A stretch of 63,868 nucleotides of DNA, counting the filler, from Reclinomonas americana ATCC 50394 (taxonomy: Eukaryota), in NCBI GenBank assembly GCA_048213135.1. It is 16 parts of 16 records of this genome, joined end to end, with 100 filler letters (N's around TTAATTAATTAA, not from the genome) between each part and the next. Parts side by side here need not be neighbours in the genome. Positions count along the whole stretch, not along the records: positions 23,191 to 27,423 come from AFZH01023592.1; positions 27,524 to 32,022 come from AFZH01023593.1; positions 32,123 to 37,382 come from AFZH01023594.1; 13 more parts are not named here. One strand, written 5' to 3'. Made by a program: the position numbers and the translations under genes. The first letter of the stretch is position 1. Each line of letters begins with the position of its first letter. The notes under the pieces are model-generated. The model made no database searches. It was given only the letters and a program-made list of their open reading frames with translations, and was not told the DNA's origin. Below, piece by piece: positions 1-63,868 of the stretch.

Positions 1-335
1 GGGAAGGGGAAGGGAAGGGGAAGGAACGCGGAAGGGGAAGGGAAGGGAAAGGAACGCGGAAGGGGAAGGGGAAGGGGAAAGAAGAGGAGAGGAGACGAGA
101 GGAGAGGAAAGGAGAGGAGAGGGGGAAAAGAGGGGGAAGTGATGAGGAAGAGAGGGGGAGAGAGGGGGAAGAGAGGGGGAGGAGAGGAGAGGAGAGACGA
201 GAGGAGAGGGGAGACGAGAGGGAGAGGAGAAGAGAGGGGAAGGAGAGGGGAAGGAGAGGAAGAGGAAGAGAGAGAGGGAGAGGAGAGGAAGAGGGAGAGG
301 AAGAGGGAGAGGGAGAGGGAGAGGGAAAGAGAGAG
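1..335. repeat. Purine-only (GGGAAG/GAGAG) low-complexity tract, G4/triplex-prone
   Basis: Almost only G and A, with many GGG/GGGG runs. Confidence 0.9.
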
Positions 336-939
336 ACCAGCGCGCATGTGCAAAAAGCGGGAAACAGTGTGAATCTACAAGACACACAGAATGCTGCCGC
401 GGTGCGTGTGTGTGTGTGCGCGCACAAAATGCGGAAAAATACAGGCTGCGTCTCTGTGCTCACCTCCACAGGCGCCGCATCTGCGCCCCGCCCAGCGACA
501 GGTGCGGTTGAAGACGACGCTTTCATATATTCAGCACAACGTTGCCTGTAGTGCACCCGCGCGTGCGTAGTGCGTGAGACACTCTGTACATGTCCTGCGG
601 TGCAATCTCAGGACACCCACAAAACATACAAAACGACTGGCAAGCGGAGCGTCACGAGCCCACTGCGAACTAGCGTGAGGTATGATGTGTTCACTGCGTG
701 CAGGGGAGCTGTAAAGAGGAGGACAACAATCTGCGTTGAATCGAGCGAGCGCACATGTCCGCCCACACACACACGCACCACTGTTGAAAACTGCCCTTCG
801 TCTCGAGCGCATGGCTCGTTGCGCGTTGTCATGCATATGAGAAGGACGCGCGTGTAGTAGTTCTCCGTTCTTGTACGTGAGGCGACGAGAACTACGCATT
901 TTTCCGCGAGAGTGAGGTGTACGAGAGTGTGTGTGTGTG

Positions 940-1860
940 GGTGAGAGAGAGAGAGAGAGAGAGAGACGGAGGGAGAGGGAGACACATAGCACAGGATAGG
1001 AGAGGGAGACGGAAAGAAGGCCAGATAGAGGCCTAGGGAGAGACGCTGTGAGATATTTAGAGAGCGGGAACGTTAACCTGGTGCCGGTTGTCTCACGCTC
1101 GCTCCCTCCTCTCTCTCTCTCTCTCTCTCTCTTCACCCTCAGCCTCTCCCTTAGCAACCTTCATGATCAGCAGCCTCATTCTCTATATACCCTTGGCCTC
1201 CTCTTACTCTCTCGCTACCCCCGCTCTCACTCTGCAGATCTGTCGCTCTCACTCCCTCGCTCGCCCTCTCCTACTCGAGATCTCACACTCTTCCTTTCTC
1301 TCTCTCTCTCTCTCGCGTGCGGCTTCCTTCTTCCGTGTCAGTCCCTCTCTCACACTCATTCAATTCTTGCCATTCATTCTCAGCTCCACCCCCGTGTCAG
1401 TCTCTCTTTCTCTCGCCTACGGTCGCGCGCTCACCCTGCTGTGGATGCTTCTGCGTTAACAGTGTTCGTGTAAGTCTCTCTCTCCCTTTCCCCAATCTCT
1501 TCATCTCGTTGTTGGTTGTATGTGTCCTCTCTCCCTCTCTCTCCAACTCTTTCAGTCACTCTATTCTCTCTCTCTCTCTCTCTCGTTGTATCATCTTCCA
1601 TCTTTTTCGTATCAGTCTCTCTTTCTCTCCGTCACTCACCGACTTTTGCTTAACCATGCCTCTCAATATGTTTCAACCGTGTAAGTAACTCTCCCACTCC
1701 CTCCTAGTCTGCGTCTCCGTCGTTCATTCTCGTCAATTTACATACTATTTTGTGCCCTTCTATCTCTCTCCCACTCACACACACTCTCTTTGTCTGAGGC
1801 CTCTCTGTTCCTTTATCTCGGCTTGCCATTCTCTCTCTCTCTCTCTCACACCCTCTCCCT
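940..1860. repeat. GA-rich then CT-rich microsatellite mosaic upstream of the orphan gene
   Basis: (GA)n at 943-965 and many (CT)n runs from 1090 to 1860. The overlapping ORFs are Ser/Leu artefacts. Confidence 0.85.
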
Positions 1861-1899
1861 TCCCTTGGCTACACATGCACTAAGCTCGCATCGAAACAG

Positions 1900-4800
1900 A
1901 TGATGGCTGAGGTGCCGAACGTGCTGATTGATGCCGCTCAAGCTGCCGGACTTATCGACGACGACGGACGACCAACTCTTGATGCATTCTCACGAAAAAA
2001 CGCGTGGTACCAAGAGATGGCAATGGATACGGCAGAGCGCAGCTCATTCCTTACTGCACCAGATGCTGCAGCTGGTGAAGTTGCGCCTTGTTCTGCAGGG
2101 AACGTGCGTCTCTCTCACGCTGCCGGCGATACATTGATCTAACCTCTCTGGACACAGCGTGGATACCCCGTTTCAGAACAGCAAGAAGAGCGGGATGACG
2201 TTCACACTCAGCTCGACATCGATGGCTTTGAGTTGCTCGCTCGGAAGCCGGTGCTCTCCAGGACGGCCGACACTTCCATGTCTCTTCTCTCGTACAGTGG
2301 TCAACGGTCAAGTGGGAAGGCGCGCATCCCGATACAGCGATCTGGTCTGACTGTGTCAATGAGACAGGTGTGTCGCGATGGTATGCATCACCACAGTGTG
2401 CTGCTGTGCGTCTCAACCCTCCTTCTCTCCCGCCAAATCTCTTGCCTAGTGCCTCGTATATCCTCTGTTTGTTCAGGCATCGGGCCAGGCGAGTGCAATT
2501 ACTGTCTCCGCAGTAGTCCCCCCCAATTTGGAAGCTGCGGCTGGTGGCCACGATGACGATGGCAGCGACGGATCCGACTCAGACTTCGGCGAGGACGATG
2601 AAGACTATCTGGGCATCGATGACGAAGAAGCCGACTCAGCATCTGAGAGCGATGAGAACGACGACGACGATGATGTGTCCGTCGGCAGCGACGAACAGCC
2701 GCACGCGACCGGAAGGTTCAGAAACATGTTTGAAGTTGCGTGTCCTTCATCTGCCAAGGTCAAGCTGCGTGATTGCATTGGTGTTCTCACGATGCACTTT
2801 GATCTTTACAGTTGATTCGTGCAGCTACGTACAACGGACTGGTTGACGCCGCTACAATGACGGACACACATGCGGATGGGGAAACGTTGATGGCGCTGCG
2901 AAATGCACGACGCACTCTCGTCCCGCTCCGTATCAGTGGAGTGGAGCACGAGAGTTTCGTGTCATCCTTTGGCGAGCACTTCCAGCAGTATTGGAGTTTA
3001 GAAGCTGAGAGTGAGTTTACATGCATTTTGCACCTTTTGCCATTGAGTGATGCTCACTTGTGTGTTTTTTTTGGTCAAGATATCTTAGGAGAAAGGTTCG
3101 AAAACTATCGAGGGTCGAGGCCGCTATTCATGACGCTGTCTCTCGGCGGCCGGTGTACTGTGGAAGACGTAACATTGGCCGACGTCTCTGATCAAGCGCC
3201 GTCGCGTATCACCAACAGAATATTTGAGCCGTTCGACATGACAAGCGCAATCACAGTATCCGTTCATTTGGCGGTGCAGATTTTTGATCGAGGTGTGTAA
3301 ATGATGGGGCGAGTGCAGTAGGGGGGGATTGGAGAGAGAGAGAGAGAGAGAGAGACAGGAGAAAGAAGTGACGATGAGAAGGAAGTTACGGCTGTGTAGG
3401 TGAACGCGCGCAATATGCAAAGGAGACAGTGCGAAGAAGAGGGTGGTGGTGAAGAGAGGAGAGTGATAAGCAGTGAGCAAGCAAGTGGGAGAGCGAGTAA
3501 ATTAATGCTGGGAGTGCAGCAGCTCGAGTCAGTGGTCACAAGTAATGATGAGGAAGAGAAATAGAGAGAGAGAATGCGTGTATGAGTGAGCGAGTGTGAC
3601 GAGAGTGATGCACGTGAGAGAGAAAGAGAGAGTGAGAGTAATGGGTGATAACGAACGTGCGAGTGTCGGAGAGGAGAGCATGATACAGGGCAAGTGAGTG
3701 ATTGAGTGTGAGTGTGAGTTAGCGATTAGGATTGAAGCGTGTCTGTGTGTGAGAGTCATTCAGTGAGAAAAGGAAGAGAGAGAGAGGGGTGTATTGAGAA
3801 GCAGAAGAAGAACAATGACGCCTGAGAGAAGTGGCGGGAGTGAAGTGGAAACTGTGGGGTTTCCCATCGCCATCTCAGCGATGGGAAGGGATGCAGAGAG
3901 TGCGTGGCCGACGTCGACGTCTATGTGAGTGAGTAGGATAAGTGAGAAATGAGAAAGAGACTGACAGTGACTGGTGAGCTTGTTAAACGAGGTGGTCATC
4001 GAGACAGCTGGTACTCGTTTGTTGGTAAATGAATCGTTGTTGATGGTGAACGAGGAAATGATGAAGTGACCTGTGAGCGAGAGAGAGAGTGAGAGAGTGT
4101 GAGAGTGTGTGTGTGAGAACAAGAGAGCGAGAGAGAGAGAGAGAGTGAGAGAGAGAGTGAGTGAGTGAGTGAGTGAGTGAGTGAGTGAGTGAGTGAGTGA
4201 GTGAGTGAGTGGGTGGTGAGTGAGTGAGTGAGTGAGTGAGTGAGTGAGTGAGTGAGTGAGTGGGGGAGTGAGTGAGAGAGTGAGAGAGTGAGTGAGTGAG
4301 TGAGTGAGTGAGTGAGTGAGCGAGTGAATGTGTACGAGTGAGAGAAAGAGAGAGAGTGGAGAGAGTGTGTATGTGAGAGAGTGAGTGCGTGAGTGAGTGC
4401 GTGAGTGAGTGAGTGAGTGAGCGCGCTAGCGAGTGAATGTGTAAGAGTGAGAGAAAGAGAGAGAGTGTGGAGAGAGTGTGTATGTGAGAGAGTGAGTGAG
4501 TGAGTGGGTGAGTGAGTGAGTGAGACAGTGAGAGAAAGCGTAAGTGAGCGAGAGAGTGAGCGAGCGCGCAGGAGCGAGTAACAGAGAAAACGAGAGAGTG
4601 AACGAGTGAGAAAGAGAAAGTAAATGACTGTGTGTTTGAGTGTGAGCGAGTGGGAGAGAAAGAGTAAGTAAGTGAGAGTGTGTGTGAGTGTTGCCAATAA
4701 TTTGAGTCTTCATGTACGCGTCTGGCACTTACTTTATTCAATCTTAACAGGCGATGATGGATCCAATCACTTGAAATTGAATCTCATCGAATTGAATCGC

Positions 4801-7800
4801 CTAACGCCTGAGGCCGACAAGCGAGAACTGACCATTTACAATGCTGGAGGCTGCATCGGTGCCGGTAGCTGCTGGTCGCGCACAACAGCGCCTTTCTACG
4901 ACCAGTTGACCGCGCACCACCGCAATCTTGTCGACAGTGCCAATATGGATCGCTTCCGAGCGCAGTGCCAGCTGCGTAGTACAATCGTCTGCGGCCAAAT
5001 CTACGAACCACTTGGCAAGGCGCTCGCACGATGCAACGACATCAGCTGCAGCGCTGAACCGTCAAGGTGAACAGCCCACTGCGCTCGTGTGCTCTTCAGT
5101 TGTATGACGTGCTGTGTTCTTTCGCTTCTCCCTGCTTACAGAGCCCAGAAGGCCACGCGCTGTTTTCCAGCTGCAGACGGGCAATTGACGTACTCAGCTG
5201 CACTGTCGTACGAGAACCGAGAGCGCACGAAGAAAGAGTTAACTCTATCGGTCAAGGGACCACGGAAGAATAGAGCCGCCGTGCCCTTGGACATCAAGCG
5301 CTCCCTGCAACACAGCCGCACGGTAATCTCCAACGGTTTGGCATGCAACAGAGGTGCATGCACAAAAAGGTGCACTTGTGAAATGACTGACTTGTTCTCG
5401 ACTCAGTGTTGCATTGCCTTTCAACCGCGACCGATGCAATGTTCGGTTTGCGATATGAGGTTGTGATTCAATTCACACTCGACGGCTGCAGTGCAACTGG
5501 AGAAGCGCGGCACGCACATCCGATGCCCGCCACCGATATCGTGCGTATCTGCAAGAACATCCAGACGTACCAATTCGCGTTGAAAAGCCTGGTGAGTGGA
5601 AGGAGCAACGGGAGAGACGATGAAGAATGCACAGCGACCCTCTGTGTATCCGCAGTCACGACATGCCTCTCGCTCACATTCTTTTCGACACAGGCATTGA
5701 GAATGGCAAAATCCATGGGCGGCGATGACGACCTGATGCCTCTCAATGCCGTCCAGCAAGGAGAGCCGGCCGTCAATGACTCAGAAGACGATGAAGAACG
5801 ACACGATGGCACGGGCGGCGGCGACGACTTGACGCGTGTGCAAGATGGGCAGGTCAAGGAGGATTCTGATGAGGGTGCAGACGACGAGGAGGATACAACA
5901 GAAGACGAAGAGATGGAGCAGGAGGAACACGACGGCACTGGCGATTCAGCCGATCAGCAGTATTTCGCAAGTTCGCCGCTTCTCATACGAGTGCCAACGA
6001 GCAAGTATCTAGCGACGCTTTCCGGCGTCCTTCTCGCATTGGGATCCACCTTGGAGGACATCTCCAAAGCGGTGCTCGCCGACAAGGTGCGTAGATCACA
6101 CACGACGCAACGTACTTGCCACTCTGACGTTCCTCCTGAAAACGCACGCAGGATCTTATTCTGAACACGCTGACAATCAATGTCGTGCGTGCACTGGAGC
6201 AGGCCTTCGAGTTGATATGCACCGGGAGATTTTCGGCGCTCACCGTGCTCAAGTTGCGTGCATAGGTCGGTCGCTATCTATGAGTGAATAAGAGCGCATT
6301 GCGTGCGAGAGCACGGTGAGCGGAATGCAGAATACATGTAGTGCAGGACTGTAGTTGATGGTTGAGAGAGCAGAATGGGTGAGCAGAGTGAGAGAACTGA
6401 GTGAAAGAAGAATTGGAGAGTGAGAGATCGCGTCGAGAAGCTCGTGCGTCTCCAGTGACTCACTGTGCGCGATCAGGCGATTCAAGATCGTATTTTATAC
6501 ATCCTTGCAACGTCTGAGCCACGGGTTGTCCATGGATGCTACCAGGCATTGGCACGGGTGCATTTGGCGAGGTTGCATGCCAGTCGGCGTTGTATTCGAC
6601 GATTACTTGCGTGAGGCTGTATTTCTGCGCCCCGGCAGCGAAATCGTCCACGCACTCGACTTGATTCGATCACCACTGCAGTATGAGCCTGGTCCACGAA
6701 TGAGAATCTCGGTGCGTGTTGTAGTTACAACTGGAACATGCATCGTGCGTCCTCACTTGTGCATGTGTTCTCTCTCCTTCTCTTTTTTCGTCTGCACAGG
6801 CTGTCGGTGTGTTGGAAGACGACAAACTTCTGCAATCACATTTCGACACCATCATGTGTCTGCTCGAAAACTGGGTGCAGGAGAACGCCGCCCACTTATT
6901 GCAAGTACGTTCGTTCGTCAACGGGCAAGTGGAGAACGGCGTCAACTTCGTCAACTTTTTCGCTCACCTGCAACGCGAGCATGATGTGCCGATGAATGCA
7001 GTTGCTGTGGGCCTGCAACAACTGATGTACCAGGTTTTTTGCTGCATGCCAAGTACCTGTTCTTGTCGAGCCACTGATGGAATTCTCTTACCCAATCAGT
7101 GCACCGGCGCATTCATCCAATGTCTCTCAATCGAAGTCTCGTTACTTGTCTTTGGACAATGGTTCAAAGCAGGTGCAAGGACGAAGAAGCAGAGAGATGA
7201 GGCGCTTCTTCTTGTTGCGCGGTGGCGACGGAGTTGGGAGGGGCTCATTCGGGAAAGCGAAGGCAAAAACGAAACCGAGTATCTCCGCGGTGCTGTGGAC
7301 GAGAACGGACCGCTGCCATTCCATCTCTTATTCCTGGATGCGGAAGGAACAACAATGCCCTCCACCCTTCACCCGCTGTCACAGAAAGTCGTCGAGGTGA
7401 GTGTGTGCTGATAACAAGAGAGCAGCGTGAGAGAAAGAGTCGACAGTGAGAGTAGTCAAGGGGCTTGATGTCTCTGACAGTGCATCTTACAGGCACTGAA
7501 TGACGAGTGCCAGTCGGCAGCTTCTGCCGGGTTTGCTGCAACCGACTGGGTCAATGTCGTCCCGCAACTTTTGCAGTGTATTGCTGAGAAGGATCTCGAG
7601 CGACAGGCCAAAACGCTGCAGACAAAGTTGCGTAAGCCACCTATCCACTAGTCTCCTTACACGACCTCTCGAGATTGAGAGAGAGAGAGAGACAGAGAGA
7701 GAAAGGGAGACTGATAGAGAAGCGAAGAGAGAGACTGAGAGAGAGAGACAGAGAGAGAAAGGGAGACTGATAGAGAAGCGAAGAGAGAGAGACTGAGAGA

Positions 7801-10800
7801 GAGAGAGACTGAGAGAGACTGCGAGAGAGACTGAGAGACTGATAGAGAAGCGAAGAGAGAGAGAGACTGAGAGAGAGAGATACTGAGAGAGATTGCGAGA
7901 GAGACTGAGAGGGATATTGAGAGAGAGAGACTGATGGAGAGACTGATAGAGAAGCGAAGAGAGAGACGGAGAGAGAGAGACTGATAGAGAGACTGGGAGA
8001 GAGACTGAGAGAGAGTATTGAGAGAGAGAGACAGAGAGAGAAAGGGAGACTGATAGATAAGCGAAGAGAGAGACCGAGAGAGGAGAAAGAGAGGGAGAAA
8101 AGGAGCGAGAGAGAGGGAGAGAGAGAGAGGGAGAGAGAGAGACGTGGGAGAGAGACTGGGAGAGAGACTGGGAGAGCTCGAGAGACAAGAAGAATCAGAC
8201 AGAGAGAGACTGATGGAGAGACTGATGGAGAGACTGATGGAGAGACGTCTGATGGAGAGACTGATGGAGAGACTGATGGAGAGACGTCTGATGGAGAGAC
8301 GTCTGATGGAGAGACTGATGGAGAGACTGATGGAGAGACTGATAGAGAGACGGAGAGAGAGATGGAGAGAGAGACTGATAGAGAGACATGAAGAGGCAGA
8401 AAGAGAAGGAGATCGAGCAATTGATTAGTCTCACACTCGCACTTTCATTCTTTGTTCCCCTTTGCTCAATCTTCTCAGTCTTTTCCATCCCAGGAACTCC
8501 CTACCATATCTCTCCTCCCTTGTCTATCCGTGTCTCCTTCCCTCTTCTCTTCCCCTCTTGCTCACTTTCTCTCTTTTCCCCCCCTCACCATCTTTCATTC
8601 TCGTTCTCTCTCAGTCTTTCTTGCTCTCAGTCTTATTTCGTCTCTCAGTCTGCCTCAGTCTCTCTGTCTTCTCACTCTCAGTCTTTCTTGCTCTCAGTCT
8701 TGCTGTCTCTCACTCTCTCTGCCTCTCTCTCTCAGTCTCTCATTTTCTCTTATGTGCGTCTCTCTCCCTTTCAATCTCCTTCATTCTCTTCTCAATCTCT
8801 CCCTCTCTCAGTTTCTCATTCTCTCTTTTCACAACTCCCTCTTCACTATCTCTCTCACTCTAATTCCTTCTTGTTCTGTGCGGTAGTAAAGAGACGACTA
8901 GAAGACTATGTGAGGGAAAGCAGGAGATGGAAAGCGAGAGAGAGAGAGAGAGAGTTAGAAAGGCAGCAAGGTAGCGCATAGACTGAGAGAGACTGTGACA
9001 GAGAGAGAGTTAGAGAGACTGTTGGATGGGGAGCGGGAGAGATTGAGAATGTAGTGGGAGAGGCAGTTGTTGGAACTTTTGTTCCCTACCCAGATTTGAT
9101 TACTCGCACTCTCAACCTGTTATTCAATCACTCACTTGCTGTTGTCAGCTGTGGCATTCAGTCCATTCACTCACCCACCTCTCTCTCAGTTTCTCTCAGT
9201 CTCTCTCGCCCTCCATCTCTCTCCGTCTCTCTCCGTCTCTCTCTGTCTCTCTCAGTCTTCCTCAGTTTCTCTCAGTTTCTCTCGCTCTCAGTCTCTCTCA
9301 GTCTTTCTTTTCTCAGTCTCTCTCTCTCTCTCTTCTCTCTCGCCTAATCGACTGCTTCACCCTCTCAGTCTTTCTCTCTCTCTCATTCTCTTTCAGTCTC
9401 TCTTCACTCTCGCAGTATCTCTCTCTCTCGCATTCTTTCTGTTCACCGACTAACGTGTTTGTCTGTGGTTCTTTCTCGCAGAATTGTCGTGTACCCTGCT
9501 GTGCTTGTGTGGATTATCGGTCTCCTCATGGACGTGCTCAGAGAGCCCGCACCCACCTGCATGGCTCTCTTCTTGGATGCACTAAGGTCGACTGATCCCG
9601 TTGAGCTTGGCCTCGGCGCATTGCCACTCGCATTTGCGCAAACGAATGGCAAAGTTGCTGGTCTTTCCCGGGACAGCACATCCCTGACATTCCTAACGCA
9701 TAGGTTGGTATTTTTTATCGCGAACACCTGCGCCACTCGCCTCCGCCATGCACTGACAGTATGTCTCGTCTCTCGCACTCACAGCACTCCACCGTTGCTG
9801 ACAATGGACAACTTGAACGCGGGTGGGATATCAGGCTACATCCACAGCCGTGCACTGGTAATTCAGCAGCGTGGCGTCTCACTTACTGCCTACGACACGG
9901 AGCTCGAACCAGCACGGCCGAAGATCGCGTGCGTTGAGCAATCTTTGACGTCGCAGGCGACTCTGTGCCTCAGCACGGTACGTGATTGAGCCGAAGGGGG
10001 AAGGGGCGGGCATCACTTCCGCGCACGTGCACGTCGGAGATGGGAGGGACGGGTAAACTGGAAAGGGAATGATCAAAAAAACAGGCAAGGAACAGGAAGG
10101 AGAAGGGAGGAAGGGAGTGTGAGAGAGAGAGAGTGAGGTAAGTAGGGAAGAAAACGGGAGCAGAGAAGAGACAGAACGTGCAGCTTGATCATCGTTGAAA
10201 GTGAGTGTGTGCACTCGATGCCTGTCGTTGCTGAACGAATGTGATGTCGCGCTTGACTTGGAAAGCAGTGCACCACGACGACACATAGTTGTCATTAGCT
10301 TGCACAAGTGTATCTGTCAGTTCTTCTGCGCTTGCTCGTCTCACGTTATCATCGAATCACACAGTTCATCAGTGGGGTGTATACATCCGAAAACTCGTGT
10401 CTGCAAGGGGAGTGGCGTACAGGGCGTCAGATGCTGTACATTCTGGTGTGGCTAATGAGTCCTCTCGGCCGAAAGTCACAGTTCATGCGGTACTTTTGCG
10501 AGGTGTGTGTTAGTTCTGGCACACACTGTCTTGCATACGGTGGTGGTGGTATCTCTCGCATTTACCATGTTCTGACTTGCGCAGATGGCGTATAAAAAAG
10601 CAGAGCGGCTCGGCCAGTGTCGAGCTAACAGTCCCGCTGTTGTCCTCTTCTCCGCCACCTCACACAACGACTTCATGAACAATCTCTATTCGGTCTTACG
10701 AGATCGCACAAATAATGAAGGTACTTATGTATGCATTGCAACTTACTTGGGCGTGATGATAACATGTGCAACAGATGTGTGTCTGTTGCGCTGGCTCGTG

Positions 10801-11082
10801 GCGGTAGCAATTGTGGAAGCCTGTGGGTGTATCAAGCCACCGCTCTCCGGCGACCAGCGAGCATTGGGTGGCGCTGATTATGACGAGTTGCTGGCAGGGG
10901 TTGCAGGTGCCGTTTTTGTTCGCGTACTGATTCATTTCGAGTTGCATATACGCACAAGAAACACGTGTCAAAACTCCGCAATCGCGCGCTCACTACATGC
11001 GTGCAGGTCGATGTACTGGGTACCAGCCGATTCCGACCATGCCAAAGCCGTTTATGAGAGCCTTCCGACACCATACGGCAAG
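1900..11082 (+). CDS. Large multi-exon orphan protein with acidic tracts, 3' incomplete
   Basis: Phase-compatible GT-AG exons, e.g. 2478-2758, 2813-3292, 4751-5066, 6152-6252, 6477-, 7493-7626, 9482-, with the last donor near 11082. Two D/E-rich tracts. No family recognised, and the 5' exon structure is uncertain. Confidence 0.6.
4075..4690. repeat. (GAGT)n/(GA)n microsatellite inside a ~1.45 kb intron
   Basis: Long near-perfect GAGT tandem run at 4155-4320, with degenerate copies beyond. Confidence 0.92.
7670..9440. repeat. Alternating GAGAGACTGA-type and complementary TCAGTCTCTC-type repeat blocks inside the putative intron 7627-9481
   Basis: Purine blocks at 7670-8410 and 8885-9050, pyrimidine blocks at 8430-8870 and 9180-9440. 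A 12/15-nt unit (gagagactgatg) repeats at 8205-8345. Confidence 0.85.
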
Positions 11083-12306
11083 GTATTTTTTCGACCACAA
11101 GTCTACCTCTCCTCCAATAGTCCCTCTGTCGTCTTCTCTCGTCTCCTCGTCTCACAAGATACTCATCAGATATGAGTCCGGTTCTCCCCCCTCTCACAGT
11201 CCTTCACTCGTCTTCTCTTTTATCATACCTACTCTTCTTGTTTCCCCTTCAACATGTGTCTCCTTTCTCCTTGCCCCTTTGCAACCCTCTCTCTCTGCTC
11301 TCCACCGCTCTCGCTTGCTCTGTTCTACGAGTTCTCCCCTTCTCCACTCTTTCCTCCATGTCTCCTCCGTTGTACATGTTTCTCTTTTCTCTCTTATCTG
11401 TCTCTCCCCCTTACCCCCCAAACCTTCAGTCCCCCTTGCAGTCTGTCACATTCTCCCTTTTCGCACCTTCTCCCCCAGTCTCTCTACTTTCTCTCCCACA
11501 TGCACACTCTTTCGGTCTCCTCCACCTCACTCACTATCAAGATCACTTTGTGGCCATGGTTCTCTCCTATTGCCTATCTCTCACACTCCCTGGTCTCTCC
11601 CTTTCCCTTCTCTCTGTGCCATTCATTTGCAGTCTCAATCTCTGTTACCGCTCTCTGTTTCTCCATCAGTGTTCTCTCTCTCTCTCTTTCACTTTCTCAC
11701 CCTCTTCGTTATTTTATCACTCTCTGCCATTGTCCACCTGCCCCTCTCCCTCTCATTCAGTCATCTTCTGTCACATTCTGTGACTCCCTGGCACGCTCTT
11801 CACTCTGTGTCGCTCTCCAGCACACAAATGCACGGTCTCTCCTGTACCTGTTGGTCGTCGCAACTATCTGTCATGCCCACCCTCTCCCTCCTCTCTCTCT
11901 CTCTGTCACGCTGCGCTACTCTCCGTTACTATCTGTCAGTCTCTTGTCACTCTCTAATGCTCTTTGTCAATCGGTTCTTTCTGTTTGAATTGCCATCTCT
12001 GTTCCCCGCTCTCCCCCACACTGCTCCTCTCTTCCCTTGCACACTCTACCTCCGCTCTACCGCTTTATATATGACTTTGTCCGTCAACCACTGTATTCCT
12101 CCCCAGTCGTTGTTATCACTCTCTCCAACCTGCTCTCTCGCTTTCTCTCCCACTCTCTCCCCTTTCTATCCCCATCACTCCCCATGTCTCCCTCCCTGAT
12201 AAACTCTCTACTTCACCCTCTTGCTTCTCCCCGTCACTCTCTATCTCCTCGACTCCGTCAGTCTCTCTCTCTGTCTCTCTGTCACACTCCATCTCAGCAT
12301 CGCTTA

Positions 12307-12338
<32 letters not shown>
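11083..12338. repeat. CT-rich intronic low-complexity tract ending in (CT)n at the contig break
   Basis: Pyrimidine-rich sequence follows the GT donor at ~11082. Confidence 0.8.
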
Positions 12339-12438
12339 NNNNNNNNNNNNNNNNNNNNNNNNNNNNNNNNNNNNNNNNNNNNTTAATTAATTAANNNNNN
12401 NNNNNNNNNNNNNNNNNNNNNNNNNNNNNNNNNNNNNN
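12339..12438. other. Artificial contig linker N44-TTAATTAATTAA-N44. Identical linkers at 16994, 19782, 23091, 27424, 32023, 37383, 41640, 44714, 46836, 48428, 51112, 56212, 59888 and 62570 (each 100 nt).
   Basis: The same 100-nt string occurs 15 times. TTAATTAATTAA places stop codons in all six frames. Confidence 0.98.
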
Positions 12439-15400
12439 TAGACGCTCTGGCGGCAGCGCCTCGAGGACGGCCAACACGGCCGACTGCTCGGCGTGCATCG
12501 ATGCGGCCACCTCCGGTGGTGCGTCGGCGAGATTCGGATGCGACCCGAGAAGCGGGCGAATGTCAATCTGCCACGACATCACCATGAGGAGAAGCGGGAG
12601 CAAGAGGTGCAGCGTGCCGCGTCTCGCACACACCTTGGATGGATTCACAACAGATGGAATGCGGTTCTTGGTGAACCCGCGATACGCGTACCACAACACG
12701 TACAGTCCCGCGCAAACGAGTCCGACGCAGCTGACCACCAGCAGCGGGATGGCCTGCTGGAAGAAACAGAATGCTGCGTCACAGACAGAGAGTTCAGTCT
12801 CCGCACACATATCCGTCACCCAAAACCAGCAGCGCACGCGACGCACCGACCCACGACAGGCCAAACAACAAGGTCAGACCATAGATGACGAGCGTGACAC
12901 GCCGCAAAACTTCCGACGTGCAAAAGAGCGGCTGACGGCCACCACGGCCGTACGGGCTCTTTGTCTTGCTCAGCCAGTTGTATTTCTGTGGGGGGCGACG
13001 GAGAATGAGATGTCGCCTGTTATGGTAGAGTCGGGCACACGACAAACGCACATGAATGTAGAGTCGAAAGAGGAGAATGCCGATGCCGACCGGCACCACC
13101 ACCGGCACAAACACAGAGTAGACGACGGTGATGCCGAAAAGCAGTGACACTTGCGAGTAGTTGCTGTTGTAGTTGAAGGAGATGGGCTCGATGGCCTGCC
13201 GCATTTCCTGTGGAGTTACAGCGTGGAACGCCTGCGCAGCAGACAGTGAGCAAAGCAGTGCACACGATGCAACGTGGTAATATGTGAGGCGCACCCGAAA
13301 GTTGAGCGTCACGAATTTCGGCAACTGTGCCAGGGCGAAGCTATTCCCGACAATCCTGCAGTTAGAGCGCAGATCAGCAGGCTGAGCAGTACGCCAACGA
13401 CACGCTCGCACAGCGACGCAACATGGCCTGCATCAAGTACGCCACGAAAAATGCACCGCTGTTCACACCGCACTGGGTTAGCCACAAACGCACACTCACA
13501 AACATGGAAGATAGTCCCAGGTACCTGTCAGGCAGGAACATCTGCAGGAATACGGTCAGCAGCAGTCACAAGGCAATGAGCAATCACTCCCGCACGCAAC
13601 ATTTCTGACCACACTGGCAAAGGAGCCTTGGTGTTGTGCGTATTGACTGCGTACAGCAAAAGGTGTGAGGTCCCAGATGCCATCACTATCACCCCCACAA
13701 GCAACCACCGACGCACATCCACGCAGCCACGGTGCTCAGCGTGAGCGACGGCAGCACCACCGTACTAAATGTCAGGTACACACAGGTGCGCGTGAGCACT
13801 GACAGCCGGAGGTCGTGTGTCGAGATTGGTCGCTCTCTTCGCGCGACCCTGCAGTCCACAAGAGGCGGGGAGGTGAGGCACGTGACTGGCACGCAAGACC
13901 AGTGCGGACGTACCACAAGAAGAATCCGGGGAGGAACACATTCACAGAGTACAAAAACATGGTCGGCACGGCGCTGGTGACGAGCGCCGACAGGAAAGCA
14001 TTGTCGTTGACAAGCAGTGCGATGGTGCCCTTGATAATGTCGACGTGCACCAGCTGCGTCGCACAGGAATGCAACGTGAGACCACGGAGAGCGTGAGCGC
14101 GCGACTCCAGCGATTGAAGGCACAGACCGACTGCAGCGACGTCAGCAGCGCCAGTGGCGACGAAAAGAACACCACAAAGACGATGAATGCCGACGTCCAG
14201 AAGATGATGGCCACCGCACGCATCCACCACGAGTGATGCAGGTTCTGCCACACCAGATCCTGCGGTCGCGGTGCGCGGCTGACAGACATGCCCTTGGGAG
14301 GATTCTGCGCGGACGCACACGTCAGAATGCAGCGAAAGAGAAGAGAAAAGCATCGCGCTGCATTGACTGACCCGCAAGCACGCATGCGCAGCCTCCTCGG
14401 AATTAAAAGTCACAAATGCACGAGAGCCGCACATTGTGTGCGGCGACTGCAGATCGACGGTGGAGAACTCGCGCGCCACCCGGTTCTTCCGTCGACGATA
14501 CCGGTGCTCAATGTCGACAACTCCCGGCTCTTCTCTGTGTCGCATTGCACCCTCACAGGGTTGGCGGAGATGCGGCAAACACAGCGAAGCAGCGGGGCAA
14601 CTCACTTTCCAAAGCACACACAACAACAGCAGAGGTACGTCATCCGATGGCTCATCTTGTGGTCCAAGCTGCGCAAGATCTGTGCACGAGCGAGGCGGTT
14701 CTTGAAGCGCGTGGAGGAATCCAGTGCCTTGACCAGGCGATCCAGACGCGGAATGACCTGCCACATTGATAGGCACTTGAGTAACTGGCACCACGACTGT
14801 GTGTGTGTATATGTGCATAACACGGCGCATACCTCAACATGGAGCACACAACGCGGATTCAGCACCGTGCTCAGTTTCTCCATAATGAGCTCCCGCACCT
14901 CGGCGAGACGCTTGTGCGGCAAACCCGAAAACATGACGGTCCGCGGCGACGTGCCCGGATCGAGTGTGCGCGTGTCGAGCGAGGCCTCGGAACGCAACGA
15001 CACCATGTGAAACTGGGTGCGTGGCAGACGGAACGACAGTGGCCGGACGTGAAACGACGAGAAACCCCACATGATCACCACAATGGTGAAGGCCACAACG
15101 CAGAAGTGGCCCCACAGGCGGTGCGGATCGGCCAGCACATTGTCAATCGTGACATAGTCGAATGTGGTGTACGTCTCGTTCAGTCCGCTGCGCAGCGCCA
15201 CGAGCCATGAGTACGAGCTGGGAGGCGGGGGGACGGGAAGAGAGAGAGAGACCTTTGCACCACCAGGTCTTGCCGCCGGACAATGGAGTCACCAGTGATG
15301 TTCAGCGGCAGCGTCACACACATGGCCGGCAGCAGCAGCATGAGCAGCAGCACAATCAACCGCTTCTCGTATGCCATGAATACCACCGCCTCTCGACTCA

Positions 15401-15991
15401 GCCGCTTCTCCAACTACCCACGATGATGAGCGTCGCAGACACACGCATTGCAGATTGACGGTGACTGCACGAAACATTCGGCGTGTTCCACGCAAACAAC
15501 TCAGACCACGTGAACTTGCCACTGCCTGCTCGCCACAAAAAACATCAACACAAAAGCACGCGCGTGCTGCAAACAATGCCATAGCGCACAAACCTAATGT
15601 CTCCATGCGCGCGACTTCTGCAAACTCAGCTCCTGCACAAATCAATCATCAATGCACGCACGCACTCAATCACTCACACACACACTCTCTCTCTCTCATG
15701 TGCTCAACGATGCTCATCGGGCATATCCCACACAGACGAGGAGGTGGACGACGCCGAGGAAAAGTCATCACGCGGTTTCGCGGCTAACTCTGCGGCGGCT
15801 TTGACCACGCGACGAATCGCTCTTCGTCGCACACTAATGAGAGAGAGTGGAGCCCACGTCATGAGAGAAAGAGCATATGAGAGAGTGTGTGTGAGTGGTG
15901 CTTGCCTGCGTGTCCACGGAATCATGACGAGCGCAAAGCCACCGATGATCAGCGAGAAGAGAAACGACGCAAGTAAATACGGCGTCGCCAT
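12439..15991 (-). CDS. OSCA/TMEM63/CSC1 family mechanosensitive cation channel, multi-exon, 3' end cut by the contig end
   Basis: Motifs seen: VTLPLN, TFDYVTIDNV..RLWGH, RTVMFSGLP, AFVTFNS, RAPRPQDLVWQNL, FFSSPLA, FNYNSNYSQVSLLFGITVVYSVFVPVVVP. ATG at 15991 precedes an N-terminal TM helix. Confidence 0.92.
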
Positions 15992-16275
15992 TGCTCTCTC
16001 TCACTTGCACACACGCACGGGACAACAACATGACGGAAACAAAAAAGTCGAGTTTATTACGTATTCATGTCTGTGACTGGTGGTTGTTGTTGTTCCGATG
16101 ACGCCTGTTGTTGTTGTTGCTTCTCGCGTCGTCGCTTCTCTTTGACCGCCGGTGGCGTGGATACACAACAGCAGCACCACAGCATGCTTATGTAGCAGAG
16201 AGCGCGCGCAGCAGAGAGAGAACGTCGATCGATCGAAAGCTCGCGGTGCAAGTCACTTATAATTTCGCGATAGAA

Positions 16276-16993
16276 ATGGCCAGTGAGGAGAGCGGTGCCT
16301 TTGCGCCTCTGCGCAGCGTGTGTGTGTTCTGTGGCTCGTGCATGCCGCGTGATGCACTGGTGGAGCCGACCAAGGCATGTGCATAAACACGCACACACAT
16401 GCAGGTGATTGCTGACTTGCTTTTTGTTTGCGCAGCGTCTTGGCGCGCTGTTGGCCGACAACAAAGTGCGGCTTGTGTACGGTGCTGGCACTGTAGGCTT
16501 GATGGGCGTGGTAGCGCGAGCGGTCATTGAGCGCGGTGGCGAGGTGTTGGGCATTGTGCCGACGAGTCTCTTTCATCGCGAGCTGTTGCGTTTGTTGTCT
16601 GCTTAGTTCCTTTCTGCTTTCTGTTGCATTTGCTCATTGCCTGCCTGCAGCTCGGGTGAGTTCATCGGCAATGTGGTCGAGGTGAGCAGCATGAGCGAGC
16701 GGAAGAACATGATGGAGGCGGAGGCCGACGCGTTCATTACGTTGCCGGGTGGCATTGGTACCTTTGATGAGCTGTTTGAGATGTGGTGTGCGGCCAAGGT
16801 GTGTGTTTGTTGCACTGTGCTCGTCTCTCTCTCGCGCACACACACACACACACTACGGCGTTCATGAGCAGTTGGGCCACATTCGCAAGCCGGTCGGCCT
16901 ACTCAACACTGGTGGTTTCTACGACCACCTGCTGACGTTTCTGGAGACTGTGTTGGCGGAGGGGTTTGTGTTAGATTATGCGACTTGTGTGTC
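16276..16993 (+). CDS. LOG: LOG family phosphoribohydrolase (cytokinin-activating / 'lysine decarboxylase-like'), 3' incomplete
   Basis: [56 protein letters not shown]. Introns at 16375-16435 (GC-AG), 16585-16650 and 16799-16871. Confidence 0.95.
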
Positions 16994-17109
16994 NNNNNNN
17001 NNNNNNNNNNNNNNNNNNNNNNNNNNNNNNNNNNNNNTTAATTAATTAANNNNNNNNNNNNNNNNNNNNNNNNNNNNNNNNNNNNNNNNNNNNTCACAAA
17101 CCGTTATCT

Positions 17110-19671
17110 TCATCGCGTCTCGAAGGCGCATACCGCCGGGGAGAAAGACCAGCAGCGACCCCCGGTGAGTGCAGCGCAGCGCCAGCTCCGGGGCTTGCAG
17201 CAGGTGCACGCTCTCCAGCAACGCCAGCCGCAGCAACTAGAACACACGCACAACACAAACATGCATTCAGCCTCCATCCACAATCACTACAAACCAGATG
17301 CAGAATATGTCTGCTCCTCCTCTCTTCTTCTTCTTCTTTCTCTGCGTGTCCGCCTGCTTGTTTTCTTGCGTACCTGACCGCCGACGCCACGCGTCCTCGT
17401 CATCTGTGTCGCCGATTGCACTGCTGGTGTGCGTCGATCGTGTGTCACCTGTTGATGAACTCATGCTGCCCGAGGCAGTGTTCACCCGCGATCGACTTCG
17501 CGAAGCCGACGACGACAGCTCATTTTCGTCCGAGTCAGAGTTGGCAGTCGCCATCATAAATCGACGAGACCGACCGCTGGGCCGCGGGCGTGACACTCGC
17601 AGACGCGACAGGAGCGACGTGGCAGAACCGTTCACCGACTTGTCGTCCGCAGGACCTCTGTCATGTGTGAACGACGACGGGGTGTGAGCAACAACCGAAT
17701 CACAGTGGACCACAGAGGCAAGGTAACGCAACGACGGAGGCGAGGGTGGAGGCAGCTTTGCACCGGTTGGCGGAATGAAAACGATTCGCTCGTCACCAAT
17801 GTCGCCGGCACCCGGAGTCTCCGCCTGACGCGAACGAGAGTCGTGTGGAGCACCAGGAGTTTCGCGAAGAACAAGCGAGACTGCACTTGATTCTGACAGC
17901 GCAGCCAGGCTCGGACGCGTGATACTCGGTCTCGGACTGGCTCTCGCGTGAGAAGCCGCGGTGCGCTCGGCCCATGTTTCCGCCAACGCCTGCACTGGCG
18001 ACGTGCGCACCGAACTGGCGACAGTTGACGGCGCAGTTTCGCCGTCAGGCACGACGCCAAACATGTCGTCCGGCTGGGACACGGCGGACGAACGCCGGGC
18101 AAGCAGTCGAGCCACAATGGCAGCACGCTCACCACCACTGCCAGCGGATGATGGCCGCGACGGGAGTTGCGAGGGACTGCGAGTACGTTCTGCACCCGGC
18201 AGCACTTGGTCCTCACCACCATCGGTGGACTGTTCTGCCGGCGCCACCGGCTCTTGCACCGCACCAGGGAGAAGTACACCGGCACCAGCTGCGTCCTCAA
18301 CACCACTCACCGCCAGTCGCTGCTGCGCCGCAAGCGAGATGGGCGGTGGTAACGGAAGTGGCTGTGACATTGAGCTCGGATCCTGAAAAAAAAAGAAAGC
18401 GCAGGTAGGGTAAGCACAGATTTGCCGTCGACTCGCACAATCACGGCGAAACGCAACAAGCAACGCGACATGACGCCGCCGAGACAACTCTGCTGTCTCC
18501 AACACACGGGAGACTGGCGGTAGGGCGCGAACCGCAGGGAGTGGTGGAGCATCAGACTGCGAAGTACCCCACTGCGTTATGCCACCGTCCTCCGGGAACA
18601 ACTTTTGCCGTGCAGCCACCACTTCGTCCGTGGAAACCTCAAGAGCGTCGGGCTCCTCCCATGCGCGAGTGGGTACCACCGGCCACTTGACAATTGGCGC
18701 AGGTGTTGGCATGACATCTGCACACACATCTTGGTGAGACCGAGAGTGTAGGAAAGTAAAATGCAAGGCCGATTCGCAACTAAAGAGTTTGCGCGCAGAC
18801 GCAGGCACAGAAGGCTGAAGATCGGCAAACACCACTGGCGCCGCTTGTGTCGACTCCGAAGCGGGGGCACGGCGACGCCGAATGCAAACCACGACGGCAT
18901 AGATCGCCAACACAGCCACCACAATCACCCACGCACCAGCCACCACTGCGTACCAGTAGCAATCGAAAATATTGTCGCAGGCACGCACATCCCAGTCGCC
19001 AATCGTCAACGAGGCCACAGAAGCACCTGGACGCAACGAGTCAGTCTCTTGCTCACAACACGTACCACGATAGAGTGAGCATACCGACAGTGAAGAAGCG
19101 AGTGTCCGCACTGATTGCCGTGGCTGTGGCGTCGACCACGACCAGCCGCACAGATGTGGTCTGTGGCCAGTCCGGTGAAATCACCCAACTGATCGAGTTC
19201 GTGACAGCAGCTCGCACTGTGCGAGCCGTCACCGACAATGGAGCGAGCGACGCTGACGACCCAGCTTCTCCAGTATCTAACGGCACCGATGACACGGTCG
19301 CGGCATCCGATCCAACACACGACGACGCGCCGCCCAGGACCAGAGCGGTCACCCGCTCGGTAGCTGGGTCATAGTCCACCAAGGTTCTCGGATCCTGTGT
19401 CGTGTGCGTGAGTACTGGCCGCTTCCCCCAAGTGGAACTCAGTCGAGTGACAGACGAACCACATTGGCAAAGGCGCTGTTGACAGGCAGCGACGTCTGCA
19501 CGTACGAATAGCGAGACGCAAGAGAGGGCTGCGAGATATCAACAATCTTCTCAATCGCCAGCACATGCACGTACGACTGGTCGGCACGATTGCACGTCCA
19601 GCCGAGTGACACAGTGCTATTGGTCGGTACGATCGTGTCCGCCAATGACCCCTGCAACTGGAGCATCGAGT
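17110..19671 (-). CDS. C-terminal part of a type I membrane protein (ectodomain end, TM helix, long low-complexity cytoplasmic tail); possibly the same gene as 19882-23090
   Basis: CDNIFDCYWYAVVAGAWVIVVAVLAIYAVVVCIRRRR gives a TM helix plus basic stop-transfer. Pro/Ser/Ala-rich tail split by short introns. Same strand as the adjacent repeat contig. Confidence 0.7.
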
Positions 19672-19881
19672 CTGCAGAGTTGACAACAGAGGGAGGGAGA
19701 GAGAGAGAGGCAACAAGTCAGACACTGTCGGCACAACTAGTGAACATGTCGAGAGCGAACCGTGCACAACAACGTTTCCGGNNNNNNNNNNNNNNNNNNN
19801 NNNNNNNNNNNNNNNNNNNNNNNNNTTAATTAATTAANNNNNNNNNNNNNNNNNNNNNNNNNNNNNNNNNNNNNNNNNNNN

Positions 19882-22800
19882 GGAATAGGCATTCCACAGC
19901 GGCTGCACCGCTGCCTGCGTATTGAACGCAGACGCACTGACGCTGCCGGCCGGGAACGAGATGTCCACCAGCGGTGCAGTGGAGCACGGCTGACCAGCAG
20001 GAACGGCGTAATACACATCGCGCTCACTGACACCCAGACCATCGACCAAGAGCGGCTGCTGACTCGACAGAATGAATTGACTCGGCGAGATCGCACTTGT
20101 CGACACGGCCGAGAACACATTCGCAGTGGGGTCGCCAAGCTGGTAGAAGCGGCCTTGAGCACGGAACTGAATGCACACAAGGTAGGTCTGGCCAGCGGCG
20201 ATGGCAGCGGTCAGCTGCACTTGAATGCCAGCAGCCACCACGGTAGTGCTGTCAGTCGACAGTCCGCCAGAGTCATCGCAGGAGGCAGTGCCGAGTGCAT
20301 TCCGCGGAATCAGTGTCACCACGTCCGTGTTCGTGAGACCAGCGCCGGAAATTGTGAGTTGCGTGTGAATGGGAACTGGCGTGAACAGGCCCTTGGGCGA
20401 CACCGCCGACGCTCTCACAAATTGGAGAGCGTATGGACTGCCAGTAACCATGACAAACGGCGACGACATTGTCGCAGCAACGCACACCGTGCGCTGCGAC
20501 AAGATTGGCACCGCCGAGGTGTTCACAGTCACAATCAGTGCCGCCGTTGTTGTCGACGAGACGCCTAGAATTGGCACTGGATTCGTAGTTCCCAGGCACG
20601 TAGCATCTTCGACAATCTATCAAATACAAACACACACATGGGCATGAGAAGACGAATAATCTTAAACCACGAAACAACAATCTCTCTCTCTCTCTCTCTA
20701 TCTCTATCACACACACCTTCACGACCACGCGATTGGCGCCAAGCGGGAATCCAGCACCCGACACTGTCAGCGCCACCGACGACAGAGCTGGAACATTAAC
20801 TGGGGTCACCGACGCAGTTTGCACCGCGTTGACCACTTGACCGCCATTCAGCAGCAGCGCATCACCCAGCACTACGCTTCCATTCGGTCGCAGACACACC
20901 AAAAAGGCGTTGCCGAGGCCGTCATCAAAGTTGATGGTGAGCGTCACCTGCTGATTGAACGAAGTCACGGTGGGAGTACTGAAGCGCACTGGCACCAGCG
21001 GCGTTGCCGATGTGCACGTGTCGCCGGGAGCCACTGCAAACAAACGATCGTCCGACGACAGGCCGCTTCCGGAGAGCGTCAGCAGAGCCGGAGACACAAA
21101 ATTGAACAGCACCGGCTGCACGTTCGTCACCGCCACCACCGAGAAGCGAGACGAACCAGCCGTACTCAACGGGTAAAACACACCCTGGCGTCGATACTGA
21201 ATGCACACGAGGAATTGCTGGCCAGCGACAACGTTCGAAGGAATCTCGGCCACAAGCGGACCACCACTCAGAATGTTGTTGACAAGAGCAAGTACAGTGC
21301 CTCCTCGCGGATCACTGCAAGTGGCCGAGCTATCGACATTGGTGGCCACCAGTTGCAACACATCAGTCACGTCGAGACCAACACCAGTAACCGACAGGCG
21401 ACGACCCGTTGTCACTGGCGCCGGCAGCCCAACAGGCGACACCGACTGCGCATCCACAAGCAGCACAGGCGCACCGACTGGCAAGTACACATCCGACACA
21501 CTTGTTGCAACGCAAACTTGGCGAGTCGAGCCAGCCGCCGCAGAGGATGTGTTGACTACCACCACTGCCTGCGTATCAGACGTCACTGTCACCGAAGTCA
21601 CAGGCAGCGGCGATACGGATGCCGTGCACGCTGAATCGACCATCTGCAGTGGTGCGAACAAGTTAGGCGTCCGAGGCATACACACGACAAGCAAGCATAC
21701 ACAACTACAACAACAATGACATACCTTCACGAGCAGGGTGCCGGCTGGTGGGAAACCACGACCGGTAATGGTCAGCGACACGCTTGTCACTCGAGGCACA
21801 GCCACAGGTGTCAAGGAGGTGACAGTGACCGCAGCGAAAACTTGTCCACTGCCGACTGCAATGGCGGCCGGCAGGCTCGGATTGTTGCCAGGTCGCACGC
21901 ACAATCGGAACAAACGGCCAGTGGAGTCACTCATGGTCACAGTAATGGATACGAGCGTGTTGAATGTGGTCATTGCGGGCGCTGCAACCGCCGTGGAGGC
22001 CAGTGGACCAGCAGTGCACGCACTGTCCGCGGCAACCACGAAATAGGTGTCGGCTGCGCTGAGGCCAGTGCCGGTCACTTGCATGGTACGCGCGTTGGTG
22101 TCCAGAGTGTACGTCACTGGCGTTGCGGTGGGCACTGATACAGCCGAGAAGAATGCTGCCGCAGAGTTGCTGAGCGGGTACGAGAGACCCACACCTTGGA
22201 ACTGGATGCACACCAGGAAGCGCGATCCGCTGACAATGGCACTCGACAAGTCCACCACCAGCTGGTTGCTGACAACCGCAGGGTTGCGAGTGCTCACAGT
22301 GGCAGCCGCCATTGGCGAACTGCACGTCACCTGGCCAGCAGCGTCGCTGGCCACAAACTGCACTACGTCGAGACTGCTCAGTGCCACTCCCGAAATCGTG
22401 AACCGCGTGTTGGCGATCACAGGGACGACACTGCCTAGTGGCACAATGCTCTGCCCATCCACAAGCACCAAACCAGAGAGCGTTCCGACATTGACAAACA
22501 CCGGACTCGTCGGCGACGCAGCCACACAAACAGTATATGCAGTGGACGCCACAGTTGCAGCAGTGTTGACAGTGAACTGTAACGTGTTACCGTTAGGCGC
22601 TGTTACGCTCGACACACTGAGAAGCGATCCGGCGCCAGACGAGCACGAAGCGGCAGCCTGCACAAGCACCGCCGCAGTGTCGCTTCCGGGGCGGAAGCCA
22701 CTGCCGTTCACCGTAATTGTCACACTGTATCCAACAGGGATCGCCGGGGGCGTGAATCCACTCGACTTCACCGCTGACACAATTTGCTGGGAGGCCACAG

Positions 22801-23090
22801 ACAGCGCGAACGCAGCACTGGGCTCACCACCTGGTTGCACACAGAGACGGAAGAGCCATCCGTTGCCATCACTGATGGTGACGCGAACTGTGAATTGCTG
22901 ATTGAATTGCACTTGGGTCACTTGATCGACGGCGACCTGAGCAAGTGGAACAGCACTGCATAGACTGGAACTCGACACGGCAAAATACAGATCTCGGGTT
23001 GACAAGCCTGCGCCATCTACAGTCAATGTTGTCGCCGCGGCGTAGTTGTAGCTGATAGGAGTAACAGCCGTCGCGGACAAGACCGAGAGA
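19882..23090 (-). CDS. Internal part of a large extracellular protein made of ~105-aa beta-sandwich (IPT/TIG-like) domains, each with two Cys, in an ABC super-repeat
   Basis: At least 10 units with the pattern S-x-x-P...LTxxGxG[LF]...C...[LV]C[VIL]. Introns at 21644-21724 and 20617-20716. Confidence 0.8.
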
Positions 23091-23254
23091 NNNNNNNNNN
23101 NNNNNNNNNNNNNNNNNNNNNNNNNNNNNNNNNNTTAATTAATTAANNNNNNNNNNNNNNNNNNNNNNNNNNNNNNNNNNNNNNNNNNNNTATGTGTGTG
23201 TGTGTGTGTGTGCACGCATGCAATCACCACGCGCAACTGAGCATGTGCGTGCAG

Positions 23255-25052
23255 ACGTTGCTCGTGTCGGGAACTCTCGGCTGCGGCAAGACGCACTACG
23301 CGATGCATGTGGTCGCCGACGAATGGCTGTTCAAGCCGAGTGCCTCGAATGCAAAGCGCCCCGGTCGCCTGCTCTGCTATGTACACGCTGCATGCGTGCC
23401 GCAGCAAGTGTGGGCCTCCGGTGGACTTGTCACCCATTTGCTCGAGCAGAACGGATTCACGGCAGCTGATGTTGAGCTGCGAGTGCGTTCTTGTGTGGTC
23501 CCTGTTGATAGCTGACCACGGCTTGTTGTTCCTCCGCGTGCACAGTACGCCGTCTTGCGCGAGAATTACATGATACTCATCATTGTCGACGGGTACGACG
23601 AACAGAGGACCATCCCAGGCGGTACTCTGGTACAATCGTTTGCGCTTTCAGTTGCGATTGGTGGTGCCCGTTCCTGCACGTTGTCGCGTTTGCGCACCGC
23701 GCTCACCATTCGCGATAGGAATGGAACGCGTCGCTGGTGGTGTGCTGCGGAGGCGAGTATCTGGAGAATCTCAGTATCGGAGATCTGACCACCGTGTTTT
23801 CCGCTACCGGGGAGCCCGGTGGCTTCACCCAGTGTGTCCTCCTGCCGTTCTCTAACGCCCAGATCGATGACTTTCTGGCCAAGTTTCGTGTCGGGTTGGA
23901 AATGGTCTCTGTTCGCGTCGGTCCTCCGCTGATACGCAACAATGCTGTAGACTTCTTCAAACACCAGCGATCACACCGTGGCCTTTCTCCACAGTTGCCG
24001 AATTCCGTGGTCATTTTGAGCAGTGTGGTCCACTCAACGACCTCATCTCGACGGTACGTCTGTACGCATTAATTCTGTCTCTGGTGATGTCCTCATCAAC
24101 TACCTGCAGCCTCTCGCCTTGACCATGATGACATGCTGCGCACCACAAGTGGTGACATCGAGACCAGCCCTGCTGAAACAATATGTTGACTGGTGGTCTC
24201 GCCACGCGCTGACTGTCCACTCGCCGCTCAGCGCAGTTCAGTCACGCACTGTGCTACTAGTCAGTGTTCATGTTCTCTACCCTGGTGATGTTGTTCTCTG
24301 ATTATCAGATCATTGTAGGCTCTGGAAACGATTGGCGCCAGTGGGCAAACTGTGCTGGCAGCAAGTCGGCATGTGGCCGCCCAGATGCTCCTGGAGCACT
24401 CTTTAGTGTGCGACCGAAACAGCGCAGCGCTGCAGCCAGTGTTCGCTGTGCTATCCCCGGATTCACTCGGCCCAAGTCTTCGTGACGAGCTTGTTTATAC
24501 GGTTCGTCGCTTCAAGTGATGGTGTGGTGGTGCATGCTTACTTACCGCTTGGCTGCAGTCCATTTTGGTTCCTCTCGACAACGCTCACCTGGCTTACCGC
24601 CACCGTGTCATCCGCGACTACATGGCCGCTGCTGAGTGTGTGGAAACTGTGCAACGCTGGTCAGTCAACTCGATGCGACTACGTCGGAACGACGACGCGG
24701 CCATGAGCGAGGTGGGTTTCTCTCTGTCGCCAACGGCGACGATTTATTGTGCACCACCTGACACGATTTTATTATATTTTTTTGCATGCCAGATGTTGGC
24801 TTCAATACGTGAACGTGCGTGGTGCAAGCGCTTGCTGGCAGATGAGGTGCGCGTAATTTTGCTTGTGTCGTCGTTTACCACCGTCGCTCACCTGGCACAT
24901 CCCTGGTTGACAATCGATCACAGCCTGCCGTGCTGCAGCTGCTCATCGAATGGACCGCGATGGATCATGAGTTCCTCTCATCTCTCATGGCCATGCGACA
25001 CGCCGCGGAACGTTCACCTCAGCTCATCACCGCTGCCGCAAATTCACATTTC
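23255..25052 (+). other. NACHT NTPase module (several exons)
   Basis: Walker A GTLGCGKT (23270-23293), Walker B YMILIIVDGYDE, then WNASLVVCCGGEYL, PFSNAQIDDFL, LIST|PLAL, AYRHRVIRDYMAA. Confidence 0.85.
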
Positions 25053-28000
25053 GGTAATCGCTTCTTATTCGATCCCTGCTATACACCGACTGTGCCACTG
25101 AATTCATCTTACCATGGGCACACGCACAGTCCTGGGTGTTTCGGGTCATGCCTACAGACCACGTCCCACCCACCAGCCAGACGTGTGTTCTCGTGTTGTT
25201 TGTGTGTATGTGTATTGTTGCTGGTGTGCGTCTCACATTTCCCCGGTGTGCAGTTGGCTGTTCCTGTCGTGCGACATCCATTTGTCGTTGCATTGTACGA
25301 GCGACAGCCATCCACGCAACTCGAACTGCCCATGTGTGTGGGCCAAGTGTTCCGCGTGCTGAAGGAAGATGAATCAGGGTGGTGGGTGGTGCAAAACGAA
25401 ACAAGCAACAGGGGCATTGTGCCTCACAACTACATTCGACCAATCGTGCCTGTTGGTGTGTACGGTCTGTTGTGTCATGAGCCTGCGCTCCTTGTCTGTG
25501 CTCACTGTGTCTCTGTTGGTGTGAACAGCGGAGACTCAAGTGCAGGCACAATCAGTCCCGTCACCGAGGAGCAGTACTCCGCGCGCACGCTCAGACTTCC
25601 AAGAGGTATCACTCTGCGTGCTTCTTGTTCTGTCTTAACTGCATGCCAACGCGACGCGCGTCACTCGCAGCTTTTCGTTCCAGAAGAACTGACAGAGACG
25701 CACAGCATTGCTTCTTCCAAAGTTGCGCACTGTGGGCGTAGTCTTTCGGGGACTGCAACTGCTGGATACTTAACGGATGTTATTCGTGTGTACACAAAGG
25801 GCTCTGTGGATGACCCTGCAGTCGAACCGAGCGACGTGGCGGTCACAGTCAATGCATATGGACCACAGCTGAGCGACACTGCTGCAGCTGGTAGCGGCGT
25901 AGTTGCGTCGCTGTGCGATTTGTCACTTTGCGGACACCTGACAGCACTCAAATCGAGTGCGGTGTTGCAGGAGAAGCCAAGTCCAGTGCCATCCTCTCGT
26001 ACGCTGCGTGACGAAACAACGGCTACTGTGGACCGCAACGGTGCACTGCAGATGATTCGCAATGCTACCCCGATGCGAGCTTCAGTCCCGCCGTTTGTTC
26101 CACGACTAGCAATGGGTGGGTATGCGTGATTCCGTGTGGAAGCCGCTTGTTCGTGGTTTCTGATTGTTTTTGTTGTGTAGATCGATTGCATGGTGACTCC
26201 AGCGGAGATGGACATCAAGCAGTTTACCCAATATCTGAAGCGCCGTTGAGTGTTAATTCAGACGCTCAGAACGAGTCCAAGCACGGGTCTCTTCCCAAGT
26301 CAGACAACCGCGACATTTCCACACGAGACGCTCCAGCCGCCGGTGGGCGTCCCGCTGTCGCCGCCGACATATCAGCTGCTGCGCCTGCGGCAGTGACAGC
26401 ACCACCTCACAAGCCGGAGGATCTCCGGCAGTCGACCGGTCCAGCGACAGCGCCCTCAGCTGCTGCGCCTGCGGCAGTGACAGCACCACCTGTAGCTGTC
26501 GATGCAGCTGGTGCTCTGGATGCCATCCGACGTGCATCACCACCGCTACGCAGTCCGATGCCGGAGGATCTCAGGCAGTCGGCTGGTGCTCCAGCAGCGC
26601 CCTCAGCTGCAGCTCCTGCGGCAGTAACGGCACCTCTTCGCAAGCCGGAGGACCTCAGGCAGTCGACTGGTGTTCTGACAGCGCCCTCCGCTGCTGCGCC
26701 TGCAGCAGCGATAGCAACGCCTGCTGTTGTGAATGCAGCTGGCGCACTGGATGCCATTCGACGTGCATCGCCATCACCACGCAGTCCGATGCCGGAGGAC
26801 CTCAGGCATTCGACCGGTGCAGCGACAGCGCCCTCAGCTGCTGCTCCTGTGGCAGTGACAGCACCACCTGCAGTCGTCGACGCGGCTGGCGCACTGGATG
26901 CCATCCAACATGCCTCACCATCACCACGCAATCCGATGCCGGAGGACCTCAGGCATTTGACCGGTGCAGCGACAGCGCCCTCAGCTGCAGCTCACAAGCC
27001 GGAGGATCTCAGGCAGTCGACTGGTGCTCCAGCAACTCCCTCAGGTGCTGCTCCTGTGGCAGTGACACCACCACCTGCTGTTGTGGACGCAGCTGGTGCG
27101 TTGGATGCCATCCGGCGTGCCTCACCATCGCCACGCAGTCCGAAACCAGGAGACAGTGGGCACTCGACCGGTCCAGCGACAGCGCCCTCAGCTGCAGCTC
27201 CTGCGGTAGTGGCAGCACCACCTCACAAGCCGGAGGACCTCAGGCATTCGACCGACGCAGCAGCAGCGCCCTCAGCTGCTGCTCCTGCGGCAGTGACACC
27301 ACCACCTGCTGTTGTGGACGCGGCTGGTGCGCTGGATGCCATCCGACGTGCCTCACCATCTCCACGCAGTCCGAAAGCAGGAGACAGTGGGCACTCGACC
27401 GGTCCAGCGACAGCGCCCTCAGCNNNNNNNNNNNNNNNNNNNNNNNNNNNNNNNNNNNNNNNNNNNNTTAATTAATTAANNNNNNNNNNNNNNNNNNNNN
27501 NNNNNNNNNNNNNNNNNNNNNNNGGAGGATCTCAGGCAGTCGGCTGGTGCAGCAGCAGCGCCCTCAGCTGCCGCTCCTGCGGCAGTGACACCACCACCTG
27601 CTGTTGTAGATGCAGCTGGTGCCCTGGATGCCATCCGACGGGCATCGCCCCCTCCGAGGAGTCCGAAGGCACAACACCCTGCACACGACGGAGTTGCACC
27701 ACTCGTGCAACCAGCTGGTGCTGCTGCTGCCGCCGACGTTGTCGCGCGCGAGAATCACAGTACTTCGCTACATCCACCGTTGGTTGCTGTCGTTCCACCG
27801 TCAGTAGCACCTGGTGATGCAGCCACCCGCGTCCCACCACCGACTCTGCGGAGGCAACCTTCTGACCTGTCGTCGCCACGATCACCGGCATTGGGCGCCT
27901 TCAGCAGTGGCCTCGGACTTTTTGGTGGCTCGCCGGTCGAGGTATCGCATACACGTGCTTGTCTCTATGTGACTTCATTCTGACCTGCTGGTTCTTTGTC

Positions 28001-31000
28001 TCTGCTCTGCGTAGCCGCAAGTCGTCTCTCCCGGCTCAGCCAGTGGCGGGACAGCATCGCCTCGTCGCCCTACAGTTGCGGTGTTGATGCAGTGTATTCT
28101 GACACGAGACCAAGTGCGTCGTATTGCTCACTGGCTGGCAATGCATGATTATCAGCCCGGCTCACGTGCTGCACTGGCCGCCGTTGCTGCTGCCGGCCTC
28201 GGCAACGTCATCGGGCACGCTGCCGCCACTGGTTCACGCGGGAAAGGAAAGAAGCTTGTGCGGACCAAGAGCGAAGTTTCGAAGTCTGTTGGTGCGCCAT
28301 TTTGTGCTGCGACACCTAACAGTCACCTATCCATGTGTACAGGATGCGGGAACGTCGCCGCAGCCGGAGGCTGCTCGCAACACGCGCCACGCTACAACAA
28401 AATCGGTGCGTTGCGACGAACAGTTCCTCTTCCACACCACGCCTACACAAAAAACGCAAGCTTCTAACTGTGTATTGCACTCGTCTCGCAGCTTATCTAC
28501 GACACCCAGCTGCCAACAGAGATAAGGGTTTGGATGTCGTTCCGCTCCTCTAATTCGCGCTCTCATCGTACTCACTCTCGGCCCTTGCGTGCAGACGGAA
28601 AACGAAAATGGCGCCTCAAAAGCGACTTCCGAAGCGCCTGTTGCGTACATAGGACGTGAGAGAGGCTGTGTATAATGCCGGCGCTAACACCCGTTGATGC
28701 GATAGTCTTCGAGACCGTCGGCCTCCGCGTCGACCGTCACTGCCAATGCCGCGGTAAGTCTCGCAACAGCTGGACTGGGTCCAAACAATCACGTTGATTC
28801 GCTCACATGAGTGCACGCAGCCGCCGGAGTCAGCCTCCAGCGCTTCTCGAACTCACAAGCCAACAGCAGTGCGTTGTTAATACCCTACATTCGCTTCTGT
28901 GCTACTGCACCACACTAACCGCATCCTGTTTGCTGCAGTCGGTGGATGCAGACGCAGTTGCGTTATGTGAATTCACAGAACCCTTGAGAGCCGCTTGCAG
29001 CTACTTATTTCAACTGTGGCTAGGCACACCGGGATCACCGAGTGCGAGTCTCGTTCCACCTGGATGCCACACAACCCGCTGCTACCGAAGTGAGAAAAAA
29101 CTCATCTTGCGACACTGCTTCATGCTTCTGTTGCCTCATTGTTTGTGTGCCTTGTAGTCGGAGGCAGAGAAGGATGCGTTGCCAATCCCACCACCATCTA
29201 CAGTCGCCGAGGTTCGTTGCCGTCGGCATTGTTTGGCCCTGTGTGTGAACGACGACCCCCTAAAGATTGCTGCGCGCTGGTGTTTTGTGCGTAGACTGAC
29301 CGTCAGGCCGTACTCCCAACGTCAACACCAGCATTGCTCTTCCGCGATTCACCTGCGGTAAGCTCTGTCATTTTCGTTTCAGCTACTAGTGGGACAACTG
29401 TTGATCAATGCGAAATCACCCAGGCACCGATGGAGAAGGACGACGGTGGCGATGAGGACGTTTCGTGCCGCGGTTGTGCTCTGTTTTGGTCTCCCAAATG
29501 TGTTCGCTGAATATTGCTGATGCATTAGGACTCTGTTCGTGTGTACACTGATAATGACGAGGACGACGAGGCAACCTCGACTGACGACATGGTGCGTGCT
29601 GCTAGCGACGCACAACTAACTGTTCACGGCAACGAAATTAACCAGCACGTCTTGCACAGCGCTCTGAAGCCTCGTCCCGTAACAAGCACGTGGTGTCTGT
29701 GGATCCTGTTCCTGTTGCGGTTCGCTCATTGTTTCTGCTGCCCATTCGCCTACATTCATCGCTTACGATACGGCCTGTGCAGCATTCCTCCGTGTCAGCT
29801 CCTCCAAGCAGAGTGGTTTGTGTATCCTGCTGTCTGCGTGTGTGCGTGTGTGTTGGATCTTCCGGCATTCACTGCTACTACGCAGCCGTCGCCGCCACCT
29901 CGCTCCGTTCATCCGCCATCCCCGCCCGTGCGTTGTTGCAATCAGTGTGCATTTTGATTGGGTCAGTGTGTGACGTGGAAGTTGCTGAATGCAGACAACG
30001 GCGCACGGTCCTCCACCACATGTTCAAGAAACACCGATTGTGGTTGTGGAACCCGTGTCGGCTGCACGGGTTGCCGATCATGTCCCAGACAGCATCAGTG
30101 CCGTGGTCCACGAAGCGCACCACGAGCCTCAATCGACAGACGCTAACGGTACTCGACCGGAAACACCGCCTCCTGCAGTACACGCGATCAAGGAGGAGGT
30201 GGCTGCAAAAGAGAGCGCACCGCCAGAGGTGAGCGGAGTGCGTCATTTTGCTGAACGTCGCGCGTATGTTCGTCGGTATGCTCAACATGCAACTGTGTAG
30301 CCGGTGGTGATGTTGGCTCCTGGCGATGTTGTCGCCGTGTACGAAGGAGACCGACTCGACCGAGACGCTTCACAGCCGGAGGCCCTCGGCGGTGCACTTG
30401 TGGTGCTTGATATGCTCGCAAACAGTATGTGGATTCGCACGCACCGCCTGTGCTGACCGATGGATTGCTCACCGCCGAGTGTACCGCAGGTGGACGACGG
30501 GTTCTCGTTGGTGCGTCTGATGGCGAGCTGGTTGATCGAGTTCGAGTGCGCCATCACGGTCCAGCCGCCAATTTGATGGGGTGCTTGGTTACTGCGGAGG
30601 GGTGCACGGAAGGAATCGGTCGTGTGTACGAGCCCGCCCACCATGTGCACCCACAACTCGTGTGCGGTCGCATCATTCACGTACACGCCAGCGACGAGGA
30701 CGAGTTGCCAGCCCGTGCGGTACGTGGCCGGAAGGGCTTCTCCTTCCTGGCCGCCACGTCGTTGTTCACATCGAGTATTTCTACGTATGTGTGGCGCAGG
30801 AATTGGAGCGTGTGTCGATAGTGTCCGCAATTGCGATGCTCAGTCTGGAGCCACCACCCGGTGCGTCAGCTTGGACCACGCGTGTGCATGTTCATGTATT
30901 TTGTGTGTGTGTGTTTTGCTTCATGCTGACATTGCCAGTGTAGCGCCGTTCTCTCGCGATTGCGTGGTGGGAGCGTATCCGTTCCCACCTCGCTGGCTCT

Positions 31001-33494
31001 ATCCGAGCCACGGAGCCGCTCTGAGTGAGGTCTTGGCCGTGCTTCGAGAGGAACTGCGCAGTTGCATGTCCAGTCACTTTCGTGTTGGTCCTTGCGTACC
31101 GTTGACCTCACCGTGTGCACGCACACCCTGCAGCACCGTCTCCTGGATGCTTTGTTGTTATTGAGGGTCCCGAAGGCGTGGGCAAGAGCAGTTGTGCTGC
31201 GGCATTGCAGGTGGCGTGTCATCTGCGATCCGCTGATCTGAGTCTCGTAACCTCACCACTGCCGGTACTCAGGTGGCACTCTCCGGACCACCATTTAATG
31301 TCCTTGGACCCGTCACCAGCGTGGATCTGACCGATGCACTGACACACGAGTCGGCAGAGTCCATGTCGCTGTCGACTGTTGTCGCACATCTGCATGGACT
31401 GTACGATCGTACGGTCTCCAGTCATGTCATGTCAAGAGATGCCGATTTGGCCTCGCGTATCGACGCTCTTGACGACGAATTGTACGCATTGCTACCGAAT
31501 CGACGCAAGTTGCTCCTCCTGGAGAATGTGACGGACGTGGCGCAACTGGCGTCGTTTCTGCCCCGTGTCCACCTTTCGCAAGGTAAGCTGCATGCGTTAT
31601 GCATGTGTTGCGTGCGATACTCACATGGATGTCTGCCGTTGCGTAGCACAATCATACGGCCCGGTGGTTGTGGTCACCACCAGGCAGATGCTCGGTGAGC
31701 AGGTGCGACTGATGTTCCCTTTGATGCGCACGGTCGTGTTGCCGCTCGGCTTTCTGGACGAGGGCGATGTTTCGTTTTTCTTGGAGAAGACTGGCTCCTC
31801 CGAGGCCATGCGAGCAGCAGCCGATGTGTGCATCAACAGATCGGCGCTGGAATTGGCCTTGGCCAACTGGTAGACTCTCCTCCAGTCGTCGTGTGTGTGC
31901 ATCCACGGCGCGACAACAACTTACGGGTACTTTTTGCGTGCAGGACGTTGCAGAGAGCGCCGAATGTTACAGACGTTCGAGCGCAAGTCATGATGGGTCG
32001 AGATGCAACCAGTATTCTCGACNNNNNNNNNNNNNNNNNNNNNNNNNNNNNNNNNNNNNNNNNNNNTTAATTAATTAANNNNNNNNNNNNNNNNNNNNNN
32101 NNNNNNNNNNNNNNNNNNNNNNCTGTTGCAAGCAGCGACATCTCACCTCTGTTGCATTGCTCCACGTCTGCAGCCTGGCATCGTTGGCAGACATGCCCAG
32201 TGTTTCATTCGCTATGCTGGTGGAACTGTTGCCGCTGGTTCCCGACCCGCGACACGGTGGTACCCTGCCATTGGGCACCAGCGCTGCGCTCGCCAGCAAG
32301 GGCTTGATCGACGGAAGAGCGCCGGTCGCCTCTTCACGTGTGGATTCGAGTGCGTTGACCGAGGCCCTGACGCCACTTGTGCAACTGGGGCTGGTGCAGT
32401 GCACGGCCATGGAGAGTGCCGCCGGTGTTTGCTTGGCATCTCCCCGGCACGGCCGCGTCACGCGACATTCGACGTACACGTTGCATCGCATGTGGAGTGT
32501 GCATCTGCAGCAGCGTCTGCGACGACTGTGCCTGAGTGTGCGTGCATCGTGTTGCCGCGTGTTTGTTCGATGGGTCGAACAACTCGCATCACCGTTGCCG
32601 TGGGTTGAGCACTCTCGGTTGCTGCCACATCTGGACTTTGTGTGGCGGCAGTTCGAGGTCGGCGAGCTGCAATCGGCAGTGTGTCGTACGTTGAGCACTG
32701 ATGAGTTGCAGCGCTTTGTGGAGGCGTTTTGTTGCCTGGCCGAGGATGTGCCGCCTGTGTACGAAGCGCACGCTGCGCGCTTCATCCGCCTTCTGCACAC
32801 TGAGGAGCGCACACGGAGAAATGCGGCCACTCCACCCACCGGACTGTTTGGCAGCCAGCTCCCACGTCTGTACAGACTAGCACGCATGGTTCCTCCGCCA
32901 CAGCCAACAACGACAGCGGCTGCCGGTGGGAGTGGTGGTGGTGGTGGTGGTGGCCATGGGGGTGGCGTGTTGAGCGGCACATCACCATCGACACGGCACA
33001 CCACTACTCAGGCGCTGCTGAACCAAGTGGGTGCCACGGGGAGCACGCTGTCGGGCGCCCCCATTGTTCCTTCACACAGTGCGCTACTGTATGTGGAGCA
33101 GCAGCAACAGCAGCAGGCGGCAGCAGCGGCACAGCGCGGAAGCGCATCGCCGACGCCAACTGCGCCACCGCCGCTCGAGCTCTCCACAGCATCGGCGTTG
33201 GACACCTCGGCCGAGTTGGCGCGATGCGAACTGTACGCCAGTGCATTGCAGCACGCCAAAGAGGTGATGGCGGAGAGTCGCTTGCTGGCGAATGATCTCA
33301 ACCACGTCTCCTTCGGCGTGTCGGTGCTGGAGTCTGTGGTCGCTGGACAAATGGCACAAGCCCTCGCATTGTTGGCTGGCTACTTGGAGGTACTGCCCTC
33401 GCACTTCCATGGCGGCGCGCCCCCTGTCGGTGTCCGTTTCCTTCGTCAACTGTACGAGGCGCTGGCTCGCACTCACCAGCGAAAAAAACTGTAA
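23255..33494 (+). CDS. Multi-exon STAND protein: NACHT - SH3 - Pro/Ala repeats - NB-ARC-like NTPase - winged helix - helical C-terminus (5' incomplete; spans two linkers)
   Basis: First module: GTLGCGKT and IIVDGYDE. Then an SH3 domain. Second module: GPEGVGKS, LLLLENV, VVVTTRQ, YTLHR. The same repeat units flank linker 27424, and winged-helix sequence continues after linker 32023. Stop TAA at 33492-33494, AATAAA at 33512. Confidence 0.72.
25280..25445 (+). other. SH3 domain
   Basis: VVALYE...ELPMCVGQVFRVLKEDESGWWVVQNETSNRGIVPHNYI carries the ALY, EL, GWW and GxxPxNY signatures. Confidence 0.9.
26361..27670 (+). repeat. Coding tandem repeat: modules PEDLR[QH]STG..APSAAAPAAVT and AAGALDAIRRASPSPRSP
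   Basis: Six visible GALDAI copies (~26514, 26741, 26888, 27096, 27326, 27618). The frame stays open, and the assembly breaks inside the array. Confidence 0.9.
31134..32520 (+). other. Second STAND module (NB-ARC-like NTPase plus winged helix)
   Basis: FVVIEGPEGVGKS (P-loop 31166-31189), RKLLLLENVTDVAQLASFLP, VVVVTTRQ, LGFLDEGD, ALTPLVQLGLVQ...YTLHRMW. Confidence 0.78.
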
Positions 33495-33938
33495 TACCGC
33501 GTCAAGCATGTAATAAAGTCGTGTGCTGTGTAATGAACATGCTGTTACACATGATAGAAACCCCACTTCGGGTTGGGGACTGTACTTGTGGACCGAGCAA
33601 CAAAGTTACATACCACCATTCGTACTCGAACACTGCATGTTGTGTCTAGCCAAAGAAGGTCAGGTCAGATCCAACGAAAAGTAGCCGAACTTTTCCGGCT
33701 GGCGCACCTGCGCAGCGAAATCAGCGATTTTGTGCTCGACAATTTTCACTGTCGAGTTGTACAAGTCCACCGACTGTTGTATTAAGGTCTACAAAGCTTG
33801 GACCTGTGGTTCAGTAGGTACATGAACATGGGCAGCCTGCCGGCTGGCGCTGGAAACGCACCCGACAAGCGCTGCAGAAACCTGCCGGATCTCGCGTGTC
33901 CGACGGGTCGACCGATTTTTATCGAATCATCGTGCATC

Positions 33939-34504
33939 ATGGGCGCCGGCAAGAAGAAGAAGGAGGTGTGTTGACGATCTTGTTGTGTGCTGCATGTGGC
34001 GGATTGCGTCTCAGATGCATCACTACGCCTTTGGCGTTCTCCCTGTCGCGTTCTGTGTCGTGTGTGTCGTGTGTGTTTTGATGTGGCATGACCACCCTTC
34101 TCCTCGTTCTCCTCCGCCTGTCTCACGTACCACAACAGGGCGAGACTCCGGGTGCACCAGCGCCAGCGGCTCCCGTGGGATCGTCGTCTCACCGCTCAGC
34201 GGCGGGACCGTCGTCGGAGCCTGCGCTGTTCACGGCGCGCGATGCCGTCGAGTGCATTGTCAAGGCGTTCCTGACGGGTCTTCTCACTGGTGCGGGATCG
34301 GTGTTGGGTGCCACGGTGATGCGATGGGCTCTGGCCGACAAGTTTAGCACTGCGTCGCCCCCTGCGTCGCCGCCAGCATCACCACCGGCCTCGCCTCCGC
34401 CCTCACCTCGTGGCGGCGAATCCTCCGCAGCACCGCCACCGTCATCCTCATCGTCCTCGTCAACTACCACCACCACCACACGGACTGCCGCTGCACCCAA
34501 GTGA
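33939..34504 (+). CDS. Small two-exon protein with one Gly-rich hydrophobic segment and a Pro/Ser/Thr tail
   Basis: MGAGKKKKE, intron 33966-34138, then GETPG...IVKAFLTGLLTGAGSVLGATVMRW. An in-frame upstream ATG near 33822 is also possible. Confidence 0.55.
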
Positions 34505-34602
34505 CAACCGCACGCAGTGTGGCTGGCCACCACCGGCGCTGACTGCAATGAACAATCACAACAAAAAACACGCGCCTGATGATGACGGATCTCTTTTCTG
34601 TT

Positions 34603-37600
34603 TTACACTTCTGTGCGCCGTGGCGATGGAGGTAGTGGATGGAATGGTGAGGCAGGCGAGTGCACGAGTGGAGGAGCCGATGGATGCGGTTGGGCAGTGG
34701 CGACCGGGTCAGTGGTCGACGTGGGCGAGTGCGGTCGCGATGACTGCGTGCTGCTGTGGATGCTGCTGCCGCCGGAGCCGCCAGCAGCGCGCTCACGACG
34801 CAGTTTTTGGAGTTTTCCCATGCGTGCCACCAGCTGCGCCCGCGAGGCTGTCGGGTCTGACGAGCCGGGCGACAAGTCGGCGCCCACCAGCGACGCCTGT
34901 GTTGTTTGTATTCAGACGACGGAAGCTCACGCTTCGATGTCCATCATCACGTACCGCCAGTGCCGCTGCCGGCGCCACAAGTCGCGGCGACGACAGAGGA
35001 GCTGAGAATGTGCTACCGGTGCCACCGAGGCCGAGACCGCCACCGCCGTTCTCTGCGGCGTTGCGCAGCGCTGCTGCTTTCCGATCCAACTCCATTGCTC
35101 GTTCAGTCTGCAATCTTTCGCGTCTCTCCACCGCCTCCTCGCGGCGAGCGAGCTGAGGCACGAGGCAGGTGGTCGACGACGATCAGGCACGTTGCGCACG
35201 AGGGGTGGAGCGACGAGTGGTACATGCACGTAACTGCCTCGGTTTTCACCACCAGGTCGTTTTTCGATATCTCCAGCTGGTTGGTCAACAGCTCCACTTC
35301 GCGTTGTCGTCGTGTCAACTCCGCAAAGACAACCTCACGCTCGGAGAGTACCTGTCGCTGCCGCATGATTTCCTTCTCTTGCTCACGCAGCTGGAGAGCA
35401 GTAACAACATGAGTAGGCAGGCATCCGGGGAAAAACGCGCACACAAACATCAAGCCCACCGTGGTTGCAAGCTGCTCCAACTCGGTGCTCTGTTTGTTCA
35501 GCTGCGCAGAGCGCGCGTCAAGCTGCTGCTTGGCGACTGCTGAGCGGCTTTCTGCTGATTGCACGTCGGCTAGTCGTTGGCGCAACGCTGCTTCTTGTCG
35601 CTCCAGTGCATGTGCACGCGCGTCGTGCAGTTCCCACGACGTAGAGACGTCCTTTTCTGCCTCTGCCACCTGCAAGTTGAACTGAGAAGACGTGGTGGTG
35701 GTGGTGGTGGTAGTGGGGGTGGGGTAAAAACCGACCTTGGCAGACCGAATGTCGAGTGCCGCCGCGGCATGTCGTAGCGTCTCCTCGCGCTGCTCCAGTT
35801 CCACTTGACGAGACTTCACCTCGGTCTCCATCGTTGACGCCTGTGTGTGTGTGTGTGACGGGAATAAATCAGCCCTTGCATACTTCGGCTCGCGGCAAGT
35901 CAGCACGCAGTACCGCTTGCATCCGCGTGAGCACGTCCTGATGGTCGGATCCCAGCGAATGTGCCAGCGGCCGTACCTGTCGCTCACGCTCCGCAACACG
36001 CTTTTCACGCCCTTCAACCTGCAGCAGACGAGAGAGTATACAGGTTGAGGAATGAGTGAGAGGCAATGGGGGCGCCGACATCACGTCTTCGTACCTCCAG
36101 CATTCGTTGCGTGGTGGACTTCTCGGTCAGCTCGCTCGCGTACTCCCGTGCGCGAACAGTGGCCTCCCGCTCGGCCACCACTGCTTCTCGTTGCTGGCAC
36201 TCACTCTCTCGCTTCTCGACTTGGTGGAGACGCGCCTGTAGTGCGGTGAGCAGCTGGTCGGCGTGCTCCTTTTGTTGCGCCACATGGCGGCCACGCTTGG
36301 AGAGCTCGCCGAGAATGTCTTCCACTGCGCGCACTGCGTCCGACTGCCCAATTCACCACACAGTCAACGCGCGACGACTCTTACACAGTGCCCCATGCGA
36401 TCAACGACAAGCACACGGAACTCGAGTTTGGGCCGAGTACCGAGGAGACACGGGATCTGGCGGTCGGCTGGTCGGTGTAGCCAGTGCGCCCGTCGTTGGC
36501 GGCACTGGTGCGGAAACAAACAAGAAAACGACGTTAACAGAGACAACAGGGAGCATGACGCCACACATGCACATGCACGAGGCGCAACTGTTGGCCTGTG
36601 CCGCCAAGCCACCAGTGTCCGAGTACGAGAGGAGCGACTCCAGCGTTGAGCGAGTACCACGCAGTTCGCGCTCCATGGCTTGCACCTGAACGCACACACA
36701 CCCGCACACACCGTGTGAGCCGCATGTACGACATGCCACGCACAAGCAAGCACATACCGTGGCCTGCAGGGTCACTACGTCTGTTTCAAAGTTGTCGAGC
36801 TCCTGCTTCCTGGCGTTGAGTTCGTCCTCAGCCACACGCACGGCACGCTCCCGTTGCTCCACGCGCACGGCGGTCTCCGTCAACTCGGCCAGCTGCTTCT
36901 CCAGCTGCTCGTGCAACTCTCGCAGCATGTCATACTCCATCGAAGCGACGCCACTGGATCGCGACAGTTCTGCATCACGCGGCATGCGCGTGCGAAGGTC
37001 GATGATATCGCGGATCCACACAGGCGGCTCCGCTTCGGAAGGATCTCTTGGCGCCGACGGCACCGCTGCTGCTGCTGCTGCCGCCGCCGCGGCAGTCGCA
37101 TCCAACCGCAGTGGAGGCACGCGCACAGCCGCAATCTGTGAAGACGGCAGCAACTCATCGCCGAGGACTGCACAAAAGTGAGCGCGGTGATCAACACAGA
37201 ATCAGCAAGGCTGCTCAGCCGACACACACGAACCCGACGGTGGCCGACTGAACGCCAGCTCCGCAGGCGACACTCGTCCAGACGATCCACCAGAGAGCGG
37301 TACTATGGCGGGCGACTGTTGCTGTGCCGCTGCAGCATTGGACAAGCCCGCCGGCTGACCACCACTCACGGTGAGGCGCGGANNNNNNNNNNNNNNNNNN
37401 NNNNNNNNNNNNNNNNNNNNNNNNNNTTAATTAATTAANNNNNNNNNNNNNNNNNNNNNNNNNNNNNNNNNNNNNNNNNNNNAATTGCTGTTGTTGTTGT
37501 TGTTGCAATCGCAGGGCGCGCTGCTGGTGATCGTAATGCCTCCGCTCTCGTGGCGACACCAACACTGTCGGCATCTTCGAGGAGGCGGTGGCGGACGGTA

Positions 37601-37721
37601 ATGAGAACGAAGGAGAAGAGGAGGACACAAAGCGCGGTGTCAGCCAGGTGAGCGACACGCTCGAGGCGGCCGGTGCGGCTGGGGCTTGATGCCGTGGAGG
37701 CGAGTACACGGGTACTGACAT
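34603..37721 (-). CDS. Multi-exon coiled-coil protein, unknown function (probably spans linker 37383)
   Basis: E/R/Q/L heptad-rich exons (LRELHEQLEKQLAEL, LREQEKEIMRQRQ, LARREEAVERRERLQ) joined by GT-AG introns. Candidate ATG at 37721 with polyQ before the gap. Confidence 0.7.
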
Positions 37722-37922
37722 GCAAGCACAGAGATACACACACAGAGAGAGAAAGAGACAAGGAAACAGACACACACTAAGAGAGGAGCGTAGGTGCACA
37801 CCCACGCGCGCGGCACAGAGTGTGTGCGTGGGCGTTGTATGTGTGTGTCAGCGAGTGCGCGTGCGGTCCACCAATCGACGAAAGAGGGACCTCTCCTTCT
37901 ATTCCATCGTCATGAGAGCAGC

Positions 37923-39138
37923 ATGAGGTTGCACTTGTTCTCGCTTCTCCTCCTGCTTGTGCACCTGTGTGTGCTGAGTGCAGGGTCGCCTGTTCAGCAG
38001 CGGATTGCAGGCGGCACAGCGGTCGCTGAGAACACAGAGTTCGTGTCGTATGTGGCCTTTGAGGTGTGCACGCTCTCTCCTTGTTCACCTCTCTCTCCGT
38101 CTCTCCCACTGACGCTCGTTTCCTCACAGCGTGTTGGCACACAACGGATCCGTTGCGGTGGTGTACTGATTGCACCTGATGCGGTATTGACAGCCGCACA
38201 CTGCTTCTCCAACGAGGCAGTCGCCGGTGCGCCGGGCTCGCTTAGTGCCTACACTGCGCGCCTGCAGTCCATGAACAACACGAGCACGCTGCGCGAGTTC
38301 ACTCCACATCCAGACAGCTCTTTCGACATTGGTGTGTGTGTCTTTGATAATGTTGCTGTTGGTGCTGAGACGCGTTGCTGACAGCCTTTTGTGCAGCCAT
38401 TGTGCGTTTGACAGAGTCTCTGGTACCACCAGAGCAAGACGCGCATCTGGCCAACTTGAATGCTCCCGGTACTCTGCTGCCTCCACGTCTCGACGACATG
38501 CACAGTGACGCGGTGAATGTGGTGGCGATTGGGCGCGGCTTCACCAGCGATCCTGTTGCGTCTCCATGTGCCTCTTGCATCTCACTGTGCGTGCACCTTG
38601 CGCTCACTGAGTGCTGCGCGCAGGATTTGCCCGGGAGCGAGCCCTCGTTGCATTTGCTGCGGCTCGACCACTTGCACTTGCTTCCGGTGGCTGGTTGCAG
38701 CTACCAAGAGGTGCGTGTATGTGTATGGATGTACGTGCGTCTAACACGCTGATTCACATGTCGCAGTACTACTTTTGTGTGGCCATGACCGGTGGCCACT
38801 CGACGTGCTCGGGCGACAGCGGAGGTCCGCTGTGGGCGCAGCAAGCTGGGCGCGCCGACGTAGTCCTCGGTGTTGCCTCTCGTGCCGACACATCGTGCGG
38901 TGTTCGAGACGGGGTGGCCATCTATACGCGCGTGGACGACGTGGCCGAGTGGATCGCCGCGTCGGTGCCAACTTCGCGTTTCCGACACTGGCTGACTGGC
39001 GAACAGTGGGCGCCACTCCGACCGCAAGAATCGACGCCGATGCTGCCGCGATGGCTGGCACTCACGCTAGTTGTTGTTCTCTCGGCTGTGCCATTCGCGG
39101 CCGTGGTCGCGCTGATCCGCGCGGTGAGAAGAAAGTAA
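37923..39138 (+). CDS. S1A (trypsin/chymotrypsin-fold) serine protease with signal peptide and C-terminal TM anchor; 5 exons
   Basis: Signal peptide, R-IAGG activation site, CGGVLI..VLTAAHC, FDI|AIVRL, TCSGDSGGPL, YTRV..WI, and a hydrophobic C-terminus followed by RRK. Confidence 0.95.
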
Positions 39139-39196
39139 ATCCCGCCGTCCCGCACATAACACACATTGTGATCTCGTCGTAAGTCGCGCGGAGAGC

Positions 39197-40553
39197 ATGA
39201 AACCGTCGTTTGGTTCAGGGCGCGGTCTTGCAGTGGCCTCTGGTGGCGATTCCGACGACGATGAAGACGAGCAACACGCGGGTGGCGGCATTCATGTGAC
39301 CGCGAGTGGAAGACAAGTGACTGCCACCGGCCTTCGTGTGAATGCGGCCAACGATGACAGTGCCGGAATCGGGGCCTCCAGCATGACTTCTGCGCTGAGG
39401 AAACCTCGGCATCGTATACACAGCAGATTAAGCGCGTGTGTGTGCTCGGCGTTGGTGCGCGCGTGTGAGTTGTCGAGAGGCATTCATGTTGATTGATTGA
39501 TTGATTGCTTGCTTGCTTGTGTCTGCAGCCCTTGCTTGCCAGTGCACTGCTCTTTGTGGGTATCTGCATTGTTGGGTTCGGCTGTGCAGTTGCGCCAAAC
39601 CCACAGCCTTCTGCGGTACCGCCCACTCTGTTCTGCTCCGCTGACACTGCGCGCTGTGTGCGTGCGCGCGTATGTGTGTGTACAGCGATTGATCACAGCA
39701 GACACCGCGGCCATTGTTCTTGGCGCTATCGCCTGTGGACTGGCTATCGGCGGCAATGCAATCGAGTGGCGAGCCATGCTTCATTCGGTGAGCAACAGTA
39801 GTCCTCCTTCTGCGGGGTCGGTGCCGAGCGGCACTCATCATTCACCTCTTTCTGTGCAGGTGCGGCCGGTTGTGTTCGAGTCGAGAGCCATGACTGTGGC
39901 GTGGAGGTTTGTCGCAGCGCCTCCTCTCCCCTCCCTCCGTAGCTATGTACATCTCACGCCTGCTCAACGATGCTGTGCAGCATCATTCTGGTGGCCGCCG
40001 TCTGCAATGCAACTGCTGCCATATTATTCAGTGTCGACCACGAACACTGGTGAGATCGCGTGGACGGCTACGTGTCTCCTTCTCTGTCCGAAGCACACTC
40101 ACTCGCTGAGCACGCGCAGCACCGTGTGGGCCCCTCTGCTGCTTCTATGGACATCGGCGATCATGTACGTGGTGCACATATGCATCCGGGCGGCCTCGTG
40201 GCTCACCTCCGACGGACTCGCCAGTGCCCAGTTCCGCAGCTGGAATCCCACCTCCCTCGCCTATCGGTTTGTGTGTATATGTTGCGCACTTGTGAAGGGC
40301 TGATCACTTCTCACTCTCCTCATTCATTGCGTACAGTTATCAGAGCGACTATCGTGTGGTGGCCACACAGCAACTGAACGCCTCTGCGCGGACCATCGCT
40401 ACCGCTGGAGGCGCCGTTGCATCTGAGGCGTCGCCTCTCGGCGCTGCACCAGCCGCAGCAGATCGACTTGGCACGCCTGCTGGCACCGGCGGCACCACAA
40501 GAACATGGATGAAGCCGCCAGCAGCCGCGGCAAAATCACCAACAGCGCGCTAG
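39197..40553 (+). CDS. Multi-exon small multi-pass membrane protein, unknown function
   Basis: Acidic N-terminus, then about four hydrophobic segments on phase-compatible exons. Stop at 40553. Confidence 0.6.
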
Positions 40554-40574
40554 TAAATCACCGCACATGTTGTC

Positions 40575-43500
40575 TTACGTGCGAAGCATGGTGTCGCCGC
40601 CGAGGCGTTCGCGCAGGAGATCCAGTGTGGCACCGGCCACCATGCGACACTCGTCTTGTGCATCGTCCGTGGTACGCAGACGGAGCGCCACGACGAGTGG
40701 CTCCAGCAGGTGATCCCAGTCTTGGGCGAGAAGGGCACGAGGTTTTGCATCCACGGCGCAGTGTAGCGCAGTGAGGCCTGCCAGTCGCACAGAGACGCGC
40801 TTATCGGCAAGCAAGAACAAGGCAAACTGCAGTCACACGCCGGTGAGAACACAGTCGACCACCAACACACACATCTCACTGGCCGCGCGCACCTCGGCCA
40901 ACTGATCGCACATGACGGACACGTTCGGTGCGTTGATGCAGCAGGCAACAAAGCATGTAAGCAAGCTGACAAGACGACTCAGCATGAGTCCGTCGTCGTC
41001 AAACGCCACGCTCCGATGATTGCTCTGATTCAGGAACTTGAAGAAGAGCACTGGCGCAATGCCTGCAAACTGATTGCGGAACACGGCCACCTCCTGGGGT
41101 CGGTGGACGCGGCGCATCGTCGTACGTCCGGTACTCGGTGCGCGCACTGCGCAGCGGCACCCACGTTACGAAGACGAGTAAAAGAAAATGATGGAGGAAT
41201 GCGCGACGCACATGCTGCGGAAACATGCTTCGGCTGCTCGACTCGCGTGCTGGCCAGTGCGGTGGCCGCCTCGGCCAGCACGGCGACAATGTCGAGCCTG
41301 TCTCCAGCATGCACCGACCGGGTGAAGAACTCGTCGGCCAGTAACCTACGAATGCACAACCGGGACCACGATGAGCACACGATCGCACACCAGCAGGTCA
41401 CACAGAGTGACAACTTACGCAACACCATAACACTGGCTGGGGCGGCAATGGCCAGTTCGACAAGAGCAGCGTGCTTGAGGGACGCAAACTCTTCGATGCC
41501 GAGATCCTCACGCACATGAATCAGGCGACGTGCGACACTGACGCCCATTTCCACGGCCTGATGTGTGTGTGCGTGGATAATATCAGGCAGCGCTTCCAGT
41601 GCCTGCTGCAGGCGATCGGCATCCTTGGTCTCTGCGAGCNNNNNNNNNNNNNNNNNNNNNNNNNNNNNNNNNNNNNNNNNNNNTTAATTAATTAANNNNN
41701 NNNNNNNNNNNNNNNNNNNNNNNNNNNNNNNNNNNNNNNGCCTCCAGTGCATCGCCCAGGTATCTAAGGCGACACAAGTGAATGTGAGCGACTCAACGCG
41801 GGCACAGGATGCGCGGGGGAGAAGCGGTCACGTACCGAAGTGGTGCAAGCCGACGCCTCGGATTGAGTGGATCCTCCGGCTCGCCGGTCACAGTCTCCGA
41901 CAAGGGCAGTGCATACGCCTCCAAGCTGTCCGTGTCGTCGTCATCATCGTCGTCACCACCATCGTCGGCACGCCTCCTACCCTCCTCAGCATCATCATCA
42001 TCATCATCTTCGCCATCATCATCATCGTCGTCATCGTCATCATCGTCGTCGTCATCATCGAACGGCTGCACCGAGTGGGGATCGTAGAGAGCGGACGGGT
42101 CGGCCAGCAAATCATCCAGTCTCGAAGCAAGGGGCTTGCGGACCCGGGCTACCGGCGGCGCAGCGGCGACCTCTGCCACCTGCACGGCAGCTGGCGACGG
42201 AGCTCGTGCAGTCGCATCTTTCTGCAGCAGAGCGAGTGTCGCATGAAACTCCTGCCACGCACTGTCGCCATCGGTCGCACCGCCGGAGGCGTGAAACTGC
42301 AGTGGCTGGGACGGGTTGACAAGCACGGAAAACAGCTCCGCAACAGCCATGGCATCTCCTCGACACGCCGTCAACGGGCTCTGCAGTCGAATGTGCACTC
42401 CCTCCAAAATGCCCTGCAGCGCACCGCCGACAGCATCCAGTTGCTTCCGCGTGATGCGAGTAAGCAGTGCACGGAGCAGGTGTACAAGTTCTGCAAGGCA
42501 CGTGGGGTGAATCGCAGAGCGCGGACGAAAGCCTCAAATTTTCATGCGCGTGCTTACGTTGTGAGGCGGTCGCAGAAGCGTGGCGAAGGAACTGAGCGTC
42601 GGCCCATGTTCGACAGATATTCGCCAATGCCGTCGACAGCAAGTCGCCGCCGTCCGACTCTGGTGCGAACAGGAGGACGTGGGTGAGGAACGCCCGCTGT
42701 TCGACCACGGGCAGCGAGCGATGTGCGACAAGGCGACTGGCCAGCAGGTCGCTAACAACGGAGCTACTGCGCGCGAGCGAACGCAGAAACCGCGGCGCCA
42801 CTGCATGCACGCACACACGAGGAAAGTCAGTGATGCGGAAGGAAAAAACGAGTTGCAGTCGCTCGCAACGATTGCATCGGACGTGCGGCGGGTGAGGTGA
42901 GTCACTGCGCACGCAGACCACTGTGTGAGAGAGTACACACGATCACACGGAAACACGCGCAGCACACGAACGAAAGCACACATACCGATGACTCGCGAGT
43001 GTCAGCAGTTGCACGACAAAGCTCTCCAGCGCCGCCTCACGCATCCGCACCACTCCGGCACACACAGTGAGGGGGTGTTCCAGTGTCGGAAGGAGTGCCA
43101 TGCACACTCTAGCAACTTCAGTGGCCGCCCCACGTAAGCATAGGCGACTAAGAAGCAGCACGACTTGCACTGCACGGTCACTCTCGTCTGCGGTGTCCAA
43201 CAGGAGGAGACACTGGCGAGCGACACGCTCGAACAGCTGAGCTTCGCTGAGAGGCTCCGAGATGGCATGACGCACGGCTACCGCGCGAACTCGATCGACC
43301 ACGCCCAACAGCGCCGACACAACCGGGTGATCGCCACCACCCACCCACAATTCCTGATCCAACAGCAGATGAGAGTGCGGCACCAGGCCGGGTAGTGGCA
43401 CAGCAACAACTGCAGCGTCTTCGTACCTCTCGTTCCACCAGCGCCTGTACCACCGCGCGTGTGTCCATCAGCTTGAGCAAGCAGGCGGCCAGGAATGCAC

Positions 43501-43642
43501 ACACTGCGCGAGGCCGACTCGTCGTTTGACTCTCCTCCTCTGCTCGCTCGCCACCCTCCCCCTCGCCGTCGTCGTCATCGTCGTCAACATTGTCGCCTTC
43601 CAGTTCGAGAAGATCGGGAGGCAGCTTGTCTGTGTCGCTCAT
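40575..43642 (-). CDS. TEL2: Telomere length regulation protein TEL2/TELO2 (TTT complex), multi-exon, spans linker 41640
   Basis: IRLQSP..RGDAMAVAE, acidic tract then DSLEAYAL, LRYLGDAL, HAALVELAI..P, DRLDIVAVLAEAA, NQFAGIAPVLFF, DAQDECRMVA. Confidence 0.85.
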
Positions 43643-44221
43643 CGTCGCCGCCAACTCGCCAAACAACTGCAATCCACATGAGACTCCGCCTCTCGCTCTC
43701 TCTCTCTCTCTGTTTGACGGACGGCGGTTCTCACCGCGGGATCCGTGAGACACGCGACACTCTCCACCAGCCACTCATCACGCGCAAGACGCACAAAGAA
43801 GCGCGCAAGACGATTGCGCAAACGCACTTGTCTCACGGCCACCGAGGCGCACGCGCGCAAAACAAGCCGACCCACGCGCAGGTACTGCTCGCGGCTCGCG
43901 TTCTCGGCCTACCGTCACCACCACCACCGCAGCAACAGAGGGAAAAAGTCAGCACACAGCACAGCGCTTTCTTTCATCGTCACCATGAACTGACCAGTGG
44001 CGTGCATGCCACCACGCACTCTTCCGCAGCGCGCAGTGCCTCCAAGCTCAGTGTGGTGGTGTGCGCTGCCTCCTTGGTCGCCAGCAGCGCGCGTTGGCAA
44101 GCCGCAATCGCCGCTGTCGCATCCATCAACGAAACTCAAAAAGTGTGTATGTATGTATGTATACAGGACGCGCGTCGTCTCTGTTGTTTTTGAAATGTTC
44201 ATTCTCTCCGTCTCTGTCTCT

Positions 44222-44588
44222 CTACAGCTCCATGCCGGGTTGTTGTGTGAGGAGCACACCAAAGCGACGCTTGTTGGCCACACGTGCGGCGCTCCATCGA
44301 TCATCAGGGCTGAAGCGAGCTGCGCGTGTTTCTCAGTGACATATGGGGGGGGGAGGCAAAAACAGGGAGAAGACAACGAATGGCGAGACACGCAACCGGG
44401 GTGTGCTGACTTGGTGGGTGTGCCATCGGGCGCCACTTTCTGCGTGTGTAGGCCATGGACATCACATCAACAACAGACACGCGCACGGGAGAGCGGAGGA
44501 GAGGGAGAGAAGGGGAGGGGGAGAGTTTGTTAACCTTCAGTGTGTAGACGCGTTCGCCTTGCGGCCCCAGATAGTACATCAAGTGCAT
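44222..44588 (-). CDS. NOP10: H/ACA RNP subunit NOP10; exons 44588-44535, 44439-44397, 44319-44222
   Basis: Spliced product [64 protein letters not shown]. Confidence 0.97.
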
Positions 44589-44813
44589 TTCTCTTCCTCG
44601 CTCTGTCAAAAAAATGCAACGAAAGGACCGACGTCGACGATCGACGGCGAGGTGGCTCTTTTTACCATCGTCGTCTCTAGATGCTACCTGCCTCCCTCCC
44701 TGCCTGCCTGCCTNNNNNNNNNNNNNNNNNNNNNNNNNNNNNNNNNNNNNNNNNNNNTTAATTAATTAANNNNNNNNNNNNNNNNNNNNNNNNNNNNNNN
44801 NNNNNNNNNNNNN

Positions 44814-44960
44814 ATCCTGCTGCAGAATCCGGGCGGAGCACCCAGCCCACCGCCGTGATCGAAGGCCGGAAACTCTACCTTCCGGCGATCCAGCAAGTGG
44901 TCTCGGATCACGAAACCCAGGACTCTCCCTCAGACCGGAGGAGAAAAGGGTCTCAGGTCA
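44814..44960 (+). mobile_element. Probable right end of an IS3-family (IS407-group-like) element
   Basis: Ends in GGAGGAGAAAAGGGTCTCAGGTCA, which resembles IS3-family ...CA termini. The rest is cut by the contig start. Confidence 0.4.
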
Positions 44961-45110
44961 GCGGTAATCAATCCGCGGATGAGAGCGTGATCAATCGTCG
45001 TCCGATCGGATCGCGGCACTCCAGTCAAGTTGAAATCATACCCCGTCGAGATAAACTCGGCGATGGCTTTCCGTGCGTTCCCACGCCCATGACGATCATG
45101 AGAGCGTTGT

Positions 45111-46568
45111 TTAGCGTACTTTCAACGCGATGCCCTCAATCTGCCGCTGATGATCAGCTTGACCGGCTGACTTGCCAAAAGAGGAACCACTCGGATGGGC
45201 TCCGGTATCGCCCACTTTCGACATGGTGATCGTGACGCATAGACCGCCGGTCGCGCGGTTGGCCAATTTGATCTGCCCACCGTGAGTTTGGATCACGGAT
45301 CCTGCGATGGTGAGCCCCAAGCCGGTGCCGCCAGTCTGGCGGCCACGGGATTCCTCAAGCCGAACGAAAGGATGAAACACACGCTCCATATCGGCTTCCG
45401 GAATGCCGGGCCCTTCGTCCTCGACCGTGATGACGAGTTGGTCATTGGCCTCGGCAATCATGACACTGGCTGTCTCACCATATTTGATGGCATTGCCGAC
45501 GATGTTGGAAAAGGCGCGCTTCAGGGACAGCATGCGTCCCAGAACCGGGGCGGCTGTAAGCTCTGTCAGCGCGACGCGGTGCCCTTGGTCAATATGATCG
45601 TCGACGATCGTCTCGATGACCGAGGCAAGGTCAATCCGTCGGATCGCCTCGCTAGAGATTCCACCGCGCAGATATTCGAGCGTCGAGTCGATCATAGCTT
45701 CCATCTCACCGAGATCGGCATCGATGAGAACACGCGTGGCCTCATCGTCCAAGAGTTCGGAGCGGAGCCTGAGGCGCGTGATCGGGGTACGTAGGTCGTG
45801 CGAGACCGCGGCCATGGCTTGCATGCGCTCGGTGACGAGGCGCTGGATGCGTTCGCGCATGGTGTTGAAAGCGCGGGCAGCCCGGCGAACCTCAATGGGA
45901 CCGTTCTCGGGAAGTGGCTGGGGCGTCTGATCGAGGCTGAAGCGCTCGGCCGCAATGGCGAGATCTCGCAGCGGTCGCGTCGCCCAGCGGAGCAGCAACA
46001 AGGCGACAACAACGATTCCGACGCCAAAGCAGATGGTGATCGCGACCACACTCCAGTCGATATGCTGGCTTGCCCCGAGGGTGGAGGAGGAGAAGTTCAC
46101 CCAGGAGCCGTCGGCCAGCCGCACCGAGACCAGCATCATGTGCCGATAGGCATCAGCCTTTCCGCTCCCCAGAGCTCCGTCATCCGCAAAGCCGACCCGG
46201 TATGACTCTGTGGCGAGTTCGGGAGCAAGCTCCTTGAGCCGCGCCTCCATCACCTTGGCTCGCTTCGTCGCCTGCGCGTTGCCGAGCACCAGGCTGACCA
46301 TGCTCCAATGAACCTCAAGGCTGGCGCTCGACAGATCATGCGCGACGCGATCGCGCTCCGGCGCGTCAGGAGTGCTCGCGATCGCTCGCTTGATCGAGAC
46401 GACGCGCTCGGCAAGGCCGCGGTCGCGCGACGCCGTCGCGAGGCTCTCGAAGCCGACACGAAAGGCCCAGAAGCCGAGCAGGTGAAAAGCCAGGAGCGCC
46501 GCGACCAGGATCAGGATGGCGCGGCTCGCAACGGTGTCAGGCCAGACTCGTTGGGTGAGCGTCTTCAA
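45111..46568 (-). CDS. EnvZ-like sensor histidine kinase (2 TM, HAMP, HisKA, HATPase)
   Basis: AVSHDLRTP (H box), NIVGNAIKYG, VEDEGPGI, FHPFVR, GTGLGLTIA. Confidence 0.96.
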   Translation of the reverse strand: MKTLTQRVWPDTVASRAILILVAALLAFHLLGFWAFRVGFESLATASRDRGLAERVVSIKRAIASTPDAPERDRVAHDLSSASLEVHWSMVSLVLGNAQATKRAKVMEARLKELAPELATESYRVGFADDGALGSGKADAYRHMMLVSVRLADGSWVNFSSSTLGASQHIDWSVVAITICFGVGIVVVALLLLRWATRPLRDLAIAAERFSLDQTPQPLPENGPIEVRRAARAFNTMRERIQRLVTERMQAMAAVSHDLRTPITRLRLRSELLDDEATRVLIDADLGEMEAMIDSTLEYLRGGISSEAIRRIDLASVIETIVDDHIDQGHRVALTELTAAPVLGRMLSLKRAFSNIVGNAIKYGETASVMIAEANDQLVITVEDEGPGIPEADMERVFHPFVRLEESRGRQTGGTGLGLTIAGSVIQTHGGQIKLANRATGGLCVTITMSKVGDTGAHPSGSSFGKSAGQADHQRQIEGIALKVR

Positions 46569-46835
46569 ACGGAATGACCTTCCCGCACGCGGACGTCGGA
46601 CGCAAACAAATAGCCGGAGCCACGAACGGTTTTTATCAGGTGACCACCATTCGTCACGGCTTCAAGCTTGCGGCGCAGGCGGCTGATCTGGACGTCGATC
46701 GTGCGATCGAAGTGGGCGCCGCTGGTCCGGGCCTTGGCGAACTGCATCAAGCTTTCTCGCGACAGGACGCGGTTGGCATGTTCGGCGAAGGCAACGAGCA
46801 GGTCGAACTCACCGGGTTGAGGAGGTCGATCAGCG
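46565..46835 (-). CDS. OmpR-family response regulator, C-terminal winged-helix fragment (5' cut by contig end)
   Basis: GEFDLLVAFAEHANRVLSRE..DRTIDVQISRLRRKLE..IKTVRGSGY. The stop overlaps the kinase start. Confidence 0.93.
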
Positions 46836-46936
46836 NNNNNNNNNNNNNNNNNNNNNNNNNNNNNNNNNNNNNNNNNNNNTTAATTAATTAANNNNNNNNN
46901 NNNNNNNNNNNNNNNNNNNNNNNNNNNNNNNNNNNG

Positions 46937-47026
46937 AAGGGACTGAAGGCCGGCGACAAGATCAAGTTCGACGCCGATCGCGTCAACGGCCAGATCACCG
47001 TCACCAAGCTCCAGAAGACCAAGTGA
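46937..47026 (+). CDS. cusF: C-terminus of a CusF-like copper-binding periplasmic protein
   Basis: KGLKAGDKIKFDADRVNGQITVTKLQKTK* fits the CusF OB-fold end. Fragment only. Confidence 0.75.
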   Translation, partial: KGLKAGDKIKFDADRVNGQITVTKLQKTK

Positions 47027-47032
47027 TGCTCC

Positions 47033-47065
47033 CATGCGGCAAGGCGCAAGTCGCCTTGCCGCATG
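47033..47065 (+). terminator. Perfect 14-bp hairpin immediately after cusF (terminator or stability element; no U-tract)
   Basis: CATGCGGCAAGGCG-CAAGT-CGCCTTGCCGCATG. Confidence 0.6.
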
Positions 47066-47252
47066 CAGGTGCCGATGCCGGCAAGCCGACCTAGCAAAAT
47101 CTCCGAGTACCCTGTCGCAGGAGCCTCGACGCTCAAATGCCGATGAATCCGGCATGGGGCGGTGAGAGCTCGCCTTAGCCCCTGCGCCTTGTGTCCTCCT
47201 TGCCGCCACGGACCTGCCGTGGCGTGCAGACAGATTGGTTGAAAGGCGAGCC

Positions 47253-47498
47253 ATGCGATTGGTCTTGCTGGCTATTCCCGCCACCCTCGTTGCCGTTCAC
47301 GTGCAGGCCGATGATGGTGATCTGCAGCGCGCGCTTGTCGAAGCGTCCTGCCCCCTTGCCAAAGTCACGCGCCTTAAACCGATTGGCCAGAGTGAGGTCT
47401 ACGAAGCGAACTGCTTCGGTAGGCGTTTCAAGATCGTCTGCTCGAACGAACGCTGCTCGGCCGATCATCCAGCTCATAGTCGGGATGATCCCGAATGA
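47253..47498 (+). CDS. Small exported four-Cys hypothetical protein
   Basis: Signal peptide ending VQA, four Cys, ATGA overlap with the next ORF. Confidence 0.6.
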   Translation: MRLVLLAIPATLVAVHVQADDGDLQRALVEASCPLAKVTRLKPIGQSEVYEANCFGRRFKIVCSNERCSADHPAHSRDDPE

Positions 47499-47926
47499 AA
47501 TCGTACCCAGCAAAGCTCAGCAATCTCGGCAAAGGTCTTTGCAGGACCAAATTCCGCTCGAAGCGATTTCGCATGAGCACGTTGTGGTCGCTGTGGGCTG
47601 TATCGACGTTGTGTCTCGGCCAAGCCGAAGCACAGACGGTCAACATCGTCGGAATTGGCGCCTCAAGCTGTCAGTATTTCCTGCGAGAGACCAATGGCAG
47701 GCCGGATGTCGAAAAGAATTTCTTCGCGTGGGCACAGGGCTACATGAGCGGTTTGCTGTGGAGGGCGCCTCCCGGGAAGGATGAAAATCTGGATCTCATG
47801 CCAGAGGCCTATCCGCTTCTCAAACAGGCCGAGTTCTTGCGGAACTTCTGCGAACGCAATCCCGGTTCCGATTATAGTGATGGAGTGACCGAACTCTATT
47901 TCACCCTGCGTGCGCCCCCAAGCTAG
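47495..47926 (+). CDS. Exported HdeA/HdeB-like protein
   Basis: Signal peptide (AEA), G.G..SC.....WAQGYMSG...FCERNP pattern. The start may be the ATG at 47573. Confidence 0.55.
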   Translation: MKSYPAKLSNLGKGLCRTKFRSKRFRMSTLWSLWAVSTLCLGQAEAQTVNIVGIGASSCQYFLRETNGRPDVEKNFFAWAQGYMSGLLWRAPPGKDENLDLMPEAYPLLKQAEFLRNFCERNPGSDYSDGVTELYFTLRAPPS

Positions 47927-48050
47927 GACGCGTAACAGATCCAAGCAAAAGCCGGTGGCGTGGATCAGGAATTCATCGCGCTACCAAATGTTGAGTCGAA
48001 AAGACGTGAACTCTACAATTCAATTTATCCATGACCTTGGTCACCGGATC

Positions 48051-48427
48051 ATGGAGCTTGATTACCCGCATGGTCATTGGGTGATCAACATTGCGGCGGC
48101 ACTGTTGTTTGTCGTCGCGCCCGCATGGACGCTATGGATTGCTGTCCGTTTTTTTCTTCGGCGCTTCTATGGCAAGCGCCGTCGGCACGCGCGTTTGCAA
48201 GCGGCGACTATGCGCGCCGCCCATCGCCCGAACGTCGGCGACCGTGCCCGTTCGCTCAAGGCATACATCCTACGCGCTACGGCAAAGCCACAGGCGAAAC
48301 TCGTGATCATTTCGATCATGACCCTGCCAACGGCATGGCTTCTGCTCGAGATACCCAAGCACATCATCAATCACGCTCTCGCCGATGCCAGCGATAGCGG
48401 CCACGTGGAGATGACCTTCCTAGTGGA
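48051..48427 (+). CDS. N-terminal fragment of an ABC transporter transmembrane/ATP-binding protein
   Basis: SLKAYILRAT..Q..L....TLP....LEIPKHIINHAL. Cut by the contig end. Confidence 0.6.
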
Positions 48428-48528
48428 NNNNNNNNNNNNNNNNNNNNNNNNNNNNNNNNNNNNNNNNNNNNTTAATTAATTAANNNNNNNNNNNNNNNNN
48501 NNNNNNNNNNNNNNNNNNNNNNNNNNNG

Positions 48529-48636
48529 GCGATCTACGGCCTGATCAAGGGCTGGCGTCTTCTACCCGCCGAGGAAACCGACAGCGCGGCAGTCCAGCCT
48601 ATGCAGGTGCACCGGCAAGCTGCGGTCGTTGAATGA
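48529..48636 (+). CDS. cusA: C-terminus of a CusA/CzcA-type heavy-metal RND permease
   Basis: AIYGLIKGWRL... resembles the end of TM12 in CusA, in a copper-gene context. Fragment only. Confidence 0.6.
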   Translation, partial: AIYGLIKGWRLLPAEETDSAAVQPMQVHRQAAVVE

Positions 48637-48655
48637 TGAACGGAGTAGCTGGAGC

Positions 48656-48733
48656 ATGGGGACTTTGCACTGGCTCGGCGTCGCCGTGCTGTTGGCGATC
48701 GCCGCCTTAGTCAAATACGTCTTCTTTCGGTGA
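48656..48733 (+). CDS. 25-aa single-TM peptide, missing from the ORF track
   Basis: MGTLHWLGVAVLLAIAALVKYVFFR*. An out-of-frame ATGATG overlapping the cusA stop suggests an originally longer N-terminus. Confidence 0.5.
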   Translation: MGTLHWLGVAVLLAIAALVKYVFFR

Positions 48734-48819
48734 AGGCGCGGCAAGTACAACCGGAAGGGCGCGGTCGAGATTGAAGGAGAGCGAACACGCAGGACGGTAT
48801 TTCATCGACCCGCCGTGGG

Positions 48820-49266
48820 TTGATGATCGGAGCGGCGCAAGCCTTCACGGCCCTGGCGCTGGCCGGAACGGCGGCAGCGACGGAAACACTGCCGAAGATG
48901 ACCGTGACCCGCGATCCGAATTGCGGTTGTTGCGGCAGTTGGGTCGAGCATATCAAGGCCGCCGGTTTTCCGGTCGATGTGGTCCAGGTCGACGACGTAA
49001 TTCCACTCAAGGCCAAGCTTGGCGTACCGGAGACTCTGATGTCGTGCCACACGGCCGAGATTGGCGGTTATTTCATTGAAGGGCATGTCCCGGCCGAGGC
49101 GGTGAAGCGGCTGCTCATCGAGCGCCCGAGGGCGATCGGCCTCGCGGTTCCCGGCATGCCGGTCGGCTCGCCAGGCATGGAGGTGCCTGGTCAAGCGCCG
49201 CAGAGCCATTTTTCGGCCGGCAAGCAGCACGCGTTTGCGCGCTACCGAGGGCTTCAGCAAATCTGA
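48820..49266 (+). CDS. DUF411 (CopG-like) periplasmic metal-binding protein
   Basis: PNCGCCGSWVEH, SCHTA, IEGHVPA, GLAVPGMPVGSPGME. A Tat-like TRRGL lies upstream without a start codon. Confidence 0.9.
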   Translation: MMIGAAQAFTALALAGTAAATETLPKMTVTRDPNCGCCGSWVEHIKAAGFPVDVVQVDDVIPLKAKLGVPETLMSCHTAEIGGYFIEGHVPAEAVKRLLIERPRAIGLAVPGMPVGSPGMEVPGQAPQSHFSAGKQHAFARYRGLQQI

Positions 49267-49323
49267 TCTGGTCCAGGAGGGAGCGGAGGCCGGGCGCTAT
49301 GCTCGCCCGGCTGAAGGTTCGCG

Positions 49324-49675
49324 TCATTGCTTCGCAGCGCAGACGACGCGGGTTTTTTTCCATGTAGAGCCCGCCCTCGCGCTTGGAGATTTCAAACGCG
49401 CGCTGAAGGCCGCTGTCGAAGGTCACGACCACCGCGCTATCGTCCAGCGTGAAGGTTCCGCTGCTTTGCCAGAAACCGTCATATGAGAAGCGCCCATCGT
49501 TATCGAAGGTGAAGCGCGCTCCTCCTGCTGTCGCGCAGACCTTGCCGTTGATCGCGCTGGTAATTTCCTTAGCGCCCGGGGCCATGTTGGCACGGTGGGC
49601 TACCGCGGGTTCGATCTGAGCCAAGAGAAGCAAGCTCATCGTCGACAGGGCGACTTGGCGGGACACCCTCATCAT
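49324..49675 (-). CDS. Exported hypothetical protein with a probable one-base excess in an A7 run
   Basis: Signal peptide (AVA). Removing one A at ~49353-49359 gives ...MEKTRVVCAAKQ* (stop 49324), restoring a second Cys and removing the overlap with DUF411. Confidence 0.55.
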
Positions 49676-49765
49676 CGCCTCCTCCGGCCTGCCCCAAGGA
49701 CAACCCGTTCGGGGCTTGAGGATCTAAGCCTGAAATGGGGATGTCGGTTTCAGATGTGAAGTGCT

Positions 49766-50235
49766 TCACCTCTGTCGGGCGAGGATCGCTTCCATTTGCT
49801 CGATTTCCTGACTTTGCGATTTGGTGATCCCCTGGCAAAGCGCGACGATCTCGGGATCGGTAATGCTGGCCTTTTCGCACATCAGGATCGCGCCGGAATG
49901 ATGCGGAATCATCGCGCGCAGGAACTCGGCGTTGCCAATGCCGGCTTGGGTTCGCATGGCGATGAAGCCAACGACAAAGACGACAAGGGCAGGCCGACGA
50001 TCATGATGTTCAACCGCGGCGACGGAAACATGGAGCGCATTGAGATGAGCATGATGAGCGTCATCGGCGCCACCATCATCATGGTCATATAGACGTTGTT
50101 GAGATTGAAATGGAAATGCGCAAGCGCCGCGATCATCGTGTACATCACGAGGTACCTCACGATGAAATCCAGCGTCAGTTCGATCGCCAGGCGTCCGTAA
50201 TGGTGCTGACCTTTATCATGACTGCTATGCTCCAT
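49766..50235 (-). pseudogene. Membrane-anchored DUF305-domain protein split by a frameshift near 49990
   Basis: The N-terminal Met-rich TM part and the C-terminal FLRAMIPHHSGAILMCE..Q..EI..M are in different frames. True pseudogene or sequencing indel. Confidence 0.8.
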
Positions 50236-50296
50236 GGCGGCCTCCTTTCGAAACTCAGCTGGATGTCGGGGGCGCCGAGGATTTCGCGAACCGGCG

Positions 50297-50680
50297 CTAT
50301 TTGCCTTTCGCTTTCAGCCATTGATCGATTGTCTGGATCTCTTTTTCCTGCGCACCGACAATTTCATTGGCGAGCTTCTTCACAGCGGGATCCTTGCCGT
50401 TGGCGAGGGCAACTTTCGCCATTTCGATCGCGCCCTGATGGTGGGCTTTCATCTGCGTCATGAAATCGACGTCGGGATCGCCGGTGTATTTCGATGGCAT
50501 CGCCTGCATCATCCGCATCATTGCCGCTTTATATTCCTTCGTTGGGGCGGAATCGGACGCCTCTGGCATCATCATTTTCATGGGCATCCCATCCCCCATC
50601 TGAGGCTTTGGAGCGGGTTGGGCGAGCGCGGCGGTCATCATCGAGACCGCAAGGCCAGCGATCAGTGCGATGCGCATCAT
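50297..50680 (-). CDS. CopM-like DUF305 periplasmic copper-binding protein
   Basis: GGAG before ATG 50680, signal peptide, Met-rich segment, DPDVDFMTQMKAHHQGAIEMA..L..GKDP..AQEKEI. Confidence 0.92.
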   Translation of the reverse strand: MMRIALIAGLAVSMMTAALAQPAPKPQMGDGMPMKMMMPEASDSAPTKEYKAAMMRMMQAMPSKYTGDPDVDFMTQMKAHHQGAIEMAKVALANGKDPAVKKLANEIVGAQEKEIQTIDQWLKAKGK

Positions 50681-50913
50681 TTGAGTTCTCCAACAGACGC
50701 AAGGGGAACGGCTAAGCCGCCAATTTAAGGCAGCTTTCCGCGCAACTGCGGCAGGCTCGGACCCAACCACCCAGGTCTCCGCTCGGAGTCGTTGGCGCAG
50801 TCTCCACGACTGCATGGCAGCGTCGAGATGGTGCATAATCGGCCTCCCGTCCTTCAGGCGACAATTGTCGCTCTTGGAATAAAGACGCAGGCGGTCAACC
50901 GGCTGTTCCCGGC

Positions 50914-50931
50914 TGATACAATCTGTAACAA
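50914..50931. promoter_or_regulatory. Candidate response-regulator box upstream of the DUF305 operon
   Basis: TGATACA-ATC-TGTAACA is a near-palindrome and also a GATACAA/GTAACAA direct repeat. Function is inferred only. Confidence 0.3.
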
Positions 50932-51211
50932 AGCGGGTGTACGAACTGGTCAGGGAGGTGGCGAGGAAGCCAGTAATACGTCCTGGCAAGAATTCTAAGA
51001 ATCTGCCTCTGGTGACATATTGAAGAAGCGGACGACGGCTCGCCGGGCTAAATCCGTTTCGTCCTCCGCAATGCCAACGAGATCGACCACGATACGGGCA
51101 AGCCTCGACCGNNNNNNNNNNNNNNNNNNNNNNNNNNNNNNNNNNNNNNNNNNNNTTAATTAATTAANNNNNNNNNNNNNNNNNNNNNNNNNNNNNNNNN
51201 NNNNNNNNNNN

Positions 51212-52574
51212 GGTCGTGTCCCTGATGGTGGTGTAGCTTCGCGGAGCCACCGCGCTGCCGGCTTTGGCCGGGCTGGTCAGGCGGCCACGGCAGGCAGGCT
51301 GACGATGGGATCATCGCTGATCGGAGCGATGCTTTCCAGCGTGATGTAGCGGGCGCGCTGTACGGCCCACTCGTCGTTCTGTTCGAGCAGGATGGCGCCG
51401 ACGAGCCTGGTGATGGCGGCTTCGTTGGGGAAGATGCCGACGACCTCGGTGCGGCGCTTGATCTCGCCGTTGAGGCGCTCCAGCGGGTTGGTGCTGTGCA
51501 GCTTGGCGCGGTGCTGCGTCGGGAAGGTCATGTAGGCCAGGACATCCGTCTCGGCCTTGTCCATCAGGGCGGCGAGCTTGGGGACGGTGGGCCTGAGCTG
51601 ATCGGCGACGCGGCGCCATTGCTGGCTTGCGGCCGCAGCGTCGTTTTGGGCGAAGGCGGTGGCGATGAAGGCCGAGACGACGCGCCGCCCGCTGCGACCG
51701 GCATGAGCCAGGGCATTGCGCATGAAGTGCACCCGGCAGCGCTGCCAGGTCGCGGTCAGCACCTTCGAGACGGCCGCCTTGATGCCCTCATGACTGTCGG
51801 AGACGACGAGCTTGACGCCTCGCAGGCCGCGCCGCGCCAGCTTGCGTAGGAACGCCGTCCAGAAGGTCTCGGCCTCGGAGGGCCCGATATCCATGCCCAG
51901 CACCTCGCGCCGACCGTCATTGTTGACGCCGACGGCGACGATGACCGCCACCGAGACGATCCGGCCGGCCTGGCGGACCTTCACATAGGTGGCGTCGATC
52001 CACAGATACGGCCAGTCGCCCTCGATCGGCCGGTCGAGGAAGGCGCCGACCCGCTCGTCGATCTCCTCGCAGAGCCGCGACACCTGGCTCTTCGAGATGC
52101 CGCTCATGCCCATCGCCTTGACCAGATCGTCGACCGAGCGGGCCGAGATACCCTGGATGTAGGCCTCCTGGATCACCGCGGTGAGCGCCTTCTCGGCCAT
52201 GCGCCGCGGCTCGAGGAAGCCCGGGAAATAGCTGCCCTTCCTCAGCTTCGGGATGCGCAGCTCGACCGTGCCGGCGCGCGTCTCCCAATCCCTGTCGCGA
52301 TAGCCGTTGCGCTGGGCCAGCCGCTCCGGGCTCTTCTCGCCGAAGCCGGCGCCGGTCAGCCCGCCGACCTCAAGCTCCATCAGGCGCTGCGCGGCAAAGC
52401 CGATCATCTCGCGCAGAAGATCGGCGTCGGGGCTCTTCTCCAGCAGCCCGCGCAGGTTCATCATCTCATCGGTCATCGGGGATCTCTCGGGTCAGGGTTG
52501 GCGTTCGCAACCCAAACCTAACCGGCAATCCCCGATGACCACCCTCAGCTACACCACGCTATGGGACACGACCC
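51212..52574 (-). mobile_element. IS256-family insertion sequence, essentially complete
   Basis: 27-bp terminal inverted repeats at 51212-51238 and 52547-52573 (22/27 identical) flank the transposase. Confidence 0.95.
51277..52476 (-). CDS. tnp: IS256 (Mutator-type) DDE transposase, 399 aa
   Basis: [60 protein letters not shown]. Confidence 0.97.
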
Positions 52575-52629
52575 GAAGCCGGCGAAGCTCAGCAGGATCT
52601 TCCGGCAAATCAGCAGCGCCGCGCGACAT
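52575..52629 (-). pseudogene. tnpC: First 18 codons of an IS66 TnpC, interrupted by the IS256
   Basis: MSRGAADLPEDPAELRRL starts 50 nt after the tnpB stop and ends at the IS256 inverted repeat. Confidence 0.7.
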
Positions 52630-52679
52630 GCCTCAGATTACCAAAAGCACCTGATTTGCATAGAAAAGACAGGGCGTTC

Positions 52680-52832
52680 TCACGCAAAAACCGGCTGTTT
52701 CGTCTCCTCGGCCGCGATGGTTCTGCGCCAGTCGATCCCCTCGATCAGCAACGCCAGCTGAGCTGCGCTCAGGCGCATTCCGCCATCCACGATCGGCGGC
52801 CAGACGAAGCGTCCCTTCTCCAATCTCTTGTA
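52680..52832 (-). pseudogene. tnpB: C-terminal half of IS66 TnpB (Orf2), cut by the recombinase element
   Basis: YKRLEKGRFVWPPIVDGGMRLSAAQLALLIEGIDWRRT...* is the IS66 Orf2 signature. Similarity stops at 52832. Confidence 0.88.
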
Positions 52833-52876
52833 CCTCACATGAGATTGCAGCCACGCCCGGTACAGATCAGCAGTTA

Positions 52877-53152
52877 GTGCGGGTCACGCATCCGTTTCAC
52901 CCTCTGTTCAGACGGAAGTTGCCCTGCGTCGGCCGGCGGTACAACCGCCATGGCGAACGCGTTTTGCTGCAGGCCGACGACAGCGCTGTCTGGTCTGTCC
53001 CTCCGCAATGGACTGACCTTGTGAGTCTGGATCCGGAAGTCGTCATGGGCCATGGGCGCCCGCCTTTGCGGGCCGCCGACTTGATAGAGCTGGTCGACCT
53101 GGTGGATCGCCTTTCCGGCAAGTCGGTGACGCGATCGCGCGGCAGTCCGTAA
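52877..53152 (+). CDS. DUF5372-family protein
   Basis: RVTHPFHPL...SVPPQWTD...DLIELVDLV. Confidence 0.8.
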   Translation: MRVTHPFHPLFRRKLPCVGRRYNRHGERVLLQADDSAVWSVPPQWTDLVSLDPEVVMGHGRPPLRAADLIELVDLVDRLSGKSVTRSRGSP

Positions 53153-53298
53153 GGGCGATTATGCCGCATATGTAAAGTGGATTACGCCGCGTGAGGTGTT
53201 CTTATGAGTGTCATACTTTGTTTTATAGGCGATTTGGCGCGAGCCGGCTGCATAAGCAGGCTTGACGTGGCCGTAGTTGGCGGCGCAATCATATTTAC
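53149..53298. promoter_or_regulatory. Three 19-bp boxes GTAA-N4-GATTRYGCCGC (53149-53167 and 53172-53190 direct; 53280-53298 inverted) around a TTGACG -35 candidate at 53262
   Basis: Direct comparison of the three copies. Confidence 0.65.
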
Positions 53299-53330
53299 GT
53301 CAATGCCGCGTCGTGCGGTCGGAGTCAGCG

Positions 53331-53791
53331 ATGTCGGCGAAGCACGACAGCAAGCGATCGAAGACCGATGCCCTCGTCGAAGAGGGCACCTTCAATCCAA
53401 CCCCGGACAAGGTGCGCGATCCGAAGTTCCATGGCAGCGAGTTCTTCGATCCGCACGACTCTGTGCAGGTCAGATACGAGATGCTGCGGCGCGTCTCCAT
53501 CGACAAGGTATCGGTGACGGACGCCTCCGACGAGTATGGCGTTTCCAGGCCGACCTACTACCAGGCCAAGGCGAACTTCGACGCCGCCGGGATCGCCGGA
53601 CTGGTGCCGGCAAAGCCAGGCCCCCGTGGGCCCCACAAGATCGGCGACGAGGTCCTGGCGTTCCTGCAGGCTCGACTGGTCCCGGGCGAACCCGTCCGCG
53701 CTCGGGAGCTGGCGAAGCTGGTCCGCCACGACCTCGATATCGAGCTGCATCCGAGGACGATCGAGCGGGTACTAAAAAAAGCGGCAGGTGA
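53331..53791 (+). CDS. Helix-turn-helix protein; its natural stop at 53791 needs a -1 shift in the A7 run at 53774-53780
   Basis: GGAG at 53321, FFDPHD.VQVRYEMLR, YGVSRPTYYQ, GLVPAKPGPRGPHK, HPRTIERVL. The stop forms a GTGA overlap with the next ORF. Confidence 0.8.
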
Positions 53792-54087
53792 ACGGTGCCG
53801 CGACAGCGGCATGTTCGATCCTGTCGCCAGCGATTGCGGACCAGTACGAGGTGTTGCGTGGGGCGGCCCTTGGCGATGTGCTGCCGCTCAAGGCCCGGAG
53901 TGGCCTCATGTTCTTTCTGCGCCGGGGCATGTGGGGATGGGCCCGGGCGCTGATCACAACGGCAAGCGTCCCTCGAGAGCAGATCTACCCGCCGACGGCC
54001 GCCTGGCCGGCACATGGCGGGCACGCAGCCCTCGTTCACGTCCTTGCGACAATCGCCGCGAGCATCCACGATCGGAGATCGTCATGA
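53788..54087 (+). CDS. Small hypothetical protein of the recombinase element
   Basis: YEVLRGAALG...GLMFFLRRGMWGW. GTGA and ATGA overlaps at its two ends. Confidence 0.75.
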   Translation: MNGAATAACSILSPAIADQYEVLRGAALGDVLPLKARSGLMFFLRRGMWGWARALITTASVPREQIYPPTAAWPAHGGHAALVHVLATIAASIHDRRSS

Positions 54088-56201
54088 ATGCCCACCTCAA
54101 GATCCGGCCTGATCACCTCCAGCGTGGCGCATACCTGTACATCCGCCAATCTTCGATGCGGCAAGTCGTCGAGAACGCCGAGAGCACCAGGCGGCAATAT
54201 GGGCTTCGCGGGCGTGCTGTCGCTCTCGGCTGGCGCGACGAGCAGATCATCGTCATCGACAACGATCAGGGTGAGTCCGGCGCGTCGGCGACTTGGCGCG
54301 AGGGGTTTCAGCGGCTGGTCAGCGACGTCGGCATGGGGCATGCCGGGATCGTGATGGGCCTGGAGGTCTCCCGGCTGGCGCGCAACAATGCCGACTGGCA
54401 ACGCCTCCTGGAGATTTGCGCCCTTGCCGACACCCTGATCCTTGATGAAGACGGCGTCTACGACCCGGCGAGCTTCAACGATAGGCTTTTGTTGGGGTTG
54501 AAGGGAACAATGAGTGAAGCCGAACTCCATGTGATCAAGGCGAGGCTGCGCGGCGGCATCCTCAACAAGGCCCGGCGCGGCGAGTTCCGCTGCCCCCTGC
54601 CAACCGGGCTGGTCTATGACCATTCCGGCAATGCGGCGCTCGATCCAGACATGCAAGTCAGGGAGACGATCATGCATTTCTTCGAGACGTTCTCTCGCGT
54701 CGGCTCCGCCTCCCAGACCGTCAAGGCCTTTCGCGCGGAAGGCCTTCTGTTCCCGTCACGACTGCACAACAGCGAGACGGTGTTTCGGCCGCTGACAGCG
54801 TCGACGGCGGTGCGCGTCCTCAACAATCCGCGCTACGCCGGCGCCTACGCCTATGGCCGACGACAGTTTCGGCGCACCATCGATGGGAAGAAGACGGTGC
54901 GGGCACGAGATAATGACGACTGGCTGGCCTGCATTCCCGATGCCCATCCCGGTTATGTCAGCTGGGAGCAACATCAGGAGAACCTGAAGATCCTCAAGGC
55001 GAACGGCCATGGATATGACACGGCCCGTGCGTCAATCCCGAGAGAAGGCCCGGCGCTGCTGCAAGGCCGGGCCGTGTGCGGGCAATGCGGATGGCATTTC
55101 CGGGTTCGCTACGCTGCCCGGCGTGGCCGGCAGGAAGCCTGGTACATCTGTGATCGCGCCCATACCTATCGCGGCGAACCCCGGTGCCAGTCGATCGCCG
55201 GGCCTCCTATCGACGAAGCCATCGGCATGCTGATTGCCGAGCAGATGACGCCGGCTGCCGTCGAACTGGCGCTCGAAGTCCGCCAGGAGATTCTAGCCCG
55301 GCATGAAGAAGCCGATCGGCTGCGCTGCCGCGCGATCGAGCGTGCCCAGACCGAAGCCGATCTCGCCCAGCGCCGTTTCATGCTCGTCGATCCCAACAAT
55401 CGCCTCGTCGCCGACACGCTCGAAGGCGAATGGAACGAGAAGCTCCGCATCCTGGCCAATGCCCGCGAAGAGCGCGAGCGCGCCCGACAGCACGATCAAT
55501 TCATCCTCGATGAAGCCGTCCATAAGCGACTGGTCGCAATGACGGTGGACTTCAACAAGCTCTGGGCGGATCCCGACACCCCAAACCGCGAACGCAAGCG
55601 ATTGCTGGCTTACATCATCGAGGATGTCACGCTCGTCAAGCTGCCGGCGGAAGGCTTCACCAGGGCTCATGTGCGGTTCAAGGGCGGCAAGATCCAGACG
55701 CTCACCACCTCGAGCCCCAAATCTTCCGCCGAGCAGGTCACGACACAGCCCGGCATCGTCGAACTGGTCGACAGGCTCCTCGACGGCCACATCTATTCCG
55801 AGATCGCCGACCTCCTCAACCAACAAGGATATCGCCCTGGCGAGGCCGCGCGCCGCGGTCGGCACGACGCCCGCTTCACGTCCAAGCGGGTTGCCTATCT
55901 CGCCCACGAGTACAAGCTGCGTCCACGCTATGACCGACTGCGAGAGCGCGGAATGCTGACAAAACGGGAAGCAGCCGTGCGTCTCAATATCCACGAGCAT
56001 ACTGTTGCCAGGTGGGCCAAGCACGGCCTCATCGCCAGCCATGCCTATAACGGTCACTACCACTTGTACGAAGTCCCCGATTCAAACCTACCGCAAAAGC
56101 ATTGCAGTCGATGGGACCGGCTCGCCGATCGGGTTGCCGTACGTCTGGAAAATACGAGCCAGGCAAGACCATCAGCTGACGTGGAAAGAGGTGTAGTATG
56201 A
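54084..56201 (+). CDS. Large serine recombinase (resolvase, recombinase and zinc-ribbon domains, C-terminal HTH), 705 aa
   Basis: AYLYIRQSS (catalytic Ser), EVSRLAR, LNNPRYAG, LLQGRAVCGQCG...YIC...C, coiled coil, MLTKREAAVRLNIHEHTVARW. Confidence 0.95.
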   Translation: MNAHLKIRPDHLQRGAYLYIRQSSMRQVVENAESTRRQYGLRGRAVALGWRDEQIIVIDNDQGESGASATWREGFQRLVSDVGMGHAGIVMGLEVSRLARNNADWQRLLEICALADTLILDEDGVYDPASFNDRLLLGLKGTMSEAELHVIKARLRGGILNKARRGEFRCPLPTGLVYDHSGNAALDPDMQVRETIMHFFETFSRVGSASQTVKAFRAEGLLFPSRLHNSETVFRPLTASTAVRVLNNPRYAGAYAYGRRQFRRTIDGKKTVRARDNDDWLACIPDAHPGYVSWEQHQENLKILKANGHGYDTARASIPREGPALLQGRAVCGQCGWHFRVRYAARRGRQEAWYICDRAHTYRGEPRCQSIAGPPIDEAIGMLIAEQMTPAAVELALEVRQEILARHEEADRLRCRAIERAQTEADLAQRRFMLVDPNNRLVADTLEGEWNEKLRILANAREERERARQHDQFILDEAVHKRLVAMTVDFNKLWADPDTPNRERKRLLAYIIEDVTLVKLPAEGFTRAHVRFKGGKIQTLTTSSPKSSAEQVTTQPGIVELVDRLLDGHIYSEIADLLNQQGYRPGEAARRGRHDARFTSKRVAYLAHEYKLRPRYDRLRERGMLTKREAAVRLNIHEHTVARWAKHGLIASHAYNGHYHLYEVPDSNLPQKHCSRWDRLADRVAVRLENTSQARPSADVERGVV

Positions 56202-56311
56202 ATGCAGAGCGNNNNNNNNNNNNNNNNNNNNNNNNNNNNNNNNNNNNNNNNNNNNTTAATTAATTAANNNNNNNNNNNNNNNNNNNNNNNNNNNNNNNNN
56301 NNNNNNNNNNN

Positions 56312-56399
<88 letters not shown>
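56312..56399. repeat. (TC)n microsatellite, ~44 units, at the contig start
   Basis: Perfect dinucleotide run. Confidence 0.97.
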
Positions 56400-56403
<4 letters not shown>

Positions 56404-56425
56404 ACCCACACACATGCACACACAG

Positions 56426-58488
56426 GCAGAGTTGCGTGCCAGTGTATACACAGCAATCGAGGATCCAGATGAGTTGAGCGAAGAGCAGCTGCGTGCGGGG
56501 GAGAGGATGCACTCGTCGCCTGATCGTTGCGTGCTCTCTCTTGTGCACACACACACACAGTCACACACTCACTCACTCTCTCTCTCTCTCACACACACTC
56601 AGGGGTGTTGGCATTGCACTTGGTGCGCGAGTTGCTGGATTGTTATGGACTCGTACACACCATGGACGTGTTTGAGCAGGACTCACAGCTGGTCAGTGCT
56701 CGCCACTCCTTCTCTCTCTCTCTCTCACACACAGTCACTGAGTGTGTGAGAACTGGGGGCAAGCGCAGTACAGAGACGCATCGTGGCCTTCACGAGAATC
56801 CATGCTGGCCGCACTCGGACTGACCGACAGCACGGAACCGGTGTTGGTGTCACTGGTGCGCAAGAGCCTGGGATCGCCGATCGCCCCCACTGGAGAGACG
56901 ACAAACAGCAAGAGCGTGCCTTCTGTCATTCGAGTGCCGACTGTGCCGAAACCGCAGTTGCGATCGATCTGCATGCTCGCTTGTCGTGTGTGCGCGTGTT
57001 GTCTCTTCCTGAGAGAGGGAGCGATGCAGAGCGTTGCCATCTCCGCTCTCGGACACTGCCGACGACGACGACGATGATGATGAGCATGATCGGAACGGTG
57101 TGGCTCGCAAGGCGTCGCCGACCAAGACGCCACCTGCGCAGCCTGCGTCCGTGGCCAAGCCTGGTGTGTGTTGTTCATTGTACAGTGCATTCTTCCATTT
57201 CAATTGCTGCTCATGTGGTGTGCCGTGAGAAGCCGCGGCAGCAGCTGGTGGTGGTGGACATGCCACGCCACTGGTGGCGTCGGTGGATCAGCCGCTCTCA
57301 CGGCTCGGACAATTGCCGTCGCTGCAGGGACGATCGGCGTTGACGGCGTCGGATCCGAATCGGCTGCGCGTCACTGGCTCGCTTGGCGACAGTCTCGAGA
57401 ATCCACTCACCATGACGTTCTCCACGTTGCGTGAATGTCATTCAAGCTGGGGTTCTGATGGTGCCTGCTGTCGCTAACTTTTTGGCGATACGCAGTGACT
57501 CGGGCCATGAGCAAATAGATCAGCCTCTGACGCCAAACAGGGTACGTCTTTACTCTCTCTCTCTCTCTCTCCTTCCCTCCCTCCCTCTCTCACACACACA
57601 CTCCCTTGTTTCGCTTGTCGCTATTCTACTGGTCATCGACTGACGACTTGCGTGCAGGGTTCCTTCCTGGAGACCGCCAATGAACGCGTCTCTGCGCAGC
57701 AGCAGCCCGTATCACGCAAGAGCCCACTCGATGCCTCGGTGGACAGGTGGGCCTTATGTGTTGAATCACCCGCCCTTTCAGTTCATTTTGCTCACCTTCA
57801 CGCTCGTAGCATCGGCTCACCCTCGGCTGTCGGTACGGAGGAGACGGTGGAATCGATTGCGGAGAGTGTGGACGACGTCATGGATGAGGACGACGAGAGA
57901 CCACTGTCGCGAGGTGGCGTTCAGACACCTCCCGGCGCCGCGCTACCGCCGCCGCGATTCGGAGCCGCCAGCCAGTTGCAGCGACCACCGGAGCGCGATG
58001 GCCGACCTGCGCAGCCCAACAGTCCGTCAACAATAACCGCCGCCGTCTCTTCCCCCGCCGGCAGCAATCTCAACAAGTCGACCGCCAGCACCGCCACGAA
58101 TCGCTCGTCAGACGAAGACGAGGGCGACGGTCTGGAAGACGACGACGTCGGCGGCCTGAAGCGTCAGTCGCCGGCCGGTAGCGACGCTTCCAACTCCAAG
58201 CCAGCAGCAGCAGGGCCTGCCAAGGACAAGCCGCCAACACAACTGGCGCCTCTGGCGGAACCGAAAAAGAGTATGTTGGGTGAACTGCCGCCCGTGCGCG
58301 GTGGTGCCGGTCGTCTCGATCCCCTCGGTAGCGCAGGTGCCGGTCCACCACGACTCGGTGAGCTGCAGCGACCAGGATCGGCGCTGGCCCGTCCGCTGGC
58401 CACGGTCGCGGCCGACGAGGCGGTGGATCTCGATTCCGAGGAGGACGTGGAGAGCTCGGATCTGGGCAAGTCGCCAAAGGTGCGCTCC

Positions 58489-58521
<33 letters not shown>

Positions 58522-59710
58522 CCAGCTTCGCCACCGCCGCGACGAACAGGTCGAATTGTGGTGGGTGACGACAAACCGGCCGCCAAGCAAGAGCCAGCGG
58601 GCGCGGTGCTGACGGGCGGTGGGTTCTCGGTGCCTGCGCACTACTTGAAGCCGTCGCACGATGACGACGACGATGATGATGATGACGACGATGCCGGTAG
58701 TGGAAAGAAGGGCAAGAAGCAATCAGCCGCTCATGTTGCGTGCTGGTGGCGCTGCTGTGATTGCGATGTGAGATCTGACTTTTACTCCGCAGTCCGATTC
58801 TGACGGTGGCGATTCACCACCGCCCGTACGCAAGCGTGGATTTATCACCGACCTGGCACAATCGGCGGACTCGGATCGACCCGTGTCGGCCACGCGAACG
58901 GGTAGTCGTTTCGGTGCGCAGGCGGGCAAGCCTGCAGCAACGGCAGCAGTAGCTGCGGCTGACACGGACCGCGACGAAGACGAGTATTCTGGTGCACATA
59001 TGCTCCACTCCCCCCTTTGCCTGTGTTGTTGCTGATCAGTTGCTGTGCCCTGCAGACACCTTTGACAGCTCGCGAGCCAGTGGTTCGTCGGCACCCGGCG
59101 GCTCCAACAGCGATGCGCCACGAGCCTCCGGTGACATGATGAGTCTGTTTGGCCTGAACCGCGCCAATCCTGGGGCGGCCGGCGGCGCTCCACCCTCCCG
59201 ACCGATTGCGGCAGCCGACGAGGCAGAAGATGCGGCAAGGTATGACGGTATTGATCATTGGTTGTGATTAGCGTCCTCTCACATCCATTGGACGGGCAGT
59301 GTCGACGAGGAGATCGAGTCGGATGTCGAGGACGACGACGGTGACGAGGAGATCGATGTGGGCGGCGACGCCTCGGACGACTCGACCGATCGCCACCCCG
59401 TCAATGTGCCCACGAAGCCACTGCAGGGGGCACGACCAGCATCCGCCTCCACTGCGGCCCCGGCAGCTGGCTCCTCCTCACTCGGAACGCTGGCCGGTCT
59501 CCCCGCTCTCAGTCGGCCGCGAACCGCTCAGCCGCCTCCCGCCAGCAGCAACTGGAGAAAACACGGTACGTTGGCGCATTCACACTCGCAACGAGAAAAA
59601 CACATGACTGACAAGAGTGTGCAGTGGACGACGATGAAGACGACGACGTCATTGACGACGACGACGATGCAGGAGATGAGGAAGTCAACTTGTCAGACGA
59701 CGCGTTTTGA
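56426..59710 (+). CDS. FGFR1OP/FOP/CEP43-like centrosomal protein (LisH/FOP dimerisation domain plus long acidic disordered tail), 5' incomplete
   Basis: AELRASVYTAIE...LVRELLDCYGLVHTMDVFEQDS...LGL....PVLVSLV, followed by many D/E/P/S-rich exons. Stop TGA at 59708-59710. Confidence 0.75.
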
Positions 59711-60074
59711 GAGGCGACTGCAGTGAGCGTTTTCCTCTCTTTTTTCCTCTCGCTTGTGTAATGCACCAAAACGCGACAAAATATGCCGGGTTCATCATAT
59801 GTGACAGGATTTAAACTAAGCTCTCAGAGACGAATGAGTGTTCACCTCGCGCCTCGAGTTCTCGACTTGGAGGTTGCTGTTTTGTCGNNNNNNNNNNNNN
59901 NNNNNNNNNNNNNNNNNNNNNNNNNNNNNNNTTAATTAATTAANNNNNNNNNNNNNNNNNNNNNNNNNNNNNNNNNNNNNNNNNNNNCGCCGTGTGGACC
60001 ATCACGCACGTGACGACTCCGGTAACGCTTTCCTGCGCACTGCAGTCACCGTTGCTCTGTTACTGACACGCAGA

Positions 60075-62530
60075 GAATGCAGACGGGCTCTCACATGCCG
60101 CCGGATGCCGACCTGTTCGCCGTCCGCTTCCTGCAAGCGTGGCAGTTTGACAAGTGCAAGCTGTCGCCCGATGTCAGCAAGCTGTTGACGGCACAGTTGA
60201 CACAGTTCACTACGCACGTCATACAGACGCATGTGAGTGTCGCCTGCTACTGTGAGGGCTCTCTCTCTTCCGTCTCACTCCTCTCTCCCACGGCAGAGCG
60301 GCAAGGTCCTGCAAGTGTACGAGCACATTCGCGAGTACACCAACGCCGCCACCATCAAGCGCTTCTTCATGAAGGCACTCAACTCGAAGGTACCGAAAGC
60401 CGGCGCCTCTGCACCGCCGCCAGTGGGCGCAGCCATGGCCTTTGTGGACATGCACTCGCACTCGGAGCCCATTCTCGGCAGGTGCGAAGAAGGAGAAGGA
60501 AAATGATCGCTAACTCTCTCTCTCTCTTTCCCTCTCCCCCCTCCTCTCTCTCTCTCGCTGTCTGTCTTTGTCTATATTTCTTTCGTTGTCGCTATCTCTG
60601 TCTGTCTCACTGTCTCTATCTCTCTCCTATTCACGCTCTCGCTGTCTCTCGCTGTCTCTCTCGCTCCTTGTCTCTCTTTGTCGCTATATCTGTCTGTCTC
60701 TCTCCCTTTCTCCCTTTATCTGTCGTTATGTATGTCTGTCTGTCTGTCTGTCTGCCTCTCTGTCTCTCTCCTCTCTCGCTCCCTTTTACCCCCTCTTCTC
60801 TCTCCCCTTTCTCTCTCCCCTATCTCCCTCTCCCCTTTCTCCCTCCCCCCTTTCTCCCTCTCCCTCTCTTTCCCTCCCTGTCTCCCCCTTTCTCCCTCTT
60901 TCTCTCCCTCCCCCCTCTCTCTCCCTCCGCCCCTCCTCCCTCACTCTCTCCCTCTCTTCATCCACCACAGCGCGCACGTGCACCACGTGACACCAGAGTC
61001 GATTTTGTTCGAGGAGGCCATGGTGGCGGTGGAGAGCAGCTCAGCTTGGTCGATTATGGCAAGGATGCGCAATCTGGCGGGCTTTATTCGTGTGCCGCGT
61101 TTGCCGTCACTGCCGAGCGTGAAGGCCAAGATGCCGAATACCACATTCAGCTCGAAAGTGCAGGCGACAGCGCAGGTTCGAGTGTGTCGCGGAGTGTAGG
61201 TGGAGTTCTTCTTGCGGCTGACGCATATTGATGGTAATGCAGGCTCGCGCCAAGACCCTGGTGAAGAATGGCATCACCACCGCCTCGCAGCACAATGTCG
61301 GCGTGGAGTTCGGCGACTCGAATGCGGAAGGCAGAGTGGGCAAGAAGCACGTGCCACCGGTGATCAAGGGCTCTCCAGTGCACAGTTTCGTTGTCGAAGT
61401 TTGTAGCGACCAGGTTGGATCGTGCCAGCTGATGAGTGTTCGCAGGTGGCAAGGAAGACAAGAATGTGGCAGATGGCATGACTGGTGATCAGGTTTGTGC
61501 CACGAGGGGGAAGGTGGAACGAGGAGCGAGAATTAGTGAGAAGCACGAAGATTGATGATTTATTTGACTGTGAGTTTCTCTTTCTCCTCCCAGAAATCTC
61601 CATTCCCGTTCTCTCTTCTCGCCTCTTATCGACTCTTCCGTCTCCTTCCTGCTGTCCCTTCCCCCCGCTTCTTTTTACTTCCCTTTCCCTCCTCTTTCTC
61701 CCCTTCCCCTCGTGTCCCTTCCCCTTCTTCCCCTTCTCATCCCTTCCCCTTTCCCCGTTCCACATTCTCCATCTTGCAATCCTTCGCTTCCCCTTCCTCT
61801 GCTGTCCCCTTCCCCTTCAGTCTCCTTCCCTTCTCCCCCTTCCCCTGCTGTCCCCTTCCCCTTCTCCCCTTCCCTTCCCCCCTACCCCTTCTGTCCCCTT
61901 CTCCCCCTTCTCATCCCCTTTCCCCCTCCCCCTTGAAAGCCCAACGGCATGTCCACAAAGAACGGCACAATCGTCAAGGTGGCCTTGGTATCCAGCACAC
62001 CGCTCGCCCCCAGGAATCACTATTCGTACTCCGACTCTGGCTCTGCTGGACTGCTGCTGGCGGAGGTACCGACGGAGGAGCCACTGGCCTTTGTGAAGCA
62101 CCCGGAGCACTATCGTGTGGATGTTGAGTGTGTGAGTCTCTGTCTTGTCTTCTTTGTCGACTCTCACCACTTGAATGACACAGAATTCTTTCTACGGCAC
62201 CTTTTTCACTCCCCGCCAATCACTGCAAATGAGCTTTCCCACGCACACTCTCGACACGGGCGAGAAGCTGATTCGCGGGTGAGTGACCTGTGTGATTTTC
62301 CAGAAACCTTGGTGAGTGACTGAATCCTCCATTTCTTCTGCAGTGCCTGCTCCGGTGCCGTGGAGCCAATGCTGCTGCAACGAGAGCTCTCCAAGAGCAC
62401 CATTAATGAGGAATTTGTGCATCACATGATGGCAGTCGTGCAGCAAGTGATGGCTGACTGCCAGCCAACAGCGTTGCAAGTGGTGCGGCACGAATCGATG
62501 TCATCCCCTTACATCTCGTTGTCTAACGCC
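60075..62530 (+). CDS. Internal exons of an unidentified protein
   Basis: Phase-compatible exons separated by short introns and two long CT-rich introns (~60482-60970, ~61571-61939). No motif recognised. Confidence 0.5.
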
Positions 62531-62669
62531 TCTCTGTGTCTCTGTCTGTCTCTCTCTCTCTCTCTCTCTNNNNNNNNNNNNNNNNNNNNNNNNNNNNNNN
62601 NNNNNNNNNNNNNTTAATTAATTAANNNNNNNNNNNNNNNNNNNNNNNNNNNNNNNNNNNNNNNNNNNN

Positions 62670-62850
<181 letters not shown>

Positions 62851-62854
62851 ATAG

Positions 62855-63138
62855 CCGCCGACTCGGGCATGTTTGTGGGTCCGCGCGCTGGGGCCTACGC
62901 CACGCCTTCCACAAAGGCACTGTTCCGCTCCCTCGACGATGAGTTCGCCGGCAAGGAGGTGCACAGTGGCGAGGCGTCGTTCTCGAGCCTGGTGCAGGAG
63001 CCGTGGGAGGCGGAGGATGCGTTTGAGGATGATTTGGTGCGCGTCACCGCCGATGACCTCGACGATCGCACGCACATGCATACGGAGGGGAGCAGCAGTG
63101 CCAGCAGTGTTGGCGCGGGAGGGAGGTTGAGCTTGCAG
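62855..63138 (+). CDS. Isolated acidic internal exon of an unknown gene
   Basis: TAG acceptor at 62854, CAG|GTATGC donor at 63139, open frame with coding-like composition. Confidence 0.5.
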
Positions 63139-63149
63139 GTATGCAAAGG

Positions 63150-63385
63150 GGAAGGGAGATGAAGGGAGATGAAGGGAAAGGGTGGGGAGGGGAAAGGGTG
63201 GGGAGAAGGGAAAGGGTGGGGAGAAGTGAAAGGGTGTGGAGAAGGGAAAGGGTGGGGAGATGAAGGGAAAGGGTGGGGAGAAGGGAAAGGGGTGGGGAGG
63301 GGAAAGTGCGGACAGAGAGGAGAGGTGTGAGAAGGGAAAGGGTGGGGATAGGAAAGGGTGGAGAGGGGAAAGGGAAGAGAGGGGA
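63150..63385. repeat. ~18-bp G-rich minisatellite (GAAGGGAAAGGGTGGGGA), G4-prone; (GA)n again at 63788-63857
   Basis: About eight degenerate tandem copies. Confidence 0.85.
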
Positions 63386-63785
63386 CATAAAATAGAGTGT
63401 GTATGGTTTGTGCGACAGAGTTGAGGAATAAGGAGCGACAGCACGTTTGCGCAGCTGAGATCTTGATGCTTTGTTGGCGGGTGAGAGAAAGATCTTGGTG
63501 TGCTGTGATTGTATCGACGAAGCGGCAGCAACAGCAAGATTGTGCAGCTGAGTTGTTGTTGCTTTGTGAAAGGGTGTGAGACAAGCAGAGAGAGAAAGCG
63601 TGTATCAGTGTGTTGTGGATTTGTTGAGGTTACTGCGTCGAAACAAAGTTGTTCTGCTGGGATGTTGAGAGAGGGATGTTGAGAGAACGAGATAAGAAAC
63701 AGAGAGACAGCAGCTCAAAGTTCTGTTGTGTTTGTGATTTCGTTCGGTTACCAGATCACGGCTGATGTTTGTTTGATAAAGCGAC

Positions 63786-63860
<75 letters not shown>

Positions 63861-63868
63861 TAGAGTAG

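Follow-up and report, generated by a model that had tools for sequence, protein, structure and literature searches.

On the + strand of positions 23255-33494 of a 63,868-nt stretch of joined Reclinomonas americana ATCC 50394 contigs (GCA_048213135.1; hereafter, the window), we find a NACHT-like STAND NTPase and a second, different one that is NB-ARC-like, with an SH3 domain in between. To our knowledge, STAND/NLR proteins are thought to carry one nucleotide switch per chain, with receptor cooperation taking place between separate proteins. We put it slightly below an even chance that the NACHT and NB-ARC-like modules reside on one fused protein. The draft assembly is fragmented, and the locus spans three of its contigs (23191-27423, 27524-32022 and 32123-37382).

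Two STAND modules and an SH3 domain

The NACHT-type NTPase and winged-helix region (23255..24711, + strand) consists of seven hand-curated exons, i.e. 23255-23482 with the P-loop, 23546-23629 with Walker B, 23719-23887, 23995-24053, 24110-24259, 24319-24501 and 24559-24711. Because the contig start (23191) falls within an intron, the gene lacks its 5' end, and the N-terminal effector part is not in the assembly. Three further short + strand exons (24793-24846, 24924-25053 and 25130-25182), which have an open frame in the spliced model and lie on the gene-finder path, lead to the SH3 exon. Spliced by hand, 23255..25455 comprises 11 exons and 10 GT-AG introns of 56-107 nt and encodes 488 aa without an in-frame stop, as against 12 stops in each other frame. 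With an HMM built from 28 PF05729-positive proteins of bacteria, this model obtains 31.0 bits (E 7.2e-9), and shuffled sequences reach at most 3.6 bits (n=1000). In hhalign, spliced 23255-25455 aligns with NACHT references at 97.8% (E 7.8e-13, 281 columns), the top shuffle being 9.3% (n=45), and thus the NACHT motif series that a preliminary description had placed from 23255 onward is real, with one substitution. Walker A, LLVSGTLGCGKT, aligns with l~v~G~~GsGKS and has the G-x4-GK[ST] pattern after a beta strand, while Walker B, LIIVDGYDE, aligns with llLlDGlDE and fits hhhhD[GAS]hDE, the signature for NACHT in the STAND literature. In the helical and winged-helix region, PLALTMM and AYRHRVIRDYMAAA both align with the references, and the winged-helix motif is H-x-x-x-x-DYMAAA. 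The sensor-1 Arg is replaced, with VVCCGGE opposite VVvTsR in an otherwise colinear alignment; the module may therefore bind nucleotide yet hydrolyse it poorly. When single exons were scanned in Pfam, the P-loop exon scored 11.8-11.9 bits (E 0.2; PF05729 gathering score 26.7), while five of the seven module exons had no match and one had a chance match to STAS_2 (E 0.15). Overall, the module resembles the NACHT clade (PF05729: animal NLRs, fungal NACHT NLRs and bacterial NACHT proteins) across the 281 aligned columns and in its P-loop, D-G-x-D-E Walker B, PLxL helix and winged-helix H....(E/D)YxAA motif. By contrast, what follows downstream is an SH3 domain and Pro/Ala repeats rather than LRR, WD40, ankyrin or TPR.

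The SH3 exon (25254..25455, +) exceeds the Pfam cut-offs for the SH3 families (PF00018 / PF14604), with 44.8 bits for SH3_9 (cut-off 30, E 1.2e-11) and 35.7 bits for SH3_1 (cut-off 22.9), which bears out the earlier assignment. In PDB, it matches 217 sequences at E<=0.001, with p47phox on top (7.8e-9). The likeness to the SH3 domains of p47phox and Src-family kinases such as Fyn (E 8e-9 to 1e-7 across 53-54 residues) includes the ALY, WW and P-x-NY signature residues; unlike in those proteins, the domain is here embedded in a STAND protein.

Downstream of the SH3 exon, a Ser/Ala/Thr-rich segment (25534..26115, +) with ambiguous splice sites lies within the 427-aa open frame of the SH3 domain, and many splice combinations keep this frame open. 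It is followed by a single 1243-nt exon (26181..27423, +) that is open to the contig end and translates in frame to 413 aa (Pro 16%, Ala 27%); within it, 26372-27423 is made up of tandem units of 231/147/207 nt. The next contig begins with a last repeat unit (27524-27671), 80-86% identical to the units in 26372-27423 and on the same strand, and a unique Pro/Ala-rich tail completes this part (27524..27941, +). Thus, the long Pro/Ala repeat linker, with the same repeats on either side of 27424, is as first described, and we did not find the repeat in the window beyond these two contigs. If the intron at 27942-28014 is retained, the frame ends at TGA 27981-27983. The repeats next to the SH3 domain contain 10 PxxP motifs. 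They have neither an [RK]xxPxxP (class I) nor a PxxPx[RK] (class II) motif, and thus give no indication that the SH3 domain binds its own repeats.

The second NTPase is preceded by a region of ~170 aa (30301..31024, +) without a family match; the pre-NTPase exon probably extends to ~31060-31090, which would add the helix SEVLAVLREELR right before the P-loop. The NB-ARC-like NTPase itself (31134..32022, +) consists of four exons, 31134-31210 (P-loop GPEGVGKS), 31273-31582 (Walker B LLLLENV), 31647-31869 (VVVVTTR and the GLPL-like ALELAL) and 31944-32022. In hhalign, the module aligns with a set of 21 PF00931-positive proteins from bacteria at 96.7% (E 3.3e-10); the 104 columns take in Walker B, VVVVTTR and the helix that resembles GLPL, and the top shuffle is 1.0% (n=45). 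NACHT follows with 91.1% and AAA_16 with 68%, the latter match, like that of an AAA_16 reference HMM, being confined to the P-loop. A local home-made NB-ARC HMM gives the spliced module 6.4 bits. The P-loop, VVIEGPEGVGKSS, has the form expected for NB-ARC. In the Pfam scan of single exons, its exon matches AAA_16 (E 0.0056) and nSTAND3 (E 0.011), each below its own cut-off, and no exon matches PF00931 (gathering score 23.5 bits) at E<=10. LLLLENV aligns with LLV~Dn, with E for the first D and the N shared with the bacterial reference consensus; VVVVTTR aligns with iLiTsR as an RNBS-B/sensor-1 "TTR" motif; and NRSALELALAN aligns with gg~PLal~la, with the G-x-P missing. Thus, the NB-ARC-like Walker B and TTR noted earlier on the + strand do align, and the top alignment is to PF00931-positive proteins, ahead of NACHT and AAA_16. 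A non-STAND kinase, raised at the outset as a possible refutation, is rejected for the second P-loop on this NB-ARC match together with the shuffles, and so are other non-STAND folds. The module can be aligned with the NB-ARC/AP-ATPase clade (PF00931: Apaf-1, CED-4 and plant R proteins, and also fungal and bacterial NB-ARC-TPR proteins) at Walker B, the RNBS-B-like VVVVTTR and the GLPL-like helix, but differs from it in having E-N rather than D-D in Walker B, ~95 aa from the P-loop to Walker B, and ALELAL in place of GLPLA.

The third contig opens with a 456-aa open frame (32124..33494, +; TAA at 33492-33494) comprising a weak winged-helix-like start (to ..YTLHRMW) and, after it, helices on both sides of a low-complexity stretch. 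YTLHRMW holds a candidate MHD-type histidine. On its own, this frame reaches 2.1% against NB-ARC; when it is appended to the second module, the NB-ARC alignment continues colinearly and has 218 columns instead of 104 (template positions 79-309). By features, the look-alikes of 32124-33491 are DUF7779/TPR clusters (0.90-0.92), as a lead only, and an AlphaFold2 prediction of the 456 aa made without an alignment has a pLDDT of 46.5, too low for a fold search. No TPR, WD40, LRR or other repeat family is found in Pfam at E<=1 in the + strand frames of 23192-33491, and hence, at this threshold, the recognisable C-terminal repeat array of the canonical tripartite NLR is absent here. Frame 32124-33491 has no match among 1.84 billion cluster representatives and none among longer proteins, and the SH3-containing frame 24846-26126 has none among longer proteins. 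An OSCA-like exon of a neighbouring gene (12797-13432) also has no match in a homologue search, and Rfam and tRNA scans of the whole window found nothing.

One fused protein or two products

If the two modules belong to one protein, the three contigs would be neighbours and 23255-33494 would be one intron-rich + strand transcription unit, the spliced message of which would encode a single protein of at least ~2,470 aa with its N-terminus missing. The predicted order is the NACHT nucleotide-binding oligomerisation module (NOD) with its winged helix, SH3, a Pro/Ala-rich tandem-repeat tract of at least 550 aa, a low-complexity micro-exon linker of ~430 aa, the ~170-aa region, the NB-ARC-like NOD and a helical, possibly TPR-like C-terminus.

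The part of the locus that bears on this reading is the linker (27942..30300, +), with ~14 short exons and ~15 intron-like elements. Gene-finder scores for the + and - strands are 153.8 vs 19.8 in contig 23191-27423 and 144.1 vs 0 in contig 27524-32022, where one stop-free path runs throughout. Using splice models trained without contig 27524-32022, we count 9-10 strong intron-like elements on the + strand of 27942-29994 and 0-3 on the - strand; the + strand density is 4.4-4.9 per kb in the linker vs 4.9-5.9 per kb in the NACHT-SH3 region. When the linker exons are shuffled, the best score for a single ORF falls from 102.9 to 60.7 +/- 8.0 (0/100 reach the real value), and with random deletions of 0-2 nt per linker exon it falls to 88.5 +/- 5.9 (1/150 reach it); in the NACHT region, as positive control for this jitter, the values are 148.0 vs 128.2 +/- 6.5 (0/150). 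Exon by exon, frameshifts have no effect in 28015-28287 and 29529-29927, and the score rises in 28939-29089, which counts against the fused reading. The lowest GC in 150-nt windows of the linker is 0.507, and the sole measurable intergenic stretch (windows 33425-33799) has 0.453-0.513. Thus, intron density, frame jitter and composition favor one continuous + strand transcription unit. ORF continuity as such was discarded as a test for a single gene: it is weak evidence because many alternative splice choices hold a frame open, and dozens of splice combinations remain open here.

Alternatively, with a probability that we place a little below that of the fusion, the locus yields two products, a NACHT-SH3-repeat protein ending in 27,981-30,300 and a separate small-N-domain/NB-ARC-like/helical protein starting at ATG 30310 or ATG 29989. 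These would stem from a compact gene pair or from a dicistronic or intron-retaining transcript and would represent a tandem NLR-like pair rather than a fusion. Candidate stops for the first gene are TGA 29297-29299 and TAG 30298-30300. Three to five linker junctions require weak splice sites, and five of the 15 introns on the single-ORF path have such sites (28645-28713, 28967-29023, 29053-29157, 29460-29528 and 30229-30300). When the locally strongest splice sites are chained, this natural path meets TGA 29297-29299; parsing by splice signal alone is error-prone even within the NACHT region. The intron at 30229-30300 is 72 nt long, divisible by three and has the in-frame TAG at its end, its acceptor is weak (score 0.7) and the usual CTNAC branch is missing; if it is retained, the TAG is followed 9 nt later by the in-frame ATG 30310, which opens the exon MLAPGDVVAVYEGD. 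ATG 29989 is the first codon following a stop. The best two-gene parse, with TAG 30298-30300 and ATG 30310, scores 147.0 vs 144.7 for the single parse, and in an independent model the values are 107.1 vs 102.9; two-gene and single-gene parses are, therefore, tied, at most ~4 nats apart. Each half is laid out like a complete STAND protein, the DUF7779/TPR-like C-terminus counting as a lead, and fusions read over same-strand neighbor genes are often artefacts.

However, nothing between the modules looks intergenic: in the 12 top-scoring two-gene parses, the coding regions lie 9-317 nt apart, compared to 444 nt for the only stop-to-ATG distance that could be measured in the window. Moreover, the intron-like elements persist at coding-region density, frame-dependent coding signal extends through linker exons as far as 30228, and the stretch between the modules has no low-GC window. 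On the + strand, AATAAA is absent from 23191-33494, and the first copy downstream lies at 33512..33517, 18 nt past the final stop. In 27990-31100, where a stop or polyA site was to count against one protein, there are candidate stops and no + strand AATAAA. The preliminary claim of one protein stands for the domains and their common strand; the single polypeptide is a possible reading, which two-gene parses equal in score.

Order of the contigs

The window joins 16 contigs of 1.2-12.3 kb by identical 100-nt spacers, and the apparent gaps at 23091, 27424 and 32023 are such spacers (N44+TTAATTAATTAA+N44; 27424..27523 and 32023..32122 within the locus) rather than genomic gaps. Because the spacers are fixed and Bosea-like bacterial contigs (44814-56211) are included in the same window, contigs that adjoin here need not adjoin in the genome, and the order that we propose across 27424 and 32023 would follow from content only. 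The repeats, earlier taken to tie the two halves together, are part of this content and speak for adjacency. The end of the first contig and the start of the second both lie inside the tandem repeat, a classic place for misjoins in assemblies, and the contig ends do not overlap, their best match (86.5% identity) being to an internal repeat unit. That the contigs are not all adjacent in this order and the two modules come from different loci, for instance because two paralogous repeat-bearing genes were collapsed or mis-ordered, is nevertheless unlikely, as two successive junctions are biologically sensible and in the same orientation, the repeat carries on across 27424 and occurs nowhere else in the window, and an open frame without a start colinearly continues the truncated NB-ARC across 32023.

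A possible two-switch device

Based on the fused reading, we tentatively suggest a single polypeptide with NACHT followed by the NB-ARC-like module, separated by SH3 and >1,000 disordered Pro/Ala-rich residues, in which retention of the 72-nt intron acts as a switch. In this model, two oligomerisation switches that are driven by nucleotide and come from different clades would be held in one chain by a long flexible tether, and activation or assembly of one module would raise the local concentration of the other, while the SH3 domain would dock the complex to a partner with a proline motif. Retention of the intron at 30229-30300 would give the NACHT-SH3 protein alone, and splicing could therefore decide whether the short or the fused product is made. 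A covalent two-NOD signaling device that combines the fused chain with a NACHT-only product is a possibility to which we give somewhat less than even weight. The device would amount to a sensor/helper NLR pair in covalent form; the sensor-helper fusion, a decoy role of SH3 and a function in innate immunity, all raised in the preliminary description, are putative.

In plants, the known sensor/helper NLR pairs are encoded by separate genes, often head to head; the likeness to the present proposal is that two STAND receptors would act together, covalently in our case. Wheat WTN1 is a plant NLR with tandem NB-ARC domains (bioRxiv 10.1101/2024.08.30.610185). Such NLRs resemble the single-ORF model in having two nucleotide-binding oligomerisation modules in one polypeptide. 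However, in those NLRs both modules are NB-ARC and lie close together upstream of LRR, whereas here they belong to two clades and would lie ~1,700 aa apart, separated by SH3 and a disordered stretch of repeats. A NACHT and NB-ARC dual-NOD chain with SH3 was not found in the literature searched, and searches with pieces of the locus found no homologue with this architecture.

If the locus comprises two genes, NACHT and NB-ARC would still form a closely linked pair, with an unusual tail of SH3 and repeats. If one chain carries both modules, it would show that serial wiring of the NACHT and NB-ARC clades is possible and would offer a tractable model for inter-NOD communication. It would also widen the range of NLR-like architectures in a eukaryotic lineage that is poorly sampled, as the searches with pieces of the locus and of a neighbouring gene found no relative.

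Window composition and gene models

The window consists of 16 contigs of 1,199-12,338 nt and is not one continuous molecule. Because the 15 100-nt spacers that separate the contigs are identical and fixed (44 N, TTAATTAATTAA, 44 N), what looks like a gap at 23091, 27424 or 32023 is a break between contigs whose real width the spacer does not give, and adjacency across it is argued from content. Five contigs (44814-56211) are bacterial. Their HAMP/HisKA/HATPase_c kinase shares 95% identity with Bosea loci, and they also encode DUF411, DUF305, an IS256-type transposase (E 2.3e-124) and a large serine recombinase. The five apparently derive from a contaminant or co-cultured bacterium whose DNA entered the eukaryotic draft assembly. 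In the remaining contigs, which are eukaryotic and rich in introns, the GC content is ~0.52-0.61.

Genes were modelled with a self-built Viterbi gene-finder that combines codon log-odds, donor and acceptor matrices, a branch-point bonus and an intron-length prior, and that was self-trained on the eukaryotic contigs of the window. A second, independent model was trained without contig 27524-32022 and, therefore, tests of that contig with this model are not circular. The predicted introns have a median length of 70 nt, a CTNAC branch motif near the acceptor and an unusual donor consensus across the eukaryotic contigs, G|GT[G/T/A][C/T]G[T/C], with T at +3 in 23 and G at +5 in 65 of 92 introns. 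For instance, the GTTCGT donor at 24502 is confirmed by a conserved NACHT motif that is unbroken across the junction. The + strand was favored in contig 23191-27423 (153.8 vs 19.8 for the - strand) and in contig 27524-32022 (144.1 vs 0).

Elsewhere in the window, we observed an OSCA/CSC1-type channel exon (12797-13432, -; RSN1_7TM, E 5e-8), for which a word-based search found no relative, trypsin-like protease exons (37794-39135, +; E 3e-8 and 5e-10) and a TELO2-like protein exon (41796-42533, -; E 1.2e-8). Long CT/CA-type microsatellites and low-complexity tracts at 3760-4783, 7487-8444, 10931-12199, 60026-61231 and 62614-63714 generate spurious long ORFs on both strands. On the - strand, opposite to the NACHT gene, a 938-aa open frame (19882-23090) is still open where its contig meets the spacer on the right; it has no Pfam match, contains by eye several similar ~300-aa units (..G-x-G-L-S-x-x-D-x-x-F-x-V..) and could encode a large surface protein built of repeats.

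Two NTPase modules, an SH3 domain and Pro/Ala repeats

Contig 23191-27423 begins within an intron, with position 23255 as the first base of the P-loop exon; thus, the N-terminus of the gene lies outside the window. After hand curation, the first NTPase (module 1) through the SH3 domain comprises 11 exons (23255..25455) separated by 10 GT-AG introns of 56-107 nt, and the spliced exons encode 488 aa with no in-frame stops, while each other frame has 12. Single module 1 exons gave just an 11.9-bit P-loop match to Pfam. Local profiles were made from bacterial reference proteins chosen by Pfam family, i.e. PF05729 (47 of 401 genomes matched; 30 loci fetched, 28 used), PF00931 (21 of 401 genomes; 25 loci fetched, 21 used after exclusion of two loci matching both families and two without a usable frame) and PF13191 (135 of 301 genomes; 30 loci fetched). 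Module 1 scored 31.0 bits against the NACHT HMM in hmmsearch (E 7.2e-9; best of 1000 shuffles, 3.6 bits) and 97.8% over 281 columns against NACHT in hhalign (E 7.8e-13; best of 45 shuffles, 9.3%) vs 85% against NB-ARC. The NACHT alignment takes in the P-loop, LIIVDGYDE, PLALTMM and the winged-helix H..IRDYMAAA, with the sensor-1 Arg replaced by Gly.

The SH3 exon (25254-25455) is above the Pfam cut-off (SH3_9, E 1.2e-11) and matched 217 PDB sequences at E<=0.001, the best of them p47phox (7.8e-9). It is followed by one strong intron and a 1243-nt exon (26181-27423) that encodes 16% Pro and 27% Ala and contains tandem units of 231/147/207 nt reaching the contig end. The first unit of contig 27524-32022 is 80-86% identical to these units and on the same strand, and no further copy of the repeat is present anywhere in the window beyond these two contigs.

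The second NTPase (module 2) is encoded by four exons (31134-32022) with GPEGVGKS, LLLLENV, VVVVTTR and ..CINRSALELALAN. In hhalign, NB-ARC was its best reference family (96.7%, E 3.3e-10; the 104 aligned columns extend from Walker B as far as the GLPL-like helix), ahead of NACHT (91.1%) and AAA_16 (68%, P-loop only), while the best of 45 shuffles reached 1.0%. Because the home-made NB-ARC HMM gave just 6.4 bits (shuffles <=4.1), we label module 2 as NB-ARC-like and not as a proven member of NB-ARC. The 456-aa frame that opens contig 32123-37382 has no homologue in sequence searches and no matching Pfam family, and its language-model look-alikes, DUF7779/TPR clusters at 0.90-0.92, serve as a lead only. 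When this frame is added to module 2, the NB-ARC alignment stays colinear and grows to 218 columns. The frame closes with TAA (33492-33494), and 18 nt downstream lies an AATAAA. The next + strand gene apparently begins at ATG 33939 (MGAGKKKKE.., a possible N-myristoylation start), and the 444 nt between stop 33494 and this ATG is the sole stop-to-start distance measurable in the window.

Thus, the NACHT motif series, the SH3 domain, the Pro/Ala repeats on both sides of 27424 and the second P-loop with NB-ARC-like motifs, all listed in a preliminary description of this locus, are confirmed.

One protein or two products

The same description joined these elements into one protein spanning 23255..33494, and this fusion is unproven. 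We give one protein a chance just short of even. The gene-finder traced a stop-free path through the entire contig 27524-32022. In the linker between the repeats and module 2 (27942-29994), the independent model found 9-10 strong intron-like elements on the + strand vs 0-3 on the - strand, a + strand density equal to that of the NACHT region. The best single-ORF score, 102.9 for the real linker, fell to 60.7 +/- 8.0 when the linker exons were shuffled (0 of 100 reached 102.9), and jittering their frames gave 88.5 +/- 5.9 (1 of 150); the corresponding NACHT control fell from 148.0 to 128.2 +/- 6.5 (0 of 150). No 150-nt linker window matched the AT-richness of a known intergenic stretch. All these observations, and the absence of a + strand AATAAA from the linker, are points for one unit.

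Two products are a serious possibility, to which we assign a chance somewhat below even. The best two-gene parse, with TAG 30298-30300 followed by ATG 30310, scores 147.0 vs 144.7 for the single parse (107.1 vs 102.9 with the independent model), and eleven further boundaries lie between +0.5 and -3.3 relative to the single parse. Moreover, of the 15 linker introns that the single path uses, 5 are weak, frameshifts are cost-free or favorable in three linker exon groups, frames stay open under many splice combinations, and chaining the locally strongest splice sites leads to TGA 29297-29299. All 12 best two-gene boundaries leave just 9-317 nt between the coding regions, making a classical two-promoter layout awkward; a dicistronic or intron-retention layout is not made awkward by these distances. 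The candidate intron 30229-30300 has 72 nt, is divisible by three, ends in the in-frame TAG and is followed 9 nt later by the in-frame ATG. Its splicing or retention would decide between a continued and a truncated reading frame. An assembly artefact, in which the contigs only appear to belong together, is unlikely.

Relation to known NLRs

In the parts of the literature returned by full-text searches, neither a NACHT-SH3 protein nor one that holds NACHT and NB-ARC as separate modules was found. Among fungal NLRs, 55 of 4613 are scored as "both", but these represent one ambiguous domain (PMC12258605). Plant NLRs with tandem NB-ARC are known, e.g. WTN1 (10.1101/2024.08.30.610185). Such plant proteins carry two NB-ARC modules, whereas the locus described here combines NACHT with an NB-ARC-like module and is a candidate for one protein. 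If the two modules are fused, this protein would be a variant of the STAND/NLR kind not met before.
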